NCBI GenBank assembly: GCA_964574655.1
Contig: CAZNOH010000004.1
Coordinates: forward strand, 2,046-66,045
DNA: 64,000 nt
Source of the DNA: an uncultured Candidatus Saccharibacteria bacterium
GTDB taxonomy: Bacteria > Patescibacteriota > JABMPQ01 > JAQVVF01
Reading direction: 5' to 3'
Shown here: positions 1 to 64,000 of the stretch, one piece after another
Position numbering within the stretch: position 1 is the first letter of the stretch
Layout of the letters: each line of letters begins with the position of its first letter
Position numbers and translations under genes: made by a program
Notes under the pieces: model-generated
What the model saw: the letters and a program-made list of their open reading frames with translations, nothing else
Database searches by the model: none
Told to the model about the DNA's origin: nothing

Positions 1-19
1 AACTATTTCCTATTTTCCC

Positions 20-45
20 TGCCTGCCGGCAGGGCAGGTATTAGC
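20..45. repeat. CCTGCC-N8-GGCAGG hairpin, copy 1
   Basis: tccctgcctgccggcagggcagg; GC-rich palindrome in AT-rich context. Confidence 0.5.
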
Positions 46-3000
46 TATTAGCAAGTTTTTTTAATTCTAAATTCTGGCTGATAACTCCTTCTCTATCTCC
101 GCTAATATCTATTTTGTGCTGAGGCAATTCATAGCCTTGCTTTTGAGATGTAAGGACATATTTATCCTTGCCGACTAAGAAACCATAACGTCCATCTCCT
201 TTAGAAATATCAGCTAAAAGCATTCTTCCATACTTATTATCAAATAGCCTTATAACTGCTTGCGGTAAGGCCTTGTGATTGCTTTGATCAACTGTTTTGC
301 CCCATGAATTTTGACGCTTAACCGCTAATTTTCTGAATACTAGCAATAATATGATGTCAAATACAAAGAGTGCTCCGGTTAGAATGGATGGACTAATGAT
401 TAAGCAAATTAATCCAACGATCGGACCAAATATCGCAACGAAATGATTAAATTTGTGTTGCTTTAAGACTTTTAATAATTGACTATCTGCTTTTTTGATG
501 ACTTCTTTTGGCAGGGTTTCTAAATCATTGATATTTTTAATTGGCGTGGTGATAACTTTTGATGGATTGACTGGATTCTGGAGATAGCCTTCTTGAGGAT
601 CAAGAGGAATATCAAATGAAACAACACCTTTTTCTTTTTGATCATTGCTGGATTGCACTGAGATTGTTTCACCGATATAAGTATTTTCTGCTTTTTTTGT
701 TAGCAAGCGAGAAGGAAACATATAGTAGGATTTTGCAACTGTTATAAAATAATCTCCGGGATCAACAATGAACAGATAACGGCCTTGAAAATCGGTAATT
801 CTGGTAGCTAAAAGCTTGTTAGTATTTTTATTAAACAATCTAACGATTGCCAAATCAATTGGCTGTTTGGTTAATGAATTATAGACAATTCCCCATCTTT
901 TTCTTTTGCCAAAAAATAGAACTGGATGAGTGATGTATTGCAAAAGATATGCTAAATATGGAAGCAAGGCATTAACAAAAGGAACTGCAGCTAAAAGACC
1001 TAGGGCTGTTATCGCTGTCATGATCGGAGCAACATATTTTTTTGCAATTTCTTGCAGGGTCTTATTTTCAAGAAACTTTTGGATATCTTTGATTATTTTG
1101 ACGGTACCATCAATAATATTTTTTGGTATTTTTTCTTCTATAATCTTTATAATTTCAGGTTTTTTTGGTTCCGGCTTTTTTGGTTCAGGTTTTGGTTTTA
1201 CTGGTCCGCCAAATGCAGAGCCAGAAACTGTGTTAGAAACAATATTACTTTCAGTAAATATTATACCAGGATTATAACTGCCAATGCCCTTATTTTCGAT
1301 AACGGTTCCGAAAGGAACAAAATTGTTTACTTGAACTTGGAACTGAATAGAGCCAGAAGTATTTGGATTGACTTGACCTAAATCGACAGTGATTGCGCCT
1401 GGATTTGTTTGATTATAATCTGTATTGTCATTATCTCTAAAATCTGAACGGCTAGCTCCATTTACTACAATCGAATTAGCAATATAACGAGTTGATGAAG
1501 AAATCGGATCAACTACTCTTAAATCGGTAGTTTCTTTTGCCCCTTGATTTGAATAGTCAATTCTGTATGTAATAAAATCACCGCGTGAAATTGCAGAAGC
1601 TCTAGTTCCAATTCCTATAAATAATTCAACTATTAAACATAAAGCAATAATAATTGAAACTGTTGAACAGAAAGCTTTCTGTTTTTTGAATAAATATCTA
1701 AATGTTTGCGATAACTTTCTTCTATTCTTAAAGAAGGAAATTATAAAATAAACAAACGAAACTACTGACCAGAATATTATGATGATAAATAATATAAGAC
1801 TAGTTTTTGATTTTATATTGAAATTGCTAATAAAAGACGTTGCACTTTTAAGCATTGAACTGCCGCTGCTTGATGCACCAGATGCAATTGGCGAGATGCC
1901 GTAAGTTTTTGTAAGTGAAATAAATGGACTTGTTGAAGTAATAATGTATAGCTCGGTATGAACTCCTTCTTTATTACCTGCTCCATCAACACCAAAAAAT
2001 TTTAAGGTAGTATTTTGACTGATCAATATTTTGCCATCATAAACGTTAGAATTTTCTGTTGGCTCTCTGCCATCTGTTGTGAAATAAATTGTGGCTGGTT
2101 TGTTTGAAGATAATGTAACTGCTTGCGGATTATCATAAACTCCACCTTGCGGATTAGCTTGTGTTTCTGGAGCTTCGTAGTCAAAAGTATAAACCTCTTC
2201 TTTTGTGTCAGAAACATTTCCGTATAAATCATTGCCGTAAAACTTTAAAGTAGTATTGCTATTAATATGAATAGCGCCAAGATAATTTGTTCCATTTACT
2301 TTTGGATCGTCGCCATTTGTCGTATATTTAATTTTTCCAATTTGTTCATTAGCTGTAAGCGTAACACCGATCGGACCATTGAATGATCCACCGCGCGGAT
2401 GAGCAGTGATTATTGGTGCGGTGAAATCTAATGACACGGTTGTTGATTTTGTGCCAATATTGCCAGCTGTATCTCTAGCAGTTGCAACAACTGGATCAGC
2501 ACCTTCATTTTCTGTGCCTTGAACACGATAAGAATATCTGATTGATTGAGCGCCGGCTTGAGCATTGTTTGTGGTTGCAGAATTGCCATCTACTGTCACG
2601 GTTGGATTTTCTGACTGAGTGCCATTTATACTGACCGTGATTCTAAGCTCAGTATTTTTTCTACCACGACTTGGCAATACAGAAACATTGCTAATGACTG
2701 GCGCGACATTATCAAGACTGAAGCTAGCAGAAGAAACTGCTGTGCCATTATAAGCCAAGTCATTTGGCGTGACACGAATCATCACACTATTTGAACTAGT
2801 ATTTGGAAGATTAGATTTTGAAGTCCAAACAACATTAACTGTGTTTGGGACTGAAGATGTTGTAGTTGTAATATAACCGGCAGCTGTACCGACTTGATAG
2901 TCAGCGCTATTATTTATCTTTGGATCGCCATAAGTTGCAGTTGTATCTGCGTCAGCTGTTGATAATGTAACTTTGTCGCTCCATGTAGCACCGTTGTCTG

Positions 3001-4276
3001 TTGAATATTCTAGTCTTGCTCGAACATTATTTTGATCTGGATCATTGACTTTGAATGAAATATCGACATTACCTGTGCCATCTAATCTTTGAGATGTGGT
3101 AACACTTCCTGATGTTACAACTGGTCTTAGATCTGTTCTATAAATATAGCCAGTTCCAGATCTTCCTGTACCAGCGAAAAGATAATTATTGTATTTACTT
3201 AAAGTCCAAACTTGCGTTGCAGCTGCTTCGTTGAAATTATCGTCATTAATTTGATCAAAAGCAGCACCATCTTTGGTATGCCAAACTGTACCTAGCAAAT
3301 TCAAGTTGCTTCCAGAGCCAATATAAAAATCATCACTGTCAACTAGCATAGTGCCGAATGCACCAATATTTTTTCCAAAACCGCTGCTTCCGACTTGCGT
3401 CCAAGACCCAACAGCGCCTGTTGAAGTCTCCCAAACTTGGCCTAATCCCCCGCCAGATCTTCTTGTTCCGGCATAAAGCTTGTTATTATATTCAGCTAAA
3501 GACATTACCTCAACATTTGTTCCACTGCCAAAACCGTCATTGTTTGAAAATGCCCAATCAGTGCCATCGCAAGTCGTACACGACCAAATTTCATTAGCAG
3601 TTACATTTATGGTTCCGACATATAATTTGTTGCCAAAACTAGTCATGCTTGAAGCACGAGTATTACTGGTATCACCAAAACCAACTGCACCATCAACTTC
3701 TACCCAATTAGCTGATCCGCATCCACTGGCAAGTGAACAACGATACATTTCAAGACCTGCTCCATTGTTAGTGCCAGCGTAAAGATAACCGTTGAATGAA
3801 TAGAGTGATGAGATAATGTCATTTGCGAATGTGCCATCTATGCCATGAGAGCTCGCTGTAGCCCAATCTCCAGGCGCGTCACAGCCAGTTGATGAGGCGC
3901 ATTTGAAAACAACTCCTCCTGCAGCATTTGTAGTTCCGGTAAATAACGTGCTATTAAATTCTGCGAATGAATTAATGATCGTATTTTCATTGGCAATGAA
4001 ACCACTTGTATTGACTTGTGTAAAATTGATGCTATCTGTAGACATTAGAACTCTTGCGCCACTACCTGATGCATCAGCTGTGCCAACATATAGCTTGTCG
4101 TCAAATACAATACTGCGATTATATTGCTGGTCTGCAACGTTTGAATAAATATTTTGCCAAGTCAAAACATAGGCATCTATTTTTTTGGAAAAATAAAATT
4201 CGCTTACGAAAATAAGCAAAAATATTATGCCTAAAATTATTGGGAAAATAAGCCAACTCTTGTTTCGCTTTTTCAT
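41..4276 (-). CDS. Large secreted/surface multidomain protein (N-terminal signal/TM; Gly/Ser-rich beta-propeller-like repeats; Ig-like and chitobiase/Fn3-like modules with TTDGSxPT-type motif; internal TM; DUF11-like repeat; KPEPKKPE linker; C-terminal carboxypeptidase-regulatory-like fold and TM segments)
   Basis: 1411-aa ORF in AT-rich native composition; the domain motifs listed were read directly from the translation. Confidence 0.7.
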   Translation of the reverse strand: MKKRNKSWLIFPIILGIIFLLIFVSEFYFSKKIDAYVLTWQNIYSNVADQQYNRSIVFDDKLYVGTADASGSGARVLMSTDSINFTQVNTSGFIANENTIINSFAEFNSTLFTGTTNAAGGVVFKCASSTGCDAPGDWATASSHGIDGTFANDIISSLYSFNGYLYAGTNNGAGLEMYRCSLASGCGSANWVEVDGAVGFGDTSNTRASSMTSFGNKLYVGTINVTANEIWSCTTCDGTDWAFSNNDGFGSGTNVEVMSLAEYNNKLYAGTRRSGGGLGQVWETSTGAVGSWTQVGSSGFGKNIGAFGTMLVDSDDFYIGSGSNLNLLGTVWHTKDGAAFDQINDDNFNEAAATQVWTLSKYNNYLFAGTGRSGTGYIYRTDLRPVVTSGSVTTSQRLDGTGNVDISFKVNDPDQNNVRARLEYSTDNGATWSDKVTLSTADADTTATYGDPKINNSADYQVGTAAGYITTTTSSVPNTVNVVWTSKSNLPNTSSNSVMIRVTPNDLAYNGTAVSSASFSLDNVAPVISNVSVLPSRGRKNTELRITVSINGTQSENPTVTVDGNSATTNNAQAGAQSIRYSYRVQGTENEGADPVVATARDTAGNIGTKSTTVSLDFTAPIITAHPRGGSFNGPIGVTLTANEQIGKIKYTTNGDDPKVNGTNYLGAIHINSNTTLKFYGNDLYGNVSDTKEEVYTFDYEAPETQANPQGGVYDNPQAVTLSSNKPATIYFTTDGREPTENSNVYDGKILISQNTTLKFFGVDGAGNKEGVHTELYIITSTSPFISLTKTYGISPIASGASSSGSSMLKSATSFISNFNIKSKTSLILFIIIIFWSVVSFVYFIISFFKNRRKLSQTFRYLFKKQKAFCSTVSIIIALCLIVELFIGIGTRASAISRGDFITYRIDYSNQGAKETTDLRVVDPISSSTRYIANSIVVNGASRSDFRDNDNTDYNQTNPGAITVDLGQVNPNTSGSIQFQVQVNNFVPFGTVIENKGIGSYNPGIIFTESNIVSNTVSGSAFGGPVKPKPEPKKPEPKKPEIIKIIEEKIPKNIIDGTVKIIKDIQKFLENKTLQEIAKKYVAPIMTAITALGLLAAVPFVNALLPYLAYLLQYITHPVLFFGKRKRWGIVYNSLTKQPIDLAIVRLFNKNTNKLLATRITDFQGRYLFIVDPGDYFITVAKSYYMFPSRLLTKKAENTYIGETISVQSSNDQKEKGVVSFDIPLDPQEGYLQNPVNPSKVITTPIKNINDLETLPKEVIKKADSQLLKVLKQHKFNHFVAIFGPIVGLICLIISPSILTGALFVFDIILLLVFRKLAVKRQNSWGKTVDQSNHKALPQAVIRLFDNKYGRMLLADISKGDGRYGFLVGKDKYVLTSQKQGYELPQHKIDISGDREGVISQNLELKKLANS

Positions 4277-4317
4277 TATTTTATTGTTTGTTTTATTATA
4301 CTATTTTTTTGTTTTGT

Positions 4318-4487
4318 ATACAATTTCGATTTGAGATAAAATTGAGGATAACTTTTCAGTCTTAATTTTCAATTTCTAATTTCTAATTTTTATTAAATTT
4401 TTAATTAACTAATTTCTAAACATCGACGACAGAAAAATATTTAAAAATTTAAACATTAAGAATTTATTAGAAATTGAAAATTAGAAA
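4318..4487. repeat. AT-rich imperfect palindrome (aatttctaatttcta vocabulary) with GC core catcgacgacag at 4421-4432
   Basis: Left arm near 4361-4420 is the reverse complement of right arm near 4458-4497; same architecture as 29276-29400 and 31399-31486. Confidence 0.6.
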
Positions 4488-5780
4488 TTAAAAATTCGTT
4501 CTTTGCCACTCTGCACTTTGACGAACTAACAGTTCTTGAGCTCTCTCTGGTTCAGCCATTAATTCTTTAGTTATTTTTTCCATTCTCATGCTTTGAGATC
4601 CTTTTATCAAAACTAAATCACCTGATTTTAAGATTTTGTTTTGAACAAAAAGTCCGGCTTCTTCTGAATTTTGAAATGTAAAAACTTTGTCTTTTGAAAA
4701 GCCAAGACTGATTGCTTCACTTGCAATATATTCGGATGCTTTGCCAACTGCGACAATATAATCTGCAGATTGAGAAGCTAATTTACCTATATCTTTATGG
4801 GCTTCAACTGTTAATGCGCCCAACTCTAACATGTCGGCTAGGCAAGCTATTTTTCTGCCAGATGTTTTTATTTCTTTTAAAGTATTTAAAGCTGACAACG
4901 TTGCTTCTGGAGAAGCATTATAGGTATCATCAATCAGATAAGATCCTTTAATGCCTGGAATTAGATTCATTCTGCCTCTTGGAGCTTTATAATCAAATAG
5001 CAGTTCTGAGATTTCAACTAAATTAATTTTCATTGAGATTGCACATGCAGCTGCTGCTAAAACGGCATAAATTTGAGTTTTACTAAAAATATTTTTCAGC
5101 CTGACTGGAACTTCTTTGCCTTGATAGCGCATTTTAAAATTATAGCCTTGCAAACTTTGTCCTTGAGAAAAATCTGCATTTAAAGATAAATTATCTGCTT
5201 GTAATTCTGATCCTTTAATAAAACCAAAAGTAATTGTTTTTGCTTTTGTTTGTTTTGCTGATAATCTGACGGCAATATCATCATAATTCAAAATTGCAGT
5301 ATCTGCTGAATTTAAGCAACTGATTATTTTTGCTTTTTCTAATAATAACTCTTTTGGACCTTTGAAAAATTCGACGTGAACTGGCCTTTTGCCGATAGCA
5401 GTTATAACAGAAATACTTGGCTTTGCTAAATCTAATAGATAATCCATATCATTCGGCTTGTCAACACCCATTTCTAAAACTAAAATTTTTGGATAATTTT
5501 TTGAACGAATTTGTTTTAGTCCAGAATTAAAAATCTTAAGCCAGCCAATAAGCGAACGGTTAGCTGTTTTTTTACCAATTATTGTTAACGGTAATCCGAT
5601 TTCATTATTATAATTTCCGATTGTTTTTCTGACAGAAAATTTATTTTTCAAAACATGATAAATCGCCTCAACTGTTCCAGTTTTTCCAACACTGCCAGTA
5701 ACGCCAATGATAATTGGTTTTTGATGTTTAATTATTGATTTCGAAATATTTCTTAATATTTTTTGGAGAATAGACTTCAT
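4488..5780 (-). CDS. murF: UDP-N-acetylmuramoyl-tripeptide--D-alanyl-D-alanine ligase (Mur ligase family, MurF-like)
   Basis: Mur ligase P-loop GVTGSVGKTGT; MurF-type IDDTYNASP motif; position in the dcw cluster. Confidence 0.8.
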   Translation of the reverse strand: MKSILQKILRNISKSIIKHQKPIIIGVTGSVGKTGTVEAIYHVLKNKFSVRKTIGNYNNEIGLPLTIIGKKTANRSLIGWLKIFNSGLKQIRSKNYPKILVLEMGVDKPNDMDYLLDLAKPSISVITAIGKRPVHVEFFKGPKELLLEKAKIISCLNSADTAILNYDDIAVRLSAKQTKAKTITFGFIKGSELQADNLSLNADFSQGQSLQGYNFKMRYQGKEVPVRLKNIFSKTQIYAVLAAAACAISMKINLVEISELLFDYKAPRGRMNLIPGIKGSYLIDDTYNASPEATLSALNTLKEIKTSGRKIACLADMLELGALTVEAHKDIGKLASQSADYIVAVGKASEYIASEAISLGFSKDKVFTFQNSEEAGLFVQNKILKSGDLVLIKGSQSMRMEKITKELMAEPERAQELLVRQSAEWQRTNF

Positions 5781-5783
5781 ATT

Positions 5784-6280
5784 AATAACTAAATAACTAA
5801 ATTATAAATAACAAAATTATTTTTTCTTTTCCCTGCCAAAATATATTGAACTCAATATTTTGATTATTTCCTGATATTCTTTTCCTAAATCGATGACTTC
5901 TTCTTTATTACCCAAATTAAGAGAATATAGCATTCTTAACCAACAATCAGTTTCACATGCTTCTTTTCTGGAAATGTTCAAGGAACTTTTGAAATCTTTA
6001 TAGGAATAACCACTACTTGCTTCTGTTAAATTCGCTACAACTGACATTGCTGATCTAATTATTTGCTTGCTGATTTCTTTTGCTTCAATTGAATAAGGAA
6101 TTTTCCTAGCCAATTTGATAACTCGAACTGCTGCTTTAAAACATCTCTGCCAAATATCTTTTTTCTTGTAATCTTTAGACCAAACCATAATCTTAATAAC
6201 TAAATGATAAATAACATAATGACAAAATACTTTAATTTATAATTCTTTTTGTTATTTATAATTTAGTAATTTAGTTATTT
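5784..6280. mobile_element. IVS-like cassette: four-helix-bundle gene flanked by 33-nt terminal inverted repeats (5784-5816 and 6247-6280, one mismatch) plus an extra direct partial copy at 6199-6231
   Basis: aataactaaataactaaattataaataacaaaa versus the reverse complement of ttttgttatttataatttagtaatttagttatt; inserted between ftsI and murF; related copy at 14706-14738. Confidence 0.55.
5817..6188 (-). CDS. Four-helix-bundle protein (23S rRNA intervening-sequence protein family, TIGR02436-like)
   Basis: 123 aa; RSAMSVVANLTEA...LNISRKEACETDCWLRM matches the family consensus; second paralog at 34515-34901. Confidence 0.7.
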   Translation of the reverse strand: MVWSKDYKKKDIWQRCFKAAVRVIKLARKIPYSIEAKEISKQIIRSAMSVVANLTEASSGYSYKDFKSSLNISRKEACETDCWLRMLYSLNLGNKEEVIDLGKEYQEIIKILSSIYFGREKKK

Positions 6281-8013
6281 CAATCGCTCGGTGCTATTTG
6301 ATAGTATTTTAATAATTCTTGAGCAATAGATTTGAATGCTGGACCGGTTACTGATTCGGCCCATACATCTCCACCAGGATTATTTAATTTTACTAAAATT
6401 ACAAAACGAGGATATTTAATCGGACCGAAACCGACAAATGTTGTAATTTTTTTATTTGGATCATAGCCCTTGCCGTCAGCGCTTGGAACTTGAGCAGTAC
6501 CTGTTTTTCCAGCTATTTTATAACCCTCAACTCTGGCTGGCTGTCCAAAACCTTTTTCCATAACTGAAACCATCATTGCTGATAGAGTTTCCGCTGTTTC
6601 TGGTTTAATAACTTGACGGACAGCTTTTGGTTTTGTTGTTTCTTCTGAACCATCTGGCCTGATAACTTTTTTAACGATATATGGTTTTAATAAACGACCG
6701 CCATTTGCAATGCAAGCGATTGCATTTGCAAGCCTCAATGGCGTTGTAGCAATGCCTTGACCAAAACTCATTGTAGCAAAATCCATTTCCGACCATTCGT
6801 TTGGTTTTTTAACTACTGTGCCTATTTCTGTATCTAAGTCTATTCCAGAATTTTCATCAAAGCCATAGTTGATCAAGTAATCGTACATTTTTTCTTTTCC
6901 CAATGTTCTAGCAATTTGAACCATGCCGATATTGTTTGATTTTTCCAAAATCTGCGTGATTGTCAAATCTCCATATGCTTTTTTGTCAAAGTTTTGGATA
7001 GTATACTCGCCTATTTCCATCTTACCGTTATCATTAAATTTTGTATCTGGCGAAATTAAATTGGAATCTAAAGCCATAGAAACTATTAACGGCTTAAAAG
7101 CTGAACCAGGCTCATATTGTTCATAGATATTTGAGTTGCTAAAATCATTAACATTTGCAACGTTAGAATAATCATTCGGATCATAATCTGGATAGCCAGC
7201 CATGGCAATTATCGCGCCAGTCTGCGGATCCATGACAATTGCTGAACCGCTTTCAGCGCCATTTTTTTCAACAGCATCTTTAACAACTGTCTCAACTTTA
7301 TCCTGAATTAAGCGGTCAATTGTTAAAACAATATCGCTGCCATCTTCTGCACCTTGAACTAAATTTTTTGTACCAGAAATAATTTCACCTAGAGTATTTT
7401 TTTCACTTTGTAAAAAACCATTTTTTCCGGAAAGCGTATTGTCATAATATCCTTCAACTCCGTATTGCCCCTTTTTCTGATCATTGACAAAGCCAACAAA
7501 ACCTAAGATATGAGATCCTAAACTCTTGTCTGGATAGTATCTCCAGTCTTCGGTTTGATAGCTAATGCCAGAAAGATTAAGATTTTTAATTTGCTCAATA
7601 GTCTCACTTTCAACTTTATGCTTTATAGGAACATAAAGCCTTTCCTCGTCAGAAATTAAACCAAGAATTTCGTCTTTTGGCATTGAAAGCAGAGGTGTAA
7701 GCAAAATACTGGTAGCATTTTTATCTTCAACCTGCTTTGGGACAGCAAACACCAAATTCATTTTTTTGTTGATAGCTAGAGGATATAATTTTTTGGAAAA
7801 TTTATCTTCAACATAAATCTCGCCTCTTTCAGGAACAAGATCCTCAAACAAGCTATGTTGACCTGAAGCTAATGCTTCGTAATAACCGTATTTAACTACT
7901 TGTAAATTGAATAATCTAAAAACAATTGCAATAACAACGATGACAACTAAAACAAATAGAAAATTTAGGCGATCAAATATTCGGCTTTTTTTTTGCTTTT
8001 TATATTTATCCAC
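6280..8013 (-). CDS. ftsI: Penicillin-binding protein / peptidoglycan D,D-transpeptidase FtsI
   Basis: N-terminal TM; SAFKP (SxxK), KSNN (SxN) and KTGT motifs; dcw context. Confidence 0.85.
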   Translation of the reverse strand: MDKYKKQKKSRIFDRLNFLFVLVVIVVIAIVFRLFNLQVVKYGYYEALASGQHSLFEDLVPERGEIYVEDKFSKKLYPLAINKKMNLVFAVPKQVEDKNATSILLTPLLSMPKDEILGLISDEERLYVPIKHKVESETIEQIKNLNLSGISYQTEDWRYYPDKSLGSHILGFVGFVNDQKKGQYGVEGYYDNTLSGKNGFLQSEKNTLGEIISGTKNLVQGAEDGSDIVLTIDRLIQDKVETVVKDAVEKNGAESGSAIVMDPQTGAIIAMAGYPDYDPNDYSNVANVNDFSNSNIYEQYEPGSAFKPLIVSMALDSNLISPDTKFNDNGKMEIGEYTIQNFDKKAYGDLTITQILEKSNNIGMVQIARTLGKEKMYDYLINYGFDENSGIDLDTEIGTVVKKPNEWSEMDFATMSFGQGIATTPLRLANAIACIANGGRLLKPYIVKKVIRPDGSEETTKPKAVRQVIKPETAETLSAMMVSVMEKGFGQPARVEGYKIAGKTGTAQVPSADGKGYDPNKKITTFVGFGPIKYPRFVILVKLNNPGGDVWAESVTGPAFKSIAQELLKYYQIAPSD

Positions 8014-8279
8014 AGGGTATGCTTAAAATTGGTCTTTTGAAAGACACTTAAAAATCTGTTAAGATGATAAGTGCTCTACTATTACTGCAAAGATATCTTG
8101 GCCAATTAGTCATTTATATTACCATACTTGCTTGTCTTATACACAGGCAATTGGTTATCCATTCATTTGGATAAGAAGCTTTATTTATCTAGTTAGTCGC
8201 TAGATTGTGGCCTTGTTTGTTAAGTGCAGTACTGGTAGAGTTTTTTTGTTGGATAATATACGATTAAATTTGTTATATT

Positions 8280-8663
8280 TTATCTGTTCATGACAACAAC
8301 AGAATTGCCTATTTTATTTATATACACAATATTTTTTGTTTCAACAAGATTCAATTGTTTTGCTGATTGTTTGATATGATCCATTGATCGCAACTCAGCA
8401 GATTTAATTTCTAAATCTTTATTGTCTTGCTTGAGTTCTTCTGTTTTTTTATTAAGCTCTAGTACTTCATAGCTCTTTGTTTGAGATTGGAAAACCTGTG
8501 CTAAAAATAATAAGCCAAGAGCGCAGAATAAAACAACAGTTATTATAGATATTGTAACTGGACCAGCAGTTAATTTATTTTTAACTGTTTTGGTGCGATT
8601 TTTAGAATTTAAATTTTTGTTGACTGTTAAATAGTTTGACATTTTATTTTTGTTTATGTTCAA
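8280..8663 (-). CDS. ftsL: Cell division protein FtsL-like (single TM plus coiled coil)
   Basis: 127 aa bitopic protein between rsmH and ftsI. Confidence 0.5.
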   Translation of the reverse strand: MNINKNKMSNYLTVNKNLNSKNRTKTVKNKLTAGPVTISIITVVLFCALGLLFLAQVFQSQTKSYEVLELNKKTEELKQDNKDLEIKSAELRSMDHIKQSAKQLNLVETKNIVYINKIGNSVVVMNR

Positions 8664-8782
8664 GCGCTGATTGAACGCTGATTTTGAACGCCGATCAACG
8701 CTGATTTTTATATTTTTATTTTTCTTTGTCCGCCGAAGCTCTGAGCTTAAGCGAAGAGCGAAGGCGGATATTTATTAAGTTT

Positions 8783-9745
8783 TTATATTTTTACGGCAAC
8801 CCGTAGTTTTGCTGATCTAGATTTTGAATTATTTTTGATTTCTGAATCAGTTGGTATTATTGGTTTTTTTGTCAATATTTTTAATGATGCTTTGTGATGA
8901 CATTGGCAAATTGGAATTTCTGGCGGACAAAGACATCCTTTGCTTTCAGCTCGAAAAAATTGTTTGACGATTCGATCTTCTAATGAATGGTAAGAGATAA
9001 CTGCAATTTTCCCTTTTTTTTCAATTACTTTTGTTGCATCTTTTAAGGCGTTTGAAATATTTTCTAATTCATTATTAACCGCAATTCTGATAGCTTGAAA
9101 AACTTGGGCTAGATATCTATTTCTGACTCTTTCTGGAACAAGCATCTTTATTGTATCAGCCAATTCAGAGCTCGTTTTTATTTTGCCTTCTGTTCTCTTG
9201 CTTATTATTGCTGAGGTAAGTTTTCGATAATTTTGTATTTCACCAAAATTTCTAAAAATATTCATCAGCTCTTCTTCTTTAGCTTCGTTGATTATTTGGA
9301 ATGCTGATCTGTGTTTTCTCGTTGCTTCGTCAAATTTCATATCTAGCTTTCCCTCTGTTTGAAAAGAAAATCCGCGAGAGCTTTGAAGCTGATAAGTTGA
9401 TAGGCCTAGATCGAATAGAATGCCAGAAATTGGAAAAAACTTGTTTTCGTTAACTATTTTTTCTATTTCTTTAAAATTTTTATTGATAAAAATAATTCTG
9501 TCTTTGTCACCCTTTGGGTGATCACCCGTAGGGTGATATTTTTCTAATCTCTTTGATGCTCTGATAATTGCGTCTTGGTCTAGATCAAATGCCATTACTT
9601 TTCCATTCGGGCCAATCTTTTCTAACAATAATTGCGTGTGTCCGCCATCGCCCAATGTTGCATCTATATAATTTTGATTTGGTCTTGGATTGAAATAATC
9701 AAGTATTTCTTTTGAAAGGACTGGCACGTGGTAATTGTTTTGCAT
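8783..9745 (-). CDS. rsmH: 16S rRNA (cytosine1402-N4)-methyltransferase RsmH/MraW
   Basis: DATLGDGGHT SAM-binding motif; follows mraZ. Confidence 0.9.
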   Translation of the reverse strand: MQNNYHVPVLSKEILDYFNPRPNQNYIDATLGDGGHTQLLLEKIGPNGKVMAFDLDQDAIIRASKRLEKYHPTGDHPKGDKDRIIFINKNFKEIEKIVNENKFFPISGILFDLGLSTYQLQSSRGFSFQTEGKLDMKFDEATRKHRSAFQIINEAKEEELMNIFRNFGEIQNYRKLTSAIISKRTEGKIKTSSELADTIKMLVPERVRNRYLAQVFQAIRIAVNNELENISNALKDATKVIEKKGKIAVISYHSLEDRIVKQFFRAESKGCLCPPEIPICQCHHKASLKILTKKPIIPTDSEIKNNSKSRSAKLRVAVKI

Positions 9746-9835
9746 ATTAGTAAATCATGTTAGTAACTTAGGTACTTAGTTTCTTAGGGCTTAGGGTTCT
9801 TTCCCTAAGTACCAAAGGAACCAAGCCCTAAGCAA

Positions 9836-10267
9836 CTACACCCCAAGCTCTCCTAATTTTTCAGCTATTTCACTGCTATTTTTTTCAGTTGCTAATTTAT
9901 AAGTATTCCATTTTTCTTCATCCCAGATTTCCAAACGATTGAATAATCCAGCGATGATGACTTTTTTTGTGATTGATGAAAAATTTCGTAAATATTGCGG
10001 AACAATTATCCGACCATGGCTGTCTAATTTAACATCCATTGCACCTGCTAACATAAGTCTTGAAAATGCTCTGGTATTAGCTTGACTGATTGGCAAGCTG
10101 GCTAATTTGTTTGCAAGCTTTTCCCATTCTTCTTGAGTATAAAGAAATAAACAATTATCTAAACCTCGTGTAACAACAGCGCCTTTTTTTATTTGGGCGC
10201 GAAATTTGGAAGGAATTGCAAGACGGCCTCTGTCGTCAATTGAATGTTGATATTCGCCGATAAACAT
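9836..10267 (-). CDS. mraZ: Transcriptional regulator MraZ
   Basis: MFIGEYQHSIDDRGRLAIPSKFR N-terminus; duplicated MraZ half-domains. Confidence 0.9.
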   Translation of the reverse strand: MFIGEYQHSIDDRGRLAIPSKFRAQIKKGAVVTRGLDNCLFLYTQEEWEKLANKLASLPISQANTRAFSRLMLAGAMDVKLDSHGRIIVPQYLRNFSSITKKVIIAGLFNRLEIWDEEKWNTYKLATEKNSSEIAEKLGELGV

Positions 10268-10310
10268 CAGAATAAAACTAAAAATATAAGAATGTTGTTA
10301 ACTGAAAATC

Positions 10311-10338
10311 TCCCATTTTGTCCCATTTTGTTCCATTT
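10311..10338 (-). promoter_or_regulatory. Putative MraZ operator: three direct TGGGA/TGGAA repeats at 10-bp period, 44-71 nt upstream of mraZ
   Basis: Plus strand tcccattttg tcccattttg ttccattt; resembles the spaced direct-repeat MraZ boxes known upstream of mraZ. Confidence 0.5.
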
Positions 10339-10476
10339 CAGGTTTATTATACGCCATTTATATACAGTGTCAATGCTCATGAAGAAATTTTCTGGTCGTC
10401 TTTAACCTTATTCTAGCCAAAATTACTGCATCTAAAGTTATCAACAACACAAATATTAAATATCGAATATTTTAAG

Positions 10477-10506
10477 TATTAAAAAACTGCCTCTTCAGAC
10501 AGTTTA
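10477..10506 (-). terminator. Rho-independent terminator downstream of 10530-11147
   Basis: Hairpin actgcctcttcagacagt preceded by an A-run on the plus strand. Confidence 0.5.
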
Positions 10507-10529
10507 ATCTAAAAAATAATAACTAAAAT

Positions 10530-11147
10530 TTAACGAAATAATTTCATGCCAAATTCCTGTTCTTTTTTTCTATGTTTTTCATCTTTTAATTTGTCAACTA
10601 AGACTTTGTGTTTATTATCTAAAATGCTTTTCAAAAAACGATCTTCAATTTTCCTGCGATAGTTAAATTCCTTTTTGCTCATTATAGTATAATTCAATTC
10701 TTGTCCTTGCTGTTTTTCTAATTCATTAATAATTTTTACTAATTTATTTTTTTCAACATTGTCGCCAATAATTAGAATATCAACTCGACTGTCTGATCTG
10801 GTAAAAATTCCAGACAGCGCTGCAAAATCAATGCTTTGAATTTTTTTTATTTCATCTGCAACTTTTTCCTTAGAAACTATGTTTGCTTTTAAAACCAAAA
10901 CACTTAGCTCTTCAATAATATTGCATTCTTTATTGATTTTATAAAACTTTTTTTGATCTTTATCATAAGTCTTTAAAATTCCAACACTTGTTAAATTTTC
11001 TAGCTCTCTTCTTATTGAATTGATTCTTTCCTGTAATTTTCTGGTAATCTCACGAACATAAAAATCGCTGTTTGGGTTTTTAGCAAATAGACTTAAGATT
11101 TTAACTCTTGATTTAGAGCCAAATAGTTTTTCGAGAACGTTTTTCAT
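10530..11147 (-). CDS. Hypothetical winged-helix (ArsR/MarR-like) DNA-binding protein
   Basis: N-terminal VKILSLFAKNPNSDFYVREITRKL wHTH-like segment. Confidence 0.5.
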   Translation of the reverse strand: MKNVLEKLFGSKSRVKILSLFAKNPNSDFYVREITRKLQERINSIRRELENLTSVGILKTYDKDQKKFYKINKECNIIEELSVLVLKANIVSKEKVADEIKKIQSIDFAALSGIFTRSDSRVDILIIGDNVEKNKLVKIINELEKQQGQELNYTIMSKKEFNYRRKIEDRFLKSILDNKHKVLVDKLKDEKHRKKEQEFGMKLFR

Positions 11148-11410
11148 ATTATTATTTATCTGCCAACCGAAATGCTACAAGTTAAACTTGATAAATACGA
11201 TCGGCTGATAATAAATTGAACAGCTTGTATATTTCAGGCTAAAAATGCATAGAGGCTAGCTTTAAAAAATGTTATCATTTACAGTATAAAATGTCAACAT
11301 ATGCATGGTTTTTGCGTCTTGCAATATATTCTATGTAAGCTATAATTAAAATAGTAAAAAATTATATGCGAATATACGGATTCGTTGATTCGTAATTTGT
11401 AGCATTTGAA

Positions 11411-13747
11411 TTGTTAAAGCAATTTTGTTTTATGTCAATAATAAAGTACGAAAATTTAACGGTTCATGATATTTCAACTAATGAAACATTTAGCAAATCT
11501 TTTGTTTTTGATGCACCGAATAGAAAGTCAAATGAATTAGGAAAATTGGCTGTTGTAGTTGATATTAATATGAATACTGATTTTGCTTCAAAAATGTCGG
11601 AGATTATTTCTGATTGCATTAAACAAGAATATTTCAGATTCAGGTCTTCAGAAAATAAGATGATGATGCTTGGCCATTTTGAATCTGCATTAAGCAAGCT
11701 GAATCAGGCATTATCAACATTAGCAGCCGAAGGCTATGTAGAATGGATTGATAAATTACATGTCGGAATCGCTGCTTTGAGTTTGAATAAAATTCATTTG
11801 GCTTATACAGGATCAACAAAGATATTTTTATATAGACAAAATGAAGCAATAGACATAACTTCAGGTCCGACATCTTCGCAGTCTAATCCGATGAAAACTT
11901 TCATTAATGTTGTTTCTGGAGATATGCAAATCAATGATAAGTTATTGATGGTTTCTCCAAATTTTTTGAAATATTTTTCTTTAGAAAAAGTAAAAAGAAC
12001 CTTATCACAATTCTCTGCCAAAGATTCAATTTCTAATTTCAAAAACTTATTGCAAAATTTTGATAATTCGGCTTTATCGGCTGTTGTCTTGGAACTAAAA
12101 GATGAAAAGGAAGCCTATGAAGAAAATTTTGATTTTTTGAAAAAACCAAGAAGACAAACAATTGAAGATTTAATTAATGAACGTTCTGATAAGAATAACC
12201 CAACATCAGCTGAGGAAGAAAAACCGACACCAGCAGTTCGACCTGTCAATTCCGAAGATTGCAAGGTCTATAATTATCATGAGGCAAAACAAAAAAGCCC
12301 AGCCTTGAATATTGATTCTGATAATGATGTTTTAAAAACTTTGCCGAAAAGGAAAAAAAACGGATCTGGTTTTGAAAAATATACTGAACTAGCAAAAGAT
12401 AATATTTTGAGATTCAAAGATTATGCTTTGCCTGTTTTTGAAAAAGTCGTTGGCTCAATTAAATCATTGAAACCAAAATCAAAAGTTCCGGAAAAAAGAA
12501 TTTTGAGCCGAAAAGCAATTTCGACTCGTTCCTATTTATCTCCCAGAATTCTGCCTTCTGAAAACAAACTGCCAAAATTAGGATTAGATAAATTAAAAAA
12601 TGTTTTTACTAATGCATTTTCTTTTGTAGCTGGTTTGCCTACAAAATCAAAAATGATTTTAGGCGGAATTTTGAGTGTTAGTTTAATTTTAGGATTTAGC
12701 ATATTCTTTCATTCAAATAGTCCGGAGCAAAAAGATATAACTGCAACTAAAAAAGTTGATGAAAATTCAATTGTTCAAGCGCAAGATTTGAATAAAAAAG
12801 CTTCAGATGCCTTGATTTATAATGATAATGAAAAAGCAAAAGGATTTTTAATGGAAGCAACTTTGATTTTAAATGATGCAAAAAAAGATAAAAAATATCA
12901 GAAAGATGCTGAAGATTTATTGAAGAGCGTCACAACTCAGCTTGATAAAATTAATAATGTTACTAGATTAAGCAGTTTAGATGCTATTCCTTTGCCAGCT
13001 GATTTTACGGCAAAAGGAATATTGGGACTAGGCGGAAAATTATATTCTTACGACGAAAATAAAGGCGAGGTTTATTTAATTAATGAAAGTAAAAAATCTC
13101 TAGAAAAAACATCTAAGGAATCTAATGGAATCGGCAACTTAAAATATGGAGCGGTAAATTTATTCAAAGATTATATTGAATTTTTGACTGATTCAAATTC
13201 TGTTTCTGAATTTGTCTTAGATGATAATAATATTTATAAAATTGATTTTACTTTAGATCCAAAAGAGAAAGTCACAGCTTTTGCAAATTACTTTGATGCT
13301 TTGTATGTTCTTGATTCTACTAATAATCAAATCTGGAAACATCAAAGAACAATTGATGGCTATAATAAAGGAGAAGAGTGGTTAGAAGGCTTAGATAATG
13401 GAATTAAAGATGCAAATTCATTTGCGATTGACGGCAGTATTTATGTTCTAAAAGATAGTGGCGAGATTGTGAGCTTTTTGTCTGGAAAAAAGGAAGACTT
13501 TTCTGTTAAAAATTTAGATAAATCTTTTGCAGGTGGCAGTAAGATATTTACTTTATTAGACTATGATAATTTGTATGTTTTAGATCCAGCTAACGAAAGA
13601 TTGGCTGTCTTGGATAAAAATGGAAATGTTTTGAAACAATATGCAAATTCGGATTTCAAAAATGCAAAAGATATTTATGTTGATGAAAGCAAAAACAAAG
13701 GATATGTTTTGAGTAATAATAAAGTGCTGACTTCCGATTTAAAATAA
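11411..13747 (+). CDS. Hypothetical 778-aa membrane protein (TM near residue 420, large Lys/Asp-rich C-terminal domain)
   Basis: Long ORF in native composition; no confident family assignment. Confidence 0.5.
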   Translation: MLKQFCFMSIIKYENLTVHDISTNETFSKSFVFDAPNRKSNELGKLAVVVDINMNTDFASKMSEIISDCIKQEYFRFRSSENKMMMLGHFESALSKLNQALSTLAAEGYVEWIDKLHVGIAALSLNKIHLAYTGSTKIFLYRQNEAIDITSGPTSSQSNPMKTFINVVSGDMQINDKLLMVSPNFLKYFSLEKVKRTLSQFSAKDSISNFKNLLQNFDNSALSAVVLELKDEKEAYEENFDFLKKPRRQTIEDLINERSDKNNPTSAEEEKPTPAVRPVNSEDCKVYNYHEAKQKSPALNIDSDNDVLKTLPKRKKNGSGFEKYTELAKDNILRFKDYALPVFEKVVGSIKSLKPKSKVPEKRILSRKAISTRSYLSPRILPSENKLPKLGLDKLKNVFTNAFSFVAGLPTKSKMILGGILSVSLILGFSIFFHSNSPEQKDITATKKVDENSIVQAQDLNKKASDALIYNDNEKAKGFLMEATLILNDAKKDKKYQKDAEDLLKSVTTQLDKINNVTRLSSLDAIPLPADFTAKGILGLGGKLYSYDENKGEVYLINESKKSLEKTSKESNGIGNLKYGAVNLFKDYIEFLTDSNSVSEFVLDDNNIYKIDFTLDPKEKVTAFANYFDALYVLDSTNNQIWKHQRTIDGYNKGEEWLEGLDNGIKDANSFAIDGSIYVLKDSGEIVSFLSGKKEDFSVKNLDKSFAGGSKIFTLLDYDNLYVLDPANERLAVLDKNGNVLKQYANSDFKNAKDIYVDESKNKGYVLSNNKVLTSDLK

Positions 13748-13776
13748 AGATATAAAAAATTAATTAATCAAAATTT

Positions 13777-14013
13777 ATGTCGGAAGTGCTAACTGGTATC
13801 CCCGAGAATGTGAAGAATGAAGAGAAAAATATCGAACTTACACCGGAACAGGAACAAAGCGTTGAAGCTTTGACGGATAGGATAAGATCACTTTTGAATG
13901 ATTATTCAACTCATAAATTATCGCGCAATGGTGCAGAAACAAGGATAACCTATATTGAAAGCGCTTTAAGAAAAGAACTCGACGAAATCGACAAAAAGAG
14001 ACAAACGAACTAA
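13777..14013 (+). CDS. Small hypothetical protein (78 aa)
   Basis: ORF followed by the terminator at 14029-14056. Confidence 0.35.
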   Translation: MSEVLTGIPENVKNEEKNIELTPEQEQSVEALTDRIRSLLNDYSTHKLSRNGAETRITYIESALRKELDEIDKKRQTN

Positions 14014-14028
14014 TCTCGATAAACAAAA

Positions 14029-14056
14029 ACCGAGGCATTAAAGTCTCGGTTTTTTA
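14029..14056 (+). terminator. Rho-independent terminator
   Basis: ccgaggc-attaaa-gtctcgg hairpin plus T6. Confidence 0.6.
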
Positions 14057-14071
14057 GTATTTGTAAATTCT

Positions 14072-14113
14072 GCAAAAAAGAGGTCCGACCTCCCGCTGGA
14101 GGTCGGACCTCTT
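14072..14113 (-). terminator. Rho-independent terminator of rplL (16-bp perfect stem)
   Basis: aagaggtccgacctcc-cgct-ggaggtcggacctctt, followed on the minus strand by a U-run. Confidence 0.75.
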
Positions 14114-14151
14114 ACGTAATTCGCGATTACATTCGCGAAATTCGTACGATA

Positions 14152-14598
14152 TTATTTTAATTCAACTGTAGCGCCGGCTGTTTCTAATTTCTTTTTCAAT
14201 TCTTCTGCTTCAGCCTTAGCAACTTTTTCTTTAATAACTACTGGAGCTTTATCAATCATGTCTTTAGCTTCTTTAAGACCCTTGCCTGTAATTTCTTTTA
14301 CAGCTTTGATAACTTGGATCTTTTGATCGCCGACAGCCTTCAATTCAATGTTGAATTCTGTTTTTTCTTCAGCTTCACCTGCTTCGGAACCTGCAGCACC
14401 TGGCATAGCCATGCTCATTGGAGCAGCTGCTGATACACCGAATTTTTCTTCTAGAACTTTGACTAATTCAGAAAGTTCTAAAACTGACATTTTTTCAATT
14501 CCTTCTACTAAGGTTTTGAATTTTTCTGGAACTACGACGTCTTTTTTTTCAGAAACCTTTTCTTCAACTTTAGCTTCTACTTTTTTTTCTTCTGCCAT
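14152..14598 (-). CDS. rplL: 50S ribosomal protein L7/L12
   Basis: C-terminal domain [22 protein letters not shown]...VELK. Confidence 0.9.
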
Positions 14599-14599
14599 A

Positions 14600-14738
14600 A
14601 ATTTATTGTGGTTTATTAGTTAATTAGTTTATTAGTTAATTAGGAAACTGATTAAGATAGCCTAATCAACTAATATAACTAATTAAACTAATCAAACTTT
14701 ATTATTAATTTAGTTATTTAGTTATTTATAATTTAGTT
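14600..14738. repeat. AT-rich palindromic spacer; its last ~33 nt is a copy of the four-helix-bundle cassette terminal repeat
   Basis: 14706-14738 atttagttatttagttatttataatttagttatt is the reverse complement of the 5784-5816 family. Confidence 0.55.
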
Positions 14739-15258
14739 ATTTCTTGTCTTTCACGGCGCTTAATACATTAATAAGGCCTCGCAAGTTACCTGCCAACACG
14801 TTAACAAAACCAGTGATTGGAGCTTTGATAGTACCAACAGTTCTTGCAAGCATTTCTTCTTTTGAAGGAAGCTTGGCTAAATTCACGACTTCTTTGCTTG
14901 AAAGCAATGCCTTGCCTAAAATACCACCTAATAATTGCATTACCTTGTGCTTTTTAGCAAATTGATGCAAGATCTTTGCTCCTGCTACTTCATCAGCATA
15001 TCCGAAAGCTACTGCGTTTGGTCCTTTAAATTTTTCTAATTTAACATCTTTTAGATCTGAATTTTTCAATGCTAATTCGAATAAAGAATTTTTAACAACC
15101 GATACTTCAACATCTTGTTTCTTAGCTTCTTTTTTTAGCTCTCTGACTTCATTAACTTTCAAACCTGTAAAATTAGCAAAAACTAATGATTTTGCTTTGT
15201 TGAGCTTGTCAGTTGTTTCTTTGACCATCTTTTCTTTTTGTTCTCTTGTTTTGGCCAT
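14737..15258 (-). CDS. rplJ: 50S ribosomal protein L10
   Basis: Conserved L10 fold sequence; upstream of rplL. Confidence 0.9.
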   Translation of the reverse strand: MAKTREQKEKMVKETTDKLNKAKSLVFANFTGLKVNEVRELKKEAKKQDVEVSVVKNSLFELALKNSDLKDVKLEKFKGPNAVAFGYADEVAGAKILHQFAKKHKVMQLLGGILGKALLSSKEVVNLAKLPSKEEMLARTVGTIKAPITGFVNVLAGNLRGLINVLSAVKDKK

Positions 15259-15303
15259 ATATTTTTAATTAAAAATCTAAAATCTAAAGTCTAAAATAAA
15301 AAT

Positions 15304-15450
15304 CTACGGTTTTGCCGTAGGAAATAATATTTTAATATAACATTAGAATATTGAATGTTTTCCTCGGCAAGATTTATCCCGCACATAAAGCGTTATGTGC
15401 TGAACTTGCTGTCTTTGGACTTGTCCTCCGGAGTCTAGCAAGACGGAGGA
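15304..15450. other. Three GC-containing hairpins in the rplJ 5' region at the cassette boundary (15304-15320 ctacgg/ccgtag; 15381-15400 gcacataaagcgttatgtgc; 15424-15450 tcctccg/cggagga)
   Basis: Perfect short palindromes in an otherwise AT-rich spacer; the middle one has a near-identical twin at 40760-40780. Confidence 0.5.
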
Positions 15451-15518
15451 GGATTAAATTAACTTGTAACTATATTTTAGCAAGAAATATTGCATTGTCA
15501 AGAGAAAAAGAAAATATA

Positions 15519-15547
15519 TTGACAATTCTGTCTTAAAGGTGTATATT
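15519..15547 (+). promoter_or_regulatory. Sigma70-like promoter (TTGACA-17-TATATT) for the CsrA island
   Basis: ttgaca at 15519-15524, tatatt at 15542-15547. Confidence 0.5.
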
Positions 15548-15593
15548 TTAATGTTGTGGATGGACTTCCGGAAAGGCAGAACAGGAGGAAGAG

Positions 15594-15929
15594 ATGAAAG
15601 AAACGCTCGCGGTTTTTATTGGCATGCTGCCAATCATCTTTTGTGTTGTTGGCATCATTAGTGCTTCTTACGCAGTTATGCTTCTGTTGTACATTAAATC
15701 AGAGAAGTTCATGCAAATACGACGCTATGTAGCCATGCTCATTATATCCAGCGTTGTTGCTTCAACAGCTGGTTTTTTCATGGTATTCAATCAGTGGAAG
15801 GATGACATAGCTATTTTGTCAAATGCAAAACAATCTTGCGATGTAGAAATGCAGAATTGCAAAGAAAAAATTCGAGGAACAATTATTAATTTACATGGCT
15901 TAGACAGGCAATCTCTTGGGATCCGCTAA
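15594..15929 (+). CDS. Small 3-TM membrane protein (compositionally foreign cassette)
   Basis: GC about 42%; RBS caGGAGGaagag-ATG; hydrophobic segments. Confidence 0.5.
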   Translation: MKETLAVFIGMLPIIFCVVGIISASYAVMLLLYIKSEKFMQIRRYVAMLIISSVVASTAGFFMVFNQWKDDIAILSNAKQSCDVEMQNCKEKIRGTIINLHGLDRQSLGIR

Positions 15930-15970
15930 CTTCACCCCCCCCTATCAAGCTGAATGACTGTTCTTTCTTT

Positions 15971-15994
15971 ACCCTATTTAGTTAGGGTTTTTTA
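15971..15994 (+). terminator. Hairpin plus T-run terminator (ccctatttagttaggg)
   Basis: Near-identical to the terminator at 16830-16851. Confidence 0.5.
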
Positions 15995-16080
15995 TTGACA
16001 AAAATATATGAAATTGGTATTATGATGCTTGCATTGTTCAAATTGCCCTTCATAAAAAAGAAGGACGAGGAGGTCAGGAT

Positions 16081-16566
16081 ATGAAAAAGACGGCGTTGAT
16101 TTTTTTGTTAATGTTTGTCACTTCTCCAGTTTTTGCAAAACCTCAAGTTCAATCTGCTTTTGTCAGCGCAAGGCGTGAAGCTTTCCAAAGCTCTTATGCG
16201 ATGTGTCAAGACAAAGGACTGGCAAGAGAGTTGGGATATGGTACTGGAATTTATATTGAGGACGGTACGGAAAAACCATTTGAATGGTATGCTTGGACTG
16301 TTATTGATGGTTTTGTTCAGTTCCAATTCAATGTTTTGGTGAGCTACGGTGATCGCTACAAAATTATGGTAGAAACTGATTCAATCTCTGACAGGCCTTG
16401 GGATGCAAGAAGTGAAGATTATGAAACCTGTCTTGGAATTGACAATTCATGGGCTTCTTGTTTGCAAAAAAATAATTGCAATTACAAAACAATCTTGGAT
16501 AGCTATTTGGTAAAATTTGAGCGATTTATTTATTTCAAGGAAATGAAAGTAAATGCCTATTACTGA
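16081..16566 (+). CDS. Secreted hypothetical protein with signal peptide (foreign cassette)
   Basis: MKKTALIFLLMFVTSPVFA signal; RBS aGGAcgaGGAGGtcaGGAt-ATG. Confidence 0.5.
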   Translation: MKKTALIFLLMFVTSPVFAKPQVQSAFVSARREAFQSSYAMCQDKGLARELGYGTGIYIEDGTEKPFEWYAWTVIDGFVQFQFNVLVSYGDRYKIMVETDSISDRPWDARSEDYETCLGIDNSWASCLQKNNCNYKTILDSYLVKFERFIYFKEMKVNAYY

Positions 16567-16593
16567 TGCTTCAGTTCGAAAAGGAGGAAGGCA

Positions 16594-16821
16594 ATGCTGA
16601 CGTTGACAAGAAGGTCTGGCGAATCGATCATGATTGGCAATGATATTCGAATCGTTGTCCGTGAAATCAAGGGCAACCAAGTGAGAATCGGTATTGATGC
16701 GCCTAATAACGTTCCTATCTGGCGCGAAGAAATCTATGTGAAAATTCAAGACGAAAGTCAAGATCAAGGTCAACAAAATCAAGACAAAGATCTTGGAGTA
16801 ACTGCTCGCTTAGCACTTTAA
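16594..16821 (+). CDS. csrA: Carbon storage regulator CsrA (75 aa with C-terminal extension)
   Basis: MLTLTRRSGESIMIGNDIRIVVREIKGNQVRIGIDAPNNVPIWREEIY matches the CsrA consensus; RBS aaGGAGGaaGG. Confidence 0.8.
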   Translation: MLTLTRRSGESIMIGNDIRIVVREIKGNQVRIGIDAPNNVPIWREEIYVKIQDESQDQGQQNQDKDLGVTARLAL

Positions 16822-16829
16822 AAAAACAA

Positions 16830-16851
16830 CCCTATTAACTAGGGTTTTTTA
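16830..16851 (+). terminator. Hairpin plus T-run terminator (ccctattaactaggg)
   Basis: 5-bp stem followed by T6. Confidence 0.55.
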
Positions 16852-16884
16852 TTTGCAAAAAATTATGACTCTAAATTTTTATTT

Positions 16885-18009
16885 CTAATTATCTAAATAT
16901 TTTTGTACATTTTTGACATGTTCCTCGCCTGTTTCACTAAAAATTGCCTTTCCTGATTTATCAGTAATGAAATACATATAATTACTTTCTGTTGGATTTA
17001 AAACAGCGTTGATTGCAACCAAGCTTGGATTGCTGATTGGACCTGGCGGTAATCCTTTATGCGTATAAGTATTGTATGGGCTTTTAATTTTTAAATCCTG
17101 AGCAGATGCGCGACTGTCATAATTTCCAGTAACATAAGTGATTGTTGAATCTGATTCTAGTGCTTTTTCTGCTTTGAGACGATTAAAATAAAGTCCGGAA
17201 ACTAGATTCATTTCTTCTGGCGATTTAACTTCTTTTTGAATAATTGATGCTAAAGTCAAAACTTGATTTAATGTCATGTTTTTGCTTTTCACCTGTTCTC
17301 TGATATCTTTAGTTACTTTTTGTCCAAAATTATCGAGCATTTTTTTAATTATTGTCTCTGGATTTGAATCTGCATAAACAAAATAAGTATCAGGATAAAG
17401 ATAACCTTCAAGGCTGGCATCTTTAGGCTTGTCAGCTAAAAAATCATAATTATATTTTTGCGGATTATTAACTTCTGCTAAAAATTTTTCTTGAAAATCT
17501 TTTTTTAATTCATCATACTTAACATTTCTGCTGGCGTTATTTTTTGCATATAAGTCGCCGAGATAATCGGCAATTTGTTTTGAATTCCAGCCCTCTATAA
17601 TAACTATTTTTTGTTGTTGAGAAGATTTATTGCCAGTAATCATTCTGGCAATATCAGCAATACTCATTTTTTGATTAAGTTCATATTTTCCCGGATTAAC
17701 CTTTTTATTAGCAAGCTTTAAGGAAACATAAGTTTTAAAATAGAATTCACTGCTTATTAAACCTTGATTATGCAAATCTTTGGCAAGATCTGAAACGCCT
17801 TCGCCTTTAGCAACATTGAATTCAATAAATTTGCTTGTCTTGCTATTTGATTGATAGAATTTAAAACTAAAAAAAGATGCTAGCAAAAAAAGAATTGCAA
17901 CAATGATAATTATTAATAATCCAAAAATATTATGCTCTTTTTGGAGATGTTTTGATGGCTTGTTGGTAAAAATATTATTTTTGTTGATTGCTTTTTTGAT
18001 GATATCCAT
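16885..18009 (-). CDS. mltG: Endolytic murein transglycosylase MltG (YceG-like)
   Basis: N-terminal TM, YceG domain, LESDSTITYV motif. Confidence 0.75.
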   Translation of the reverse strand: MDIIKKAINKNNIFTNKPSKHLQKEHNIFGLLIIIIVAILFLLASFFSFKFYQSNSKTSKFIEFNVAKGEGVSDLAKDLHNQGLISSEFYFKTYVSLKLANKKVNPGKYELNQKMSIADIARMITGNKSSQQQKIVIIEGWNSKQIADYLGDLYAKNNASRNVKYDELKKDFQEKFLAEVNNPQKYNYDFLADKPKDASLEGYLYPDTYFVYADSNPETIIKKMLDNFGQKVTKDIREQVKSKNMTLNQVLTLASIIQKEVKSPEEMNLVSGLYFNRLKAEKALESDSTITYVTGNYDSRASAQDLKIKSPYNTYTHKGLPPGPISNPSLVAINAVLNPTESNYMYFITDKSGKAIFSETGEEHVKNVQKYLDN

Positions 18010-18178
18010 GAGTGTTAATTTTTAATTTTCAATTTCTAATTTTTATTAAATTTCTAATTACCTAATTTCTAAAATATTTCAAGGATAGAATTAAATTTTA
18101 ATAAAAACAATATTCAAAACTGTTTGAAAATTATTCATTAATTATTTAATAGAAATTTAAAATTAGAAATTAGAAATT

Positions 18179-19264
18179 TTAGAGATATTGTTCTTTCTTT
18201 TTTTCTTTCAAGCTTTCAACTATTTTCTTAACATCCTGAGCTCTACTTTGTGGGCAGACTAACAAAGCATCAGGCGTATCAATAATAATCATATCATCTA
18301 CTCCAATTGTGGCAATTATCTTGTCCTTGGGACCGTAAACTAAACATCCAGTTGTATCAAGACCTTCCCATGTAGCTTTAACCATGTTTTTAGAAGCGTC
18401 TTGTTCTTTTGATAGCTGATCGTATAAAACATCCCAAGCACCAATATCGCTCCAGCCAAATTCACCCTTGATAATTAGGACATCTTTTGGATCCATTTTT
18501 TCAGTTATCGCATAATCAATTGAATCTTTAGGCATTTTTTTAAATTCTGCATCTGCTTTTTTCAGATCTTTGTTTTTTAATAATTCTTTAATTTTTGCTA
18601 AAGATTTATAGTGAACTGGAGAGTATTTTTTGTAGGCTTCTAGAAATAATTTTGGAGTCCACATATAAAAATTAGCATGCCATAAATAATCGCCGGCTTT
18701 TAAATAGCGCTCGGCAGTTTTGTAATCTGGTTTTTCAACATGTCCTTTGAATTCAAAAATTTTGATGCCATTTGTTTCAGAGTGCTTCTTGCCAATATGA
18801 GTATAGCCTAATACAGTACTTGGAAAATTTGGAGAAATAGCAATATCCATCATCTTGCCAGTTTTATCAATTATTTTAGACGCTAACTTGAGAGATTGAA
18901 TGAATTTTTTAACATCAGCAATATAATGATCTGATGGAATAAAAACCATTGGATCATTTGGAAATTTGTTGTCTAAATAAGCAGCGACAAATCCCATAGC
19001 TGGAGCAGTATCTCTTTTTTCTGGTTCAACAATAATATTTTCTTTACTAATCTTTGGAAAAATCTTTTTGATAATTTTGGCGAATTTTTGATTGGTGGAG
19101 AAATAGATATCTTCTTTTTTGAAGTCATTCAAAAATCTTTCATACGTTAATTCAATCATTGTCTTTTCAGAAATAATTTTGCTGAATTGTTTTGGAGTTG
19201 CTTCTCTGCTTTGAGGCCAAAATCTAGTGCCTGTTCCTCCTGCTAAGATAACGATTTTGAGCAT
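18179..19264 (-). CDS. Sugar-1-phosphate nucleotidyltransferase (mannose-1-phosphate guanylyltransferase-like)
   Basis: ILAGGTGTRFWP nucleotide-binding motif. Confidence 0.7.
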   Translation of the reverse strand: MLKIVILAGGTGTRFWPQSREATPKQFSKIISEKTMIELTYERFLNDFKKEDIYFSTNQKFAKIIKKIFPKISKENIIVEPEKRDTAPAMGFVAAYLDNKFPNDPMVFIPSDHYIADVKKFIQSLKLASKIIDKTGKMMDIAISPNFPSTVLGYTHIGKKHSETNGIKIFEFKGHVEKPDYKTAERYLKAGDYLWHANFYMWTPKLFLEAYKKYSPVHYKSLAKIKELLKNKDLKKADAEFKKMPKDSIDYAITEKMDPKDVLIIKGEFGWSDIGAWDVLYDQLSKEQDASKNMVKATWEGLDTTGCLVYGPKDKIIATIGVDDMIIIDTPDALLVCPQSRAQDVKKIVESLKEKKKEQYL

Positions 19265-19427
19265 AAATTTGAAATTAAATTACAAATCCCAAATTCCAAA
19301 CAAATCACAAATTCCAAATTACAAAATGTTTGAATATTACAATTTGCAATTTGTTTGGGATTTGGAACTTTTTTATTGGTTATTCGATATTGTTATTTTA
19401 CCAGAATAACAAAAATGAGACAATAAA

Positions 19428-19545
19428 TAAAAAAAACTCGACACTGAATCGAGTTTTAAGGTTCTACCGCCCTTTAGGGCGGGTTGGGGAAACTTTAGTT
19501 TCCAGCGATTTTGATAACTAAAAACTAAAGTTTTTTCGACCCCAA
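19428..19545 (-). terminator. trxB terminator plus a cluster of four short hairpins sharing cTTTAg loops
   Basis: actcgacactgaatcgagt with U-run; ccgccctttagggcgg; ggaaactttagtttcc; cccaactaaagttggg. Confidence 0.5.
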
Positions 19546-20457
19546 CTAAAGTTGGGTAGAAGTTTTTAAATATTCATAAACTGAAGTTGCAGATATTGCC
19601 CCTTCTGATGCTGCTGTCACAATTTGTTTTAATTCGTTCGATCCAGTTGTAATATCGCCAGCTGCAAAAACGCCATCAACATTTGTTTTGCAGGCATTGT
19701 CAACAATTATTAAATTATCTTTGTTCAATTCAACATGCAAGCATTGAGCTAAAGCTGTCTGCGGTTTGGCACCGATTTCAATAAATAATCCGCCGACTTC
19801 CAATTCTTTGCCATTATCCAAAATAATTTTTTCTAAGCATTTCTCGCCTTTAGCTTCAATTACATTGGCATTATAGATAACTTCGATTTTTTTATTCTTT
19901 AATATTTGATCAACCCAAATTGGTTCAGCCTTTAATTTTTCTTTACGATAAATCATATAAACTTTGCTGGCATGTTCTGCTAAAAGTAAAGTTGAAACAG
20001 CAGCTGAATTTCCACCGCCGACAACTGCGATTACTTTGCCTTTGCAAAAAATAGCATCGCAAGTAGCACAATAAGCAACGCCTTTGCCAGTTAATTCTTT
20101 TTCTCCAGGAACATTTAACTTTCTTCTTTCAGAACCTAAAGCTAAAATAATTGATTTTGATTGATAGTGCTTGTCAGGAGTCAAAATAGTGAAAAGACTG
20201 TCTTCTTTTTTAATATCAGAGATTTCTTCCATCAAAATCTTAACGCCATAATGTTCAACGTGTTTTTTAAAATCAGCCATTAATTCAATACCAGATTTTC
20301 CTAAAACGCCTGGCCAATTTTCTACTTTTGGAGCAGACATTGCAAGTCCGCCGATTTCTTTGGCCAATACTAAAGTATTAATTTTATATCTGGCTGCATA
20401 GATTGCAGCTGTATAACCTGCTGGACCAGCTCCAATTATTATTAAATCGTATATCAT
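19546..20457 (-). CDS. trxB: Thioredoxin-disulfide reductase
   Basis: GAGPAGYTAAIYAAR FAD site; CATCD redox centre. Confidence 0.85.
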   Translation of the reverse strand: MIYDLIIIGAGPAGYTAAIYAARYKINTLVLAKEIGGLAMSAPKVENWPGVLGKSGIELMADFKKHVEHYGVKILMEEISDIKKEDSLFTILTPDKHYQSKSIILALGSERRKLNVPGEKELTGKGVAYCATCDAIFCKGKVIAVVGGGNSAAVSTLLLAEHASKVYMIYRKEKLKAEPIWVDQILKNKKIEVIYNANVIEAKGEKCLEKIILDNGKELEVGGLFIEIGAKPQTALAQCLHVELNKDNLIIVDNACKTNVDGVFAAGDITTGSNELKQIVTAASEGAISATSVYEYLKTSTQL

Positions 20458-20460
20458 AAA

Positions 20461-21936
20461 TTATTTTAACTTCTTTAAAACTTTATCCTTACTAGGTTCT
20501 TTACCATGTTCAGTAATATATTCCAAAATGAATTTGTCTGCTTTTTCTAAATATTCTCCAATCTCTTTACCAGGTTTTAAATTAAAATTAGCCATAATAT
20601 CTTGCCCATCAATAACATGTCTAAATGTTTTGATTTCTGATTTTTTGAATTGTTCGCGCATATTATTAATATAATTGCGAACTTCTGTAATTCTTGCTAA
20701 ATTTTTTTCTTGAGTTGGACCATATGATGCTTTTGTATCAACATAATATAAATCTAAAAGTTCATCACCTAATTTCGGATCATCAATAAAATATTTTTTG
20801 ATAGTATTTGGACGCATATCTTCGACTTTTCCGGATACAAAAAACATGTGGTATTTTACCAGCCAGACTATTTCGCTAGTTAATTTGTTTGGCAATTTTA
20901 AACGGTTGCAGACTATGGAAGCTACTTTTGCTCCTTCTTCAGAATGTTCGTCTGATCTGACTCGGTCAACTCCATCTTTTTCTGGAGTTTTTGTTGTGCT
21001 TGGTTTACCAATGTCATGAAGTAAAGTTGCTAGCTTGAAGCGGACTGTTGTATTTTTTTGAATAAAACTTAAAGCCAGTTTTGTGTGTTCATAAACATCA
21101 CCTTCTTCATGAAATTCTTTTGGCTGGACAATTCCTTTGCATTCTTCAATTTCTGGCAATAAAATATTTAGTAATTTACATTGATCATAAAGATCTAGAA
21201 ATTTAACTGGATTTGCATCAAGTGATTTTAATAATTCTTTGGAAACTGTTTCAAATGGAACAGCATCTAAAATTTTTGGAGCATCATCTTTGATTGCCGT
21301 CCAAGTTTTTTCTTCAATTTTAAAATTAAATTTTAAGGAAAATCTGATAGCTCTTAAGATTCTAGAATAATCTTCTTGGAATCTTTTTGCAGGATTGCCG
21401 ACTGCTTTGATTATTTTATTCTCAATATCTCGTTGACCTAAATATGGATCAACTAAAGCGTCATTTTTAATATCATAAGCAATGGCGTTGATTGTTAAAT
21501 CACGTCTAGATAGATCAATTTCAATTGGCAATTCTGGATCTGATTGAACATCGAAATCGCGATATGCGCCAGTTCCTAAGGCCTCTTCTGTTCTAGGCAA
21601 GGCAATATCAAAAGCCTCCATTTTTTGGCCCATAAATTCTGGATCTTTTGGAACAAATTTAAAAACACCGAAAGATGCGCCAACTAATTCAACTGATCCA
21701 TATTTTCCTAAAAACTTTTTGAGATCATCTGCCTTAATCTTAGTAACAACAAAATCAAGATCTTTAGATTCTAAACCTAAAATTTGATCACGCACAAAAC
21801 CGCCGACTAAATATATTTTGGCGTCTTTAAAATCGTTAATTAATGCATCAAGAAATTCAAAAGTCTTGGCTTTTTTAGCATTAATGATATAATTCTTTAG
21901 GTTTTCTGTAGGATTATGATTCATGGAATTATGCAC
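20461..21936 (-). CDS. cca: CCA-adding tRNA nucleotidyltransferase with HD domain
   Basis: GGFVRD...DLDFVV Pol-beta NTase motifs; HDIGK HD motif. Confidence 0.75.
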   Translation of the reverse strand: MHNSMNHNPTENLKNYIINAKKAKTFEFLDALINDFKDAKIYLVGGFVRDQILGLESKDLDFVVTKIKADDLKKFLGKYGSVELVGASFGVFKFVPKDPEFMGQKMEAFDIALPRTEEALGTGAYRDFDVQSDPELPIEIDLSRRDLTINAIAYDIKNDALVDPYLGQRDIENKIIKAVGNPAKRFQEDYSRILRAIRFSLKFNFKIEEKTWTAIKDDAPKILDAVPFETVSKELLKSLDANPVKFLDLYDQCKLLNILLPEIEECKGIVQPKEFHEEGDVYEHTKLALSFIQKNTTVRFKLATLLHDIGKPSTTKTPEKDGVDRVRSDEHSEEGAKVASIVCNRLKLPNKLTSEIVWLVKYHMFFVSGKVEDMRPNTIKKYFIDDPKLGDELLDLYYVDTKASYGPTQEKNLARITEVRNYINNMREQFKKSEIKTFRHVIDGQDIMANFNLKPGKEIGEYLEKADKFILEYITEHGKEPSKDKVLKKLK

Positions 21937-22028
21937 TGAAACTCGGTTTTTGAAAAAACCGAGTTTCTAGGTTTCTAAAAAACTAGTTTCTCATAAATAT
22001 TTTACCTTAAATTTAACTTTGCGTAAAT

Positions 22029-22060
22029 AAAAAAAGGCATTCTAAATTGATTATGCCTTT
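22029..22060 (-). terminator. Hairpin terminator overlapping the stop of 22051-22353
   Basis: aggcattctaaattgattatgcct with an A-run on the plus strand. Confidence 0.5.
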
Positions 22061-22353
22061 CGCAATTCCCAAATAATAGTGCGACGTTGATCATCAAGAC
22101 CGCATCCAATTATGAACGAGATTTCATCTTCTAACAATGTTTCAACAAAATCTTCCAAAATAATTCTTGGAATCGAGGATTTTGGAGTTCTGAAATCGAT
22201 GATCACGTCTTGATCCTGAAAATTTCTGGCAACAACAATTCGTCCATCCCAAAGCCTGAACTCAACTTCTAGATTATGCTTGAGCTGATCATCTAGTTGA
22301 TAAGGATTCGACATGTATCCGAGTAAATCAGACTGGTCTTGCAGTTCTCTCAA
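22051..22353 (-). CDS. Hypothetical 100-aa protein (foreign cassette); probable TTG start behind a GGGAGG SD. The ORF track extends it to ATG at 22383
   Basis: GC about 45%; aaaGGGAGGtgtacc-TTG; every other foreign cassette has GGAGG 6-10 nt before its start. Confidence 0.45.
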   Translation of the reverse strand: MRELQDQSDLLGYMSNPYQLDDQLKHNLEVEFRLWDGRIVVARNFQDQDVIIDFRTPKSSIPRIILEDFVETLLEDEISFIIGCGLDDQRRTIIWELRKA

Positions 22354-22402
22354 GGTACACCTCCCTTTTCTGCGTGTATTCAATACTATACTAATTTATC
22401 AT

Positions 22403-23596
22403 TTAAGTCAACAGGATAAAGACCTTGTCATTTTTTCTAACTCGCTTATCAACTCTCAAAGCCACTAAGTCACTTTTTTTAGCTTTTGTAATTTTTTGAT
22501 GATTGTTTTCGAGTGAACTAATTTTTTGTTCAAAGAAACTTGTTTGTCCTTCAACTAAAATTTTATCGCCAATCTTTAATGAATGGTGTTTCAAATCAAT
22601 TTCCGCAACTTTTATATTAGCATAATAATTTGTTACATAGCCAACTAGAACTTTTTTAACTGCACTTGCATTGTCAGCTTTTTCATAACTAATTCCAGAT
22701 TTATCAGGCTTACTAAAATAAAAGCCAGTTGAATAGCCTCGATTATAAACAGTATCTAATTCAGCCTGCCATTTATTTACTTTTTCCTGACTAAATGTTT
22801 TATCAAAATAAGCATTAACTGCTTCTTTATAGCATCTTGAAGTTACTTCGATGTATCTTGGATCTCTGCGCCTACCTTCAATCTTAAATGAATCAATGCC
22901 AGCTTTGATTAATTCTGGAACATATTTGATCATGCATAAATCTTTTGCAGACATAAAATATTGGCCTTTGTTAACTATTTTTTTTCCTTCTGGATCTTGC
23001 AAAATCCATTCTTTACGGCAAGGTTGAGAACAAGTTCCGCAATTAGCTGATGTGCCATATAGATAGCTAGATAAAATACAACGGCCAGAAATTGCCAAAC
23101 ACATTGCGCCATGGACGAATGTTTCTATTTCTATCTTAACTTTTTTCTTTAATTTCTTGATATCCTGCAAAGACATTTCACGTGCTAAGACAATTCTTTT
23201 TGCGCCAAGTTTTTGATAAAATATTGCTGTTTTGTAATTGCTAATATTCGCTTGTGTGGAAATGAAGAAATTGACCTTAAACTTTTTAGCTAGCTCAACT
23301 AAGCTTAAATCCCAAATTATAATGGCATCAACGCCTACTTGTTTGGCTTTTTTTATCAATTTTTCGGCTTTTTTGAGGTCATTATTATAGATGGCGGAAT
23401 TGACCGTTAAGTAGCTTTTTAAGCCAAATCGATGGCATTTTTTAATAAATCTAGGCATATCCCTTAATTTAATGCCTGAATGAGCGCGCATGCTTAGATT
23501 ATCAGAAATGCCAAAATAGACTGCGTCAGCGTAATCTTTGCAGGCATCAAGTGAAGCAAAATCGCGAATTGGGCTCATTGTTTCTGGTTGTTTCAT
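22403..23596 (-). CDS. Peptidase U32 family protein (RlhA/TrhP-type RNA hydroxylation enzyme family)
   Basis: GAMCLAISGRCILSSYL...CGTCSQPCR signature. Confidence 0.75.
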   Translation of the reverse strand: MKQPETMSPIRDFASLDACKDYADAVYFGISDNLSMRAHSGIKLRDMPRFIKKCHRFGLKSYLTVNSAIYNNDLKKAEKLIKKAKQVGVDAIIIWDLSLVELAKKFKVNFFISTQANISNYKTAIFYQKLGAKRIVLAREMSLQDIKKLKKKVKIEIETFVHGAMCLAISGRCILSSYLYGTSANCGTCSQPCRKEWILQDPEGKKIVNKGQYFMSAKDLCMIKYVPELIKAGIDSFKIEGRRRDPRYIEVTSRCYKEAVNAYFDKTFSQEKVNKWQAELDTVYNRGYSTGFYFSKPDKSGISYEKADNASAVKKVLVGYVTNYYANIKVAEIDLKHHSLKIGDKILVEGQTSFFEQKISSLENNHQKITKAKKSDLVALRVDKRVRKNDKVFILLT

Positions 23597-23669
23597 AATT
23601 TGGTATTGTCACATTTTAAAACATAAAAGTCAAGAATACAAAAACAAGGCCTAAAGCCTTGTTTTAATT

Positions 23670-25064
23670 TTACTTAACTCCGATTCCGAACCAATATTTT
23701 GTCTTTTTGAATTTTGTAAAATATTTAACTTTAATTTGCCTTTTATTTTTGACCTGAACAATTTTTGTGTTCTTCCAATATTTGGTTAATTTTTTCCAGT
23801 CTGATTTTTTAGTTCTAAATTTTAAAGTCAGATCAGATTTTTTAAGATCGCTTTGTTTCTTTTTTAAATTATTATAAATTTTCTTACTATATTTGAAAGT
23901 AACTTGAATTTGATATTTTTGGCTAGCATTAGCAGATATATAATTTTTTAAATTTGTTTCTAGCTTCCAATATCTTTTTAAAGTCTTGTTTTTGTTGTCT
24001 AACCATTTTGGCGGATATTTGTTATATTGCGTCCATTTCATCCAATAAGCCTTGTCTTGAGTTAAGATGCTTGGCAGGCTTTTAAAATAGATAACTAGTT
24101 TTTGACCTGTTAAGGTATATCCGTTCAAAGCATTTTCTAAAACAATTCTATCATTATTAACTAAATTCTGTTCTTCTTGTTGCCTTTCCTCCTCTTCTAT
24201 TACTTCGGCGCAATTTTGATAATAAAAAGGATAATTAGAATATGCAAAAATTTGCGGAGTGGCATCTTCGGCTAGATAAATATTAGTAGTTGTATTTGGA
24301 CAAGCAGGCTGTACAGCAACACCTTCTTGAGCGCTACCTGGCATATTATAGCTATTTAAAACTGTGCCATTAGCTTGCATTTCTAAAAGTAAATCAGAAC
24401 TATCAAAAATAGCGTACAAAATTTGAGTTGAAGGTTCGTAATCTAAGCCCGATAAATCTGTTGTACCTGCTTGTGGAATAATGTTACCAATAAAGCCTAC
24501 TGAATTGCTGACGCTTAAATTAATGTCAAAAACATAGATCTTGCCATCACCTTGATGGCCGGTATAAAATAAACCGCCAGAAGCAGAATTAGAATACGGA
24601 TGATCGTTGTTTGGGACAAAGGTTAAAGCCTCTAAACCTTGACCTGAAATATCCGGCATCCAAGATGACAAATCCCAAGATTTGCCAGTCATTGCCCAAG
24701 TATTGAGATCAAATTCATAAATAGTTCTGTTATCCTCACGGCCAACGTAAATATAATTACTGCTTGGATTAGCAACTGTAATGCCCTCTAAATCAAAGGC
24801 ACTACCATAATACCAATTGTGCAAAATTGCGCCTGTACTAGTCATTTCTGTAATATTGCCAGAATCACCAACTACAAATAATGTGCCTAATCTAGAATGC
24901 CAAGCCAAGCCGCTTGGTTCATAAACTATTGGATCAGGAGGTAAATTTGTACCAATATCCGTGCCTGTTCCTGCTGGCCAAGGATTGGCAGCATAAGAAT
25001 TAGAAGAAAGCAAAAAAAATAACCCGAAAATCAGTGTTGCAGAATAAGATAATATTTTTGTCAT
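23670..25064 (-). CDS. Secreted beta-propeller-like protein with Lys/Trp-rich C-terminal tail
   Basis: Signal peptide; SGLAWHSRLGTLFVVGDSG; 4-nt ATGA overlap with the upstream NYN gene. Confidence 0.55.
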   Translation of the reverse strand: MTKILSYSATLIFGLFFLLSSNSYAANPWPAGTGTDIGTNLPPDPIVYEPSGLAWHSRLGTLFVVGDSGNITEMTSTGAILHNWYYGSAFDLEGITVANPSSNYIYVGREDNRTIYEFDLNTWAMTGKSWDLSSWMPDISGQGLEALTFVPNNDHPYSNSASGGLFYTGHQGDGKIYVFDINLSVSNSVGFIGNIIPQAGTTDLSGLDYEPSTQILYAIFDSSDLLLEMQANGTVLNSYNMPGSAQEGVAVQPACPNTTTNIYLAEDATPQIFAYSNYPFYYQNCAEVIEEEERQQEEQNLVNNDRIVLENALNGYTLTGQKLVIYFKSLPSILTQDKAYWMKWTQYNKYPPKWLDNKNKTLKRYWKLETNLKNYISANASQKYQIQVTFKYSKKIYNNLKKKQSDLKKSDLTLKFRTKKSDWKKLTKYWKNTKIVQVKNKRQIKVKYFTKFKKTKYWFGIGVK

Positions 25065-25726
25065 TTTGTTTTAGTATTTTCTTTTTTTATAAATTTTCTT
25101 AAATCTGCTTCAACAAGAATTCTCTGAATATCAGTACAGGCAATCATTGTTTGTAATGGCTTGGTTGCATTTTCTTTGTTGACAAGCATAGAAAAACCAA
25201 TGTATTCAACTTTTTTGTGATGTCGTCTCCTAATCCAATCTATGGCTGGAACTAAATCAGCATCCGAACTAATTAATATTGCTGTATCATATTTGTCATC
25301 AACTGCGCCGACGATTAAATCAGTTGCTAATTTTACGTCAATTCCCTTTTCCCGCATTCTTTCATATTCAATATACTTAACACCTTGAGCTAAAAGTTTT
25401 TTATAATTTTTTGTTCTGCTATCTATCATTGTTTTTTCTGTTCTGATTCTAAGCTTACTTGTCTTAATATGCCATTTTGTTGCTTTCAAAATATTAAAAA
25501 ATTTGGTCTGCGTTGACATTGCTATTTTGCTTTTTGGATTATCTTGTTGCTCGCGAACACTTCCGACATAAAATCTTTTGCTAACAACATTCCTGCCATT
25601 TGCAAGAAAATCAACAAATTCGTCAAATAAAAATGAAGATTCTTGAGTATTTAATTTTTTGATTGCTAAATGATGAAAATTACCGCCATCAATATAAATA
25701 CAGATTCTTTCTTTTTTGTTTATCAT
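25061..25726 (-). CDS. NYN-domain (PIN-like, LabA-type) protein
   Basis: IYIDGGNF...REKGIDVKLATDLIVGAVDDKYDTAILISSDADLVPAIDWIRRR. Confidence 0.7.
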   Translation of the reverse strand: MINKKERICIYIDGGNFHHLAIKKLNTQESSFLFDEFVDFLANGRNVVSKRFYVGSVREQQDNPKSKIAMSTQTKFFNILKATKWHIKTSKLRIRTEKTMIDSRTKNYKKLLAQGVKYIEYERMREKGIDVKLATDLIVGAVDDKYDTAILISSDADLVPAIDWIRRRHHKKVEYIGFSMLVNKENATKPLQTMIACTDIQRILVEADLRKFIKKENTKTK

Positions 25727-25867
25727 ATTTTAAATTTTAACATAAAATAAAAAATCCTGCACACTCTTCCACTTGCGTGGAACAGGCACAGGAGACTTTA
25801 TGTTTTTAATATAACAGGAATATAGATGTTGTCAAGATTTTTTGGGTATAACATATACAAACTCGAA

Positions 25868-25938
25868 CGGGCGAGGAAGGAATTGAACCCTCAGTTTCAG
25901 CTTTGGAGGCTGATGGTTTACCGTTAACCGACTCGCCC
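25868..25938 (-). tRNA. tRNA-Trp (anticodon CCA)
   Basis: Cloverleaf folded by eye: acceptor GGGCGAG/CTCGCCC, anticodon loop CTCCAAA, T-loop TTCAATT; no encoded 3' CCA. Confidence 0.7.
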
Positions 25939-26592
25939 ATGTATATTCAAAAATGCTTTTGCTATATATAGAATTTCTTTTGCGAAGCTAGTATCATAAT
26001 AACAAACATTCACACAGCCGGGATAACCTTCTTTAATGCGTTTAGCAGTATGCGGTTTCTGATATGGCTTTATAAATTGCGATTTTTTTATGCCCGTAAC
26101 TTTTGACCAGAATAAAATTTGTTTCTGAATTGAATGATACTCGTGCAAATGTAATGCAACTCTAAAATTTTTTTCATCAATATCAAATGCAGATCGCAAT
26201 AAGAAAACAAATGTTTTAATTAATTTGGGATCAGAATTAGTAAATTGTATCTTTCGGGGACTTTTGGCGCCTTCACACCAATATAGCAACGCGCAAATTA
26301 TTTTTTGATGGTCTTTAGAGAATAAATTATCTCTGACTAGGCTTTTTGACTTTTCACTAATTATTTTTTCAAAATTTTCTCGCTTTCTTCTTTGTACTAA
26401 TTTTGACTTTTCTCTTCCGAAAATTCCTCTTTTAATTAGTCTAGTTTTAGCTTGATTAGATAATTTAATATTTTTTAGCCAAAAAGAAGCAGTACTCTTA
26501 GAAATTACTACTTTCTCGGAGATTTCATTCAACGAAAAACCGGCTTTTCTCAACTTGATTGCTTTTTGGTATTTTTCTTTTAATCTAATCAT
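25924..26592 (-). CDS. HTH-domain protein with a possible LAGLIDADG-like core; 3' end overlaps tRNA-Trp by 15 nt
   Basis: N-terminal GFSLNEISEKVVISKSTASFWLKN HTH; LLYWCEGAKS. Confidence 0.45.
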   Translation of the reverse strand: MIRLKEKYQKAIKLRKAGFSLNEISEKVVISKSTASFWLKNIKLSNQAKTRLIKRGIFGREKSKLVQRRKRENFEKIISEKSKSLVRDNLFSKDHQKIICALLYWCEGAKSPRKIQFTNSDPKLIKTFVFLLRSAFDIDEKNFRVALHLHEYHSIQKQILFWSKVTGIKKSQFIKPYQKPHTAKRIKEGYPGCVNVCYYDTSFAKEILYIAKAFLNIHGRVG

Positions 26593-26649
26593 CGAACCTA
26601 TAATAATGATTACGTATAAGCACTATTATTATAACGTAGATTTTAAAGG

Positions 26650-26780
26650 ACTGAAATCCTAAATCCCAAATCCCAAAAAACAAACAAATTACAAATCACA
26701 AACTACAAAATTTGTTTCTTGGTTTGTTCTTTGTAATTTGGGATTTGTTTGGAATTTGGAATTTGTTATTTCGTCTCTTT
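26650..26780. repeat. AT-rich palindrome (caaatcc/ggatttg vocabulary)
   Basis: cctaaatcccaaatcccaaaaaacaaacaaattacaaatcacaaactacaaaatttg mirrored by ttgtttcttggtttgttctttgtaatttgggatttgtttggaatttgg; related copy at 19265-19380. Confidence 0.55.
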
Positions 26781-26921
26781 ATGCATTGCATGCTTCTTGC
26801 ATTTCTTGCAGAATTTTTTAATCTCAATTTTATTTTTAAGAACTTTCTTATTCTTGCGAGAATAATAATTAATTGATTTGCATACTGTGCATTCTAGTTT
26901 GATGAGATTATCTTGTGGCAT
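26766..26921 (-). CDS. rpmG: 50S ribosomal protein L33
   Basis: Not in the ORF track (51 aa): MPQDNLIKLECTVCKSINYYSRKNKKVLKNKIEIKKFCKKCKKHAMHKETK; L33 Cys4 zinc ribbon. Confidence 0.75.
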   Translation of the reverse strand: MPQDNLIKLECTVCKSINYYSRKNKKVLKNKIEIKKFCKKCKKHAMHKETK

Positions 26922-26998
26922 CGTGGTTGAAAATTAAAAGTTTTATAATTAACCTCAGTATAAGTAAAAAAAATGATTTGGTCAAGGAATTTTGGAAA

Positions 26999-27080
26999 TT
27001 GGAGCGTCAGAACTTCGGAGCGTCAGAGCGTCGGACGTTACGCCGTTCTGACGCTCCGATTTCCGACGTTCTGAAGCTCC
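26999..27080. repeat. 80-nt imperfect inverted repeat (ggagcgtcagaac / gttctgacgctcc) at the left boundary of the high-GC island
   Basis: ttggagcgtcagaacttcggagcgtc ... gacgctccgatttccgacgttctgaagctccaa. Confidence 0.5.
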
Positions 27081-27091
27081 AATTTACGAAT

Positions 27092-27120
27092 AAAAAAAAG
27101 AAGACCGGTAAGGGTCTTCT
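27092..27120 (-). terminator. Rho-independent terminator of the 617-aa high-GC gene
   Basis: agaagacc-ggtaa-gggtcttct followed on the minus strand by U7. Confidence 0.65.
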
Positions 27121-27215
27121 GAAGGAACGGGAATAGATAGAAATGTGCGGGTAGGTCTGCGTCACGTTGCGTGAGCAGAAACTGAAGTTGTCTGAAGTGT
27201 TGTTGGAAGGTTTTA

Positions 27216-29069
27216 TCAGCCGCCGTTGCCCTTCAGCCGTGGCTTGGCGCTGATCTGCTCGACCGGCTGACCATTGAGCCAGGCGGCCGTCTCGTCCGGC
27301 GTGGCCTCGTTGCTCTGCCCGCTGCCACCCTCGTTGCCGTGGGTGCCGCGCGGGTTCCTCTTCTGGATCGCGCTGCGGACCTGCGGCCCGTCCGGGTTCT
27401 TGGCCATGTACTTCTCGATGCGCATCTTCAGCGTCATCGTCCACAGCTTCCCGATGGCCAAACTGCCGTCCCGCCAGCTGTCATGCTGGTCCTGGGACAT
27501 CTCGTACAGCTCCGCGGCTTGCTCGGGCGTGAGGCTCGAGTCGCTCTTCAGCTTCTCGACGATGAGCTGCTTGCGCAGCTCCATCGCCTGCCACGCCTCC
27601 CACGCCGTCAGCACCACCAGCCGAGGCACCCAGAACTTCCCGCCGCCCTCGGCCTTCTTCAGTCGCCCCTCCTTGTCCACGACCCGGACCGGCACGATCG
27701 CCGTCCGGAAGAGGGGCTTGTTTTCCCGCCCGTAGGTGGTGAGCTGCGTCCCCTCTTCGCTGTTGTTGGGGTTGTCGCTCTTCACCATCAGGCCAGGGTC
27801 GGCCCGGAACCTCTCCAGGTCACCCCAGGACCGAGAGATTTCGGCCGTATTCAGCTTGCCACCGATCAGCCGACGCAACCACTCGATCGTGGCCTCGTGT
27901 TCCTTGTGCTCCTCGCTCGGCGCGGTCTCGGGGGCCAGCTCGATGAGGTCGGCGAGGTCGTCCACGACGCCCTCGACGTACTCGGCCTTCTTGCCCGCCG
28001 CTTCCTTCGCCCGCTGCTCCATCTCGGCGATCTGCTGACGCTCCCACGTCTCGCGGTTGATCTCGTGGATGTTCTTGAGCAGCTGCCATGCTTCCGACCC
28101 GCGGTACTTCCGGCTCTTCTCCATCAGCTCGACACGGAGCGCATCCATGCACTCCTGCGAGAGCTTGCCGGCCAGGGTCTCCGCGTTGCGCTCGTCCTTG
28201 AACTCGGGGTGGTGCTCGGCCATGATCTTGTCCCACACCGCCCACGAGCCTTCGACCATCTCCTTCTCGCGCTTGCCGGCCCACCGAGCCCACTTAATGT
28301 AGCCGTCCTTGTAGGTGAAGCTCAGGGGCTCCCGCAACGCGGGGTTTTCCCGGTTCAGGAGCGGCCGTAGCAGCTTCATCCCCGTCTCGATCTTGCCCAG
28401 CACGGGCATGCAGATCGCCGGGGGCTGCTGGTCCTTGTTGAAGTACCCCGGCTTCAGCTTCTTCATGAGCTGGACGACGGTACCTCGCTTGTCGCCCTGG
28501 GACAGGTGGATCTCGCTCATCGCGATCACCACGATGCCGTTCGGGCTGAAGGCCTGGTTCTCACCGAGCTGATCCGACACCACGAGCACCTCTTCCGGGT
28601 GGAAGAAGCACCCGACGGCCTTCGGGTAGTCCGGCTCGCTCGCCTTGTGGTAGTCCTCGTTGTCCTTCTCGCGCTGCTGCCGGTTGCGCTCCCGCGCGGC
28701 CTTCCGCCGTTGCTGCCGGGCGCGCCTCATGTCCTGCTTCTCCTGCCGGGTGAGCGGGCGCCCGACCTTGGCCTCCTCGGCCGCCTCCTCGGCTTGGGTC
28801 TCCTGCTCGTCCTCGTCGTCCCCGTCCTCGACCACGACGCCGTCCTCCACCACGGGGGCGGGGGGCTCGGCGACGGGCTGCTCGGTCACGATCTCGGTCT
28901 GCTCGGTCTTCTTGACGCGGGGCTTGCGCACCCGCTTCGGCTTCTCGACCTTCTCGGGCTCAACCTGGGCCTCCTCGGCCTGGGTCTCGCCATCCTTCAC
29001 CTCCTTCTTCTGCTCGGTGTTGTTGACGGTGATCTGGGAATCGGTCTTGGGTCCGCGCTTCGTACTCAT
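27216..29069 (-). CDS. Hypothetical 617-aa protein, about 65% GC: N-terminal ~140-aa charged disordered region (KPKRVRKPRVKK) then a large alpha-rich globular region; no recognised family
   Basis: Single long ORF with strong codon periodicity; RBS aGGAGGgtagaagag-ATG; own promoter-like TTGACA...TATAAA and own terminator; the plus-strand ORFs over it are high-GC artefacts. Confidence 0.6.
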   Translation of the reverse strand: MSTKRGPKTDSQITVNNTEQKKEVKDGETQAEEAQVEPEKVEKPKRVRKPRVKKTEQTEIVTEQPVAEPPAPVVEDGVVVEDGDDEDEQETQAEEAAEEAKVGRPLTRQEKQDMRRARQQRRKAARERNRQQREKDNEDYHKASEPDYPKAVGCFFHPEEVLVVSDQLGENQAFSPNGIVVIAMSEIHLSQGDKRGTVVQLMKKLKPGYFNKDQQPPAICMPVLGKIETGMKLLRPLLNRENPALREPLSFTYKDGYIKWARWAGKREKEMVEGSWAVWDKIMAEHHPEFKDERNAETLAGKLSQECMDALRVELMEKSRKYRGSEAWQLLKNIHEINRETWERQQIAEMEQRAKEAAGKKAEYVEGVVDDLADLIELAPETAPSEEHKEHEATIEWLRRLIGGKLNTAEISRSWGDLERFRADPGLMVKSDNPNNSEEGTQLTTYGRENKPLFRTAIVPVRVVDKEGRLKKAEGGGKFWVPRLVVLTAWEAWQAMELRKQLIVEKLKSDSSLTPEQAAELYEMSQDQHDSWRDGSLAIGKLWTMTLKMRIEKYMAKNPDGPQVRSAIQKRNPRGTHGNEGGSGQSNEATPDETAAWLNGQPVEQISAKPRLKGNGG

Positions 29070-29275
29070 CTCTTCTACCCTCCTAGGAGTCTTGGAACCA
29101 GAAACTGAAAACGCGCGCGCTCTAAACGCAGCATTGCACTGCGAAAAGCCATGTCCTGGAATAGTGGGAATAATCTGAATAATAATAATTTTTTATAACC
29201 TTCCAAATTGTCAGTGTTCTAGAATTACTATCAATATCTTGGCTCAAAATATTTTGAGACAAACTGCTGACAGCT

Positions 29276-29400
29276 AACTTTTAATTTACAATTATCAATT
29301 ATCAATTTTCAATAAATGACCAATTACCAATTTTCAATCCGACGACAACTGTCATTGTAAATTGATCATTGAAAATTTATTGTAAATTGGAAATTGATAA
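29276..29400. repeat. AT-rich palindrome (aattatcaatt vocabulary) with core ccgacgacaac
   Basis: Arms mirror around 29339-29349; native-style element separating the two high-GC cassettes. Confidence 0.55.
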
Positions 29401-29553
29401 TTTTTAAACGTCCGCCTCAAATAACAATGTATCCATTATTATTTCAGGTGGTGCCACAGAAAATGTGGCAAGAAAAGGTACTGGGGGATGGAATGTGGGG
29501 TTCGCTGAAGTGCTTGGGTGAGTTACTAGGCTCGTCGCTTGATCAGGTCAGGC

Positions 29554-29772
29554 TCAGCCCGACTTGGATCCCCGCGACTTGCCCTTCGCGCTGAGCTCCT
29601 GCGAGGTCTTGCCGGCACCAGCGACGACGGCGCCACGTGCCGGGGCCAGGTCACCGACGGCGACCTCGCCAAGGTTCTTCTCCTTCGTCTTCGCCTTCGC
29701 CGGACACATGCCCTTGCCATGCCGGTCGCCTCCGCTCTGAACTCGCTGGTGACAGTAGATGCAGTTCGACAT
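29554..29772 (-). CDS. Small 72-aa high-GC protein with CxxCH...C zinc-ribbon-like N-terminus and Lys-rich tail
   Basis: agaaGGAGGaaaagtcgcg-ATG; MSNCIYCHQRVQSGGDRHGKGMCPAKAKTKEK...; the ORF track places the start 18 codons upstream, but the SD-positioned ATG is at 29772. Confidence 0.5.
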   Translation of the reverse strand: MSNCIYCHQRVQSGGDRHGKGMCPAKAKTKEKNLGEVAVGDLAPARGAVVAGAGKTSQELSAKGKSRGSKSG

Positions 29773-29832
29773 CGCGACTTTTCCTCCTTCTCTCGAGTGA
29801 CTCTCTATTGGTCCCCCTCCCCGCAAACGTGA

Positions 29833-29999
29833 CTGAGATAATAGCTAATAGTTGATAGCTAATAGTCGTTCTATTAGCTCTTAGCTATAAGCTATTATCA
29901 CGATTCCGTCCATTTATTAGAGGCCGAAATGGCTCGGCAAGGACTAAAAAAGATTAATTCCCTGGAGACCATTTCACCTCCTCTAATAGATAGACGGAG
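29833..29999. other. Structured non-coding segment: atagctaatag palindrome (29833-29906) then a 19-nt inverted repeat (tccgtccatttattagagg / cctctaatagatagacgga) enclosing a ~55-nt core
   Basis: Perfect or near-perfect complementarity read directly; no ORF. Confidence 0.4.
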
Positions 30000-30338
30000 T
30001 TCGCAAGTTCCTAAAGTTATAAAGTTCATAAAGTAGGGACGAAACACTGCTTCGTCTGCGTTGATTGACATATTTGAAGTAAGCTTGATTTGAGCTTGAA
30101 CCTTGCATTATATTACTGTATTTTAACCGTGTCAAGGGTATTCTACACATTATTATGCTTTTTCATTGGCTACTACTACTTTTTGCTTTAGATAAGGCAA
30201 AAACAAAAATGTGCTTTATGGCACATTCTGTCTATTTTTACTGACATCTTATATAATATCAACTAATATATATTTCGCAAGCTTTTGTCTTCAAATTGCT
30301 AGTTTTTGCTACATATTACTCTAATCTGTTGAAAAGTC

Positions 30339-30366
30339 TTGACAAATTCTGCGGGTTTGATATATT
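30339..30366 (+). promoter_or_regulatory. Sigma70-like promoter TTGACA-16-TATATT
   Basis: ttgaca 30339-30344, tatatt 30361-30366. Confidence 0.5.
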
Positions 30367-30402
30367 ACTAAGTTATAAATTATCTTGATCTTTATCTATC
30401 TT

Positions 30403-30486
30403 AGAACAGGAGACAACGCCCGCATGAGGCGTGCTGTTCTCCTTCCCCCTGCGGAAGAGGAGGTGGCTATGGGCGACGGAGACTAG
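30403..30486 (+). ncRNA. Candidate small RNA or leader: GC-rich hairpin (30403-30440) plus GGA-rich tail with GGAGG and a 5-codon mini-ORF (ATG GGC GAC GGA GAC TAG, 30469-30486)
   Basis: agaacag-gagacaacgcccgcatgaggcgtg-ctgttct; five GGA motifs in ~85 nt; mid-GC unlike its surroundings; no downstream CDS on this strand. Confidence 0.3.
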
Positions 30487-30645
30487 ACGAAGTACGAAAG
30501 TTAAAAAGTTGTAAAGTTGAAGGTCAAAACGAGCGTCGCGGAGCAACTAAAAATGAATTCAAAATTTGAACCCTGGATCAAAAAGCCGAGCTTATGCCCG
30601 GTTTTATTTTGCTTGCGAGTTAAAAGTTAAATGTTAACAGTTAAC

Positions 30646-31398
30646 TTATAACTTACTTGCTGATTCCCATGCAAGATAGAATAAGGATCTTATCGTATTT
30701 GCGATTTCTTTATTTTCGATGATTACGCCGGATAGTTTGCCCTTCAAAGATGCAATGGCAACTTTATTATTATAAATTGTTAAATCTGAAGTAACCGGAT
30801 ATTTATCAAATGGAACAAATCTTCTCTCCCCTAATCTTTTTGGGCGGATAACTTCTCCTTTTACTGCAGTATAGATTGCATAGGTAGCAATTTTTTTTTC
30901 AGTTCTTCTTTCAGCAAATTCTTTGTTTTCTTCTGGCGTAAAAACTTTATTAAGATCATCAAGGCAATACATTGATTCTATTTTTTTGTCTGTTGTTTTT
31001 AAAAAATCTTCACGCATTGATAAAAGTCCTTGTCTGCCTTCAAAAAATCTAACTGTTGGTTTTTCAGTTGGTAAATTATATAATGCCTTGAATTCTGGCA
31101 AAATATTTTCAAATTCTTTTTGCTTTTGATCGATGTCTTCTTTTTGTTGGTGCAAAAGACTAACTAGCTTGTCTGGAGATTCAGCTACAAAATATGTTTT
31201 TTTATCTTTTTCGAAAGTTGTTACAATTCCTTTTTTTTGTAATGACTCTAAAATAAAATAAGCAGTTGGTCGATTGATCCCTGCTTTTTTAGAAATATTT
31301 AAAACTGTGTCATATCCCAATTCCAAAGCAGCCAAGTAAACTTTTGCTTCCTTGTCAGATAATCCTAGCTTAATAAGTTCTTGAGAGAGTAAAGACAT
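30646..31398 (-). CDS. TrmB-family transcriptional regulator
   Basis: N-terminal KLGLSDKEAKVYLAALELGYDTVLNISKKAGINRPTAYFILESLQKKGIV HTH. Confidence 0.7.
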   Translation of the reverse strand: MSLLSQELIKLGLSDKEAKVYLAALELGYDTVLNISKKAGINRPTAYFILESLQKKGIVTTFEKDKKTYFVAESPDKLVSLLHQQKEDIDQKQKEFENILPEFKALYNLPTEKPTVRFFEGRQGLLSMREDFLKTTDKKIESMYCLDDLNKVFTPEENKEFAERRTEKKIATYAIYTAVKGEVIRPKRLGERRFVPFDKYPVTSDLTIYNNKVAIASLKGKLSGVIIENKEIANTIRSLFYLAWESASKL

Positions 31399-31486
31399 GT
31401 TAAAAAATTTAAAAGTAAAAATTCAAAAGTTAAAAATATTCGTCGACGATAATTTTGTTATTTTTAATTTGAAATTTATAATTTTA
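31399..31486. repeat. AT-rich palindrome with core tcgtcgacgat (31440-31450)
   Basis: Third member of the CGACGA-core spacer palindromes. Confidence 0.5.
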
Positions 31487-31560
31487 TGGAGCCCTCTGTC
31501 AGAATCGAACTGACATATGCAGTTTACAAAACTGCTGTTCTGCCACTGAACTAAGAGGGC
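31487..31560 (-). tRNA. tRNA-Thr (anticodon TGT), CCA encoded
   Basis: GCCCTCTTAGTTCAGTGGCAGAACAGCAGTTTTGTAAACTGC...GGTTCGATTC...AGAGGGCTCCA. Confidence 0.75.
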
Positions 31561-31641
31561 AACGTGAATTTTAAATTTCTAATTTTAAATTTCAAAACTT
31601 GACGGTTTCGAAATTCGAAATTTTAAATTCAAAATTTAGCT

Positions 31642-31724
31642 TGGGTAGGGCAGGGTTCGAACCTGCGAAGCCCGAAGGCATCAGATTTACAGTCTGATCC
31701 ATTTGACCGCTTTGGTACCTACCC
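31642..31724 (-). tRNA. tRNA-Tyr (anticodon GTA), long variable arm
   Basis: GGGTAGGTACCAAAGCGGTCAAATGGATCAGACTGTAAATCTGATGCCTTCGGGCTTCGCAGGTTCGAACCCTGCCCTACCCA. Confidence 0.75.
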
Positions 31725-31767
31725 ATTTGTTTATAATTATAATTTATTTTGCTTGAAAGATCAAGCT

Positions 31768-31800
31768 ATCCGCCTCCGTCCTGCGGGACTACGGTGGATG
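31768..31800 (-). repeat. R2 copy of a conserved structured element (atccgcc...gtggat), 2 nt after tRNA-Thr(GGT)
   Basis: Aligns with R1 at 40653-40684; compensatory C-G to U-A change in the inner stem and a G-U in the outer stem. Confidence 0.5.
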
Positions 31801-31802
31801 AA

Positions 31803-31875
31803 AGCCGTTGACCGGAATCGAACCGGTGACCTACTCCTTACCATGGAATTGCTCTGCCGACTGAGCTACAACGGC
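31803..31875 (-). tRNA. tRNA-Thr (anticodon GGT)
   Basis: GCCGTTGTAGCTCAGTCGGCAGAGCAATTCCATGGTAAGGAGTAGGTCACCGGTTCGATTCCGGTCAACGGCT. Confidence 0.75.
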
Positions 31876-32084
31876 CCCGTACCAAGTTTCTTGTAATTAA
31901 GACACCTAATTTTGATTTAAATAAATCGTTAAAAAAGTTTAGAGCGTCAAATACAGAAACTTGGTTCGGGGCAGGCCCAGTTCACCCCGTACCAAGTTTC
32001 TGTATTAATATTTACGAATATATTTTTTTTATATTCAATATCCAAAGCCAGGAACTTCGACTTGATTAACTTGGTTCGGGGTTA
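31876..32084. repeat. REP-like repeat family gaaacttggtWcgggg: four copies including a 19-bp-stem hairpin at 31954-32013
   Basis: Copies at 31876-31892, 31956-31972, 31993-32011 and 32068-32084. Confidence 0.5.
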
Positions 32085-32720
32085 TTTCCTTCTGATTGAT
32101 AAGTCTTTTTTTAGATTTCTGATTTTGTAGATTTCAGTTTGTGATTCCAAATCATTAGGATTCAATTTTACGGCTTGCTCGTATGCTGATTGCGCATCAC
32201 TCAGAATTTGTTGGATAAAATATATTTTTCCTAAACCTTTGTATGCAACAATGTCTTTTGAATCTTTTTTGATTAATTCTAAATAAACTTTCTCTGCTTC
32301 TTTGTATTCTTTTTTTCCGGTTAGAAGCTCCGCTTTCGCGCGAAGACTAATTGGAGATTTAGTTTCTGTTTTGGAAATTGGTCTTACAGCAGAAACAGAT
32401 TTTGGACGATTAATGATTAGTTTTCTAACTTCTTGCACAGATGCGCTGTCTTCCCTACTATCTTCCTTTTTAATTTTATCTTTAAGATTTCTTAAATTTA
32501 CAATCTTTGCAAAAACAGCCTGCATAATACTAACAGAAAAATCAATTATTGATTTTCCAGCTTTTTGAAATAATGATTTTTCTTTATTCTTATTCTCTAC
32601 TTTTATCTTTGCAACTTCGGGAAATTTTCTAGCGACAATTACAATAATACCAGCTAAAGCTAGAATGATAATTATTTCTGGAATTAAAGTTTGTAATGTA
32701 AACATTGCTATCAATTTCAA
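32082..32720 (-). CDS. Membrane-anchored TPR-like hypothetical protein
   Basis: N-terminal TM; C-terminal TPR-like helices. Confidence 0.5.
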   Translation of the reverse strand: MKLIAMFTLQTLIPEIIIILALAGIIVIVARKFPEVAKIKVENKNKEKSLFQKAGKSIIDFSVSIMQAVFAKIVNLRNLKDKIKKEDSREDSASVQEVRKLIINRPKSVSAVRPISKTETKSPISLRAKAELLTGKKEYKEAEKVYLELIKKDSKDIVAYKGLGKIYFIQQILSDAQSAYEQAVKLNPNDLESQTEIYKIRNLKKDLSIRRK

Positions 32721-32820
32721 ATTCTAAATTTTAAATTTCAAATTAATTTTAAATGATCGAATTTTAAAAATATTTTGAAATTAAGAAATTTGAAATTTAT
32801 TTAAAATTTTAAATTAGAAA

Positions 32821-33612
32821 TTATCTTTCGGGTAATTTTACTGTTATTCTTGTTTTGTCATCTAGTATTATTTCCAGGCTTCTAGTTAATAGATTTCGGC
32901 CGATAACTGTGCCGACGCCTTCTTTTGCCCTAACTCTTTTGCCAATTGGCGGAAAATCTTTGGATAATTCTTGATATAATTCTTTTTCGTATGCTAGACA
33001 ACAAACAAGCCGACCGCAGACGCCAGAAATTCTTTCAGAACCTCTTTGGACCATTTGCTGTTCACGAGCCATATCTGTTGTGATGCTAGCAAAATCTTTT
33101 AAGAAACGATTACAACAAAGCTCACGTCCGCAAAGTCCACAGCCTCCATATTTTGCTGCAACGTCGCGAGAGCCTACTTGTTGCAAGCGAATTGATTTTT
33201 GGAATTTTTTAGTTAAATCTTTTACTAACTCTCTAAAGTCAACTCTGCTCTCGGCTGTGAAATAAAAAATTATTTTTGATCCATCAAAAGCATAATTTGC
33301 CGCAACTATTTTCATGTCTAGATCATGTTTGCTAACTAACTCCTTGCAAACCTTTAATGTCTCGTCTTGCTTTATTTTATAGCTTGCTTGTTTTTCCAAA
33401 TCAGTTGTAGTTGCTTTTCTTAAGATTGTTTTTAAAGCAAACTCTAGCTTTGTTTCATCAACTTCTTTGTTTGCAAAAACAACCGTACCGATTTCTGTTC
33501 CTTGTTCGGTCTCGACAATTACCTTGTCTTCTTTTTCCAATAAAATATTATTTTGGTCAAAGTTATAGACTTTATCTAAAACGTTAAATTTTATTCCAGC
33601 TATGATCTTCAT
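32821..33612 (-). CDS. ricT: PSP1 C-terminal domain protein (YaaT/RicT-like)
   Basis: PSP1 fold sequence with Cys cluster GGCGLCGRELCCNRF...CGRLVCCL. Confidence 0.65.
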   Translation of the reverse strand: MKIIAGIKFNVLDKVYNFDQNNILLEKEDKVIVETEQGTEIGTVVFANKEVDETKLEFALKTILRKATTTDLEKQASYKIKQDETLKVCKELVSKHDLDMKIVAANYAFDGSKIIFYFTAESRVDFRELVKDLTKKFQKSIRLQQVGSRDVAAKYGGCGLCGRELCCNRFLKDFASITTDMAREQQMVQRGSERISGVCGRLVCCLAYEKELYQELSKDFPPIGKRVRAKEGVGTVIGRNLLTRSLEIILDDKTRITVKLPER

Positions 33613-33747
33613 AAAATTCTAAACTCTAAATTCTAAACCCTAAATAAATTCAAAATTCAAATTTCTAAAACTCAAAGATTTTAAAGCTTTTGGGTTTTGT
33701 TATTTGAATTTAGGATTTAGAATTTTGTATTTCTAAATAATTCAATA

Positions 33748-34446
33748 TTATTTAATAATAGTTCCAATCTTTTCACCTGCAATAACTTTTTTCAGATTGT
33801 CTTCCTTTTTAACATTAAAAACTACAATAGTCAATCCATTATCGCGCGCTAGAGAGAAAGCAGTCTGATCCATGACAGCTAATTTTTTAGATAGTACTTC
33901 GTCATAAGAAAGTTCATCATATTTTTTTGCATTTGGATTTTCATTTGGATCAGAATCATAAACGCCATCAACATTAGTTGCTTTTAAAACAATGTCACAA
34001 TTTGTTTGCAAAGCATGCAACACGGCACCAGTATCAGTTGAAAAAAATTGGTTACCAGTTCCTCCACCCATAATAACAATCTTTTTTTCATCCATATAAT
34101 GGATTGCTTTTCCAGGAGTGTAATATTGAATAATATAAGGCATGTAAATTTGCGATAGTGCCCTTGCTTCTTGATGTCCAAATTTATCAATTGCTTCACG
34201 CAAATTAATAGCATTCATCACTGACCCTAGCATTCCGAGATTATCAGCAATAGTTCTTTTCATTTCTTTTTCTTCCTTGCCACGATAAATATTACCAGCG
34301 CCGATTTCAACAATTACTTGCTTGCCCATTTTTACTAATTCAACAATTTGGCTAGCATATTTAGAAACTGTTTCTTGGTCGATTCCAAAATCTTTGTCAC
34401 CCATCATTAATTCACCTGATAATTTTAACATTATTCGATTGTACAT
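33748..34446 (-). CDS. pyrH: UMP kinase
   Basis: MLKLSGELMM N-terminal signature; amino-acid kinase fold. Confidence 0.85.
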   Translation of the reverse strand: MYNRIMLKLSGELMMGDKDFGIDQETVSKYASQIVELVKMGKQVIVEIGAGNIYRGKEEKEMKRTIADNLGMLGSVMNAINLREAIDKFGHQEARALSQIYMPYIIQYYTPGKAIHYMDEKKIVIMGGGTGNQFFSTDTGAVLHALQTNCDIVLKATNVDGVYDSDPNENPNAKKYDELSYDEVLSKKLAVMDQTAFSLARDNGLTIVVFNVKKEDNLKKVIAGEKIGTIIK

Positions 34447-34458
34447 AGTTTTGTTTTT

Positions 34459-34951
34459 AAGTAAAAATTAAAAAGTAAAAAGGTAAAAGTTACAAGTCAA
34501 AAGTCAAAAAACTATTAATAATATTTTTTGGCTTTTGCTTTTAAAATTATTGAAGCTAAAATATTTGTAATTTCGTTTAATTCTTCCAATAAACTTTTTA
34601 CTTCGCTTAAAATATTTTGATTTTTTGTAAGATCAGAATCCCTCAACAATCCTAACCAAAATTTTGATTCATTGCCAGACCTTAAAGCAATGCCATAATA
34701 CTTAATAAATTCTTTCTTAGATGAAGACGCCTGAACCTCAATGATATTTGCACCAATGCTACTTCCTGACCTGAGCAATTGTTTCAAAATAACTTCCGTT
34801 GATAAATTTCTAGGAAATTTGTTAGAAAGTTTAATTATCCTAATAGCAAAAAAATAAACTCTTTTCTTAATATCATAAATTTTCCCTTCTTCGTTCGTCA
34901 TTTTTTTACTTTTTTACTTGTGGCTTTTTACTTTTTCCTTTTGACTTTTAC
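34459..34951. mobile_element. IVS-like cassette: second four-helix-bundle gene flanked by gtaaaag/gtcaaaag-vocabulary inverted arms (34459-34510 and 34902-34951) between pyrH and tsf
   Basis: Arms share k-mers in inverted order; a homologous gene-free arm lies at 42165-42215. Confidence 0.5.
34515..34901 (-). CDS. Four-helix-bundle protein (TIGR02436-like), paralog of 5817-6188
   Basis: RLLRSGSSIGANIIEVQASSSKKEFIKYYGIALRSGNESKFWLGLL. Confidence 0.7.
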   Translation of the reverse strand: MTNEEGKIYDIKKRVYFFAIRIIKLSNKFPRNLSTEVILKQLLRSGSSIGANIIEVQASSSKKEFIKYYGIALRSGNESKFWLGLLRDSDLTKNQNILSEVKSLLEELNEITNILASIILKAKAKKYY

Positions 34952-34958
34952 CTTATCA

Positions 34959-35549
34959 TTAAATTTCGAATCTCGTAAATCTTTTGATCACAATTTTTTC
35001 TCCCAACTTCGCAGTTGTTTCAACTAATAAATCTTGAACAGTTTTTTCAGGATCTTTAACTAGAGCTTGAGTTGTTAAAGCATTTTCTTCACAATATTTT
35101 TTTACTTTTCCGTCCATAATTTTGTCAGCAATCTCTTTTGGTTTGCCCATCTTATTGATTTCTTCTTGCCATTCTTTTTTTAATTCTTCTAATTTTTCAG
35201 CTGGAACTTCTTCAGGAGAAATACAAATTGGATTTGAGGCTGCAACTTGAATAGCAATATCGTGCGCCATTTGTTGGAAATCTTGGTTTCTTGCTACAAA
35301 ATCTGTTTCACAAAGCAATTCAACCATTGTGCCAATTTTTTTGTTAGCATGAATATAACAATCAATAATGCCTTCACTTGCTTCTCTACCTGCTTTTTTA
35401 GCCATGATTTCTTGGCCTCTTTTCTTTAATAATTTGATTGCTTCATCATAATTTCCATTTGCTTCTTCTAAGGCTTTTTTACAGTCCATCATGCCTGCTC
35501 CAGTTTGCATTCTTAGATTTTTGATGTCTTCCATTTTTATTTGCGTCAT
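34959..35549 (-). CDS. tsf: Elongation factor Ts (short form)
   Basis: N-terminal UBA-like LRMQTGAGMMDCKKALEEANGNYDEAIKLLKKRG. Confidence 0.85.
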   Translation of the reverse strand: MTQIKMEDIKNLRMQTGAGMMDCKKALEEANGNYDEAIKLLKKRGQEIMAKKAGREASEGIIDCYIHANKKIGTMVELLCETDFVARNQDFQQMAHDIAIQVAASNPICISPEEVPAEKLEELKKEWQEEINKMGKPKEIADKIMDGKVKKYCEENALTTQALVKDPEKTVQDLLVETTAKLGEKIVIKRFTRFEI

Positions 35550-35580
35550 ACGTTTATTGTTAAAATTTTGAAATAGATAT

Positions 35581-35670
35581 TCCGCGATTTCTGCGTTTTA
35601 TTCTGCATTTTCTGCGATTAGGGCTTTAACGCAGAATGACGCTGAAATGTACGCAGAAGACGCAGAATAC
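35581..35670. repeat. Gene-free palindrome of the tctgcg/cgcaga vocabulary family (three tctgcg units, then three cgcaga units)
   Basis: Same family, including the attccgcgattt string, as the arms flanking the GxxExxY gene at 55708-56254. Confidence 0.55.
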
Positions 35671-35913
35671 AAATATCTCGTAATTTATATTGTTGACAAA
35701 TTAATAATTATATAATATAATATTTAGTGCTCTTTTTAAATTCAGCTATTGTTTTGATCATGAGTTATCCCTATTATCCGCGTGTAATCCGTTAAAATCC
35801 GTTTTTCAAAAACGCGGGTGCAGACTGATTGCACACGGATAAAACGGATAACTTGCAACTTCAGAGTAGCAGAACTAAAACGCAAAGTCAAAGGCAAAAC
35901 GAGGAGGAAGAGA

Positions 35914-37419
35914 ATGGCTGAGCCAGTAGATCTTGATCTTGATGATCTGCTCGAATTGCTTGTTTCTACAGATCCAATGCCAAAGTCTGGTTCTTGTGCA
36001 AAAGCTTCCACTTGTTTGGAAAAAAAAGATTTTGCTGGTGCTTTGTCTCATTGTGAGCAAGCTCTTGAAGAAGATCCTTGCAATGGATTGGCAATGAATC
36101 TCCAAATTCATGTCCTGTTCGAATCTGATCAAAAAGATTTGGCAATGGCAAAGCTTGGATATTTGCTGAAATTCTTTCCAAATCTTCAAAGCGCAAATCT
36201 TACTGAACTTGTAGCATTGTTTTCTGATCGAGATGACGAGATTGGTTATCTCACGTTTCAAGTAAAAGCTTGCTTGGAACAAAGGAGATTTGAAGATGCA
36301 ACTAATTATTGCAATGATGCTCTATTGATAAATCCTCTGTCTTGCCAAGCACTTTGCTTGCAAGTGCAGATTCAACTTTCCATGAAGGAATTTGACAAAG
36401 CTGAATATGGCCTGCGCCATTTACTGAAATATTATGGCCAAAACAAGCAAGTAGGTTTTCTAGCAAGAAACTATATTGAAGCAATGATTGCTGAAGACAA
36501 GTTTGCTGATGCATTGATCTTCTTTGTCCAGTTCAGAGAGGATCGCTCTCTGGCTTTGAGCTATGTTGGAACAGCTTGTTCAAGGTATGCAGAATACGAA
36601 CGTAAGGCTGTCAAAGAGCTTGAAGACCGCAACGAACAAAGATTAAAGCTGGCTGAAGCAGAAATAGTTTTCAGAGAAGCAATCGCATATTTGCAAGACT
36701 TGCCAATCTTTTTGATTCAGGCCTTTGAGGGCTTGCTCTATGTGTATCTGGAATGGTCTAAGAAATTCAAGGATGACAAGATCGTTGAGATGCTGGCACT
36801 CCTGAATCAAGCAGAAAGTCTGCAAGTCAGAGTGCCGCCAAGAATCTATGCTGCTTTTGTCTTTTACTATGCACGTAAGCCGTCCTTTTTTTGCCAAGCA
36901 ACAGAGTACTTGGCGAGATGCAGATTGGCTGACGCAACTGATGAAAAAGCTGTACAGGCAACTCGCGCATACTTGGGACATTTGAAAGAGCATCGCCGAA
37001 CTGCAGCTAACGTAACAGATCGCGAAATGAAAATAACAAGACTGCAACAACTGGCATTAGTCTGCAAAGATGCTTTGAAGTTATTTAATGATAGAGAAAT
37101 TCTGGCAGCGATTTCAGTGAATCTGCTCTTCATCTTTCTCTTGATCTCCAAAATGGTTGCCAAATCACGATTATCAGATATGCTAGAAACACTGCAATCT
37201 TTGGAGATGGTGGTTGATGAAGAAAACCGTACGCCAGAAATGTATCTGCCTTTTGTCTATTATTTCACGCAAGTGAGAAAAGACAAAAATCAGGCAGATT
37301 ATTTCATGGCTCGTTGCGAACAACATATTTGTTCAAATGAAAAAGAGTACCTTGAACCAGCATACGTGGCTTATCAAGTCGCATTTGGAACGTCCTTTGG
37401 GATTGATCAGTCTTCATGA
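35914..37419 (+). CDS. Hypothetical alpha-helical TPR-like protein (~502 aa; foreign cassette)
   Basis: GC about 42%; RBS aacGAGGAGGaagaga-ATG at 35914 (the ORF track extends upstream without a start); hairpin plus T-run after the stop. Confidence 0.55.
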   Translation: MAEPVDLDLDDLLELLVSTDPMPKSGSCAKASTCLEKKDFAGALSHCEQALEEDPCNGLAMNLQIHVLFESDQKDLAMAKLGYLLKFFPNLQSANLTELVALFSDRDDEIGYLTFQVKACLEQRRFEDATNYCNDALLINPLSCQALCLQVQIQLSMKEFDKAEYGLRHLLKYYGQNKQVGFLARNYIEAMIAEDKFADALIFFVQFREDRSLALSYVGTACSRYAEYERKAVKELEDRNEQRLKLAEAEIVFREAIAYLQDLPIFLIQAFEGLLYVYLEWSKKFKDDKIVEMLALLNQAESLQVRVPPRIYAAFVFYYARKPSFFCQATEYLARCRLADATDEKAVQATRAYLGHLKEHRRTAANVTDREMKITRLQQLALVCKDALKLFNDREILAAISVNLLFIFLLISKMVAKSRLSDMLETLQSLEMVVDEENRTPEMYLPFVYYFTQVRKDKNQADYFMARCEQHICSNEKEYLEPAYVAYQVAFGTSFGIDQSS

Positions 37420-37615
37420 GAGGCTGATTTTTTTTGCTTACGAATCGCACAAATGCCTTACGACCGCGAATCTCGCTAATACACTTTTTGGCTTATTCTT
37501 CCCATTTCCCACGTCCTATTTCCCATTTCACAAATGGCATTGACAAAAATAAGGTGCTGTGATATGATGAAAGGCTCTAAATTCGGAGCGTACTCTCACA
37601 GCGTGGAGGTATGAG

Positions 37616-38206
37616 ATGTCTCGCCAGGTTCCGGTGGATCAGTTCGAAGGGCTGGGGCTCCTGCCCCTGATCATCCTCGTAAAGGTGGCCGGAATCGGTC
37701 CCTGGATTGAGGCTCTGCTGCCCGAACGGCAGTACAACGCAGACGCGGTTGCCGCAAGGCGCCGCAAGGAGGCGGAGGAACTCGGAATCTCGTTCGGGAT
37801 CCGACGTGACGGGATGGATGACACAGGTTGCAACGTGATCTGCAACCGGCAATTCGTGTGGATCGACGCTCTTCTGGCGGGATTCGCCATGGAGAGATAC
37901 AAGATCACGGAAGCGAGCTGGTTCTGGCGCGAGGATGAGCGAGGACGGAAGCGCTTCCTCCAGCTCGCCTTCACCATGACCGGCGATGCTATTTCTCTAC
38001 CGAAACGTGTTTCACGGATGTTCGCCGTGGGCGTGGTTCCTTTCGTGAACGTCTGGGCAAACGTTCGCGAGAGTGGTGAAGAGCTGTTTCGGCTCGACAC
38101 CATCAATGTCCCTAGCCCCCGCATGAACGTGGTGGCCGAGGAGGAGTTGCACTGCAGCTTCTCTCCCGGTCGATACACCTACCTCACCACCGCTCCCCAC
38201 CGCTAG
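37616..38206 (+). CDS. Hypothetical 196-aa protein (GC about 58%; foreign cassette)
   Basis: RBS gtGGAGGtatgag-ATG; followed by the terminator at 38249-38278. Confidence 0.55.
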   Translation: MSRQVPVDQFEGLGLLPLIILVKVAGIGPWIEALLPERQYNADAVAARRRKEAEELGISFGIRRDGMDDTGCNVICNRQFVWIDALLAGFAMERYKITEASWFWREDERGRKRFLQLAFTMTGDAISLPKRVSRMFAVGVVPFVNVWANVRESGEELFRLDTINVPSPRMNVVAEEELHCSFSPGRYTYLTTAPHR

Positions 38207-38248
38207 GCCCCCCCCACACACACCCGCACCTTTCTACCCGCCCTTTGA

Positions 38249-38278
38249 AACCGATTGCATTCTGCAGTCGGTTTTTTC
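38249..38278 (+). terminator. Rho-independent terminator
   Basis: aaccgattgca-ttc-tgcagtcggtt with G-U, then T6. Confidence 0.65.
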
Positions 38279-38346
38279 TTGGGAAAAATTTTGAAAATAA
38301 AAATGCCCGACCTGTAAGATTGGACAAAATTTAATTATTTAAAAAC

Positions 38347-39759
38347 TTATTTTTTAACTGGTGTTAAAACTGTAAACAAATAATCTTTAAATTTTGTTTT
38401 TATATTCTCTATTGTTCCAAGTTCTAATACTTTCAAAGAATCAATTTCTTTTTGCGAAACCCATGATGGAAGTGGCAGGCCTTGGCACAATGTAAAAATA
38501 TGAGATAAAAACGTTGTAGCGTAGGCGCCTTTGTGCAGATCAAAAGAAATTGCTACTCCCTCTTCTAAACAGCAAAATGAATTGATTGTTGGAATTAATT
38601 TTGATGGCACTTCAGAATGCTTTAGCCAGATGAATGGAAATGGCTTTAAATTTTTGACAAAATAATTTGTTTTATCAAAAGTTAATAAATCATTATAGAA
38701 ATTTTGATCAGAACTATTAGTGCTTAAAAACAAAGGAAATTTTTGTGGCAAGCTAATATTATTTCTAACAAACTGAGACATTTTTTTGTTGAATAAATAG
38801 CTCCCATAGGCATAGACCCATAATCTTACTTGATCTTTAATAGTAGTTAAAGCTTGAATGTATTCATCTTTATTCTTGCTTAGATATTTTAAAACCTTGA
38901 TTTCATTCTGGAAAGTATGTGGAAGCTGTTCATAAATTTTTAAAATTTTGTCCCACTGGCCGTAAATTAATTTTGCTTGATCACGGAATTCTTGAACAAG
39001 CGGAATTTCATTTTTGCCTTGAGCAACTAATAAAGCCTTAACAGCCAATTCATATTCTCCACGGCAAACTATAATGCCAAGCTTGTGAGCAATCCCCCTG
39101 CTTCCTCCAAATCTTTGACTGCCGAAAAAATTATAGAAACCGCTAGTTTTAATTTTTTTTATTTTTTCATACAGAGAATTTGGGTTGTACAAATTTTGTG
39201 TTCGGATAAAAATAGTAAATCTATTTCCTTGTAAATTGCCTGGCTGTAATGCACCCTTGCCCAAGACAATGTTTTTCAAAATTATACCAGGTATTTTTAA
39301 TTCTTTGATTTTGCTCAAAGCCACTTGTCGAAAGCTTAATCTTTGAGAAGTAACGGCAATAGCATCTTTTAGTCCAGCATGTCCGATTTGTTTTTGTTCA
39401 ATTCCTAATGATTTTGCAATTCGCTCAATTGCGACCAATGTTGAAACTCCAACTTTGATCATGTCAGCATAGACTGTCTCGCCTTCTTGATCAATTAAGT
39501 TTTTGTCATTTTCTGGATCAATTGTGGTAATTCTGCCATCTTGAGTAATCTCTTCAACGATAAAATCAACTGGTGAAAAACGCAAAAAACCCAAAGACAA
39601 GTCAGAAATAATTTCAATACCAAAGTCTTGGAGTAATTTTTGATCTTCGGTGATTGGATTTTGCCTTTCTAACTTTTTTGGGTTTTCTTTTCTAGCTTTT
39701 TCAAGAAAATCACATTCCTTCAACCAAGCATCGTACGATGTTTGATTTTGATTTTCCAT
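38347..39759 (-). CDS. truD: tRNA pseudouridine(13) synthase TruD
   Basis: FSPVDFIVEEI and GFYNFFGSQRFGG TruD motifs. Confidence 0.7.
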   Translation of the reverse strand: MENQNQTSYDAWLKECDFLEKARKENPKKLERQNPITEDQKLLQDFGIEIISDLSLGFLRFSPVDFIVEEITQDGRITTIDPENDKNLIDQEGETVYADMIKVGVSTLVAIERIAKSLGIEQKQIGHAGLKDAIAVTSQRLSFRQVALSKIKELKIPGIILKNIVLGKGALQPGNLQGNRFTIFIRTQNLYNPNSLYEKIKKIKTSGFYNFFGSQRFGGSRGIAHKLGIIVCRGEYELAVKALLVAQGKNEIPLVQEFRDQAKLIYGQWDKILKIYEQLPHTFQNEIKVLKYLSKNKDEYIQALTTIKDQVRLWVYAYGSYLFNKKMSQFVRNNISLPQKFPLFLSTNSSDQNFYNDLLTFDKTNYFVKNLKPFPFIWLKHSEVPSKLIPTINSFCCLEEGVAISFDLHKGAYATTFLSHIFTLCQGLPLPSWVSQKEIDSLKVLELGTIENIKTKFKDYLFTVLTPVKK

Positions 39760-39861
39760 TATATTTTATTATTTATTATTCCGGCCTGAAGGCCGGACCA
39801 CAAACAAGATAAATACATTTTTCACCAAGTCGTGGGCCAGGCTTTAGCCTGGCAATTTTAT

Positions 39862-40599
39862 TTATCTTGGATTTTGTGTTGGAAATTTTTTAACGCTACC
39901 AACTTCTAGCTCTGGTTCTTTATGACTTTCTTTTATAGCTTCAGCAAAAGTATCAGCCATAAGTTGTATAATTTTGATAGCATCGTCATTGCATGGAACT
40001 GGATAATTAATGATTTCTGGATTTGCATTTGCATCAACTAAAGCAATCGTAGGAATGCCTATTACTATCGCTTCTTTCACTGCAGATTTATTGTCCATTA
40101 CATCTATAAAGAATAATGCTTCTGGCAATTTGTCTAAATTCTTTAAGCCACCGATTTTTTGATTTAATTTTTCTATATCTTCTAGCATTAATTGTTTTTC
40201 GTATTTTGTATAATTCTTTTCCATTTCTCCAGTTTCTTTTTGCTTTTCTAGTGTTCTTAATTTTTGAATTAAATTATGGATTGTTTTGAAATTTGTCAAA
40301 GTTCCACCAAGCCATCTTGTTGTAACATAAGGCATATTGCATGAAATAGCTGCTTTTTTTACAATTTCTTTGCCTTGTCTTTTTGTACAGATAAAAACAA
40401 TTTTTCCACCTTTGCTCGTGATTTGTGTAACGTAATCCAATGCTTTTCCAAGCATTTCTTTAGTTTTTGAAAGATTGATAATATAAACGCCTTCTTTTTT
40501 AGTGAAGACATAATCTTTCATTCTTGGATCCCACTTTGCTGCCTTGTGGCCAAAATGAGCGCCGGCTTTTAGTAATTCTTGGATTGTTGGAGTTTTCAT
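39862..40599 (-). CDS. rpsB: 30S ribosomal protein S2
   Basis: Conserved S2 sequence throughout. Confidence 0.9.
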   Translation of the reverse strand: MKTPTIQELLKAGAHFGHKAAKWDPRMKDYVFTKKEGVYIINLSKTKEMLGKALDYVTQITSKGGKIVFICTKRQGKEIVKKAAISCNMPYVTTRWLGGTLTNFKTIHNLIQKLRTLEKQKETGEMEKNYTKYEKQLMLEDIEKLNQKIGGLKNLDKLPEALFFIDVMDNKSAVKEAIVIGIPTIALVDANANPEIINYPVPCNDDAIKIIQLMADTFAEAIKESHKEPELEVGSVKKFPTQNPR

Positions 40600-40652
40600 A
40601 ATAATTCTTAATAATTAAATTATACTTTATAAATATTATATTAACAAAACTT

Positions 40653-40684
40653 CACGCATCCGCCTACGCTCTGCGGAGCTATGG
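40653..40684 (-). repeat. R1 copy of a structured element (atccgcc-tac-gctc-tgcg-gagc-tat-ggcggat)
   Basis: 7-bp outer stem, internal loop, 4-bp inner stem with tgcg loop; homolog R2 at 31768-31800. Confidence 0.5.
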
Positions 40685-40707
40685 CGGATAAAAAAAATTC
40701 GCCCATG
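40685..40707 (-). terminator. Hairpin ttcgcccatggcgaa followed on the minus strand by U8
   Basis: Read directly. Confidence 0.5.
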
Positions 40708-40759
40708 GCGAACTAAGAAATTTGTCCTTAGTCCGCCGTTTTCGTCATCCCATATTACC

Positions 40760-40822
40760 ACCCAGCACATAAATACGTTATGTGCATGGGAGGAAGGTAA
40801 ATGGTCAGAAAACGTGTGGTGT
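40760..40822. other. gcacataaatacgttatgtgc hairpin, then GGGAGGAAGG plus an 8-codon mini-ORF (ATG GTC AGA AAA CGT GTG GTG TAT TAG, 40796-40822)
   Basis: Twin of the hairpin at 15381-15400; mid-GC segment in the rpsB upstream region. Confidence 0.4.
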
Positions 40823-40886
40823 ATTAGTCAGCTGTTATAATTTAACAGTAACTTGAAATAAATATAACATGATAAAATAATTTTGG

Positions 40887-40909
40887 CAAGAGAAATAAAA
40901 AAGACCGGT
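40887..40909 (-). terminator. Terminator of the 148-aa foreign gene
   Basis: agaccgg-taaa-ccgatct (U-G wobble) with U-run on the minus strand. Confidence 0.55.
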
Positions 40910-40928
40910 AAACCGATCTAAAATGAAC

Positions 40929-41375
40929 TTATTGAACTGCTCGAACTCCAATGGAAATTTTTTGCTTTGACGGAGCAGATGTGCTCTGATTTTCTATAAA
41001 GATTTTGGCAACTATCCAATCGTTTCTTCGGCTGTATGAAGTCCAGAGGTAGGTTGTTGCATCTTCCTTGTCATGCCTATAAATTTGTTTATCTTGATCT
41101 GGAAATTCAATGCTGATTGCATAATTTTCTGGTGCTTTGACAACGAATGTATACCAGCGCTTGAAGAATACAATAGGAATAGCCAAACAGGCTGGAATCT
41201 TTTGGTTATCAATTTCAACCAAAATATATGGCGACTGGACATTGACATATGGCTCAACAACTTGACAGCCTGTCTTTTTCAAATACTGCTTGACTACTTC
41301 TGGAACTACTACTTTTTGAGCGAAAGCTTCGGTTGCTAAAAGGAACACACACAAAGCAATCAGTCTGATAAGCAT
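40929..41375 (-). CDS. Secreted hypothetical protein with signal peptide (foreign cassette)
   Basis: MLIRLIALCVFLLATEAFA; RBS agaGGAGGagagag-ATG; GC about 42%. Confidence 0.5.
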   Translation of the reverse strand: MLIRLIALCVFLLATEAFAQKVVVPEVVKQYLKKTGCQVVEPYVNVQSPYILVEIDNQKIPACLAIPIVFFKRWYTFVVKAPENYAISIEFPDQDKQIYRHDKEDATTYLWTSYSRRNDWIVAKIFIENQSTSAPSKQKISIGVRAVQ

Positions 41376-41444
41376 CTCTCTCCTCCTCTTTCTGACTGTG
41401 AATGGGACCTTTTATTGTATTATAAATTCAACTAATTGTCAAGT

Positions 41445-42161
41445 CTAATCCTTTTTCGCAATCGTAATCAGATTATAACCGTTCCTCCAATTTGATCTTT
41501 CACCTTTCTTAACATAATACTGCTCTTCAACTTTGAAGCCTGTACTTTGTAATAAACTTGCTAATTCTTTCTTAGTAAAAGCATGATAATAGCGATCAAC
41601 AACTCCAAAGCGAGCTTTCCAAGGCATGTAAACGTCCTTCAAATCTAATTCTCGATGCTTGCCAGCAACACTTGAAAAAGAATATTTTAATGTCTGCCAG
41701 AAATATTTTGCTTGAAAGAGATTCCAGTTGGTCATTAATAAATAGCTATTTGGCTTCAAAATATGATGAAAATCTCTTAGAACTTGCAAACGCAATTCTT
41801 TAGATGGAATGTGCTGATATGCAGCAACGCAGAAAATTATGTCAAAAGTTTCTGTTTCAAAATGTAAATCCAACAACTCCATTTGTCTAAAATTTCCAAA
41901 TTGATATTTAGTTTTAGCTTCATTAATCAAAGCATAGCTATTATCAACGCCAAGATATTTAATATTTTTATTCTTCAACAATTGATAAAGACGGCCATTG
42001 CCACATCCTGCATCAAGGATGTTTTGATTGGGCTTTACAAATTTCATTAAATCTTCTAATTCTTGCCACGAAAAAGCACGAGTTGCAGAGAATTCTTTGG
42101 CTAAAGATTTGTAATCTTGCTTTGTTTTATCGATTAATTTTTGGGCATATTCTTTTTGCAT
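41445..42161 (-). CDS. Class I SAM-dependent methyltransferase (Trm9/ALKBH8-MTase-like)
   Basis: ILDAGCGNGRLY motif I; ~238 aa; divergently paired with the Elp3-like gene. Confidence 0.65.
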   Translation of the reverse strand: MQKEYAQKLIDKTKQDYKSLAKEFSATRAFSWQELEDLMKFVKPNQNILDAGCGNGRLYQLLKNKNIKYLGVDNSYALINEAKTKYQFGNFRQMELLDLHFETETFDIIFCVAAYQHIPSKELRLQVLRDFHHILKPNSYLLMTNWNLFQAKYFWQTLKYSFSSVAGKHRELDLKDVYMPWKARFGVVDRYYHAFTKKELASLLQSTGFKVEEQYYVKKGERSNWRNGYNLITIAKKD

Positions 42162-42261
42162 AAAGGTAAAAGTAAAAAATAAAAAGGAAAAAGTTACAAT
42201 TCAAAAGTAAAAAAAACTGACGTTGACAAGAATGGCTTAATGTTATATTCTTGGTAGAACT

Positions 42262-43872
42262 ATGAAACCAACAGAAGAATTAATAATTAAAACTTTAAAA
42301 AAAAAATCTTTTTTAAGATCCAAATTTGAATTGGAAAAAAGAAAAATTTCTAAAAAATATAAATGCGAGTTACCTACTAATATTTTAATATTATCAGTTT
42401 ATCGCGATTTAATCAAAAAGAAAAAAAATAAGCCTAACAAAAATTTTGAAGAATTATTAAAAAAACAAAAAACTAGAACATTATCTGGCATTGCTTCAAT
42501 TGCAATTTTTACAAAACCATACAAATGTCCTGGCAAATGTTTGTATTGTCCAAGTCAACCGAAAATGCCAAAAAGCTATTTGAATGATGAGCCAGCAGTA
42601 ATGCGGGCAATTCTTTGTAACTATTCGCCTAAAAAACAGATTGAAACAAGATTAGAAGCTTTGAATATCTGCGGACACAAGACTGACAAAATTGAATTAA
42701 TTATTATGGGTGGATCATGGAGCGCATTTCCGAAGTCTTATCAAAACAATTTTGTTTGGCGATGCTTTAAGACGGCAAATGAATTTAATCATGGAGTTAA
42801 AAGTTATAAGTTAAAAGTTAAAAGTAACTTAACGACTGAACAAAAACGCAATGAAAAAGCGAAACATAGAATTATTGGAATGACTCTTGAGACAAGACCA
42901 GATTTGATTGATGAAAAAGAAGTAATCAGAATGCGAAAACTTGGCGCAACAAGAGTTGAGCTTGGTGTACAAAGTGTCTATGATGATGTTCTAAAATTCA
43001 ATAATCGCGGACATCTTGTTGCTAGAACAATTTTGGCGACTAAACTTTTGAAAGACGCTGGATTTAAAATCAACTATCATATGATGCCGAATTTGCCAAA
43101 AAGTAATAAAGAAAAAGATCTGCAAATGTTCGAAGAATTATTTTCTAATTCTTCTTTTCAGCCAGACATGTTAAAAATATATCCTTGCGTTTTAACTAAG
43201 AATTCTAAATTATTTAAAGTTTGGAAGGCCGGAAACTATAAACCTTACAATGACAAAGAAATTGTTGATTTGTTAATTAAGATTAAACAGAATATTCCTA
43301 AATATGTAAGGATAATGAGATTAGGTCGCGATATACCAGCAAATGATATTGTTGCTGGAAATAAAATGTCTAATATTAGACAAGTTGTTCATGCAAAGAT
43401 GATTGAACAAAATTTGATTTGTAAGTGCATAAGATGCAGAGAAATAAAGAACGAAATATTGAATATTAAATATTTAATATTAAGAAGACATGATTATTTT
43501 GCGTCTGGAGGCAAAGAAATATTTTTAAGTTTTGAAGATATCAAATTAAACAAAATTTTGGCTTATTTGAGACTCAGGATCCCTTCTCAATATTTTAGTC
43601 ATGAAAAACATTTCGTTAAAGTTTTAAATAATTGTGCTATAATAAGAGAATTGAAAAGTTTAGGTCAGATGGTGGAGATTAATCAGAAAAATAAAAAAGC
43701 ATCTCAGCATAAAGGCTTGGGTAAAAAGTTGATGCGAGAAGCAGAAAAAATTATAATAAAAGAATTTAAGCTAGATAAAATTGCTGTAATTTCCGGAGTT
43801 GGAGTGAGAGGTTATTATAAAAAGCAAGGATATAAATTCAAAGATAGCTACATGATTAAAAATATAAAATAA
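42262..43872 (+). CDS. elp3: Elp3-family radical-SAM/GNAT protein (tRNA U34 carboxymethyluridine synthase homolog)
   Basis: CPGKCLYCP radical-SAM cluster; C-terminal GNAT QHKGLGKKLM; N-terminal basic region. Confidence 0.65.
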   Translation: MKPTEELIIKTLKKKSFLRSKFELEKRKISKKYKCELPTNILILSVYRDLIKKKKNKPNKNFEELLKKQKTRTLSGIASIAIFTKPYKCPGKCLYCPSQPKMPKSYLNDEPAVMRAILCNYSPKKQIETRLEALNICGHKTDKIELIIMGGSWSAFPKSYQNNFVWRCFKTANEFNHGVKSYKLKVKSNLTTEQKRNEKAKHRIIGMTLETRPDLIDEKEVIRMRKLGATRVELGVQSVYDDVLKFNNRGHLVARTILATKLLKDAGFKINYHMMPNLPKSNKEKDLQMFEELFSNSSFQPDMLKIYPCVLTKNSKLFKVWKAGNYKPYNDKEIVDLLIKIKQNIPKYVRIMRLGRDIPANDIVAGNKMSNIRQVVHAKMIEQNLICKCIRCREIKNEILNIKYLILRRHDYFASGGKEIFLSFEDIKLNKILAYLRLRIPSQYFSHEKHFVKVLNNCAIIRELKSLGQMVEINQKNKKASQHKGLGKKLMREAEKIIIKEFKLDKIAVISGVGVRGYYKKQGYKFKDSYMIKNIK

Positions 43873-43920
43873 ATTTGTTCTTTTAAATTTGGAGAAAGAG
43901 AACCCAAGCAGGAGGGAAAG

Positions 43921-45021
43921 ATGACGACATGCGAACGGCATCCTGAATCAAGACAAACTTTTTGTTTTTTCTGCGGAGAATATGGATGCTCGAAATGTAT
44001 GGCAAGAATTGGAAAGCACAACATCTGTGGAAAATGTGCAAAACAACTCCATGAAGCAATTACTCCGCATCAATTGGCAATCTTTTCCGGTCGGTCCAAT
44101 GAGCCTTTGGCACAAAGAGTTTGTTCTATTCTAGGTATTCCTTTGGGACAAATGCGTTTTAAGGATTTTGAAGGCTCAGAAATGCGTCCACAATTTTTGG
44201 AGAATATCAGAGGTAAGAGAGTATTTATTTTGCAACCAACTGTTGCCGGCGAAGATGCAATTGGTGCAAAAATGCGTGAAGAACTTTTATTAATGGTTCG
44301 AGCTGCAAAACAGGCTTCTGCCCAAGAAGTTTGCGTTGTAATTCCAGATTTTGCATATCAACGACAAGAGCGAAAAACACAAGCAAGAATTGCAATTTCC
44401 GCTCGACTAATGGTTGATCTTCTTGAAACTGCCGGTGCTGATAGATTTGTTTTCCTCGATCTTCATGCTGGGGCAATACAAGGCTTTACTTCTAAGCCTG
44501 CTGACCATCTCTGGGCTACTCCGCTACTGTTGAAAGAAGCTTTAGCCGATCATGTTGCTCCTGGACAAACAGTTTTTCTGACTGATGCAGGTTATGCCAA
44601 AGTTGTCAGTGCGTATGCAAGAAAATTTGGAGTTGATTTTGCAGTTGCCCATAAAGAAGGAAGAGACAAAAAAGATGATCAAATTGATAGCATCAGAATT
44701 GTTGGCGATGTACGTGGAAAAATAGTAGTAATCATTGATGATATCGTTAAATCAGCAAAAACGATGATTGAAATGGCAAAGGCTTGCTTGAGAGATGGAG
44801 CAATAAAAGTTGTTGGCGCAGGAATTCATGGAGAATTGACAGAAGGTGCGGCTGAAAGAATTGAACTTTCTTGTTTGGAATTTTTGGCTATTACTGATAC
44901 TGTTCATATTTCTGACAAAAAACGCAATAAGAAAATTGTGATAGTGTCTACAGATAAGCTAATTGCTCAAGCAATCAAAGCAATTTACGAGTATGGATCA
45001 GTTTCTGAACTTTTTGACTAG
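43921..45021 (+). CDS. Ribose-phosphate pyrophosphokinase (Prs)-like protein with N-terminal Cys-rich zinc ribbon (foreign cassette)
   Basis: HPESRQTFCFFCGEYGCSKCMARIGKHNICGKC; Prs core FLDLHAGAIQGF; divergent PRPP loop IIDDIVKSAKTM; RBS caGGAGGgaaag-ATG. Confidence 0.6.
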   Translation: MTTCERHPESRQTFCFFCGEYGCSKCMARIGKHNICGKCAKQLHEAITPHQLAIFSGRSNEPLAQRVCSILGIPLGQMRFKDFEGSEMRPQFLENIRGKRVFILQPTVAGEDAIGAKMREELLLMVRAAKQASAQEVCVVIPDFAYQRQERKTQARIAISARLMVDLLETAGADRFVFLDLHAGAIQGFTSKPADHLWATPLLLKEALADHVAPGQTVFLTDAGYAKVVSAYARKFGVDFAVAHKEGRDKKDDQIDSIRIVGDVRGKIVVIIDDIVKSAKTMIEMAKACLRDGAIKVVGAGIHGELTEGAAERIELSCLEFLAITDTVHISDKKRNKKIVIVSTDKLIAQAIKAIYEYGSVSELFD

Positions 45022-45023
45022 TT

Positions 45024-45047
45024 AACCGCTTTTACGCGGTTTTTTTA
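45024..45047 (+). terminator. Rho-independent terminator
   Basis: aaccgc-ttttac-gcggtt plus T7. Confidence 0.65.
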
Positions 45048-45193
45048 TTTACCATTGGCTTGTTAAAAGTCTATAAATTATGCATTTTTACCGACTAAAT
45101 ACATAATCTTAGAATATCGAACAAAGCCTAATTTTTTGCATAAACTTCTAACTGGCCTTGCAATTTATTATATTTAGTGTATAATGGTTTCAT

Positions 45194-45460
45194 ATGAAAG
45201 AAAAAATCCATCCAAAATTTGGTCCAGCAACAATCAAATGCGCTTGCGGAAACACAATCAAAACAGCATCTACAGTAAGCGAGATGAATGTTGAAATTTG
45301 TTCATCTTGCCATCCAACATTCACTGGCAAAGCAAAATTTGTTGATACTGCTGGTATGCTTGACAAATTCAAGGCTAGACAAGAAAAATCTTTGAAGCTT
45401 AAAGTTGCTAAAAAAGACAAAAAGCCAAGAATCAAAAAAGAAGCTAAAGAAAATAAATAG
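45194..45460 (+). CDS. rpmE: 50S ribosomal protein L31 with Lys-rich C-terminal extension
   Basis: MKEKIHPKF...[10 protein letters not shown]; a TATAAT box sits about 7 nt upstream of the ATG, suggesting a leaderless-like start. Confidence 0.85.
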
Positions 45461-45470
45461 CTGATTTTTA

Positions 45471-45501
45471 AACAGAGTTTTTTGTTAATACTCTGTTTTT
45501 T
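45471..45501 (+). terminator. Rho-independent terminator of rpmE
   Basis: aacagagt...actctgtt plus T6. Confidence 0.6.
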
Positions 45502-45601
45502 GTTATAATAAACATGTGAAGATTAAATTGTTATATTGCCAAATTGCTAAACGTAATTTGCTTTAACAATTTAACAATTGAACAATTAAGCAATTACGAC
45601 T

Positions 45602-46666
45602 ATGGAAGAAAAATTAAAGAAAATTAGAGAAGAATACAATAAAATTAATCAGGAACTAAGCTCTTCAGAGATAGTTTCTGATAGCTTAAAATTGACAAAA
45701 TTATCTAAAAGAGCAGCCGAATTGAGACAGACTATTGATTTATTAAATAGATATGAAGAAGTTGCAAAACAGATTAAAGAAAATGAAGAATTGATTGCAT
45801 CTGAACAAGACAAAGAATTAATTGCCATGGCGACCGAAGATTTGGATGATTTGAAAATTGAATTTGAAAATTTAAGGAAAGATTTGGAAGTTGAATTATT
45901 GCCAAAAGATCCAAGTGATTCTAAAAATGCTATCATGGAAATTCGTGCTGGAGCTGGAGGAGACGAGGCAGCTTTATTTGCAGCCGAGCTTTTCAGGATG
46001 TATTCAAAATTTGCAGAAAGCAAGAATTGGAAAATAGAAATAATGGATTCTAACAGAACAGGAATCGGCGGTTTTAAGGAAATTATTTTTGTTGTAAAGG
46101 GCGATAATGTTTTCAGAACTTTAAAATATGAAAGCGGAGTGCATCGCGTTCAAAGAGTTCCAGAAACTGAAAAACAAGGCAGGATTCATACTTCAACTGT
46201 AACCGTTGTGGTCTTGCCAGAAGTTGAAGAAGTCGAATTTAGCATTGATCCAAAAGATCTAAGAATTGATGCTTTTTGTTCTCAAGGAGCAGGCGGACAA
46301 AGCGTTAACACAACCTATTCAGCAATTAGAATTACTCATATACCTACTGGTGTCACAGCTTCTTGCCAAGATGAAAGATCTCAGCAAAAAAATAAAGCGA
46401 AAGCAATGAAAGTTTTAAGATCAAGAGTGCAAAATAAACAAGAAGAAGAAAAATCACAAAAGGCTGGACAAGATCGTAAAATGCAAATTGGAACTGGAGA
46501 TAGATCAGAAAAAATTAGAACTTACAATTTTCCTCAAGATAGAGTTACTGATCACAGAATAAAATTTACAACAAAAAATTTGCCGACTGTTTTGGCTGGA
46601 AAGCTGGATCCAATATTGGATAAACTTAAAGAAGAAGATCAACGTCTCAAAATGAGTATTAGTTAA
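45602..46666 (+). CDS. prfA: Peptide chain release factor 1
   Basis: GGQSVNTT; tripeptide-anticodon region reads PET rather than the usual PAT or PVT. Confidence 0.8.
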   Translation: MEEKLKKIREEYNKINQELSSSEIVSDSLKLTKLSKRAAELRQTIDLLNRYEEVAKQIKENEELIASEQDKELIAMATEDLDDLKIEFENLRKDLEVELLPKDPSDSKNAIMEIRAGAGGDEAALFAAELFRMYSKFAESKNWKIEIMDSNRTGIGGFKEIIFVVKGDNVFRTLKYESGVHRVQRVPETEKQGRIHTSTVTVVVLPEVEEVEFSIDPKDLRIDAFCSQGAGGQSVNTTYSAIRITHIPTGVTASCQDERSQQKNKAKAMKVLRSRVQNKQEEEKSQKAGQDRKMQIGTGDRSEKIRTYNFPQDRVTDHRIKFTTKNLPTVLAGKLDPILDKLKEEDQRLKMSIS

Positions 46667-46816
46667 TTTAAAAGCATTTTTTCTTAAGCCTGAATACTTC
46701 TTGATAAATTTTGCTAAGATATTCGGAAATTCTGATATTAGATATTACGTTAAAATTATTTTTAATATCTTAATTTCTTAATATCCGAATATCTAATATT
46801 TGATTTAAAAAACAAA

Positions 46817-47989
46817 ATGTTAAACCTAAAGTTGACTAAAAAGGAAATATTAAACATTGTTTTTTTGTTTGTGGGCTGGCGCTTGGTTTTGCAATTCATT
46901 GCCTTCCTTGGAAAATATCGCCTTTTTTTATCAACTGACAATGCTTATGATCACCTTTCTCCCTGGCACATTGATAAATTACCAGAATTTCTACAATATT
47001 TTGTAAAATGGGATTCTGGTTTTTATTTGGAAATCGCGGAAAAAGGATATTTTTTTGATCAAGCAAAAAATTTGTATAATGTAGCCTTCTTCCCTCTTTA
47101 TCCGTTGTTAATCAAAATATTTAGTTTTATTTTTCAATCTCGAGTAATTTCTGGAATTATTATATCAACTTTGGCTACTTTTGGCGCTTGTTTCTTTTTG
47201 TATAAACTTGCTAAACTTGAATTAAAGGATAATAATTCTGCCTTAAAATCAGTATTTTATTTTTTGATTTTTCCAACAGCTGTTTTTATAGCATCAATTT
47301 ATACTGAATCTTTATTTATATTTTTGGCAGTTGCATGTTTGTATTTTGCGAGAACAAAAAGGTTTGCGATTGCTTCATGTTTTGGTTTTTTTGCTGCTAT
47401 ATCTAGACCGATTGGCATAATTTTGTTTTTAGTTTTGATTTTGGAATATTTGGAACAGATTAATTTTAAATTCAAAGAAATTAAATTAGACATCTTGTGG
47501 ACGTTGCTTGTTCCAGCTGGTCTTTCAAGTTACATGATTTTTTTATGGATAAAGTTTAAAGATCCTTTATTATTTTTGAAAGCGCAAAATGCTTGGGATC
47601 GTAAAATTGGTTTTGATTTTTGGGGAATTTGGGTTGATCTAAAAAATCACGTTCATGACATTTTTTATCCATCACAAAATTTTGCTTTTTCGTTAAGAAA
47701 TGACTTTGAGTTTTTTTTCTTTATAACTTTTTTAATTCTGTCTATAATAGTCTTTTTTAGACTAAGAAAGTCTTATGGATTATATTGCTTTCTTGCTTTA
47801 CTAATTCCTTTTTTAACTGGCTCTCTAATTTCAATGACTAGATTCACATTAGTTTTATTTCCTGTTTTTATTTTGTTAGCTAAATTTACGATAAAGAGAG
47901 AATGGCTGAATTACTTTATAATTATGCTATTTTCAATGATGCTGAGTTTATTTACGATAATGCTTGCAAATTGGTATTGGATAGGATAA
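46817..47989 (+). CDS. Polytopic membrane protein (possible glycosyltransferase-like integral membrane family)
   Basis: About 10 predicted TM helices; native composition. Confidence 0.5.
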   Translation: MLNLKLTKKEILNIVFLFVGWRLVLQFIAFLGKYRLFLSTDNAYDHLSPWHIDKLPEFLQYFVKWDSGFYLEIAEKGYFFDQAKNLYNVAFFPLYPLLIKIFSFIFQSRVISGIIISTLATFGACFFLYKLAKLELKDNNSALKSVFYFLIFPTAVFIASIYTESLFIFLAVACLYFARTKRFAIASCFGFFAAISRPIGIILFLVLILEYLEQINFKFKEIKLDILWTLLVPAGLSSYMIFLWIKFKDPLLFLKAQNAWDRKIGFDFWGIWVDLKNHVHDIFYPSQNFAFSLRNDFEFFFFITFLILSIIVFFRLRKSYGLYCFLALLIPFLTGSLISMTRFTLVLFPVFILLAKFTIKREWLNYFIIMLFSMMLSLFTIMLANWYWIG

Positions 47990-48023
47990 AATAAAATGCT
48001 CTCTCAAAGAAGGAGGAGAAGAG

Positions 48024-48308
48024 ATGACTACTCACCGAATTCATCTAGATACTGGCGAAGGTAATTATATTTTCATACCGGAAGAAAAAAATGGCTTTTT
48101 GTTTTTCAAGCCTGAAGATCAACATTTGTTTGACTGCGGACCAAATTGGACAATCGGATATGTCTTTGAAAACGGAATTCCGAACGAAAATATCAAACCA
48201 GAAAAGATTGAAGATTTGAAAATCGGAATGGAAATGACATTGTTTTGCACAAGCTACGTTGATGCTTGGACAAAAGGCACTATTGAAAAAATCGAGCAAG
48301 TTCCTTGA
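48024..48308 (+). CDS. Hypothetical 94-aa protein (foreign cassette)
   Basis: RBS aagaaGGAGGagaagag-ATG; terminator follows. Confidence 0.45.
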   Translation: MTTHRIHLDTGEGNYIFIPEEKNGFLFFKPEDQHLFDCGPNWTIGYVFENGIPNENIKPEKIEDLKIGMEMTLFCTSYVDAWTKGTIEKIEQVP

Positions 48309-48321
48309 CGAATTGCACATT

Positions 48322-48349
48322 AGGTTCATAATATTTATGAACCTTTTTT
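48322..48349 (+). terminator. Rho-independent terminator
   Basis: aggttcataa-tattt-atgaacct plus T6. Confidence 0.65.
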
Positions 48350-48374
48350 ATTAGAACAACTTTTTTAGAATAAT

Positions 48375-49229
48375 ATGACTATAAAAGATATTTTAGAAAA
48401 ATCATCATTAGAATTGAAAAATATTTCTAGCTCTCCAGATTTAGATGCAGAAATTTTGTTGTCTTTTGTTTTGAAAAAAAATAAAGAATTTTTATTTGCA
48501 AATCCAGAAATTAAATTAAATCAAGAACAACTTAGACAATTTGATCAGCTTTTAGAGAGAAGAAAAAAACATGAACCAATTGCTTACATTATTAATAATA
48601 AAGAATTTTTTGGAATAAATTTTTATGTTGATAAAAGAGTATTGATTCCAAGACCGGAAACGGAAATTTTGGTTGAAGAAGCAATTGAAGAAGGCAAGAA
48701 GAGGATTGAGAAAAAATTTATTAATAAAGAAATAAAAATTGTTGATGTTGGAACTGGATCTGGATGCATTGCTATTTCATTGGCATTAAATTTGCCAGAA
48801 GCGCATATTTGGGCAACTGATATTTCTAAAGACGCTTTAGAAGTTGCCGAGAAAAATAGAATTAAAGAAAAAGTTGGAGTTGAATTTATGCCAGGCAATT
48901 TACTTGAGCCACTTGAAAATAACAAGGTTGATATAATTTGTGCTAATTTGCCATATATAACTGTTGAACAATTAGATCTGACTGAAGAAGATGTGAGAAA
49001 ATTTGAACCAAAGACTGCTTTAATTGCTAAAGAAGAAACGACGTTATATTCTGAATTGCTAGACCAAGCTCCAAAATATTTGAATAAAAATGGCATTATA
49101 TTTTTGGAAATTGATCCGGTTTTTAAAGATAAAATAATGAAGCTGGTTCAAGAAAAAATGCCAAATGCAAAATACGTGATTAAAAATGATTTAGCTGGAT
49201 GTGAGAGAGTGATGATAATTTGGACATAA
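48375..49229 (+). CDS. prmC: Release factor glutamine methyltransferase PrmC/HemK
   Basis: VDVGTGSGCIAISLA; NLPY (NPPY-type) motif. Confidence 0.8.
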   Translation: MTIKDILEKSSLELKNISSSPDLDAEILLSFVLKKNKEFLFANPEIKLNQEQLRQFDQLLERRKKHEPIAYIINNKEFFGINFYVDKRVLIPRPETEILVEEAIEEGKKRIEKKFINKEIKIVDVGTGSGCIAISLALNLPEAHIWATDISKDALEVAEKNRIKEKVGVEFMPGNLLEPLENNKVDIICANLPYITVEQLDLTEEDVRKFEPKTALIAKEETTLYSELLDQAPKYLNKNGIIFLEIDPVFKDKIMKLVQEKMPNAKYVIKNDLAGCERVMIIWT

Positions 49230-49255
49230 AAAAAGATTAGAAATGAATCTAATCT
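49229..49255 (-). terminator. Terminator of the NYN/OST-HTH foreign gene
   Basis: gattag-aaatgaat-ctaatc with U-run on the minus strand. Confidence 0.55.
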
Positions 49256-50197
49256 TCAGAAAAGAGCTTGAACTGATTCTAGAAGTCCTTCGTTGAGAGC
49301 TACTTGGACGAAAATATGTGCACGATCAAGAATGTAATAGACCCTATCGCTCTGTTCTTTTTTGAGAATGTTACAATCGATCAAGACGCTCAAAATTCCT
49401 CTGATGATGCCCTCGTCAAAGAAATGACCAGAAATCGCAAACCTTCCTTGGTCTTTCAAATAGTCCAGATAATATTTGAAACCATATTTTCCTGGCTTCA
49501 TCGAATTAATTGCAATAATTACATCTAGAGAAATTTTTAGATCGCGACAATGCACAAGTCCGGAATTTTCAAGTGCATCAATTAACCGGCTCGGACTTTC
49601 AAATGGTTGATTCAAAAATGTTCTTATATCATCAGAAACTTGAACTGCTGGTGGCTTTTCGCACGGCACTTCCAGCCTGATCGTTTTGTGCACGACTTGC
49701 TGGAGACTTTTGTTGCCTTCAGGACTATTGATCACAAGAATGACTGTTTTACGATGTTGTCTGGCGCGATTGATCACAGGAAGAAAGTCGCGATCGTGCG
49801 TGGCAAAAACAAAGATATTAATATCTGGACGTTTTTCTAGAAAATCATACACGTCATTGACCATCATTTCATCAACAGTATCCTTGGGCTTTTCAGATCC
49901 ATTAAGCTTCGGGCAATGAATCACTTTAAAGCCCTGAATTTGTGCCTTGGTCAGTAGATCATAACTGTTATTTCCTGCATTAGCGATAAAACGAACATCT
50001 GTGTAAATGCCAAGATATTCGATTGTGCCAATCACCAAAAGTTCCTGAAACAGAAATGAAAAAGTCTCAACACTCATTTGATTGCCTGCAAGCATATTAT
50101 CGTAATCCATGAACAAGGCAATTTTGTTGATTACTGTATTCTCTTCCCTTAACTGAATTTGACTGTTTTCTGCCATCTTCTCCTCCTCGTTGTTCAA
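49256..50197 (-). CDS. NYN (PIN-like RNase) domain protein with C-terminal OST-HTH/LOTUS-like domain (foreign cassette)
   Basis: IALFMDYDNM NYN signature; RBS acGAGGAGGagaag-ATG; GC about 42%. Confidence 0.55.
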   Translation of the reverse strand: MNNEEEKMAENSQIQLREENTVINKIALFMDYDNMLAGNQMSVETFSFLFQELLVIGTIEYLGIYTDVRFIANAGNNSYDLLTKAQIQGFKVIHCPKLNGSEKPKDTVDEMMVNDVYDFLEKRPDINIFVFATHDRDFLPVINRARQHRKTVILVINSPEGNKSLQQVVHKTIRLEVPCEKPPAVQVSDDIRTFLNQPFESPSRLIDALENSGLVHCRDLKISLDVIIAINSMKPGKYGFKYYLDYLKDQGRFAISGHFFDEGIIRGILSVLIDCNILKKEQSDRVYYILDRAHIFVQVALNEGLLESVQALF

Positions 50198-50283
50198 AGG
50201 TCAAGAAAATCGGTATTTTAAAGCATATCATTTTTTTATTGTTTTGTCAATCGTAATATTTATTTTTACTTTGTTTAAGCCAA

Positions 50284-50308
50284 AACCACGCATGAAGCGT
50301 GGTTTTAT
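50284..50308. terminator. Bidirectional-looking hairpin terminator (aaaaccacgc-atgaa-gcgtggtttt)
   Basis: Perfect 10-bp stem flanked by A and T runs. Confidence 0.6.
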
Positions 50309-50321
50309 AATATTTGTGAAA

Positions 50322-50345
50322 TTCCTGCCTACCGGCAGGCAGGTG
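50322..50345. repeat. CCTGCC-N8-GGCAGG hairpin, copy 2 (copy 1 at 20-45)
   Basis: cctgcctaccggcaggcagg versus ccctgcctgccggcagggcagg at the window start; both lie just 3' of minus-strand genes. Confidence 0.5.
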
Positions 50346-50369
50346 TGATAAATTCGTGCAGATTCGCGA

Positions 50370-51581
50370 TTATAGTACTTCAACACTGAATCCTTCTGGT
50401 ACAACTGTAATCCATGTTTGACCTCGATTTAATTTTATTTCGGAACCTGTAGAATCATAGAATTTTGTTCTGTCTGTGCGATCTGCTTTCTTCCATATTC
50501 CTTCAACCATTTCTCCATCGCGGAAAACTTGAACTTTGCCCTCGCCAGTAACAATTAACTGCAATCTGCCGTAGTCATCCATAACTTCTTCTTTTGGAAT
50601 ATGCTGGATAATAACATTTTTTGGAGCAATTTGACTATCATTAACTACGTCTTTATGTTCAATGCCGATTGGATTAAAACGGAGATAAGTGTTTGTTTCT
50701 GGATCGTATTTATATTCTACAGAATAATCGCCAGCAAAATTAATTTTTATATCTTGACTTGTCGTTGGTAGATTTTCTTTTCTTTTTTGATCTTTAAATT
50801 TCCAAGAATCATATTTTGATTTTATGCTTTCTAGCTTTCGATCACGCAAGGCTAAATTTAATGTTTTGGTTGATGCAAAAAGATTATGCGGAGCTTCACC
50901 TTCACCTCGCCAGAAATATGGAGCGCCAACACCGATTTGTTCAAGATCTTCAATCTTGAAATCCCTAATTGCATCTAATGCTTCTTGAGAACCGCCGCAA
51001 TGAGCATATAAAGCATTATATTCTGAAACCCATTGCAAGAAATATGGACGAGCAGATCTGACTGGATGAATTTCATCGGCTTGATTTCCAGCATAGAGTG
51101 CCATGAATCTAGTGATATTTCCTTCTACTACTGTTTCATAAACAACTTGGGCTTGGCTTAATGCGTGCTGAGGACGAACATCAACTAAGTTTTCAATCAT
51201 TACTGCAACAGGATATTTGTTAGCATCTGCAGTTGGAACAATTACGCCATCTAAACGCCTAGGCATTTCTTTTGGCTGATCCTTGACCATTTTTAATTTT
51301 TCTTGAAAAGTCGTGTCCTTATCTTTAGTAACTAAAAAATAGATGCCAAATCCAATTCCTATCAATAATAAAACTCCGACAATAATACCAACGATTTGCG
51401 CCCAACGATTGTCTCTGAAAAACTGAATAATTTTATTCGGCTTTTTTGCACCTAGATTTTCTTTTTTTGGAGCACTTTTAGTGTCATTTTTAACAACTTC
51501 TTTTGAATTTAAAGTTGGTTTCATCTGGTAAGTATTGTTCGTTTTGATGTCCAAACTTGGTTTTTTGTTTTCCATGGTCAA
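50370..51581 (-). CDS. DUF3048-like secreted/lipoprotein-type protein
   Basis: N-terminal TM; core resembles the DUF3048 family; family assignment is from memory. Confidence 0.5.
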   Translation of the reverse strand: MTMENKKPSLDIKTNNTYQMKPTLNSKEVVKNDTKSAPKKENLGAKKPNKIIQFFRDNRWAQIVGIIVGVLLLIGIGFGIYFLVTKDKDTTFQEKLKMVKDQPKEMPRRLDGVIVPTADANKYPVAVMIENLVDVRPQHALSQAQVVYETVVEGNITRFMALYAGNQADEIHPVRSARPYFLQWVSEYNALYAHCGGSQEALDAIRDFKIEDLEQIGVGAPYFWRGEGEAPHNLFASTKTLNLALRDRKLESIKSKYDSWKFKDQKRKENLPTTSQDIKINFAGDYSVEYKYDPETNTYLRFNPIGIEHKDVVNDSQIAPKNVIIQHIPKEEVMDDYGRLQLIVTGEGKVQVFRDGEMVEGIWKKADRTDRTKFYDSTGSEIKLNRGQTWITVVPEGFSVEVL

Positions 51582-51597
51582 AATTTAAATATTAATT

Positions 51598-52068
51598 TTA
51601 TAATTCTTTTAATGTTAGTTTTTGTATTTGTAATTCTAAAACATTAACCTTACTTTTTACTTTTTCTAAATCTAAAACCAAAGCGTTGACATCTTCTTGT
51701 TCTGTTATTGAAATTTGATTATCTTTTTGTTCCAGCTGTTCCGTTTCTCTCTCAATGATTGTTAATCTTGATCCGACACTTTCTAGCCCTTGTTTAATTT
51801 CTGATATTTCGAACTCTATCTTATCAAATCTTTTATCGACTTGCTCAAATCTCTCATCAACTTGATCGAAGCCTTTTTTAACAATCAAAGCTAGGTGATC
51901 AATCTTTTGATCAAACTTTTTCTCAACTCTCTTCTCAAATTTGTCAAATCTTTGATCTAATTTTCTGTCAATCTTTACATCAAGCTTAGTAAATTCTTGT
52001 TCGAATTTTCTGTCAATCTTTTGTCCAAATTTATCAAATGCTTGATTGAGATCGTTTTTAGTTAACAT
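51598..52068 (-). CDS. Coiled-coil hypothetical protein with KFDQ/RFDK repeats
   Basis: 156 aa, periodic repeats. Confidence 0.4.
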   Translation of the reverse strand: MLTKNDLNQAFDKFGQKIDRKFEQEFTKLDVKIDRKLDQRFDKFEKRVEKKFDQKIDHLALIVKKGFDQVDERFEQVDKRFDKIEFEISEIKQGLESVGSRLTIIERETEQLEQKDNQISITEQEDVNALVLDLEKVKSKVNVLELQIQKLTLKEL

Positions 52069-52167
52069 AAAATTATCTTTATGGATAAATTTAGAATAAC
52101 ATCTTTTTTACTTTTTGTCAGGTGTTGATAACGTGGGAAATGAGATATGTGAAATGGGAAATGGGAA

Positions 52168-52605
52168 CTAAACTTTTTCAAAAATTATTTTTTTGTTTTT
52201 AAGATCAGCAAAATATATTTCAGTTTTTACTCTTTTATACTTTTTCTCTAATATTTTTTTTGATTTAATCAAATTTTTAAGATGCACTTTTTTTTCTTTT
52301 TCAGGATTATTGTCAAATGCTTTTAAACCGCCATAAGCCCCGCAATCGATATGGTCAATCAAAATAATGTTTTTGATGTGATGTAGTTTTGTGGAAACTT
52401 CTAGTTGATCAAAAACAGTTTTTTTGTGAGCTAAATCTTTTGGATTGGCAATTGTTTTTGTAGCACCAGCTAGAGTAATCAAATCAACTTTTTTTAATTT
52501 TAACTCCTGGTTAATAAATTTAATTGTTGCATCTTTAAAACGAAAATCAATGCAAAATATTGTAGCAGCTTCAGCATGATGTTCGTTGATAAATTTGTAG
52601 GACAT
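52168..52605 (-). CDS. Short beta-carbonic-anhydrase-like protein (CxDxR and HxxCG motifs)
   Basis: FCIDFRF and IDHIDCGAYGG; only 145 aa. Confidence 0.4.
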   Translation of the reverse strand: MSYKFINEHHAEAATIFCIDFRFKDATIKFINQELKLKKVDLITLAGATKTIANPKDLAHKKTVFDQLEVSTKLHHIKNIILIDHIDCGAYGGLKAFDNNPEKEKKVHLKNLIKSKKILEKKYKRVKTEIYFADLKNKKIIFEKV

Positions 52606-52749
52606 AAATTACAATTTCTAATTATTAATTCCTAATTTCTATTCAATTTTCAATAACTAATTCCAAAATTACTACTAAATTTGAATAACTTTTTTTAAAA
52701 TTTTTCATTTAAAATTCAATGGAAATTAGTAATTAGAAATTAGTAATTT
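52606..52749. repeat. AT-rich palindrome (aatttctaatt / aattagaaatt vocabulary) between the CA-like gene and atpC
   Basis: Arms mirror each other; same vocabulary as 4318-4487 and 18010-18178. Confidence 0.5.
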
Positions 52750-53175
52750 TTATCTATACACTTTCTTAGATTTTCTCTTCTTAACAACTTTAAGTCTTGC
52801 CAAAGATCGGCGCAAATCAGCGGCTGCAGCAGAGTATTCTTCTTTTTTCAAATCTTTTTTAGCCATTGTTTCTTTGGCTTGCTTCATAGCTTCTTCAGCT
52901 TTTTGCTCATCAATTTCTTCAGCATGTTCAGCAGCGTCGGCTAAAACGATTGCTTTGTCAGGATTAATTTGGGCAAAACCACCAGAACAGGCTAGAATTG
53001 TTTCATTACTGCCTTGTTTTATTCTAATTTCTCCGGGGGCTAAAGAAGTGACCAAATGAAGATGTTTTGGCAAGATTCCAATTTCGCCTTCTTCGGTTGG
53101 CAAAACAACGGAGTCAACTTCGTCATTAAAAACTTGTTTTTCTAAACTGATAATTTCTAGGATTAATTTAGACAT
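52750..53175 (-). CDS. atpC: ATP synthase epsilon subunit
   Basis: Sequence and operon position. Confidence 0.85.
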   Translation of the reverse strand: MSKLILEIISLEKQVFNDEVDSVVLPTEEGEIGILPKHLHLVTSLAPGEIRIKQGSNETILACSGGFAQINPDKAIVLADAAEHAEEIDEQKAEEAMKQAKETMAKKDLKKEEYSAAAADLRRSLARLKVVKKRKSKKVYR

Positions 53176-53179
53176 TCCA

Positions 53180-53310
53180 TTTTAATAGCTAATAACCAAT
53201 AACCAATAATCAACGAATAACCAATATCCAATAACTAAATAATCAAAGATCAAAATTGGTTATTGAAATTTGATTATTGATTATTCTTTGGATATTGATT
53301 ATTGGTTATT
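53180..53310. repeat. AT-rich palindrome (ccaataa / ttattgg vocabulary) between atpD and atpC
   Basis: aataaccaataaccaataatcaacgaataacc mirrored by ggttattgaaatttgattattgattatt. Confidence 0.5.
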
Positions 53311-54696
<1,386 letters not shown>

Positions 54697-54786
54697 CTAA
54701 TTCCTCTCTAATACTTTTCTCGAATGCGATCTCGAATTCGCTCATTAGAGATAGCATTCGGTTTATTAGAGATGAATTAGGGAAAT

Positions 54787-55701
54787 TTAAGATTTAAGGG
54801 CTTCTGCTCCTGCTGTAATTTCCGCTAACTCTCGAGTAATATTGGCTTGTCTTGCTTGATTATAAGTGAAGCTTAAATCGGAAATCATGTCTTTAGCATT
54901 ATAAGAAGCATTTTGCATTGCAACCATTCTAGCGGAATGTTCGGAAGCAGTTGATTCAACGATTGCTTGGTAAACTTGCATGTCAACTAATCTTGGCAAA
55001 AGAGTTGCTAAAATTTGTTGAGCTGATGGCTCAAAAATATATTCAGTCTTTGTTTTTTGCAAAGTATTTTTTTCAATTACCTCTTCTTCTTTTTTGCCAG
55101 TTTTGGTCAGATCAATTAATTTATTTTTTTCAAACGGAAGCAGTTGTTGCATTTTAGCGTCTTGTTTTAAAGTGGAAACATATTCGGTAAAGAGAATATT
55201 TATTTGATCATATTTTGCTGATGTGAAAGTATCAATTGGAATTTGAGCAATTGAGGTTGCATCAGTTATTTTAATTTTGTCGCCGATTCTTTCGTATTGA
55301 GCAATAATGTTGCCGATTTTTTTAACAAAATCAATTCCCTTTTTGCCAACGCAAAGAAAATCTATTTCTTGATTTTCTTTTTTTGCTTGGTCTAAAAATT
55401 TTAAAGTCTTTTTAAATAAATTAGAATTCAATCCGCCACAAAGTCCTTTGTCAGGAGAAACTAGGACAACTAAAACTTTTTTGACTGCTCTTTTGTTTAA
55501 TAATGGATGCGCGCCTTTTTGCATGTTCTCGGAAATACTGCCCAAAACTTCAAGAGCAGTCTTGGCATAATATCGCGTACGCAAAGCAGCCACTTGCGCT
55601 TTTTTCATCTTGGCAGCTGCAACCATCTGCATGGCTTTAGTGATCTGTTTTGTATTATTTATAGATTTGATGCGACGTTTTAGGTCTCTGGTAGATGCCA
55701 T
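54787..55701 (-). CDS. atpG: ATP synthase gamma subunit
   Basis: Conserved N- and C-terminal helices. Confidence 0.85.
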   Translation of the reverse strand: MASTRDLKRRIKSINNTKQITKAMQMVAAAKMKKAQVAALRTRYYAKTALEVLGSISENMQKGAHPLLNKRAVKKVLVVLVSPDKGLCGGLNSNLFKKTLKFLDQAKKENQEIDFLCVGKKGIDFVKKIGNIIAQYERIGDKIKITDATSIAQIPIDTFTSAKYDQINILFTEYVSTLKQDAKMQQLLPFEKNKLIDLTKTGKKEEEVIEKNTLQKTKTEYIFEPSAQQILATLLPRLVDMQVYQAIVESTASEHSARMVAMQNASYNAKDMISDLSFTYNQARQANITRELAEITAGAEALKS

Positions 55702-55707
55702 AGTATT

Positions 55708-56254
55708 GACGCAGAATTACGCAGAAGCTAACGCAGAAGACGCAGAACTTTTGCATCTTGCTGTGTCATAAACTCTACGAATTATTTCTGCTCCTTTAGG
55801 ATAACCAAAATTGACTAGAAATCCTAATTTATATTGTGAATTCTTAAGGTAATGCCAAAATTGTTCGATGTCTTGTTTGAACAAATTTGGTTTTGCTTTG
55901 AGTTCAATTAGAATTTTATCATTAATAATTAAATCTGGTATATAAATTCCAATTTTCTTGTTTAAATAATAAATACTTATTCTCTTTTGTTTATCAACTT
56001 TAAAACCTTGCTGTAGCAATCCGAAATAAAATGCTTCCTGATAAACTTTTTCTTTATGTCCGCTACCTAAAGTTTTATAAATCTCAAAGATAATTCCTCT
56101 GATTTTATATGATTCTTGTTTATATAAAAAGTCTGCCATTTCCCTCCTAAAATAACTTACTTATTTTTTATCTGCATTGTCTGCGTCAACTTCTGCATTA
56201 TTCCGCGATTTGTTTTCTGCTTTTTCTGCGTTCGCTTCTGCGTCATTCTGCGTT
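55708..56254. mobile_element. IVS-like cassette inside the atp operon: GxxExxY gene flanked by cgcagaa repeats (55708-55748) and inverted tctgcg repeats (56170-56254)
   Basis: Same repeat family as the gene-free palindrome at 35581-35670; located between atpA and atpG. Confidence 0.55.
55717..56139 (-). CDS. GxxExxY-family protein (PD-(D/E)XK-like, rRNA-IVS-associated family, TIGR04256-like)
   Basis: SYKIRGIIFEIYKTLGSGHKEKVYQEAF...ILIELKA...KLGFLVNFG; the last ~12 codons run into the flanking repeat and may be an ORF-caller artefact. Confidence 0.65.
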   Translation of the reverse strand: MADFLYKQESYKIRGIIFEIYKTLGSGHKEKVYQEAFYFGLLQQGFKVDKQKRISIYYLNKKIGIYIPDLIINDKILIELKAKPNLFKQDIEQFWHYLKNSQYKLGFLVNFGYPKGAEIIRRVYDTARCKSSASSALASA

Positions 56255-57774
56255 ATAACCCATTCTTTTGGAACAACATTTTTTTTGAAATCATCAATTG
56301 CAGTTGTTAATTCTTGTTCAATACTTTCAAAATCTTTAGTTTCTTCAATTTTCTTTAATAATTCTTTTTTATTATTATTAAAATTTTCATGCATCTTTGA
56401 TTCAAATTCTGAAACTTTTTCAACTTTGATATCATCAATTAAGCCTTTTGTAGCAGCAAAAATAATTGAAACTTGATTGCCAACTGAAAGTGGACTATAT
56501 TGTCCTTGCTTTAAAATTTCAGTAACTCTTTTACCTCGCTCTAACTTGTTTTGTGTTTCTTTGTCTAATTCAGAACCAAATTGAGCAAAGGCTGCTAATT
56601 CTCTAAATTGAGCTAAGTCTAGACGGATTTTGCCAGCAACTTTTTTCATTGCTTTTGTTTGAGCAGCTGAACCAACACGAGAGACTGAAAGACCTGGATT
56701 CACAGCTGGACGTGTACCGGCATAGAACAAATCTGATTCCAAAATAATCTGGCCATCAGTAATTGAGATAACATTTGTTGGAATATAAGCTGACATATCA
56801 CCACCTTGAGTTTCAATGATTGGCAAAGCTGTTAAAGATCCTCCGCCAAGTTTTTCATTAAGACGAGCCGCTCTTTCCAAAAGTCTGGAGTGAAGATAAA
56901 AAATATCGCCTGGATAAGCTTCACGACCTGGTGGGCGTCTTAATAAAAGTGAAATTTGACGATAAGACCAAGCATGCTTAGATAAATCATCATAAATAAT
57001 TAAAGCATCTTTTTTATTGTCCATAAAATATTCGCCCATTGCACAACCAGTGTATGGCGCTATATACCAAAGCGGAGCTGGATCAGATGCAGCTGCAACG
57101 ACAATGATTGTGTGTTCCATGGCGCCATTTTTTTCTAGCTCGCTAACTAATCTAGCAATTTTTGATGCTTTCTGACCAATGGCAACATAAATACAAATTA
57201 AATTTTTGCCTTTTTGATTGATGATTGTGTCAATTGCAATAGCTGTTTTTCCAGTCTGGCGATCACCAATGATAAGCTCTCTTTGTCCTCGACCAACAGG
57301 AATCATCGAATCGATAGCTTTGATACCAGTTTGAACTGGAGTGTCAACATTTTGTCTGGCTAAAACGCCTGGCGCGATTTTTTCTATTGGATAGCTTTTG
57401 TCTGCCTTGATCTCGCCCTTGCCGTCGATTGGTTCACCTAACGCATTGACAACGCGACCAACTAAATTTTTTCCGACATTAACTTCTAAAATGCGACCAG
57501 TTGATTTTACAGTATCGCCTTCTTTAATTTTTAGATAATCTCCCAAAATAATTGTGCCAACATTGTCTTCCTCTAAATTCAAAGCAACGCCAAAAACCGA
57601 CTCGCCTTCTGATGTTACGAATTCAAGCATTTCTAAACTGGCACAATCAGAGAGGCCATAAATTTGAGCAATGCCATCGCCGATTTTGGTGACAATGCCG
57701 ATTTTGTCTAATTTTGTCTTGGCTTCAAATGATTTTATTTTTTCTTTTAAAGCGTCTAGAATTTGTTCTGGCAT
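56161..57774 (-). CDS. atpA: ATP synthase alpha subunit; the called C-terminal ~30 aa are encoded by the tctgcg repeat, so the true stop may lie further upstream
   Basis: GDRQTGKT P-loop; conserved core. Confidence 0.9.
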
Positions 57775-57810
57775 AATTTTAAAATTAAAAAGTAAAAATG
57801 ATGTAACTCT

Positions 57811-57896
57811 GTCATCCTGAGCCGCAGCGAAGGATCCCCTGCTTAAAATGCAAATCTTTTATCCATGGGATTCTTCGGCTGCGGCCTCAGAATGAC
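57811..57896. repeat. Large intercistronic hairpin 1 of a GC-rich 27-nt repeat family (gtcatcctgagccgcagcgaaggatcc paired with ggattcttcggctgcggcctcagaatgac) between atpA and atpH; the atpH stop codon lies inside the repeat
   Basis: Read directly; about 27-bp stem with ~30-nt loop. Confidence 0.6.
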
Positions 57897-58426
57897 AATT
57901 GTTGCCGTAAATTATTTATTTTTCCTAATAAGCTGGCATCAATCATTTGATCTCTTGTCTGGATAATTAGGCCGCCTAAAATGTTTGGATCAATTGAAAT
58001 ATTTAAATAAACTTTTTTATTAGTTTGCTTGACTAATTTTTCTTTAATTATATTTTGCTCTTCAGAAGTTAATGGAATTGCGGAAATTATTTTCGCTTCA
58101 ATAATATTCTTTCGTTCTTTAATTATTTTTTCAAAATATCTTTGAGCAGATTCTAGAATTGCTAATTCATTCTTCTTTAAAAATATTGAAATAAAATTGT
58201 GAGAATAATTTGATAATTCTTGCTTGAATAAATCTTTGATCGTTTGATTTTTATCTGCCAAGTCTTCAATTGGATTGGAAAGATATTTTTTTAATTTTAA
58301 ATCTTCATTTGTTTTGGCAACAAAAAGTTTTAATTCCAAATTTATTTTATCTAAAATATTTTCTTGACTGGCAAGACTGTATAATGCTTCAACATATTGT
58401 TTGATTTCTTGTAAACCTTTTTGCAT
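57887..58426 (-). CDS. atpH: ATP synthase delta subunit (OSCP)
   Basis: Size, operon position and OSCP-like helical N-domain. Confidence 0.75.
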   Translation of the reverse strand: MQKGLQEIKQYVEALYSLASQENILDKINLELKLFVAKTNEDLKLKKYLSNPIEDLADKNQTIKDLFKQELSNYSHNFISIFLKKNELAILESAQRYFEKIIKERKNIIEAKIISAIPLTSEEQNIIKEKLVKQTNKKVYLNISIDPNILGGLIIQTRDQMIDASLLGKINNLRQQLSF

Positions 58427-58437
58427 TTTTTTAAATT

Positions 58438-58513
58438 GTCATTCTGAGCCGTAGCGAAGAATCCCGTAAATGTTCAATAAACTTTGGGATCCTTCACTGC
58501 GGTTCAGGATGAC
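58438..58513. repeat. Large intercistronic hairpin 2 of the same 27-nt family (gtcattctgagccgtagcgaagaatcc paired with ggatccttcactgcggttcaggatgac) between atpF and atpH
   Basis: Arm sequences cross-match hairpin 1 arms (a~rc b', b~rc a'). Confidence 0.6.
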
Positions 58514-58521
58514 AGGGTAAA

Positions 58522-59034
58522 TTATGACTTAATTTTAAATTTATCAATCTCGTTGATTGCTTCGTTAATTAATTCGCGCTGTTTTTGCTCATCTAGAGCC
58601 TTCTTTAAGACAGATTGCGTTGCTAACATTGTTAAATCAGTGGCTTCTTTTTTGACATCGCTAAGCAATTTTTCTTTTTCGCCTTGCATTTCTGCGGTTG
58701 CTTTTTTGACAATTCTTTTGGCATCATCTTCGGATTTGGAAATAATATCTTTGCGAACTAATTCGGCATCTTTTCTGGACTGATCTAAAATCTTAGTTGC
58801 TTGTTTTTTAGCGGATTCTTCTTTTTCTAATTTCATTTTTTCAGCATTGGCTAATTCTTTGGCAACTTCATCAGCTTGTTTCATGCTGGTATCAATTTTT
58901 TTCTTTCGTTCGTCAAACATTTTGAGGATTGGCTTGTATAAAAATCTTTTCAATAAAAATAGAAGAATTAAAAAATTAATAATTTGAGCTAAGAGCAATA
59001 ATGGCTTGATGCCTAATTGATTGAGAACTTCCAT
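58522..59034 (-). CDS. atpF: ATP synthase Fo b subunit
   Basis: N-terminal TM then long charged helix. Confidence 0.8.
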   Translation of the reverse strand: MEVLNQLGIKPLLLLAQIINFLILLFLLKRFLYKPILKMFDERKKKIDTSMKQADEVAKELANAEKMKLEKEESAKKQATKILDQSRKDAELVRKDIISKSEDDAKRIVKKATAEMQGEKEKLLSDVKKEATDLTMLATQSVLKKALDEQKQRELINEAINEIDKFKIKS

Positions 59035-59175
59035 ATGTTTGTTTGAAAATATAAAAAAATAAAAATATAAAACTTGTTAAAAAGATTTTTTATATTTTTA
59101 TATTTTTAGGTTTTTAAATGCAATCTCTTTAAATTTACGCCAACAATCTAAAATTATTGGCGCTTTCTAAAGAAA

Positions 59176-59421
<246 letters not shown>

Positions 59422-59499
59422 TCATTTGCGATTAAAATTATTCATTTTAAATCGATTGTCTGGAAGTTAGTGAATTAGTTTTAAAATTAGAAATTAAAT

Positions 59500-60423
59500 T
59501 TAATTATGGGCTTCTTCATGAACTTGTGATGCCATTGTTATAAAAACTAAAGTCAACATTGAGAAAATTAGAGCTTGAATGAAACCAACAAATAATTCCA
59601 TGCCGATAAAAGGAAGGGGCAGTAAATACGGCATTAAAAAAGACATAACTAACAATAAAACCTCGCCAGCAAAGATGTTGCCAAAGAGACGAAAGGAGAA
59701 TGACAGCAGGCGTGAAACTTCGGAAATAATTTCCAAAAGACCGACGGCAAACTGAATTGGGCCGGAAAAATTAAAGAATTTTTTACTGTAAGCTTTAGCG
59801 CCAACAATCATAATGCCAAATATTTGAATACTGACGACAGAAATAATTGCTAAGGCTAGCGTAAAATTCAAATCAGAACTTGGCGAACGAAGAAATGGAA
59901 TAAGATGTTCTTCTTCTTTCGTTTCTTTTTCTTCAGATTTTTTGTCTTCAATTTTTAGAGTATCAGCTTTTTCGGCATTTTCATAGGTGTTAATTGACTT
60001 TTCATCTTTAATTTGTATTTCTTCTTTGTTGGCTTTGGCAATGGCAATCAAGCTTGGCAAACCGGAATTTACATGCTTTTGCTCGCTAACTTCATGCTGA
60101 GGTTTTAAACCAATACTGTCCAGACCTGGCAAGGCTTCAGTCCAATTGCAGGCAATGACAAAAAGAAAAATTGTGGCGACAAGCGGAAAAAATCTGCGAG
60201 TCAATTTTTCACTTTGAGTAATGCCATTAAAAAGTCTAAGCAAAGCTTCAATAATTGTTTCCATGAAATTTTGCAAACCAGATGGAACAAGCTTCATTTT
60301 TCTGGTTGCTAGAATGGAAATAATAATTAAAAAAGCCATTACAATCCAAGTAATGATTAAAGTATTAGTAACTGGCAATGGGCCGATATGAAATAATTCT
60401 TCGGCAACTAATGAAATCTTCAT
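59500..60423 (-). CDS. atpB: ATP synthase Fo a subunit with ~75-aa hydrophilic Lys/Glu-rich insertion in the first periplasmic loop
   Basis: Conserved C-terminal TM helices (RLFGNIFAGE); the insertion is a direct observation. Confidence 0.8.
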   Translation of the reverse strand: MKISLVAEELFHIGPLPVTNTLIITWIVMAFLIIISILATRKMKLVPSGLQNFMETIIEALLRLFNGITQSEKLTRRFFPLVATIFLFVIACNWTEALPGLDSIGLKPQHEVSEQKHVNSGLPSLIAIAKANKEEIQIKDEKSINTYENAEKADTLKIEDKKSEEKETKEEEHLIPFLRSPSSDLNFTLALAIISVVSIQIFGIMIVGAKAYSKKFFNFSGPIQFAVGLLEIISEVSRLLSFSFRLFGNIFAGEVLLLVMSFLMPYLLPLPFIGMELFVGFIQALIFSMLTLVFITMASQVHEEAHN

Positions 60424-60429
60424 GTTAAA

Positions 60430-60687
60430 TTATTTTTTATTTTTTGAATCTGGTTTTTTAGAAACTTCTAAAAATGGCAAAACTGTTTTATAAACGCCAA
60501 TTGTTGATGCAACAATTGAAATAATAAGGCCGATAAAGAGAAATAAAGGAGAGGTCTTGAAATAACGGTCTAAAAATACGCCAGCAACAGTAAAAATTAC
60601 TAATGGAATAACAATTGTATAGCCCATTTGAAATGAGAGTCTTAATGCTGAAAAATCTTTAGGAGCAATTGTTATTTTTTGAGACAT
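60430..60687 (-). CDS. atpI: ATP synthase protein I / AtpZ-like small membrane protein
   Basis: Two-TM 85-aa protein immediately upstream of atpB. Confidence 0.55.
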   Translation of the reverse strand: MSQKITIAPKDFSALRLSFQMGYTIVIPLVIFTVAGVFLDRYFKTSPLFLFIGLIISIVASTIGVYKTVLPFLEVSKKPDSKNKK

Positions 60688-60733
60688 TTAAATGAATAAA
60701 GGCAAAAACCATTATCTGGCTTTTGCCTTTTAA

Positions 60734-61441
60734 TTATTCTTTTTTAGCTTCTTTTTTTACTTCTTTCTTTTCAGGTGCTGCTTTTCCTTCTGTTTCTGTG
60801 CTTTCAGCTTCTGGCTCTTCTTTTTTGACACCTTCAACTTTTTCAACATCTTCTTCAACGTCTTCCTTCAAAGATTCAAGCTCTTTTTCAGAACGAGGAG
60901 GCGTAACTGTTGCAACAACTTCTTCTTGATCTAAAGAAGTTACGACGTTTTGAGGAAGTGGCAAATCTTTTATTTTAATAACATCTTCAAAAGTATTAAG
61001 AGATGAAATATCTACAATAATTTCTTTAAGCAGATCAGCTGGCAAGCATTCAACTTCAATTTCATTGATATTTTTAACTAAAACACCTTCTAAATCTTTT
61101 ATGGCCTTTGATTGACCAATAAATTTCAATTCAACGTTTGCAGTGATCTTTTGAGTCATATCAACTCTTAAAAAATCGATGTGGATAACAGTATCCTTGA
61201 TTGGATCAAATTGAACATCCTTGATAAGTGCATTTTCTTTTTTTCCATCAATGTCCAAGCCAAGAACTGTACTCTCGCCTGCTTCTTTGTATAGCTTGAC
61301 AAAATTATTATATATTAACTCAATATGCAATGGTTTGAAATTTTTTCCATACAAAACAGCTGGAATTAATTTATTTTCTCTCATTTCACTTAAGGATTTT
61401 TTTAAATCTCTTGTTTTTGCTTTCAATATTAGTTCTGGCAT
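60734..61441 (-). CDS. rplY: 50S ribosomal protein L25 / general stress protein Ctc with acidic-Lys-rich C-terminal tail
   Basis: LKAKTRDLKKSLSEMRENKLIPAVLYG N-terminus. Confidence 0.75.
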   Translation of the reverse strand: MPELILKAKTRDLKKSLSEMRENKLIPAVLYGKNFKPLHIELIYNNFVKLYKEAGESTVLGLDIDGKKENALIKDVQFDPIKDTVIHIDFLRVDMTQKITANVELKFIGQSKAIKDLEGVLVKNINEIEVECLPADLLKEIIVDISSLNTFEDVIKIKDLPLPQNVVTSLDQEEVVATVTPPRSEKELESLKEDVEEDVEKVEGVKKEEPEAESTETEGKAAPEKKEVKKEAKKE

Positions 61442-61607
61442 AGGATAGATTAGTTAACAGTTAACAGCCAAGAGTTAACAGAATATGATAACTTAGAAAC
61501 CGCTAACGATTATGAATTTAATAAAATAAAAAAGACTATTTTTCGCAAAATCAATCAAGAATAATTATAGCATCTTTATTTTTTTTGGCAATATTAAATT
61601 CTAAATT

Positions 61608-61937
61608 TTAATGTTTTGTTTTTGACAAATGCTGATAAGCATAGATTACATCGTCAGAATTTATTTCTTTTGCTTTTCTGAATCTTAGAACATCTTCATA
61701 TGTGAGATCAGTAACCAAGCCAATTGAGCTGATGCCCATTGGATTTGCTATTAGACTGGCCAAAACAGAGCATCTGCATTTTTGACAGTAAGCATGGATT
61801 AAGAATGAGTCTTTTTTTTCAGAAATAATTCTCGCTTGATCGATGCTGAATTTGGTATTGCAAAATGGGCAGATGGAAAGCCATTTAACTTTTTCTAGCA
61901 TCTCGTGATTGTTCTTCTTAATATTATCTTCAAGCAT
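61608..61937 (-). CDS. Hypothetical zinc-ribbon protein (CPFC...CQKCRC)
   Basis: 109 aa with two Cys pairs. Confidence 0.4.
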   Translation of the reverse strand: MLEDNIKKNNHEMLEKVKWLSICPFCNTKFSIDQARIISEKKDSFLIHAYCQKCRCSVLASLIANPMGISSIGLVTDLTYEDVLRFRKAKEINSDDVIYAYQHLSKTKH

Positions 61938-62045
61938 ATTTACATTATATATGTAATGGTATTTTTTTCAAGAAATAATTGACGATACTGACTTTTTTTG
62001 TTAAGCTCATACTAGTTCTTTGCAAGAAGGGAGAGGAGGAGAAAA

Positions 62046-62774
62046 ATGGGAAACAGACAGATTAGCATGGATGATGCTCTAGTATTGTTAGCTCAACAAC
62101 AAATAGATCAGTTTAATCAATGGAGGCAACAGAATAGTGTATCAAAAGAAACGCTTGTTATCCCAGGCGATTTTTGTCAGCACTTCAATATGTTTGATTT
62201 TTCTGGCTGTAACTTAAGCGGGGCTAATTGCAGAGGCTTGAAATTGTCTGCAGAAGACGGTAAATTTTTGGTAAAAGCATGCCAAGTGGATTTTTCTTAT
62301 TCTGATTTGAGCGATGCTTATTGCAAAGGCGTTGATTTTTCAGGATCTGATTTTACTGGCACGAAATTGAATGGGACTGATTGCAGATGTTGCAATTTCG
62401 ATCGCTGTAAAATTTCGGCTGAACAGCTCAAATCTTGCAAGATCAGCGATGCAAAATTGACTAGAATTAACTTTAGAGACGGCTTTTCCTCTCAACGTCA
62501 AGATTTGCGCGGAGTAGACTTTTCAGAATCAATTTTTGGAGACTACTCATCACTAGAGAATTGTGATTTGCGAGGAGCAATGTTTTTTGGCACTTATTTG
62601 AAGGCTTCAGCAAAATTTGATGGCGCTAGGTTTTCTGGAAATATTGAAGATCTTGGACTTTCTTTACATCAAATGGATGGACTTAATTTATTGAACAAAT
62701 CAATTCTGCCTCTGCCTTGGCTGACTCTTCTGATGGAATACAGAAAGATGACATTACGATTTCCAAAAAAATAG
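62046..62774 (+). CDS. Pentapeptide-repeat protein (foreign cassette)
   Basis: Tandem A(D/N)LxG-type pentapeptides (FSGCNLSGANCRGLKLS...); RBS gaGAGGAGGagaaaa-ATG; terminator follows. Confidence 0.6.
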   Translation: MGNRQISMDDALVLLAQQQIDQFNQWRQQNSVSKETLVIPGDFCQHFNMFDFSGCNLSGANCRGLKLSAEDGKFLVKACQVDFSYSDLSDAYCKGVDFSGSDFTGTKLNGTDCRCCNFDRCKISAEQLKSCKISDAKLTRINFRDGFSSQRQDLRGVDFSESIFGDYSSLENCDLRGAMFFGTYLKASAKFDGARFSGNIEDLGLSLHQMDGLNLLNKSILPLPWLTLLMEYRKMTLRFPKK

Positions 62775-62788
62775 ACGAACGTTATTTC

Positions 62789-62815
62789 AATCTCACATAT
62801 TTGTGGGATTTTTTA
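62789..62815 (+). terminator. Rho-independent terminator, convergent with the ftsW/rodA stop
   Basis: aatctcaca-tatt-tgtgggatt plus T4. Confidence 0.55.
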
Positions 62816-63934
62816 TTTGAATTCTAAACCCTTATATCTAACAAAGATACTCTGGACAATTCCCAAAGAGATCATGCTGGCAATCATGGCGCTTCCGCCA
62901 TAGCTGACTAGAGGAAGCGGAACTCCAGCAATTGGCATAATGCTTAAATTCATTCCTATATTAACAAGGATCTGGAAAGTAAAACCAATGGCAATTCCAC
63001 AACAAACCATTAATCCAAATTCATCGCGCGCTTTCATGGCGGTTCTTAAGATTCTAAAAATTAGAACAAAAAATAGCACTAATAAAAATGAACTGCCAAT
63101 AAAACCAAGCTCTTCAGAAATTACTGCAAATATAAAATCAGTGTGTTGAGCTGGTAAAAATTTTAATTGGCTTTGACTGCCATGGCCCAAGCCTTGACCT
63201 GTCATTGCTCCTGAACCGATGGCAATTTTGGCTTGAATCATATTATAGCCCTGACCTAGAGGATCTGCTTCAGGATTGATAAAGCTAGTAATTCTATTTT
63301 TTTGATAATCATATAAAAAGAAATTCCAGACAATGGATGTAAGTGCCAAGCCAATAATGACGATTGCTAGAATGTATGATTTTTTTAATCCTGATATCAA
63401 AAGCATTCCAAACCAAGTAACAACCAAAACTAAAGCTGAACCCATATCAGGCTGAAGCATAATTAAAAATGAAGGAATCGCCATGATAATTCCAGAAACA
63501 ATTACGTGTTTTAAAATGCTTTGCTTTTTTGCATTGACAAAATATCTTGCCAATATAACGATTAAAGCAATTTTAATAAATTCTGCTGGCTGGAATTGAA
63601 AAAAACCAAGATTAAACCAGCCCTTGGTGCCTTGAAAAATTGTTCCAAAGAAAAGAACCAAAACTAAAGAAACCGTAAAAATGGTATACAGAATATACGC
63701 GTAGCTTTGAAAAATTCGGTAATCTAGAATTATCATTATAAAGAATAATACTAGACCAAGAACAACAGCAATTATTTGCTTAACAACAAAGTCTTGCAAT
63801 CCTTCTTGATAAGTAGTGCTAATGATCGCTGCTAAACCTAAAACCGCCAATAAAAGCATTGACGAAAATAAAAACCAATCAAGTTTTTTAAAAATTTGAA
63901 GAAACTTGAGCATAAAAAAATTTTCAATTATCAA
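62813..63934 (-). CDS. ftsW: SEDS-family peptidoglycan glycosyltransferase FtsW/RodA
   Basis: 10-TM SEDS topology; conserved C-terminal region. Confidence 0.8.
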   Translation of the reverse strand: MIIENFFMLKFLQIFKKLDWFLFSSMLLLAVLGLAAIISTTYQEGLQDFVVKQIIAVVLGLVLFFIMIILDYRIFQSYAYILYTIFTVSLVLVLFFGTIFQGTKGWFNLGFFQFQPAEFIKIALIVILARYFVNAKKQSILKHVIVSGIIMAIPSFLIMLQPDMGSALVLVVTWFGMLLISGLKKSYILAIVIIGLALTSIVWNFFLYDYQKNRITSFINPEADPLGQGYNMIQAKIAIGSGAMTGQGLGHGSQSQLKFLPAQHTDFIFAVISEELGFIGSSFLLVLFFVLIFRILRTAMKARDEFGLMVCCGIAIGFTFQILVNIGMNLSIMPIAGVPLPLVSYGGSAMIASMISLGIVQSIFVRYKGLEFK

Positions 63935-64000
63935 TATTCAATTTTCAATGTTCAATTCGTTCGTTTGAAAATTGATTCATTGATAATTTAATGTAAATTG

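Follow-up and report, generated by a model that had tools for sequence, protein, structure and literature searches.

A GC-rich orphan gene resident in an AT-rich Patescibacteria chromosome, with a base composition that appears to be actively maintained

Introduction

How does a gene of about 65% GC come to stand in a chromosome of about 30% GC, and what holds it at that composition? Bacterial composition outliers are routinely taken for recent transfer or contamination and are often trimmed from metagenome-assembled genomes. The gene considered here, which we call BIG, lies on the chromosome of an ultra-small bacterium of the Patescibacteria (CPR), within a stretch of 64,000 nucleotides that was analysed as a whole (hereafter the window), and its deviant composition is a resident trait, limited to particular genes, that has outlasted the saturation of silent sites, a persistence that simple transfer does not explain. 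An earlier note on this DNA had proposed a GC-rich island with a single minus-strand gene, its own expression signals and an inverted repeat at its boundary; the expression unit is supported by the results below, and the reading as an inserted or foreign island is contradicted by them.

Results

The abrupt rise in GC over one minus-strand ORF is sharp when measured in 200-nt windows, amounting to 0.255–0.385 up to 27099, 0.56–0.74 at 27100–29099 and 0.27–0.34 at 29100–29399, in surroundings of about 27–30% GC. Only three stretches of the 64-kb window exceed 55% GC (27141–29120, 29441–29840 and 37551–38290), the first of which holds the BIG coding sequence (27216..29069, minus strand), encoding the predicted 617-aa orphan protein and delimited by its ORF, codon-position GC, full-length orthologues and an AF2 model. 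GC at codon positions 1, 2 and 3 is 0.65, 0.40 and 0.93, a pattern that marks a genuine reading frame, and GC3 of the other 52 ORFs is 0.16–0.38. Silent sites are thus 93% G/C in BIG and about 80% A/T in the host genome. Codon usage deviates together with composition, as in genomic islands: all 55 lysine codons are AAG, and CGG, GGG and CCC account for 49%, 31% and 46% of their respective amino acids compared with 2% each in the host. TA dinucleotides occur at 0.27 of expectation, but since the depletion of TA, TAT, TTA and ATA follows automatically from high GC3, this is not independent evidence; avoidance of RNase motifs was for the same reason rejected as a separate signal, and out-of-frame ACA is common.

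The many plus-strand ORFs over the island had been dismissed as artefacts of GC content, rightly so: the longest antisense frame, which stays open because TTA, CTA and TCA codons are avoided in BIG, reaches 613 aa in locus L001 and is interrupted in the window, and an antisense or overlapping gene is ruled out because this frame is not kept across loci. The abrupt change in composition and the presence of ORFs in all frames might also indicate that assembly or binning had produced a chimera, or that the GC-rich element is non-coding and its ORF spurious, an explanation to which we give practically no credence. The same GC-rich gene with the same AT-rich junctions is found in NCBI, JGI, ENA and Logan assemblies made from different samples, and four of these share one allele together with the 1 kb upstream of it (0 differences). 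This contradicts the chimera that the earlier note had considered. A spurious ORF is opposed by a GC3 far above GC2, by substitutions that are less frequent at the first two codon positions than at the third (0.23, 0.20 and 0.34 at positions 1, 2 and 3) and by orthologues of 69, 64, 37 and 34% identity, which align in frame over the full length with no frameshifts.

BIG is a single autonomous transcription unit, consisting of a promoter block, a leader of about 125 nt, the coding sequence, a trailer of about 100 nt and a terminator. Locus alignment revealed an invariant promoter/operator block of 25 nt, CTAGAACACTGACAATTTGGAAGGT (29198..29222, minus strand), followed by an A-rich, −10-like stretch; the block is identical in the window and in loci L001, L003, L004, L006 and L009, whereas the coding sequences are only 31–69% identical. 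It is single-copy in the window (chance expectation 0), and a DNA probe carrying it matched this clade only among public contigs, with no contigs beyond those already known. The TTGACA/TATAAA promoter proposed earlier needs correction: the hexamers, situated in or adjoining this block, are CTGACA and TATAAA and stand just 11 nt apart, so they do not form a canonical sigma-70 pair. Upstream of the block there is a perfect palindrome, CTCAAAATATTTTGAG (29243..29258; palindrome I10), a possible operator that is conserved in L003 and L004 and displaced in L001 and L009.

The 5' UTR (29070..29178, minus strand, start approximate) has about 53% GC in its last 90 nt or so, and in five lineages the distance from the promoter block to the ATG is 123–129 nt, the leader being GC-enriched in all of them. 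Two of its described elements were recovered, namely the GGAGG ribosome-binding site 9 nt before the ATG (29079–29083, minus strand) and a leader hairpin (29127–29143, minus strand), the stems of which read CGCAG/CTGCG, CGTGG/CCACG and GCGGCC/GGCCGC in different lineages, so that pairing is kept while the letters differ. The 3' UTR (27121..27215, minus strand) begins with a conserved TGAT-AACCTTCCAACA and has 37–53% GC here and 47–63% in orthologous loci. It is followed by the clean intrinsic terminator already noted (27092..27120, minus strand; an 8-bp stem at 27120–27099 plus a T8 run), found again in a terminator scan and conserved in all related loci, where it is 98% identical to that of L004 and 94% identical to that of L009 even though the coding sequences are unalignable. 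The unit ends before the promoter of the next gene, TTGACC-17-TATACT (26957..26985, minus strand, from a scan), whose TTCCTTGACCAAATCATTT block is conserved in all loci. A single-gene unit with its own expression signals, encoding a protein of no known family, is supported.

GC enrichment extends beyond the codons to the whole transcript, UTRs included. In a comparison of five lineages the last 90 nt or so of the leader have 43–73% GC and the trailer 37–63%, against 7–47% (mostly 20–37%) in untranscribed spacers, although the enrichment of the UTRs could stem from particular functional hairpins. GC switches between about 0.65 and about 0.3 within some 100 nt at each ORF end, and where three GC-rich ORFs are adjacent, AT-rich spacers of 200–450 nt with sharp edges lie between them.

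Between the BIG terminator and the promoter of the next gene, on one side of the gene only, a palindrome scan and repeat-unit analysis placed an imperfect palindrome of tandem GAGCGTCA octamers (26987..27090). The boundary inverted repeat of the earlier note therefore exists, but it is not a boundary: it has no partner, it is present in L001, and in L003 and L004 it is absent or not alignable. Similar palindromes were found at 26644–26781, 29285–29407, 29837–29899, 31404–31485 and 32719–32813, and such structures, built of heptamers or octamers, occupy many intergenic spaces of this genome. No direct repeats were seen at the BIG borders, and an Rfam search with gathering and E-value thresholds returned only tRNAs, plus spurious miRNA-like hairpin matches on the palindromes. 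One might read the 80-nt imperfect palindrome as the recombination site of a mobile cassette that resembles those of integrons or is flanked by inverted repeats, given that it is attC-sized, lies just 3' of the ORF and accompanies a coding segment that is exchanged between conserved flanks. This is scarcely credible for a palindrome that follows the terminator, is missing from orthologous loci L003 and L004, consists of tandem units with no R'/R'' core and belongs to a build repeated, in unrelated copies, in many intergenic spaces. Integron cassettes are usually promoterless, whereas BIG has its own promoter block; with no GTTRRRY cores in the palindrome and no integrase among the neighbours scanned, an integron cassette was rejected.

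The slot itself is constant, BIG standing between TrmB and rpmG in at least ten independent assemblies. The anchor rpmG (26766..26921, minus strand) was assigned through the cluster "50S ribosomal protein L33 [Patescibacteria group bacterium]", and Pfam Ribosomal_L33 is found at the same position in L004, L010 and L011. Neighbouring genes are housekeeping genes, the nearest tRNAs lie 1.3 kb and 2.4 kb away, neither of them at a junction, and no integrase, att repeats or tRNA junction was found at the borders of BIG in the window. BIG thus belongs to the resident chromosomal genes of a narrow clade of Patescibacteria and is not an insertion, the fixed slot and the one-sided, partnerless repeat both speaking against the inserted island.

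According to the AF2 model (pLDDT 70 overall, 80–92 within the body) and the sequence, the protein consists of a disordered, acidic and basic stretch (residues 1–91), an arginine-rich helix (residues about 108–142) and an alpha/beta body of roughly 420 aa followed by a disordered C-terminal tail. It has neither a signal peptide nor a transmembrane segment. The absence of recognisable motifs was borne out, no match being found in Pfam, PHROGs, NCBIfam, PADLOC or PDB sequences (the last with both the single sequence and a profile); the best PHROGs match had E = 0.078, PADLOC defence models gave nothing at E <= 1, and the best hit of the model in a Foldseek search of BFVD had E = 0.17. With neither sequence nor fold relatives in these searches, BIG is a protein family and fold without relatives. 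Two classes of known function were rejected: a phage or prophage gene, as no phage family or fold was matched and BIG stands among ribosomal, tRNA and housekeeping genes, and a known anti-phage defence system, as PADLOC gave no match. The charged disordered N-terminus and the arginine-rich helix, in a protein with no signal peptide or transmembrane segment, suggest that BIG probably binds nucleic acid, a functional reading drawn from composition.

Homologues are confined to the clade. An exhaustive HMM search covering 1.84 billion representative proteins yielded five clusters, all on AT-rich Patescibacteria contigs, and a word-indexed search of 5.8e9 proteins with BIG gave 3 matches, to which a second such search with an 8-sequence BIG profile added no members. 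Degenerate-peptide scans of contigs from genomes, metagenomes and viruses turned up no relatives, and the high-GC phages, Actinobacteria and Planctomycetes suggested earlier as places to look for homologues supplied no donor. GC3 is 0.90–0.96 in all full-length orthologues and about 0.2 in flanking genes. Partial paralogues are AT-richer (P0011 with GC3 0.32, P0012 with 0.47), which indicates that the fold does not need GC, and in type-C loci an AT-rich 221-aa paralogue directly adjoins BIG.

Between orthologues 43–56% of fourfold sites differ, that is, they are saturated; almost all of these differences are exchanges of G and C, and the sites are still G/C. In one comparison G<->C transversions made up 74 of the 85 differences, and the fourfold sites of BIG (G 131, C 136, A 6, T 14) show no strand asymmetry. 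Amelioration is therefore not seen, GC3 staying at 0.90–0.96 despite the saturation.

These data bear directly on recent horizontal acquisition from a high-GC donor, by which the island would not yet have drifted to host composition. BIG resembles transferred genomic islands in its sharp break in GC and codon usage and in its orphan content, and a Y1 transposase gene (PF01797) is located near the locus in some relatives. It differs in having a syntenic slot kept across lineages with 31–69% identical orthologues, a conserved, host-like promoter, leader and terminator, no mobility genes or att sites, no homologue in a GC-rich context among the 1.84e9 representatives or in viral contigs, and a composition that persists through silent-site saturation with no drift back to the host value. 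Recent acquisition is accordingly most improbable.

Relationships among BIG alleles do not follow those of the genomes. Identity of BIG is 69% between the window and L013 and 40% between L013 and L004, whereas flanking genes are 70–93% identical in the former pair and 91–100% in the latter; fourfold difference is 0.43 in BIG compared with 0.07–0.28 in its neighbours. Within the L013–L004 comparison the coding sequence is 82–86% identical over 175 nt at its start and 90 nt at its end, and unalignable in between.

The directional GC force also acts on at least two other orphans of the window, and related genomes contain a fourth family subject to it. The second GC island encodes a 72-aa orphan (29554..29772, minus strand, GC3 0.81, from ORF and composition), which has a basic tail and carries the motif C-x2-C ... 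H-x3-4-C; in most lineages this gene is the next one upstream of BIG, and its orthologues in L001, L009 and L013 have GC3 of 0.81–0.88. The third encodes a 196-aa orphan (37616..38206, plus strand, GC3 0.74) that has a TTGACA-17-TATGAT promoter and a terminator of its own; related genomes have it at the same place, between EF-Ts/TPR and TruD, and its homologues are confined to this clade and this slot and are 33–62% identical where flanking genes are 87–100% identical (33% between L013 and L004). Strict co-variation of this gene with BIG, suggested by the window, L013 and L004, was rejected because of a 645-kb contig, on which the homologue of the 196-aa protein is 65% identical and that of BIG 34%.

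Discussion

Fourfold saturation in which sites stay G/C, GC-enriched UTRs and relatives found solely within the clade together indicate that the composition of BIG is actively maintained and is neither a transfer scar nor a chimera. Silent sites that have turned over and are still G/C imply a strong directional force on the unit; under a simple mutation–selection balance its population-scaled strength S would be about 4 per site. To our knowledge, such a value on each silent site far exceeds translational or RNA-level selection in bacteria. The force needed is several-fold above the codon-level selection documented in bacteria, and this in an episymbiotic, genome-reduced lineage; we know of no large CPR populations.

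The explanation we favour, with a probability of roughly 0.4, is that BIG is a resident unit whose GC recoding is selected at the RNA level. Such selection would yield an mRNA that is poor in A/U, depleted in UA, heavily structured and built almost wholly of the host's rarest codons, thereby uncoupling it from the bulk A/U-rich transcriptome. The transcript might resist A/U-directed RNA decay or RNase toxins as candidate agents, its translation might depend on rare tRNAs, and a small set of genes could in this way be expressed when ordinary messages are not. Local folding of the BIG mRNA amounts to −42 to −45 kcal/mol per 120 nt, compared with −16 to −19 in host genes; relative to synonymous shuffles the excess of structure is modest, with z = −2.4, −2.4 and −6.9, two of the three values being like those of host genes (−1.7 to −2.3). 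RNA-level selection leaves the hyper-divergence of silent sites unexplained, so allele exchange or local hypermutation is needed as well.

Allele exchange is at the centre of a different explanation, GC-biased gene conversion at a recombination hot spot, in which divergent alleles are swapped through conserved flanks and GC-biased heteroduplex repair pushes all positions towards G/C, hastening protein change. The mouse Fxy gene underwent such conversion after its move into the pseudoautosomal region, and Lassalle et al. 2015 reportedly proposed the process for bacteria generally. BIG resembles these GC3 spikes in that GC is raised at each codon position and also in the UTRs, the protein evolves fast and there is indirect evidence of exchange in alleles at odds with genome relationships and in the mosaic of like ends and unalignable middle; symmetric fourfold G and C and AT-richer paralogues elsewhere agree with it. 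It differs in that its boundaries coincide with single transcription units: conversion tracts should not flip within about 100 nt at ORF ends, nor respect the spacers between adjacent GC-rich ORFs, which unlike the UTRs are not enriched, and in type-C loci an AT-rich paralogue lies beside BIG. Hyper-recombining bacterial loci such as O-antigen and capsule are, moreover, usually AT-rich, and we know of no bacterial case of biased conversion of such magnitude (GC3 0.2 to 0.93). We therefore regard biased conversion as doubtful.

Still less probable is locus-targeted hypermutation limited to the transcription unit, which, like somatic hypermutation, would diversify the proteins while its GC-biased outcome enriches G/C. 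Silent and non-silent sites are indeed hyper-divergent relative to the neighbours, the GC-rich domain has the extent of the transcript, beginning with the leader and ending with the terminator, G<->C transversions predominate and the promoter block does not vary. Against this, L013 and L004 are alike at both ends of the coding sequence but not in its middle, silent sites lack strand asymmetry, no reverse transcriptase, deaminase or template repeat was found near the locus, and alleles with 0 differences come from several samples, so that no ongoing rapid mutation is visible. The central domains of flagellins and pilins and the targets of diversity-generating retroelements (DGR), which are common in CPR, are hypervariable with conserved ends. 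BIG is like such conflict or surface genes in its conserved termini and flanks, divergent middle and allele types that contradict the genome tree, and unlike them in lacking DGR parts, a signal peptide and a transmembrane segment and in being GC-rich where they are normally AT-rich. A DGR target was rejected: blastn and tblastn found no part of the island repeated elsewhere in the window, and the divergence spans about 1.8 kb and is mostly G<->C rather than adenine-specific. No reverse transcriptase was found among the subset of window ORFs scanned.

To return to RNA-level selection, mRNAs without ACA resist MazF, and TTA codons depend on the bldA tRNA in Streptomyces. In both cases, as in BIG, a few genes are distinguished from the bulk transcriptome by composition or codon choice, with conditional expression, which for BIG is a proposal; they involve one motif or one codon, whereas in BIG essentially all silent sites and the UTRs are affected. 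A full-text literature search found no description of the present phenomenon. In Alphaproteobacteria, gene transfer agent genes are GC-enriched by a small shift attributed to amino-acid cost (bioRxiv 10.1101/2020.05.06.081315). BIG is similar in being resident, above its genome in GC and marked by unusual signs of selection, and differs in its extreme, mostly silent-site shift and in having no detectable phage-like proteins.

A more general and rather unlikely idea is that BIG belongs to a small "second-composition" regulon of fast-evolving, lineage-specific genes, whose whole transcripts have about 65% GC where the genome has 30% and are held there by a dedicated mechanism not previously described in bacteria. 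Such a mechanism might let GC-rich mRNAs survive or be translated when an RNase or a tRNA change shuts down the A/U-rich transcriptome, or it might be a locus-targeted, GC-biased mutation or repair that diversifies conflict proteins. Were the force selective, it would represent a new way of partitioning gene expression by transcript composition; were it conversion or mutation, this would be the sharpest known local GC-biased evolution in prokaryotes and a natural test bed for distinguishing biased conversion from selection.

A body evolving at the speed of conflict genes between conserved termini and regulatory flanks points to a role for BIG in an arms race with phage or a host cell rather than in housekeeping. 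Close to BIG lies a long-hairpin RNA element of about 100 nt (29900..30005, minus strand), between a promoter (30135–30107) and a small ORF, which matches no Rfam family, is about 95% identical in five lineages and has an MFE of −51.5 kcal/mol (z = −5.9). The BIG family and this companion hairpin are candidates for CPR-specific biology, e.g., interaction with a host or with phages. Elsewhere in the window, 5.4 kb from BIG, a gene at 34515–34901 belongs to PF05635 (Avd-like / 23S IVP), and such genes are scattered in these genomes.

Composition and genomic setting of the 617-aa gene

The abrupt GC step over a single minus-strand ORF claimed in the earlier note was recovered: in 200-nt windows GC content is 0.26–0.39 up to position 27099, 0.56–0.74 at 27100–29099 and 0.27–0.34 at 29100–29399, and the ORF itself (27216..29069, minus strand, 617 aa; hereafter BIG) is as described there. 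In the 64-kb window, which has 34% GC overall, just three stretches exceed 55% (27141–29120, 29441–29840 and 37551–38290). GC at codon positions 1, 2 and 3 of BIG is 0.65, 0.40 and 0.93, the third-position value (GC3) of the other 52 ORFs being 0.16–0.38, and its codon choice runs opposite to that of the host, with AAG used for 55 of 55 lysines (19% in the host), CGG at 49%, GGG at 31% and CCC at 46% (2% each in the host). BIG is an orphan gene, resident and autonomous, whose whole transcript is actively held GC-rich in an AT-rich CPR genome; the window has at least three such genes, BIG included. BIG lies between invariant regulatory flanks and evolves at a far higher rate than the neighbouring genes. 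No description of maintained GC-rich orphan genes in an AT-rich CPR genome was found in the searchable literature.

The genes around BIG are ordinary, comprising an NYN-domain protein, TrmB, four tRNAs, peptidase U32, CCA-adding enzyme, a thioredoxin-reductase-like protein, S2 and a methyltransferase, with EF-Ts, PyrH, PSP1 and TruD assigned by synteny with annotated loci. The adjacent rpmG encodes a member of the cluster titled 50S ribosomal protein L33 [Patescibacteria group bacterium], and an orthologous locus lies on contig JAQVVF010000016.1 of "Patescibacteria group bacterium isolate STF1_73". Immediately beside the island there is no gene for an integrase, a transposase or a reverse transcriptase.

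A word-indexed search of 5.8e9 proteins returned BIG itself and two relatives only (69% and 61% identity), and a profile run exhaustively against 1.84e9 cluster representatives matched five clusters in total: P0002, P0009 (686 aa), P0010 (762 aa) and the partial paralogues P0011 (221 aa) and P0012 (287 aa). The contigs fetched for these relatives (L001–L013, from different samples in NCBI, JGI, ENA and Logan) are all AT-rich and Patescibacteria-like, and in every one full-length BIG forms an island of 60–70% GC (GC3 0.90–0.96) within flanks of 25–35%. Gene order is conserved as TruD – [196/217-aa GC island] – EF-Ts – (IVP) – PyrH – PSP1 – TPR – tRNAs – TrmB – (Y1 transposase) – [72–84-aa Cys-rich GC island] – [58-aa GC island] – BIG – (102/112-aa gene) – rpmG. 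An assembly chimera, a possibility raised by the earlier note, is ruled out because the same locus recurs across these independent assemblies and samples, and the fixed syntenic slot argues against an inserted element. A diversity-generating retroelement (DGR) is unlikely, since the window holds no second copy of the island and Pfam scans of 16 of the window's ORFs, centred on it, found no reverse transcriptase. Classical horizontal transfer, chimera, integron cassette and DGR are all contradicted by the tests in this analysis.

In one lineage (L006, L009, L010 and L011) a 221-aa AT-rich copy of BIG's N-terminal body, identical in five assemblies, lies directly upstream of BIG, between it and the 58-aa island (e.g. 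L009 10001–10666). A 287-aa copy of the C-terminal half, likewise AT-richer than BIG, lies between trigger factor and CBS genes (L007 10001–10864).

Predicted properties of the protein

The AF2 model of BIG, built from an 8-sequence alignment, has a mean pLDDT of 70 and a pTM of 0.35. Residues 1–91 and the C-terminal tail (~562–617, save a short helix at 591–600) are disordered, and the body (~150–560, pLDDT 80–92) belongs to a model of small sheets and long helices at 108–142, 253–286 and 326–376. No structural relatives were found (best E 0.63 in Foldseek-PDB and 0.17 in BFVD), and no hydrophobic N-terminal or membrane-spanning segment was seen on reading the sequence. Alongside the KPKRVRKPRVKK patch and an acidic run there is an Arg-rich helix, TRQEKQDMRRARQQRRKAARERNRQQRE, which suggests nucleic-acid binding; C154, H157 and C220, invariant among full-length BIG proteins, may bind metal.

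Regulatory flanks

Both the GGAGG ribosome-binding site (29079–29083) and the terminator (27120–27099 plus T8) are present, while the hexamers formerly proposed as the promoter are actually CTGACA and TATAAA, 11 nt apart, a non-canonical pairing. Upstream of the gene a 25-nt block, CTAGAACACTGACAA(T/C)TTGGAAGGT (29198–29222), is identical in 6/6 compared loci whose proteins are just 31–69% identical; it occurs once in the window against 0 expected by chance, is confined to this clade in public contig collections and lies 123–129 nt from the BIG ATG in five lineages. The leader hairpin keeps its pairing while its stem varies by lineage (CGCAG/CTGCG, CGTGG/CCACG, GCGGCC/GGCCGC), as read by eye from the compared sequences, and the terminator is 94–98% identical to those of L009 and L004, where the coding sequence is unalignable as DNA.

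The imperfect inverted repeat formerly placed at the island's distal end does exist (26987–27090) but is not an island boundary: it sits past the BIG terminator and ahead of the promoter of the next gene (TTGACC-17-TATACT, 26985–26957), is kept in L001 though in neither L003 nor L004, is built of tandem GAGCGTCA units and is one among many intergenic palindromes of similar build.

Divergence and possible allele exchange

Between the related contigs L013 and L004, flanking proteins share 91–100% amino acid identity, BIG 40% and the 196-aa gene 33%, and fourfold-site differences are 0.07–0.28 in the flanks and 0.43 in BIG. The window compares with L013 at 70–93% (flanks), 69% (BIG) and 62% (196-aa gene), and with L004 at 70–98%, 37% and 38%. 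As silent and protein sites are both divergent, positive selection on the protein alone is insufficient, which leaves two options: exchange of divergent alleles via the conserved flanks, or a mutation rate in the unit well above that of its surroundings. Exchange is favoured by the mosaic coding sequence of L013 and L004, in which the first 175 nt and the last ~90 nt are 82–86% identical and the middle is unalignable, and by identical alleles in four different assemblies (0 differences over 2.3 kb). GC-biased gene conversion coupled to such exchange ranks second among the forces that could hold BIG GC-rich, and we consider it unlikely. BIG and the 196-aa gene are not strictly coupled: the copies on a 645-kb contig (Ga0376277_0000067) match those of the window at 65% identity for the 196-aa homologue and at 34% for BIG.

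Maintenance of GC content

Fourfold-degenerate sites of BIG differ by 43–56% between the window, L001 and L003, nearly all by G<->C changes (e.g., 74 transversions vs 11 transitions); with two states per site such a level means saturation, yet GC3 does not fall below 0.90, so that the composition is kept up and not inherited from a donor. With fourfold GC of ~0.93 in BIG and ~0.2 in host genes, a simple mutation-selection balance would put the population-scaled bias per site at about 4, from ln[(0.93/0.07)/(0.2/0.8)]. Base counts at fourfold sites (G 131, C 136, A 6, T 14) have no strand asymmetry, which argues against a strand-specific, transcription-coupled deaminase; targeted GC-biased hypermutation, the third-ranked force, appears improbable, more so than conversion.

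Enrichment extends beyond codons: in five lineages the leader's final ~90 nt have 43–73% GC and the ~100-nt trailer 37–63%, whereas untranscribed spacers have 7–47%, mostly 20–37%, and sharply AT-rich spacers part adjacent GC-rich ORFs; the GC-rich domain thus coincides with the transcript. The BIG fold itself does not need GC-rich coding, given GC3 of 0.32 in P0011, directly beside BIG, and 0.47 in P0012, elsewhere in the genome. Our leading explanation, to which we give a probability of roughly 40%, is selection at the RNA level for a structured transcript, poor in A/U and rich in rare codons, which would be set apart and insulated from the bulk transcriptome; this explanation fits the transcript-shaped boundaries best, yet would demand unusually strong selection. 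Local mRNA folding per 120 nt is about −44 kcal/mol in BIG vs −17 in host genes, but the margin over shuffled synonymous sequences is modest (z = −2.4, −2.4 and −6.9, against −2.3 and −1.7 for host genes). TA at 0.27 of expectation and strong depletion of A/U-rich trinucleotides in BIG result from high GC3 and are not independent evidence.

Other GC-rich orphans and intergenic elements

The second island (29441–29840) carries, upstream of BIG, a 72-aa orphan (29554–29772, minus strand, GC3 0.81) with a C-x2-C ... H-x3-4-C motif and a basic Lys/Gly-rich tail. The 58/59-aa GC-rich orphan found between it and BIG in L001, L004, L009 and L013 is missing from the window. The third island (37551–38290) encodes a 196-aa orphan (37616–38206, plus strand, GC3 0.74), which has a promoter (TTGACA-17-TATGAT), a GGAGG and a terminator of its own; its position is syntenic across related genomes, it is confined to this clade, and it is 33–62% identical where flanking genes are 87–100%. 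Beside it, a 533-aa TPR protein (35818–37419, plus strand) is intermediate in composition (GC1 0.52, GC3 0.36), ranking above the window's other 'normal' ORFs, and has homologues of varying length (501 aa in L009, 463 aa in L017, a further related locus).

Between a perfect sigma-70 promoter (30135–30107) and the small GC-rich ORF lies a ~100-nt long-hairpin RNA element (29900–30005, minus strand; MFE −51.5 kcal/mol, z = −5.9), ~95% identical in five lineages with differing flanks. Although AGGAGGUGA with an AUG directly after it occurs in the element, any peptide frame is interrupted by a 2-nt indel; the element matched no Rfam family. A candidate ~230-nt non-coding RNA (30372–30610, plus strand), likewise with no Rfam match, has a TTGACA-16-TATATT promoter with TG (30339–30366), a GC-rich core (30400–30490) and a bidirectional terminator (30586–30601) 96% identical to that of L009, the region aligning with related loci at 72–80% overall.

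Long imperfect palindromes fill intergenic spaces (26644–26781, 26987–27090, 29285–29407, 29837–29899, 30005–30034, 30618–30644, 31404–31485 and 32719–32813), each arm being a tandem array of a different 7–9-mer (AAATCCC, GAGCGTCA, CAATTAT, TAATAGC, AGTTAAA and others). Since, in related loci, genes for Y1 transposases (IS200/RAYT-like, PF01797) lie nearby together with many PF05635 (23S IVP / Avd-like) genes, the palindromes may be REP-like mobile hairpins. Finally, a 222-aa HTH/LAGLIDADG-like ORF (25924–26592, minus strand) overlaps tRNA-Trp(CCA) (25867–25939) by ~15 nt at its 3' end and is followed by the NYN-domain (predicted RNase) gene (25061–25726).

Follow-up and report, generated by a model that had tools for sequence, protein, structure and literature searches.

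Minigenes, such as bar of phage lambda and their engineered counterparts, consist of a Shine-Dalgarno sequence (SD) and an open reading frame (ORF) of two to six codons and cause peptidyl-tRNA drop-off. Drug-inducible leader peptides are exemplified by ermCL (MGIFSIFVI) and cat86L (MVKTD). Dual-function small RNAs (sRNAs) like SgrS/SgrT, RNAIII/hld and SR1/SR1P, and likewise the 7-codon gene mccA, specify products of 7-43 amino acids with defined functions. The genomes of Patescibacteria are tiny and, to our knowledge, almost nothing is known about the regulation and the small RNAs of these organisms. Our search of the literature yielded nothing on small RNAs of Patescibacteria or on natural minigenes of the type described below.

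The locus studied here lies in an AT-rich (~30% G+C) Patescibacteria/CPR genome, of which 64 kb were analyzed (referred to as the window). A preliminary description of the locus had noted a promoter, a GGA-rich hairpin and a 5-codon mini-ORF, and had proposed a CsrB-like decoy RNA, an attenuator leader or the remnant of a cassette 5' module. What stood of this interpretation is that there is a promoter-driven unit without an ordinary protein gene, in which the SD and the mini-ORF matter, as these are among the conserved parts; the three specific proposals were not supported. The explanation that on balance we favour is that of a stand-alone small gene, whose core is a ribosome-binding site and a minimal translated ORF with a probably gated SD, and which belongs to a trmB-linked family of the Patescibacteria.

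Genomic context and organization of the unit

The mini-ORF unit sits within a 1.5-kb stretch without genes. It is flanked on one side by a convergent gene for a TrmB-family winged-helix regulator (250 aa; 30646-31398, minus strand; PFAM: PF01978, E = 2.6e-15), hereafter trmB, and on the other side by unusual high-GC genes on the minus strand. The matches of the trmB-like product to TrmB/TrmBL2 in PDB and NCBIfam were restricted to the N-terminal domain. In agreement with the preliminary description, there is no protein gene on the plus strand: no ORF follows the mini-ORF, and what comes next on that strand is the antisense of trmB. A tRNA/tmRNA scan yielded nothing inside the element. The G+C content of the element is intermediate (about 0.49-0.61) and its codons are GC-rich, resembling those of the adjoining high-GC genes, whose promoters and SDs are likewise strong and which also have terminators. 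One of these neighbours, of 617 aa, had no match in Pfam or NCBIfam, and a word search recovered only three homologues, the query itself included. A conserved palindrome, TGTCTATTTTTACTGACA, is located at 30229-30246. The region was found again, and identical, on an independent Logan contig (L001), so its sequence is not an assembly oddity of the window. The closest assembled relative is MAG STF1_73 (L002), in which the adjacent TrmB protein is 93% identical.

The unit starts with a sigma-70-type promoter (30331-30366, plus strand), which is composed of a conserved upstream GAAAAGTC, a -35 TTGACA (30339-30344), a 16-nt spacer ending in TGn (the TG of an extended -10, at 30358-30359) and a -10 TATATT (30361-30366). 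The TTGACA-16-TATATT promoter of the preliminary description is thus present, with a TG extension. It scores 11/12 and ranks second among the 22 promoter-like sites in a 2.5-kb region around it, the top one being a divergent promoter of the other strand (30135..30107), which has a perfect score of 12/12 and is ~200 bp away. Taking the start from the position of the -10 and the end from the T-tract of the terminator, we predict a transcript of ~238 nt (30373-30610, plus strand). Around 12 nt into this RNA there is a 5'-proximal block, TTGATCTTT (30385-30393), the TTGATC of which does not vary among the five sequences that were aligned at full length; ACTTGATC was found also in the leader of a distant relative (L070). 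A long-range pairing between TTGATC and GATCAA was considered and discarded, as it is missing from two of the close relatives (L084 and L085).

The 38-nt hairpin, the AGGAGG, the 5-codon ORF and the five GGA triplets that had been described were all recovered at their positions. The leader hairpin region spans 30403-30442, with the arms AGAACAG (30403-30409) and CTGTTCT (30434-30440) and an inner GC stem formed by ACGCC (30416-30420) and GGCGT (30428-30432). The SD, AGGAGG, is found at 30458-30463, 5 nt ahead of the ATG. The mini-ORF itself, ATGGGCGACGGAGACTAG (30469-30486), reads ATG GGC GAC GGA GAC TAG and would encode Met-Gly-Asp-Gly-Asp. It is followed by a variable AT-rich 3' segment (30487-30575), in which AAAGTT-type degenerate repeats surround a GC-rich centre, and by a bidirectional intrinsic terminator (30581-30610, both strands) that is common to the unit and the convergent trmB. 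The terminator consists of an A-tract, CCGAGC-TTAT-GCCCGG (30586-30601) and a T-tract, and was detected on the minus strand by a terminator scan and on the plus strand by folding. In the plus-strand RNA its stem contains a conserved A.C mismatch, where the trmB strand has a G.U pair. A second small ORF (MNSKFEPW...), ahead of or running through the terminator, was rejected as its frame is not conserved in the relatives. Around 40 nt of the 3' segment (30480-30518) resemble the sequence at 29988-30027 (score 21 vs 10.7 +/- 1.5 in shuffles). The possibility that the unit and the divergent transcript form a trans-antisense pair via this repeat was likewise dropped, the repeat being absent in L002.

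Conservation of the unit in close relatives

Syntenic loci were fetched via the TrmB protein, and included L002 and L087-L090 (93% identity), L084 (86%), L085 (84%) and L086 (82%). The close clade comprises four related genome lineages, with five further assembled contigs, in which the neighbouring TrmB is 84-93% identical; where TrmB homologues were 73-74% identical, the contigs ended short of the element. The mean column identity in the alignment of the close relatives was 60%, and most of the intergenic DNA could not be aligned reliably. Wherever the sequences reached them, the -35, TGnTATAaT, TTGATC, AGGAGG, the ATGGGCGA of the mini-ORF and CCGAGC...GCCCGG were invariant. More explicitly, the -35 and TGnTATAaT were kept in L002, L087, L084 and L085, with flanks that are only about 50-60% identical, the AGGAGG was the same in the window and in these four loci, and the terminator stem was unchanged in six genomes.

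The end of the mini-ORF varies. The stop codon is TAG after MGDGD in the window and TGA after MGDGD in L002 and L087-L089, and there are shorter ORFs in L084 (MGD-TGA) and L085 (MGE-TGA). Given the different stop codons and lengths, an early in-frame stop is maintained. The 85-140 nt between the stop and the terminator (~100 nt in the window) are made up of a different AT-rich, repeat-like sequence in each lineage. Several loci have an additional gene inserted between trmB and the terminator; in L087-L090 this is a gene for a 23S-rRNA-IVP, in L084 one for an IS200/IS605 Y1 transposase. Considering the fact that the inserted genes fall between trmB and the terminator, the latter stays with the mini-ORF unit, which is fully conserved in these loci. 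The element is more than a product of chance, and it is the conservation in relatives, not the single-sequence statistics, that provides the strongest evidence. The preliminary description had called for support from conservation or structure. The former was found, as promoter, SD, mini-ORF and terminator are kept in the relatives; as to the latter, the RNA folds no better than its dinucleotide shuffles (z = 0.04 for 30373-30612; z = 0.98 for 30400-30490).

Recurrence among distant Patescibacteria

A scan was made of 73 out of 79 trmB loci of other Patescibacteria, in which TrmB is 27-55% identical, together representing 2.26 Mb of two-strand sequence. As all loci were picked through trmB, the association counts that follow cover trmB neighbourhoods only. 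A specific pattern, defined as a strong SD, ATGGGNGA and a stop within 7 codons, occurred at 9 sites in the 2.26 Mb, and 6 of these fell into one 81-nt interval of the strand opposite to trmB, 150-230 nt beyond its stop, as against 0.023 expected there. The six positional matches encode MGDGD (L002), MGDEG (L005), MGDSGD (L006), MGESK (L016), MGE (L020) and MGDCG (L070), and L059 carries two tandem units farther out (MGDC and MGDL). In the distant genomes, 160-210 nt separate the trmB stop from the module, which is on the other strand. Their carriers are labelled as Kerfeld-, Falkow-, Sungii- and Moraniibacteria and have TrmB proteins that are 38-55% identical. Every distant member has a strong SD and is followed by a terminator common to the member and trmB. 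Most members are preceded by a sigma-70-like promoter 100-250 nt upstream; such promoters are found at equivalent positions in L016 (12/12), in L015 (11/12) and in L005, L006 and L070 (10/12 each).

A generic scan for mini-ORFs with a strong SD, an ATG and at most 7 codons, regardless of the peptide, yielded 19 cases at 100-450 nt in the convergent orientation vs 2.6 expected. Those at 150-230 nt started with MG in 8 out of 9 cases, as compared to 31 out of 223 in the background (a binomial estimate from these counts gives about 1e-6). These figures should be read with the notion that the regular expression recovered a mini-ORF in only about 15 of the 73 trmB loci, and that several members are mutually related, which leaves about 7 independent lineages. 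In some members other peptides were found at the same position (MWSRG, MAGR, MGMGG and MGGR), so the peptide consensus is loose. The gene at the far side of the unit varies by lineage, with high-GC genes in the window, holB in L005 and a trmB paralogue in L003. Within this set of loci, chosen through trmB, the latter is the sole constant syntenic partner of the mini-ORF unit and is always convergent.

The nature of the variation within the ORF is informative. In the subfamily formed by L005, L006 and L070, the first 9 nucleotides of the ORF vary at the third position of the codons and nowhere else (GGT/GGA/GGC and GAC/GAT/GAC), and the SD stretch ahead of the ORF is largely conserved. Across the family, all four GAN codons are used at the third codon. 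Such period-3 variation argues for codons that are actually read. A pattern scan for an SD followed by MGDGD, made in a metagenome collection from which this lineage is absent, returned three loci, two of which represent the same TGG-containing sequence, the third being an MGDGD* in an unrelated contig of 63% G+C (L083). These matches are consistent with chance.

The leader and the accessibility of the Shine-Dalgarno sequence

The elements of the leader appear in a fixed order in both the window clade and the L005 subfamily: an SD-like GGAG/GAGG, a GC-rich hairpin or larger domain, a CUCC/CCUC anti-SD, a spacer of 6-17 nt and the real SD. For the CUCC-like motif of the relatives, the distance to the SD was put at 10-17 nt. 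The sequence of the GC-rich hairpin or domain is not conserved, and the order GGAG...CUCC...SD was not visible in the leader of L016. The anti-SD is able to pair with either of the two GGAG copies. In the window, the upstream GGAGA (30409-30413) may pair with UCUCC (30438-30442), or else CUCCUUCC with GGAAGAGGAG; in L084 the corresponding pairing would be that of CCUCUACC with GGUAGAGG. The leader of the L005 subfamily forms a long, well-paired structure, in which GAGGAU pairs with AUCCUC in a long helix, and the members of this subfamily have a well-structured 3' domain that is conserved among them.

The predicted probability that the SD is unpaired is low to moderate, with 0.01-0.03 in L002 and L087, 0.05 in L070 and 0.29-0.52 in the other leaders. 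The AUG is predicted to be mostly unpaired (0.83-1.00) in about 7 out of 10 leaders, with lower values in L006 (0.52), L085 (0.47), L016 (0.37) and L070 (0.19). The SD would be open when the anti-SD takes the upstream GGAG as its partner and closed when it takes the SD, and the access of ribosomes is thus probably gated by this triple of GGAG, CUCC and SD. Because the thermodynamic and covariation support is weak (a clade consensus fold of -11.3 kcal/mol with an unfavourable covariation term), we infer this gating from the order and the pairing potential of the motifs. The fold of the leader alone does not differ significantly from that of shuffles (z = 0.90).

Comparison with RNA families and with the region upstream of rpsB

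The five GGA triplets (30409, 30453, 30459, 30478 and 30540, plus strand) within 222 nt of promoter-to-terminator RNA were the reason to propose a CsrB/RsmZ-like decoy, and as a mere count they agree with it. At their densest, 4 fall within 90 nt; among stretches of this length matched for GC, 12.5% have 4 or more. They are conserved at two sites only, both inside GGAG(G) motifs that resemble an SD. The preliminary description had suggested a test for a GGA-in-loop fold; in the minimum free energy structure they are mostly found in stems or in the SD and none is in a predicted hairpin loop. With GGA not enriched, no stable multi-hairpin fold (z about 0) and no Rfam match, the notion of a CsrB-like sponge fails, and we consider it the least probable of all explanations.

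Searches against Rfam 15 in gathering mode, using the window and seven related loci, returned only tRNAs. In E-value mode (E <= 5-10), the element and two distant members gave nothing relevant, and no Csr/Rsm family appeared at E <= 10. Matches to Leu_leader were weak, sub-threshold and driven by the terminator. The mini-ORF RNA family matches no Rfam 15 family and is previously uncatalogued.

The region upstream of rpsB, put forward earlier as an analogous arrangement, is a different object. Within 40695-40815, around 110 nt show hardly any variation among four genomes and have a strong predicted fold, with z about -5 on either strand. On the strand of rpsB, the element ends with a TTCGCCCATGGCGAA hairpin and a T-run. 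What is conserved here is the hairpin and not the ORF: the 8-codon ORF has its ATG changed to GTG in L084, and its tails differ. The region has the look of a leader/attenuator of rpsB, or else of a small RNA in its own right.

Possible function and alternative explanations

If the favoured explanation is correct, the strong sigma-70-type promoter (30339-30366) would drive the synthesis of the ~238-nt RNA up to the bidirectional terminator (30581-30610), which also serves the convergent trmB-like gene. With the CUCC of the leader paired to the upstream GGAG the SD would be open, and with the CUCC paired to the SD it would be closed. In the open state ribosomes would start at the AUG at 30469, synthesise fMet-Gly-Asp(-Gly-Asp) and terminate. 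The output would most likely be a cis effect of the bound or initiating ribosome on the RNA, be it on its stability or on the behaviour of the shared terminator; alternatively, the translation machinery could be affected in the manner of a minigene. A peptide with an activity of its own is a less likely output. As the ORF comprises no more than 3-6 codons and differs in length between members, a cis effect is the more plausible and a function for the peptide is unlikely; we know of no precedent for a 3-codon product that acts as a functional peptide. It is conceivable, if doubtful, that the unit is a built-in minigene which does not serve to make a protein and instead senses or throttles the translation apparatus, via the availability of ribosomes, tRNA or Pth, or controls the neighbouring regulator.

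Several other explanations have to be weighed. The unit could act by convergent antisense transcription or transcriptional interference on trmB, where the polymerase would be directed into the 3' end of trmB, under some conditions along with an antisense RNA made by read-through, and where the SD and the mini-ORF would only tune stability or read-through. The fact that trmB is the only conserved neighbour, always convergent and sharing its single terminator with the unit, fits this idea, and so does the A.C mismatch in the plus-strand stem as opposed to the G.U pair on the trmB strand, because of which the plus strand may terminate less efficiently. The insertions argue against it, however, as the IVP gene (L087-L090) or the transposase (L084) separates the terminator from trmB while the unit is fully conserved. 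In addition, the stop is ~100 nt away from the terminator, across a stretch that is not conserved, which makes a coupling between ribosome and terminator unlikely, and the preference for Gly-Asp/Glu codons is left unexplained. Altogether, we consider interference unlikely. A trans-acting base-pairing sRNA, in which the C-rich UCUCCUUCCCCCU (30438-30450) or the 3' domain would be the active part and the SD and AUG a 5' stabiliser of the STAB-SD type, seems slightly less probable again. Its promoter-to-terminator architecture would be typical of an sRNA gene, the CCC/CUCC motif before the SD is kept in all clade members, and in the L005/L006/L070 subfamily the 3' domain is structured and conserved. 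Within the window clade, however, no part is less conserved than the 3' segment. Moreover, a stabiliser requires only the SD and not an AUG-GGN-GAN with third-position variation and an early stop, no target was identified, and trmB lacks an SD to pair with.

The earlier proposal of a cassette remnant, according to which the promoter, UTR and first codons are the decayed 5' end of a lost high-GC gene or cassette and are now neutral, can draw on the composition that the element shares with the neighbouring high-GC genes. It is contradicted by the pattern of conservation, which is the opposite of that of a remnant: promoter, SD, start codon, early stop and terminator have been kept amid scrambled DNA, even where TrmB is only 38-55% identical. 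Distant lineages without the high-GC island have the module too, for instance beside holB in L005, and none of the relatives has a long ORF that starts at the mini-ORF. This explanation is therefore very improbable, though not quite to the extent of the CsrB-like one.

If the stand-alone gene that we favour is real, it would be among the shortest conserved translated genes, with 3-6 codons (fMet-Gly-Asp/Glu...) and its own promoter, gated SD and terminator. A promoter-to-terminator unit in which only the ribosome-binding site and three codons are conserved, beside the same regulator gene, is unusual. It would extend the short list of functional minimal ORFs by a new class and would provide a testable handle on translational control in uncultivated bacteria. 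At the same time, it would represent a conserved feature that was overlooked by both gene callers and Rfam.

Relation to known systems

With the CsrB/RsmX/Y/Z RNAs the unit has in common that GGA triplets occur in a small RNA that looks non-coding, but it lacks the features that define those RNAs, namely many A(N)GGA motifs, most of them exposed in hairpin loops, and a stable multi-hairpin fold. STAB-SD elements are SD-like sequences close to the 5' end, to which the 30S binds with no translation required. The SD of the unit is located ~85 nt from the inferred 5' end, and after it come a conserved AUG-GGN-GAN and a stop, for which a stabiliser alone would have no need. The leader-peptide attenuators (trpL, hisL, leuL) resemble it in that a promoter and an SD precede a short ORF, with an intrinsic terminator ~100 nt downstream. 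Unlike these, the unit has only 3-6 codons and lacks a run of regulatory codons, a conserved antiterminator and a downstream structural gene on its strand, which speaks against the attenuator leader of the preliminary description. The clade consensus fold contained no conserved alternative pairing of the antiterminator/terminator kind, and the next gene on the same strand in relatives is the IVP gene or a transposase, unlike the structural gene that an attenuator regulates. The drug-inducible leaders share with the unit a very short, SD-led ORF within alternative SD/anti-SD pairings, but here there is no downstream resistance gene with an SD to be unmasked, the peptide is shorter and acidic, and the neighbourhood that is tracked is of a housekeeping type.

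The likeness to dual-function sRNAs lies in a small promoter-to-terminator RNA with a small ORF that is translated, the translation being inferred in our case. The products differ, in that here they consist of 3-6 aa of variable length with only Met-Gly-(Asp/Glu) kept. The mccA gene shows that genes of less than 10 codons exist, but it has partner genes such as mccB and the mini-ORF unit has none. The lambda bar minigene (for minigene background, see PMC2034473) is similar in its strong SD, optimal spacing, AUG, few sense codons and stop, and is likewise too short for a conventional product. The corresponding features here are an AGGAGG-N5-ATG in the clade and, in all members, an ORF of 3-6 codons including the start, followed by a stop; as with bar, any effect would run via the translation machinery and not via a protein. 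In contrast to bar, the unit is chromosomal and vertically conserved, comes with a promoter and a terminator of its own, has a structured leader and shows a fixed synteny with trmB. Moreover, bar encodes Met-Ile, whereas the unit of the Patescibacteria prefers Gly and then Asp/Glu. Although a member of no named family, the unit would, by analogy, work most like a minigene of the lambda bar type or a dual-function sRNA.

Structured elements around the mini-ORF unit and elsewhere in the window

A perfect 12/12 promoter (30135..30107) precedes a 5' UTR in which the minus-strand RNA contains a hairpin of ~95 nt (29904-29998). The 281 nt around it folded with a z-score of -8.4. Among the close relatives, whose loci were fetched via the neighbouring TrmB, the hairpin is 89-94% identical in L002 (MAG STF1_73) and L087, and L084 and L085 retain it too, with compensatory changes at four pairs. 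The stem includes AGAGGAGGUGAAAUG, but the element is an RNA structure and not an ORF, because the AUG of this stretch is gone in L085, where a compensating change is present, and the frame is broken by a 2-nt indel in L002. A search of Rfam returned no match to the hairpin.

The two divergent promoters are separated by a stretch with a pair of small hairpins, TTGCTTT..AAGGCAA and AATGTGC..GCACATT, together with a palindrome, TGTCTATTTTTACTGACA (30229-30246; the whole region 30175-30246). All three are kept in the five relatives, and the second hairpin shows compensatory changes among relatives. These elements may constitute an operator or a terminator.

The region upstream of rpsB, which the preliminary description had proposed as an analogue of the mini-ORF unit, holds a nearly invariant structured element of ~110 nt (40695-40815; fold z-score about -5). 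Read on the rpsB strand, its end is a palindromic hairpin with a T-run, ~95 nt ahead of the rpsB start. It may be an rpsB-tsf leader/attenuator or else a small RNA; Rfam gave no match to it.

Long hairpins of another kind (60-140 nt), with arms of degenerate, mostly AT-rich short tandem repeats, occupy many intergenic regions across the window. Examples are found at 4350-4496, 19284-19370, 26644-26781, 26987-27090, 29285-29407, 29837-29899, 31404-31485, 32719-32836, 33602-33751 and 53191-53310. The repeat unit differs from hairpin to hairpin (AAATCCC, CAATTAT, TAGCTAA, AATAACC, GGAGCGTCAGA and others), and the repeat sequence at the equivalent site also differs in relatives, as compared around 30003-30063 and 30487-30575.

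Insertions and high-GC genes

The few bases that separate the trmB stop from the terminator (between 30612 and 30646) are an insertion hot spot. At this site, L087-L090 carry a gene for a 23S-rRNA-IVP (four-helix-bundle) protein (10750-11172 in L087), and BLAST matched 30627-30644 of the window, as diverged copies, to both of its flanks. In L084 the site is occupied by an IS200/IS605 Y1 transposase (10754-11650) with flanking direct repeats of ~110 nt, and in L091 and L092 there follows a co-directional ORF beginning MRKTKFTTGMYYHIYNRG, read as a putative Y1-transposase-like protein.

Within this genome of ~30% G+C, three genes reach 60-70% G+C: 27216-29069 (-), 29554-29775 (-) and 37616-38206 (+). 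Direct reading of the sequence shows that the promoter and SD of the last are both strong and that it has a terminator. Recognisable, fast-diverging orthologues of the 617-aa and 196-aa genes are present in L002; for the 73-aa ORF no clear orthologue was established there. Unannotated genes occupy the corresponding positions in L084, L087 and L088. Pfam and NCBIfam yielded no domain for the high-GC genes, and a word search recovered just two further homologues.

An MGDGD mini-ORF on an unrelated contig

The peptide of the window mini-ORF, MGDGD, is also encoded on L083 (1171-1200, minus strand), an unrelated metagenome contig of 63% G+C, as GGAGGAGGTGACC-ATG GGC GAC GGC GAC TAA. There a GC hairpin comes after the mini-ORF, and ~110 nt further on lies a 123-aa membrane-like ORF; the resemblance is consistent with a chance match.

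Follow-up and report, generated by a model that had tools for sequence, protein, structure and literature searches.

Introduction

The Elongator/Trm9 wobble pathway has been studied mainly in eukaryotes, with links there to neurodegeneration and cancer, and has been demonstrated in a few archaea. Among archaea, mcm5U occurs in H. volcanii, and the genes for Elp3 and Trm9 cluster in Sulfolobus solfataricus (PMC2584109, PMC6144793, PMC7663514), which has a stand-alone Elp3 without Elp1, 2, 4, 5 and 6 (PMC2584109). Eukaryotic Trm9 needs Trm112, obligately so in yeast, and in H. volcanii Trm9 likewise depends on Trm112 as its partner; orthologues of Trm112 exist in bacteria, where their roles are unknown (PMC4678810, PMC6144793). 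The bacterial Elp3 itself was treated by 2020 as a Dehalococcoides curiosity without evidence of downstream products, and a review of that year described direct evidence of xcm5U derivatives in Elp3-bearing bacteria as lacking (PMC7663514). The canonical bacterial xm5U34 route (MnmE/MnmG, then MnmC or MnmM) has the same target, the C5 of U34, and serves the same decoding purpose (PMC7663514). The enzymes and the chemistry of the two routes are unrelated, however, as the MnmE/MnmG route employs a GTPase/FAD system with glycine or ammonium, whereas the Elp3 route relies on radical SAM chemistry with acetyl-CoA. A search of the open-access literature for Elp3 in CPR/Patescibacteria, Trm9 in Chloroflexi and MnmG in CPR returned nothing relevant.

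Here we describe two neighboring genes of an uncultured Candidatus Saccharibacteria bacterium that, judged from sequence, probably form a self-contained, divergently transcribed tRNA wobble uridine module leading from U34 via cm5U34 to mcm5U34, a reading to which we assign a probability of about 0.78. The pathway in eukaryotes and archaea and the clustering of the genes in Sulfolobus are already known; what is new is the apparent extent of the pair in bacteria and, possibly, a Trm9 that is independent of Trm112.

The Locus

The window, i.e., the whole stretch of DNA that was analyzed, comprises 64,000 nt of contig CAZNOH010000004.1 (assembly GCA_964574655.1, positions 2,046-66,045 of the forward strand). 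An earlier note on this DNA had proposed an Elp3-like radical-SAM/GNAT gene paired with a divergently transcribed gene for a Trm9-like methyltransferase. Both reading frames lie at the coordinates given there, in divergent orientation with 100 bp between them, and translation reproduces the motifs that the note had quoted, namely the radical-SAM motif CxxxCxxC (as CPGKCLYC), the GNAT acetyl-CoA motif QHKGLG and the SAM-binding motif LDAGCGNG. Neither is a chance reading frame, since the 536-aa product scores 580 bits against TIGR01211 and the 238-aa product passes five Pfam models. The features of the locus, in window coordinates, are as follows:

42262..43872, + strand: Elp3, 536 aa, radical-SAM/GNAT protein, predicted tRNA U34 cm5U synthase (TIGR01211, Pfam and PDB matches)
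42262..42462, + strand: N-terminal basic extension of Elp3, aa 1-67, of which 21/67 are K or R (alignment with MinElp3)
42526..42549, + strand: radical-SAM [4Fe-4S] motif CPGKCLYC of Elp3, C89/C93/C96 (CxxxCxxC; in the alignment these match the cysteines of the cluster in DmcElp3 and MinElp3)
43420..43437, + strand: three-Cys Zn motif CKCIRC of Elp3, aa 387-392 (aligned with CRCIRC of DmcElp3 and MinElp3)
43705..43722, + strand: GNAT acetyl-CoA motif QHKGLG of Elp3, aa 482-487 (pattern Q/RxxGxG; translation, alignment)
42162..42261, no strand: A+T-rich intergenic region of 100 bp separating the two genes, presumably a promoter region for both
41445..42161, - strand: Trm9-like SAM-dependent methyltransferase, 238 aa, predicted tRNA (carboxymethyluridine34-5-O)-methyltransferase (5CM2_Z match, fungal Trm9 profile, Elp3 adjacency)
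42066..42113, - strand: Trm9-type N-terminal substrate motif of the methyltransferase, YKSLAKEFSATRAFSW, with Y17, F24, R28 and W32 (aligned with the fungal Trm9 consensus vYeqiashFsstRykpW)
41994..42017, - strand: SAM-binding motif I of the methyltransferase, LDAGCGNG, aa 49-56, in which D50 corresponds to ScTrm9 D72 (translation, alignment)
41583..41594, - strand: Trm9-specific RYYH block of the methyltransferase, in which R190 and Y192 correspond to ScTrm9 R241 and Y243 (alignments)

The intergenic region contains one sigma-70-like site on the + strand (TTGACA-17-TATTCT, 42223-42251). We infer a shared promoter rather than observe one, because promoter-like sites are no more common in this region than in shuffled sequences (14 versus 11.7), and scans of the locus for promoters and terminators likewise gave nothing beyond the shuffled expectation. 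The sole U34 tRNA within the 64-kb window is tRNA-Thr(UGU), and the GC-rich stretches of the window are not rRNA according to Rfam.

A Canonical Elp3 With an Archaeal-Type Tail

By its profile matches and alignments, the 536-aa protein is a full-length canonical Elp3 with a basic N-terminal tail of the archaeal type. It scores 580.4 bits against TIGR01211, whose cutoff is 350, in an alignment that covers positions 12-522 of the 522 in the model, and it matches the Pfam models Radical_SAM and Radical_SAM_C, while the Pfam GNAT models match it weakly and under their cutoffs, as they do most of the listed homologs. The top solved structures are the Elp3 proteins of M. infernus (MinElp3, 6IAZ, 430 bits) and D. 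mccartyi (DmcElp3, 5L7J, 368 bits), and the Fe-S, Zn and acetyl-CoA residues of these characterized enzymes are all kept in the window protein, which also has the same domain architecture (MinElp3 structures 6IA8, 6IAZ and 6IAD; DmcElp3 structure 5L7J). In the acetyl-CoA pocket, K143, K269, E463 and Y518 align with K77, K193, E386 and Y441 of DmcElp3, which have been named as key residues of that enzyme (PMC6367351), and the Zn site, CKCIRC in the linker between the domains, is of the prokaryotic three-Cys type (PMC6367351). The earlier note had claimed the Elp3 architecture, which the full-length profile match and the presence of the radical-SAM and acetyl-CoA residues bear out; it had also called the gene divergent, and if divergence in sequence was meant, this is wrong because the protein is canonical, the divergence being one of transcription direction only.

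The window Elp3 is nearer to the archaeal MinElp3 than to DmcElp3, the only bacterial Elp3 that has been studied structurally. In the alignment, its basic extension is matched by the N-terminus of MinElp3, while the first residue of DmcElp3, which has no such tail, comes only after it. In archaeal and eukaryotic Elp3 the basic tail drives tRNA binding and activity (PMC6367351). The presence of this tail together with all residues of the tRNA reaction speaks against a role of the protein as a protein (lysine) acetyltransferase, or in another radical-SAM process unrelated to tRNA that the methyltransferase would serve as well; Elp3 has historically been annotated as a histone acetyltransferase, and PDB entries still bear that name, yet we consider such a role here to be the least probable of the readings discussed, with hardly any weight.

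Conservation of the Gene Pair

The two genes are neighbors well beyond this genome. In the 72 informative loci from named genomes, Elp3 directly adjoins the methyltransferase in 58, and 56 of these 58 pairs are arranged head-to-head with a median gap of about 180 bp; Elp3 lies 2-6 kb from the methyltransferase in four more loci and was not found within the flank in the other 10. Represented among the loci are CPR lineages, Anaerolineales/Chloroflexota, Fermentibacteria, a MAG labeled as Myxococcales and one crenarchaeon. When the sampling started from the Elp3 side, the methyltransferase adjoined in three of three loci. The earlier note had held that its reading would suffer if the pairing were not conserved in other genomes, which is not what these counts show. 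It had also described the module as uncommon, and this is true for bacteria overall but not for CPR and Chloroflexota, where the module is common; in CPR, Elp3 is abundant and almost always stands head-to-head with a Trm9 ortholog.

The clustering resembles that in S. solfataricus. In the crenarchaeal locus (L044), the same two genes are adjacent but read in the same direction, the methyltransferase first and Elp3 after it, unlike the bacterial arrangement, which is almost always head-to-head and divergent. A third conserved gene was sought at the pair, such as one for Trm112, a thiolation enzyme or a Kti12-like protein, and no other family was present in more than eight of about 52 loci.

A Trm9-Like Methyltransferase

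On the strength of sequence comparisons in both directions, the 238-aa protein is Trm9-like. Searched as a single sequence against the 177,635 PDB sequences, it matches Yarrowia Trm9 (5CM2_Z) best, over the full length and with E = 1.2e-10, and 5CM2_Z is again on top when a profile of the bacterial family only (alignment A2) is used (94 bits, E = 8e-26), with a modest margin of 17 bits over the next methyltransferase, at 77 bits. With another alignment (A1) as the profile, Trm9 reached 183 bits, but Trm9 itself is part of A1, and this result was set aside as circular. Conversely, a profile built from 109 fungal Trm9 sequences has the methyltransferase as its lone match among the reading frames of the window (73.9 bits, E = 2e-21), and finds one reading frame per locus in 79 of 80 genome loci. 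The AF2 model of the protein has a pLDDT of 92.6, and in a Foldseek comparison of this predicted model with the PDB, 5CM2_Z is within the top tie and has the highest TM-score normalized to the target (0.83); since this tie also includes the class I methyltransferases 3SM3 and 3L8D, the fold is consistent evidence only.

The sequence identity to Trm9 is about 24-28%. The five Pfam class I methyltransferase models that the protein passes are all generic, which raises the question whether it is a small-molecule methyltransferase of the UbiE/UbiG/BioC type whose adjacency to Elp3 has no functional meaning. Several JGI names for relatives ('benzoquinol methylase') and weak NCBIfam matches to DVU_1556, CpaM, BioC and UbiE/UbiG point in this direction. 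All curated NCBIfam models stay below their cutoffs, however: the scores are about 40-60 bits against cutoffs of 100-216 (BioC 42 versus an equivalog cutoff of 185, UbiE 40 versus 216, UbiG 39 versus 103). A chance neighborhood also sits poorly with the 58 of 72 loci in which Elp3 adjoins, as these belong to different phyla and have otherwise variable neighbors, and the protein retains Trm9-specific residues that control methyltransferases lack and is selected uniquely by the fungal Trm9 profile. A small-molecule function is thus largely refuted and appears very improbable. In the terms of the earlier note, which had proposed a methyltransferase of the Trm9 type and had named clustering with unrelated small-molecule methyltransferases as the outcome against it, the Trm9 assignment is borne out by the top PDB match, the unique match of the reverse profile and the retained essential residues, and that clustering did not occur, as Trm9 is the best solved-structure match for the single sequence and for the family profile.

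Yeast Trm9 is inactivated by mutation of R29, D72, H116, W145, W168, R241, Y243 or N271 (PMC4678810). The first seven of these correspond to R28, D50, H117, W146, W181, R190 and Y192 of the window protein and are all present. For N271, which reads the uracil ring, the protein has an Asn under either of two alignments: the fungal Trm9 profile aligns N224-W225 with the N-W of Trm9, while the near-invariant Asn within the bacterial family is N230, right before the last strand. D72A in yeast Trm9 abolishes SAM binding, and R29, which is essential, has been proposed to bind the cm5U carboxylate (PMC4678810); its counterpart R28 is invariant in the family. In addition, Y17 aligns with ScTrm9 Y18 (PMC4678810). 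Across 77 bacterial and archaeal loci, six of the eight essential residues are near-invariant, whereas the next-best solved methyltransferases, 3SM3 and 1VE3, used as controls, are without the essential Trm9 residues, including the RYYH block.

Compared with the eukaryotic Trm9/ALKBH8 methyltransferase domain (5CM2, Yarrowia Trm9-Trm112), the window protein has the same size and class I SAM fold and shares the Y..FS.TR...W motif, motif I, the catalytic His, both Trp and RYYH, along with a C-terminal Asn (N224 or N230, depending on the alignment). It differs in having Gln at the position of the non-essential ScTrm9 H115, a longer N-terminal helix (residues 3-26) and, in the stretch from W146 to D176, an additional helix (residues 154-165), as well as in its bacterial host and in the lack of a Trm112 partner in the neighborhood.

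Proposed Pathway

By strong homology to characterized Elp3 proteins, the first enzyme would bind U34-containing tRNA, aided by its basic N-terminal tail, and would cleave SAM at the [4Fe-4S] cluster to give a 5'-deoxyadenosyl radical. The GNAT domain would hold acetyl-CoA, whose acetyl group would lose a hydrogen to this radical; the acetyl-derived radical would then couple to the C5 of U34 to yield 5-carboxymethyluridine (cm5U34). Homology, active-site conservation and gene linkage suggest that the Trm9-like enzyme would then turn the cm5 carboxylate into its methyl ester with the help of SAM, so that mcm5U34 results. In analogy with yeast Trm9, R28 and H117 may position the carboxylate, W146 may stack on the uracil and the C-terminal Asn (N230 or N224) may read the pyrimidine.

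The enzyme could instead be a descendant of Trm9 with shifted specificity, acting on another Elp3-dependent intermediate, nucleotide or tRNA position, in which case the end product would not be mcm5U. Room for such a shift is left by the low identity to Trm9, by the Y243-equivalent position, which is variable in many family members (V, I, C or A in the wider family), and by W181, which is F in some; in yeast, the reaction order around cm5U and ncm5U is itself unsettled (PMC3110198). Yet R28, H117, W146 and R190, the proposed holders of the cm5 carboxylate and the uracil, are near-invariant, and the window protein itself keeps the essential residues. Because the methyltransferase is tightly linked to the cm5U-making Elp3, cm5U is its likely substrate, and a different end product seems improbable to us.

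The Question of a Trm112 Partner

Archaeal Trm9 binds Trm112 (PMC6144793), whereas none was found beside the bacterial pair: PF03966 (Trm112) is absent from the 14 small reading frames of the window that were scanned against Pfam, and no small neighboring reading frame is conserved at the pair in about 52 loci. From the lack of a Trm112 gene beside the pair it follows that the bacterial methyltransferase probably acts alone or with a partner encoded elsewhere, such a partner being speculative. The conversion of cm5U to mcm5U would be the same if a distally encoded zinc-knuckle activator of the Trm112 type were needed, and this variant takes its weight from the obligatory role of Trm112 in yeast, its partnership in H. 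volcanii and the existence of bacterial orthologs (PMC6144793, PMC4678810). The absence noted above is moreover weakly informative for the genome, since it covers a window of 64 kb. On the other hand, no small conserved frame accompanies the pair despite an otherwise variable gene order, and the predicted model of the methyltransferase shows, with high confidence, a compact monomer that has the additional helices 3-26 and 154-165. We therefore regard dependence on a distant activator as rather unlikely, though it is the most serious of the alternatives to a self-contained two-gene module.

Implications

Beyond this one locus, a tentative generalization, to which we give well under even odds, is that in CPR/Patescibacteria and many Chloroflexota an Elp3 of the archaeal/eukaryotic type and a stand-alone, Trm112-independent Trm9 constitute the main, perhaps the only, xm5U34 pathway. 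If so, mcm5U (or mcm5s2U), which has so far been deemed eukaryotic and archaeal, would be standard in the tRNA of a large part of the bacteria, and the head-to-head gene pair would represent a minimal complete Elongator pathway. Public annotation mostly names the Trm9 ortholog a generic or even a quinone methyltransferase, a systematic misannotation that the present assignment would correct.

To our knowledge, E. coli is without the Elp3/Trm9 pathway, and the pair offers a cheap test system there, as two small soluble proteins with which a minimal cm5U-to-mcm5U pathway could be rebuilt; it may also show how Trm9 can work without Trm112. For the organisms themselves, the pair leads one to expect a tRNA modification of the 'eukaryotic' kind in a major radiation of bacteria, which bears on how A- and G-ending codons are decoded in these reduced genomes rich in A+T.

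Gene Arrangement

The Elp3/Trm9 wobble pathway is textbook knowledge in eukaryotes, and the radical-SAM/acetyl-CoA reaction at U34 is established for archaeal Elp3 and Elongator. The window carries two genes with similarity to these enzymes, which are arranged head-to-head around an A+T-rich spacer of 100 bp:

41445-42161, minus strand, methyltransferase ORF, 238 aa, class I SAM methyltransferase
42262-43872, plus strand, Elp3 ORF, 536 aa, TIGR01211

The positions, sizes and divergent orientation in the earlier note agree exactly with these ORFs, and the motifs it listed (CPGKCLYC, QHKGLG and LDAGCGNG) are all found in their translations. The window (G+C ~32%) is bacterial, with S2, L31, RF1 and PrmC near the pair, and the nearest relatives of both proteins come from Patescibacteria/CPR metagenome-assembled genomes. 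The sole U34-bearing tRNA inside the 64-kb window is tRNA-Thr(UGU). In the closest relative (JAQVVF010000016.1, ~6181-6913; identity 92% for the methyltransferase and 84% for Elp3), tblastn places the aligned segments of the pair ~730 bp from each other, as against 100 bp in the window, which points to inserted DNA or another start site there.

Elp3

If "divergent" in the earlier description of Elp3 was meant as sequence divergence, it does not hold, as the protein scores 580 bits against TIGR01211 (cutoff 350) and covers the full model. An identical entry exists in NCBI, together with at least 7,980 relatives, many of which carry the PGAP label Elp3. The protein matches the Elp3 of Methanocaldococcus infernus (MinElp3, 6IAZ) with 430 bits and that of Dehalococcoides mccartyi (DmcElp3, 5L7J) with 368 bits, and residue-by-residue alignment recovers the following sites:

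C89, C93, C96: Fe-S cysteines
CKCIRC, aa 387-392: prokaryote-type Zn motif
K143, K269, E463, Y518: acetyl-CoA pocket, equivalent to DmcElp3 K77, K193, E386, Y441
QHKGLG: GNAT motif

The four DmcElp3 residues have been named as acetyl-CoA pocket residues, and the bulk of Elp3's affinity for tRNA and of its activity comes from a basic N-terminal tail (PMC6367351). The window protein has such a tail of 67 residues, rich in Lys/Arg (21 K/R), which pairs with the MinElp3 N-terminus in the alignment, whereas DmcElp3 lacks it; judged by this tail and its published role, the CPR Elp3 seems closer to the archaeal type, which is the more active, than to the weakly active Dehalococcoides type.

The Methyltransferase

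For the 238-aa protein (METHYLTRANSFERASE), Pfam and NCBIfam return a generic class I methyltransferase only, with all curated models below cutoff, and its relatives are mostly named "class I SAM-dependent methyltransferase" or quinone methylase in public records, with TRM9 or ALKBH8 in a few JGI records. Its link to Trm9 is supported by four independent lines of evidence. Firstly, the best sequence match among all solved structures, over nearly the full length, is Yarrowia Trm9 from the Trm9-Trm112 complex (5CM2 chain Z), which a family profile of 21 bacterial members without any Trm9 finds with 94 bits (E = 8e-26; next protein 77 bits); a run with a Trm9 sequence included was set aside as circular. 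Secondly, in the reverse search of all 3,703 ORFs from the window and 80 related loci with a profile of 109 fungal Trm9 proteins, the 238-aa ORF is the single match in the window (73.9 bits, E = 2e-21), with PrmC and the remaining class I methyltransferases of the window unmatched, and elsewhere one ORF per locus is found.

Thirdly, the active site is largely retained. Eight residues are needed for activity in yeast Trm9 (R29, D72, H116, W145, W168, R241, Y243 and N271), and in the proposed scheme R29 and H116 hold the carboxylate of cm5U, W145 stacks against U34 and N271 recognizes its uracil (PMC4678810; Létoquart et al.). The first seven of the eight align with R28, D50, H117, W146, W181, R190 and Y192 of the window protein, and the Trm9-type N-terminal motif Y17..F24-S-x-T-R28...W32 is present. 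Six of these positions (R, D, H, W, W/F and R) hardly vary across 77 loci, and the Y243-equivalent position is variable. The counterpart of N271 is ambiguous, as the fungal profile pairs N224-W225 with the Trm9 N-W, while N230, directly ahead of the last strand, is near-invariant in the bacterial family. In the next-best solved methyltransferases, taken as controls (3SM3 and 1VE3), the Arg, both Trp and the RYYH block are missing, as is the His in 3SM3. Fourthly, for the AlphaFold model (pLDDT 92.6, pTM 0.90), 5CM2 chain Z gives the top TM-score normalised to the target (0.83) and the top identity (24%), yet its E-value is tied with other class I methyltransferases, hence the fold is consistent with Trm9 but not discriminating. 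The Trm9-like reading proposed earlier is supported by reciprocal profile matches and by essential residues that the controls lack.

In contrast to the known Trm9 system, which includes the activator Trm112, the bacterial pair has no Trm112 in its neighborhood: a scan of 14 small window ORFs gave no Trm112-like protein, and none was seen near the pair in other genomes (neighbor clustering, ~52 loci). The methyltransferase may be autonomous or served by a distal partner, and the odds that it is autonomous are roughly even.

Gene Linkage Across Genomes

Linkage was assessed in 80 loci from named genomes, fetched via the family alignment, with Elp3 located by tblastn; removal of 2 non-family members and 6 loci with too short an upstream flank left 72 informative loci. 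Elp3 lies directly upstream on the opposite strand in 56 of these, is adjacent and co-directional in 2 and 2-6 kb distant in 4, and was not found in the flank by tblastn in the other 10; the median gap of adjacent pairs is ~180 bp. In three further loci, chosen from the Elp3 side without regard to the methyltransferase, a divergent 207-229-aa methyltransferase stands beside Elp3 each time. The paired unit proposed from the window alone is therefore kept elsewhere (58/72 and 3/3). Carriers include many CPR lineages, Anaerolineales and other Chloroflexota, Fermentibacteria, a Myxococcales-labelled MAG and one crenarchaeon. When other ORFs within 4 kb were clustered, the top family occurred in at most 8 of ~52 loci, so that the conserved unit consists of exactly the Elp3 and methyltransferase genes, as one would expect of two successive steps in a pathway.

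Other Features of the Window

Directly downstream of the methyltransferase lies a 148-aa ORF (40929-41375, minus) with a signal-peptide-like N-terminus, which has no Pfam or NCBIfam match and is not kept beside the pair in other genomes (neighbor clustering, ~52 loci). Two genes from the methyltransferase is another tRNA-modification gene, a TruD-type tRNA pseudouridine(13) synthase (38347-39759, minus; Pfam 216 bits; TIGR00094 168 bits, slightly below the cutoff of 172), which is outside the conserved pair and absent at the corresponding position in relatives. Next to it, 35818-38330 comprises a 533-aa ORF (41% G+C) whose TPR matches are weak, then a 196-aa ORF (60% G+C) for which no family was found; as tsf is directly beside rpsB in two syntenic relatives (L081 and L082), this block and TruD look like an insertion relative to both. 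A second odd stretch, the sharply bounded 59-67% G+C island at 27200-29200, encodes a 617-aa protein (27216-29069, minus) whose N-terminus is charged and of low complexity and whose body looks globular; it has no Pfam/NCBIfam family and no tblastn match in phage or plasmid collections, and the island may stem from foreign DNA or from a chimeric assembly.

Between Elp3 and L31, an interval that is empty or occupied by other small genes in L081 and L082, the ribose-phosphate pyrophosphokinase (PRPP synthase; 43921-45021, plus; 40% G+C) bears a Cys-rich N-terminal extension of ~50 aa (CERH...CFFCGEYGCSKC...CGKC) outside every family model matched. A peptidase-U32 family protein (22403-23596, minus) adjoins the CCA-adding enzyme (20461-21936, minus); its best curated match is TrhP, the prephenate-dependent tRNA U34 hydroxylase (216 bits, far under the equivalog cutoff of 534), and it may be either another wobble-uridine enzyme (ho5U-type) or one that hydroxylates rRNA. 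Three small ORFs among housekeeping genes (5817-6188, 34515-34901 and 55717-56139, all minus) resemble, by eye, the "four-helix-bundle / 23S rRNA intervening-sequence protein" and GxxExxY families, which are typical of CPR genomes.

A Probable Bacterial Member of a Known Pathway

Elp3 would first make cm5U34 from U34 through the radical-SAM/acetyl-CoA reaction, and the Trm9-like enzyme would then methyl-esterify cm5U34 to mcm5U34. Homology, active-site conservation and linkage make both steps the most likely reading, and we put the probability that the pair makes cm5U, then mcm5U, at U34 at about 0.78.

Clustered Elp3 and Trm9 genes were noted in Sulfolobus solfataricus (Grosjean et al., 2008; PMC2584109), and mcm5U and a Trm9-Trm112 complex were later found in H. 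volcanii (PMC6144793), with archaeal Trm9 orthologues reported from Sulfolobales and Halobacteriales only (PMC5372719). In bacteria, Elp3 has been called rare or a feature of Dehalococcoides alone, and evidence of xcm5U products is said to be lacking (PMC6367351; PMC7663514); a later account places it in "numerous bacteria" (PMC13315578). As no description of a bacterial Trm9 or of the Elp3-Trm9 gene pair was found in the open-access literature searched, the pair adds a new member, bacterial and widely conserved, to a known pathway rather than founding a new kind of system, with independence from Trm112 as one possibly new property. The mechanism itself is unsurprising; the finding would carry a "eukaryote/archaea-type" modification into a large bacterial radiation, sets right a frequent misannotation of the methyltransferase and, with only two proteins, supplies a minimal system that is easily tested.
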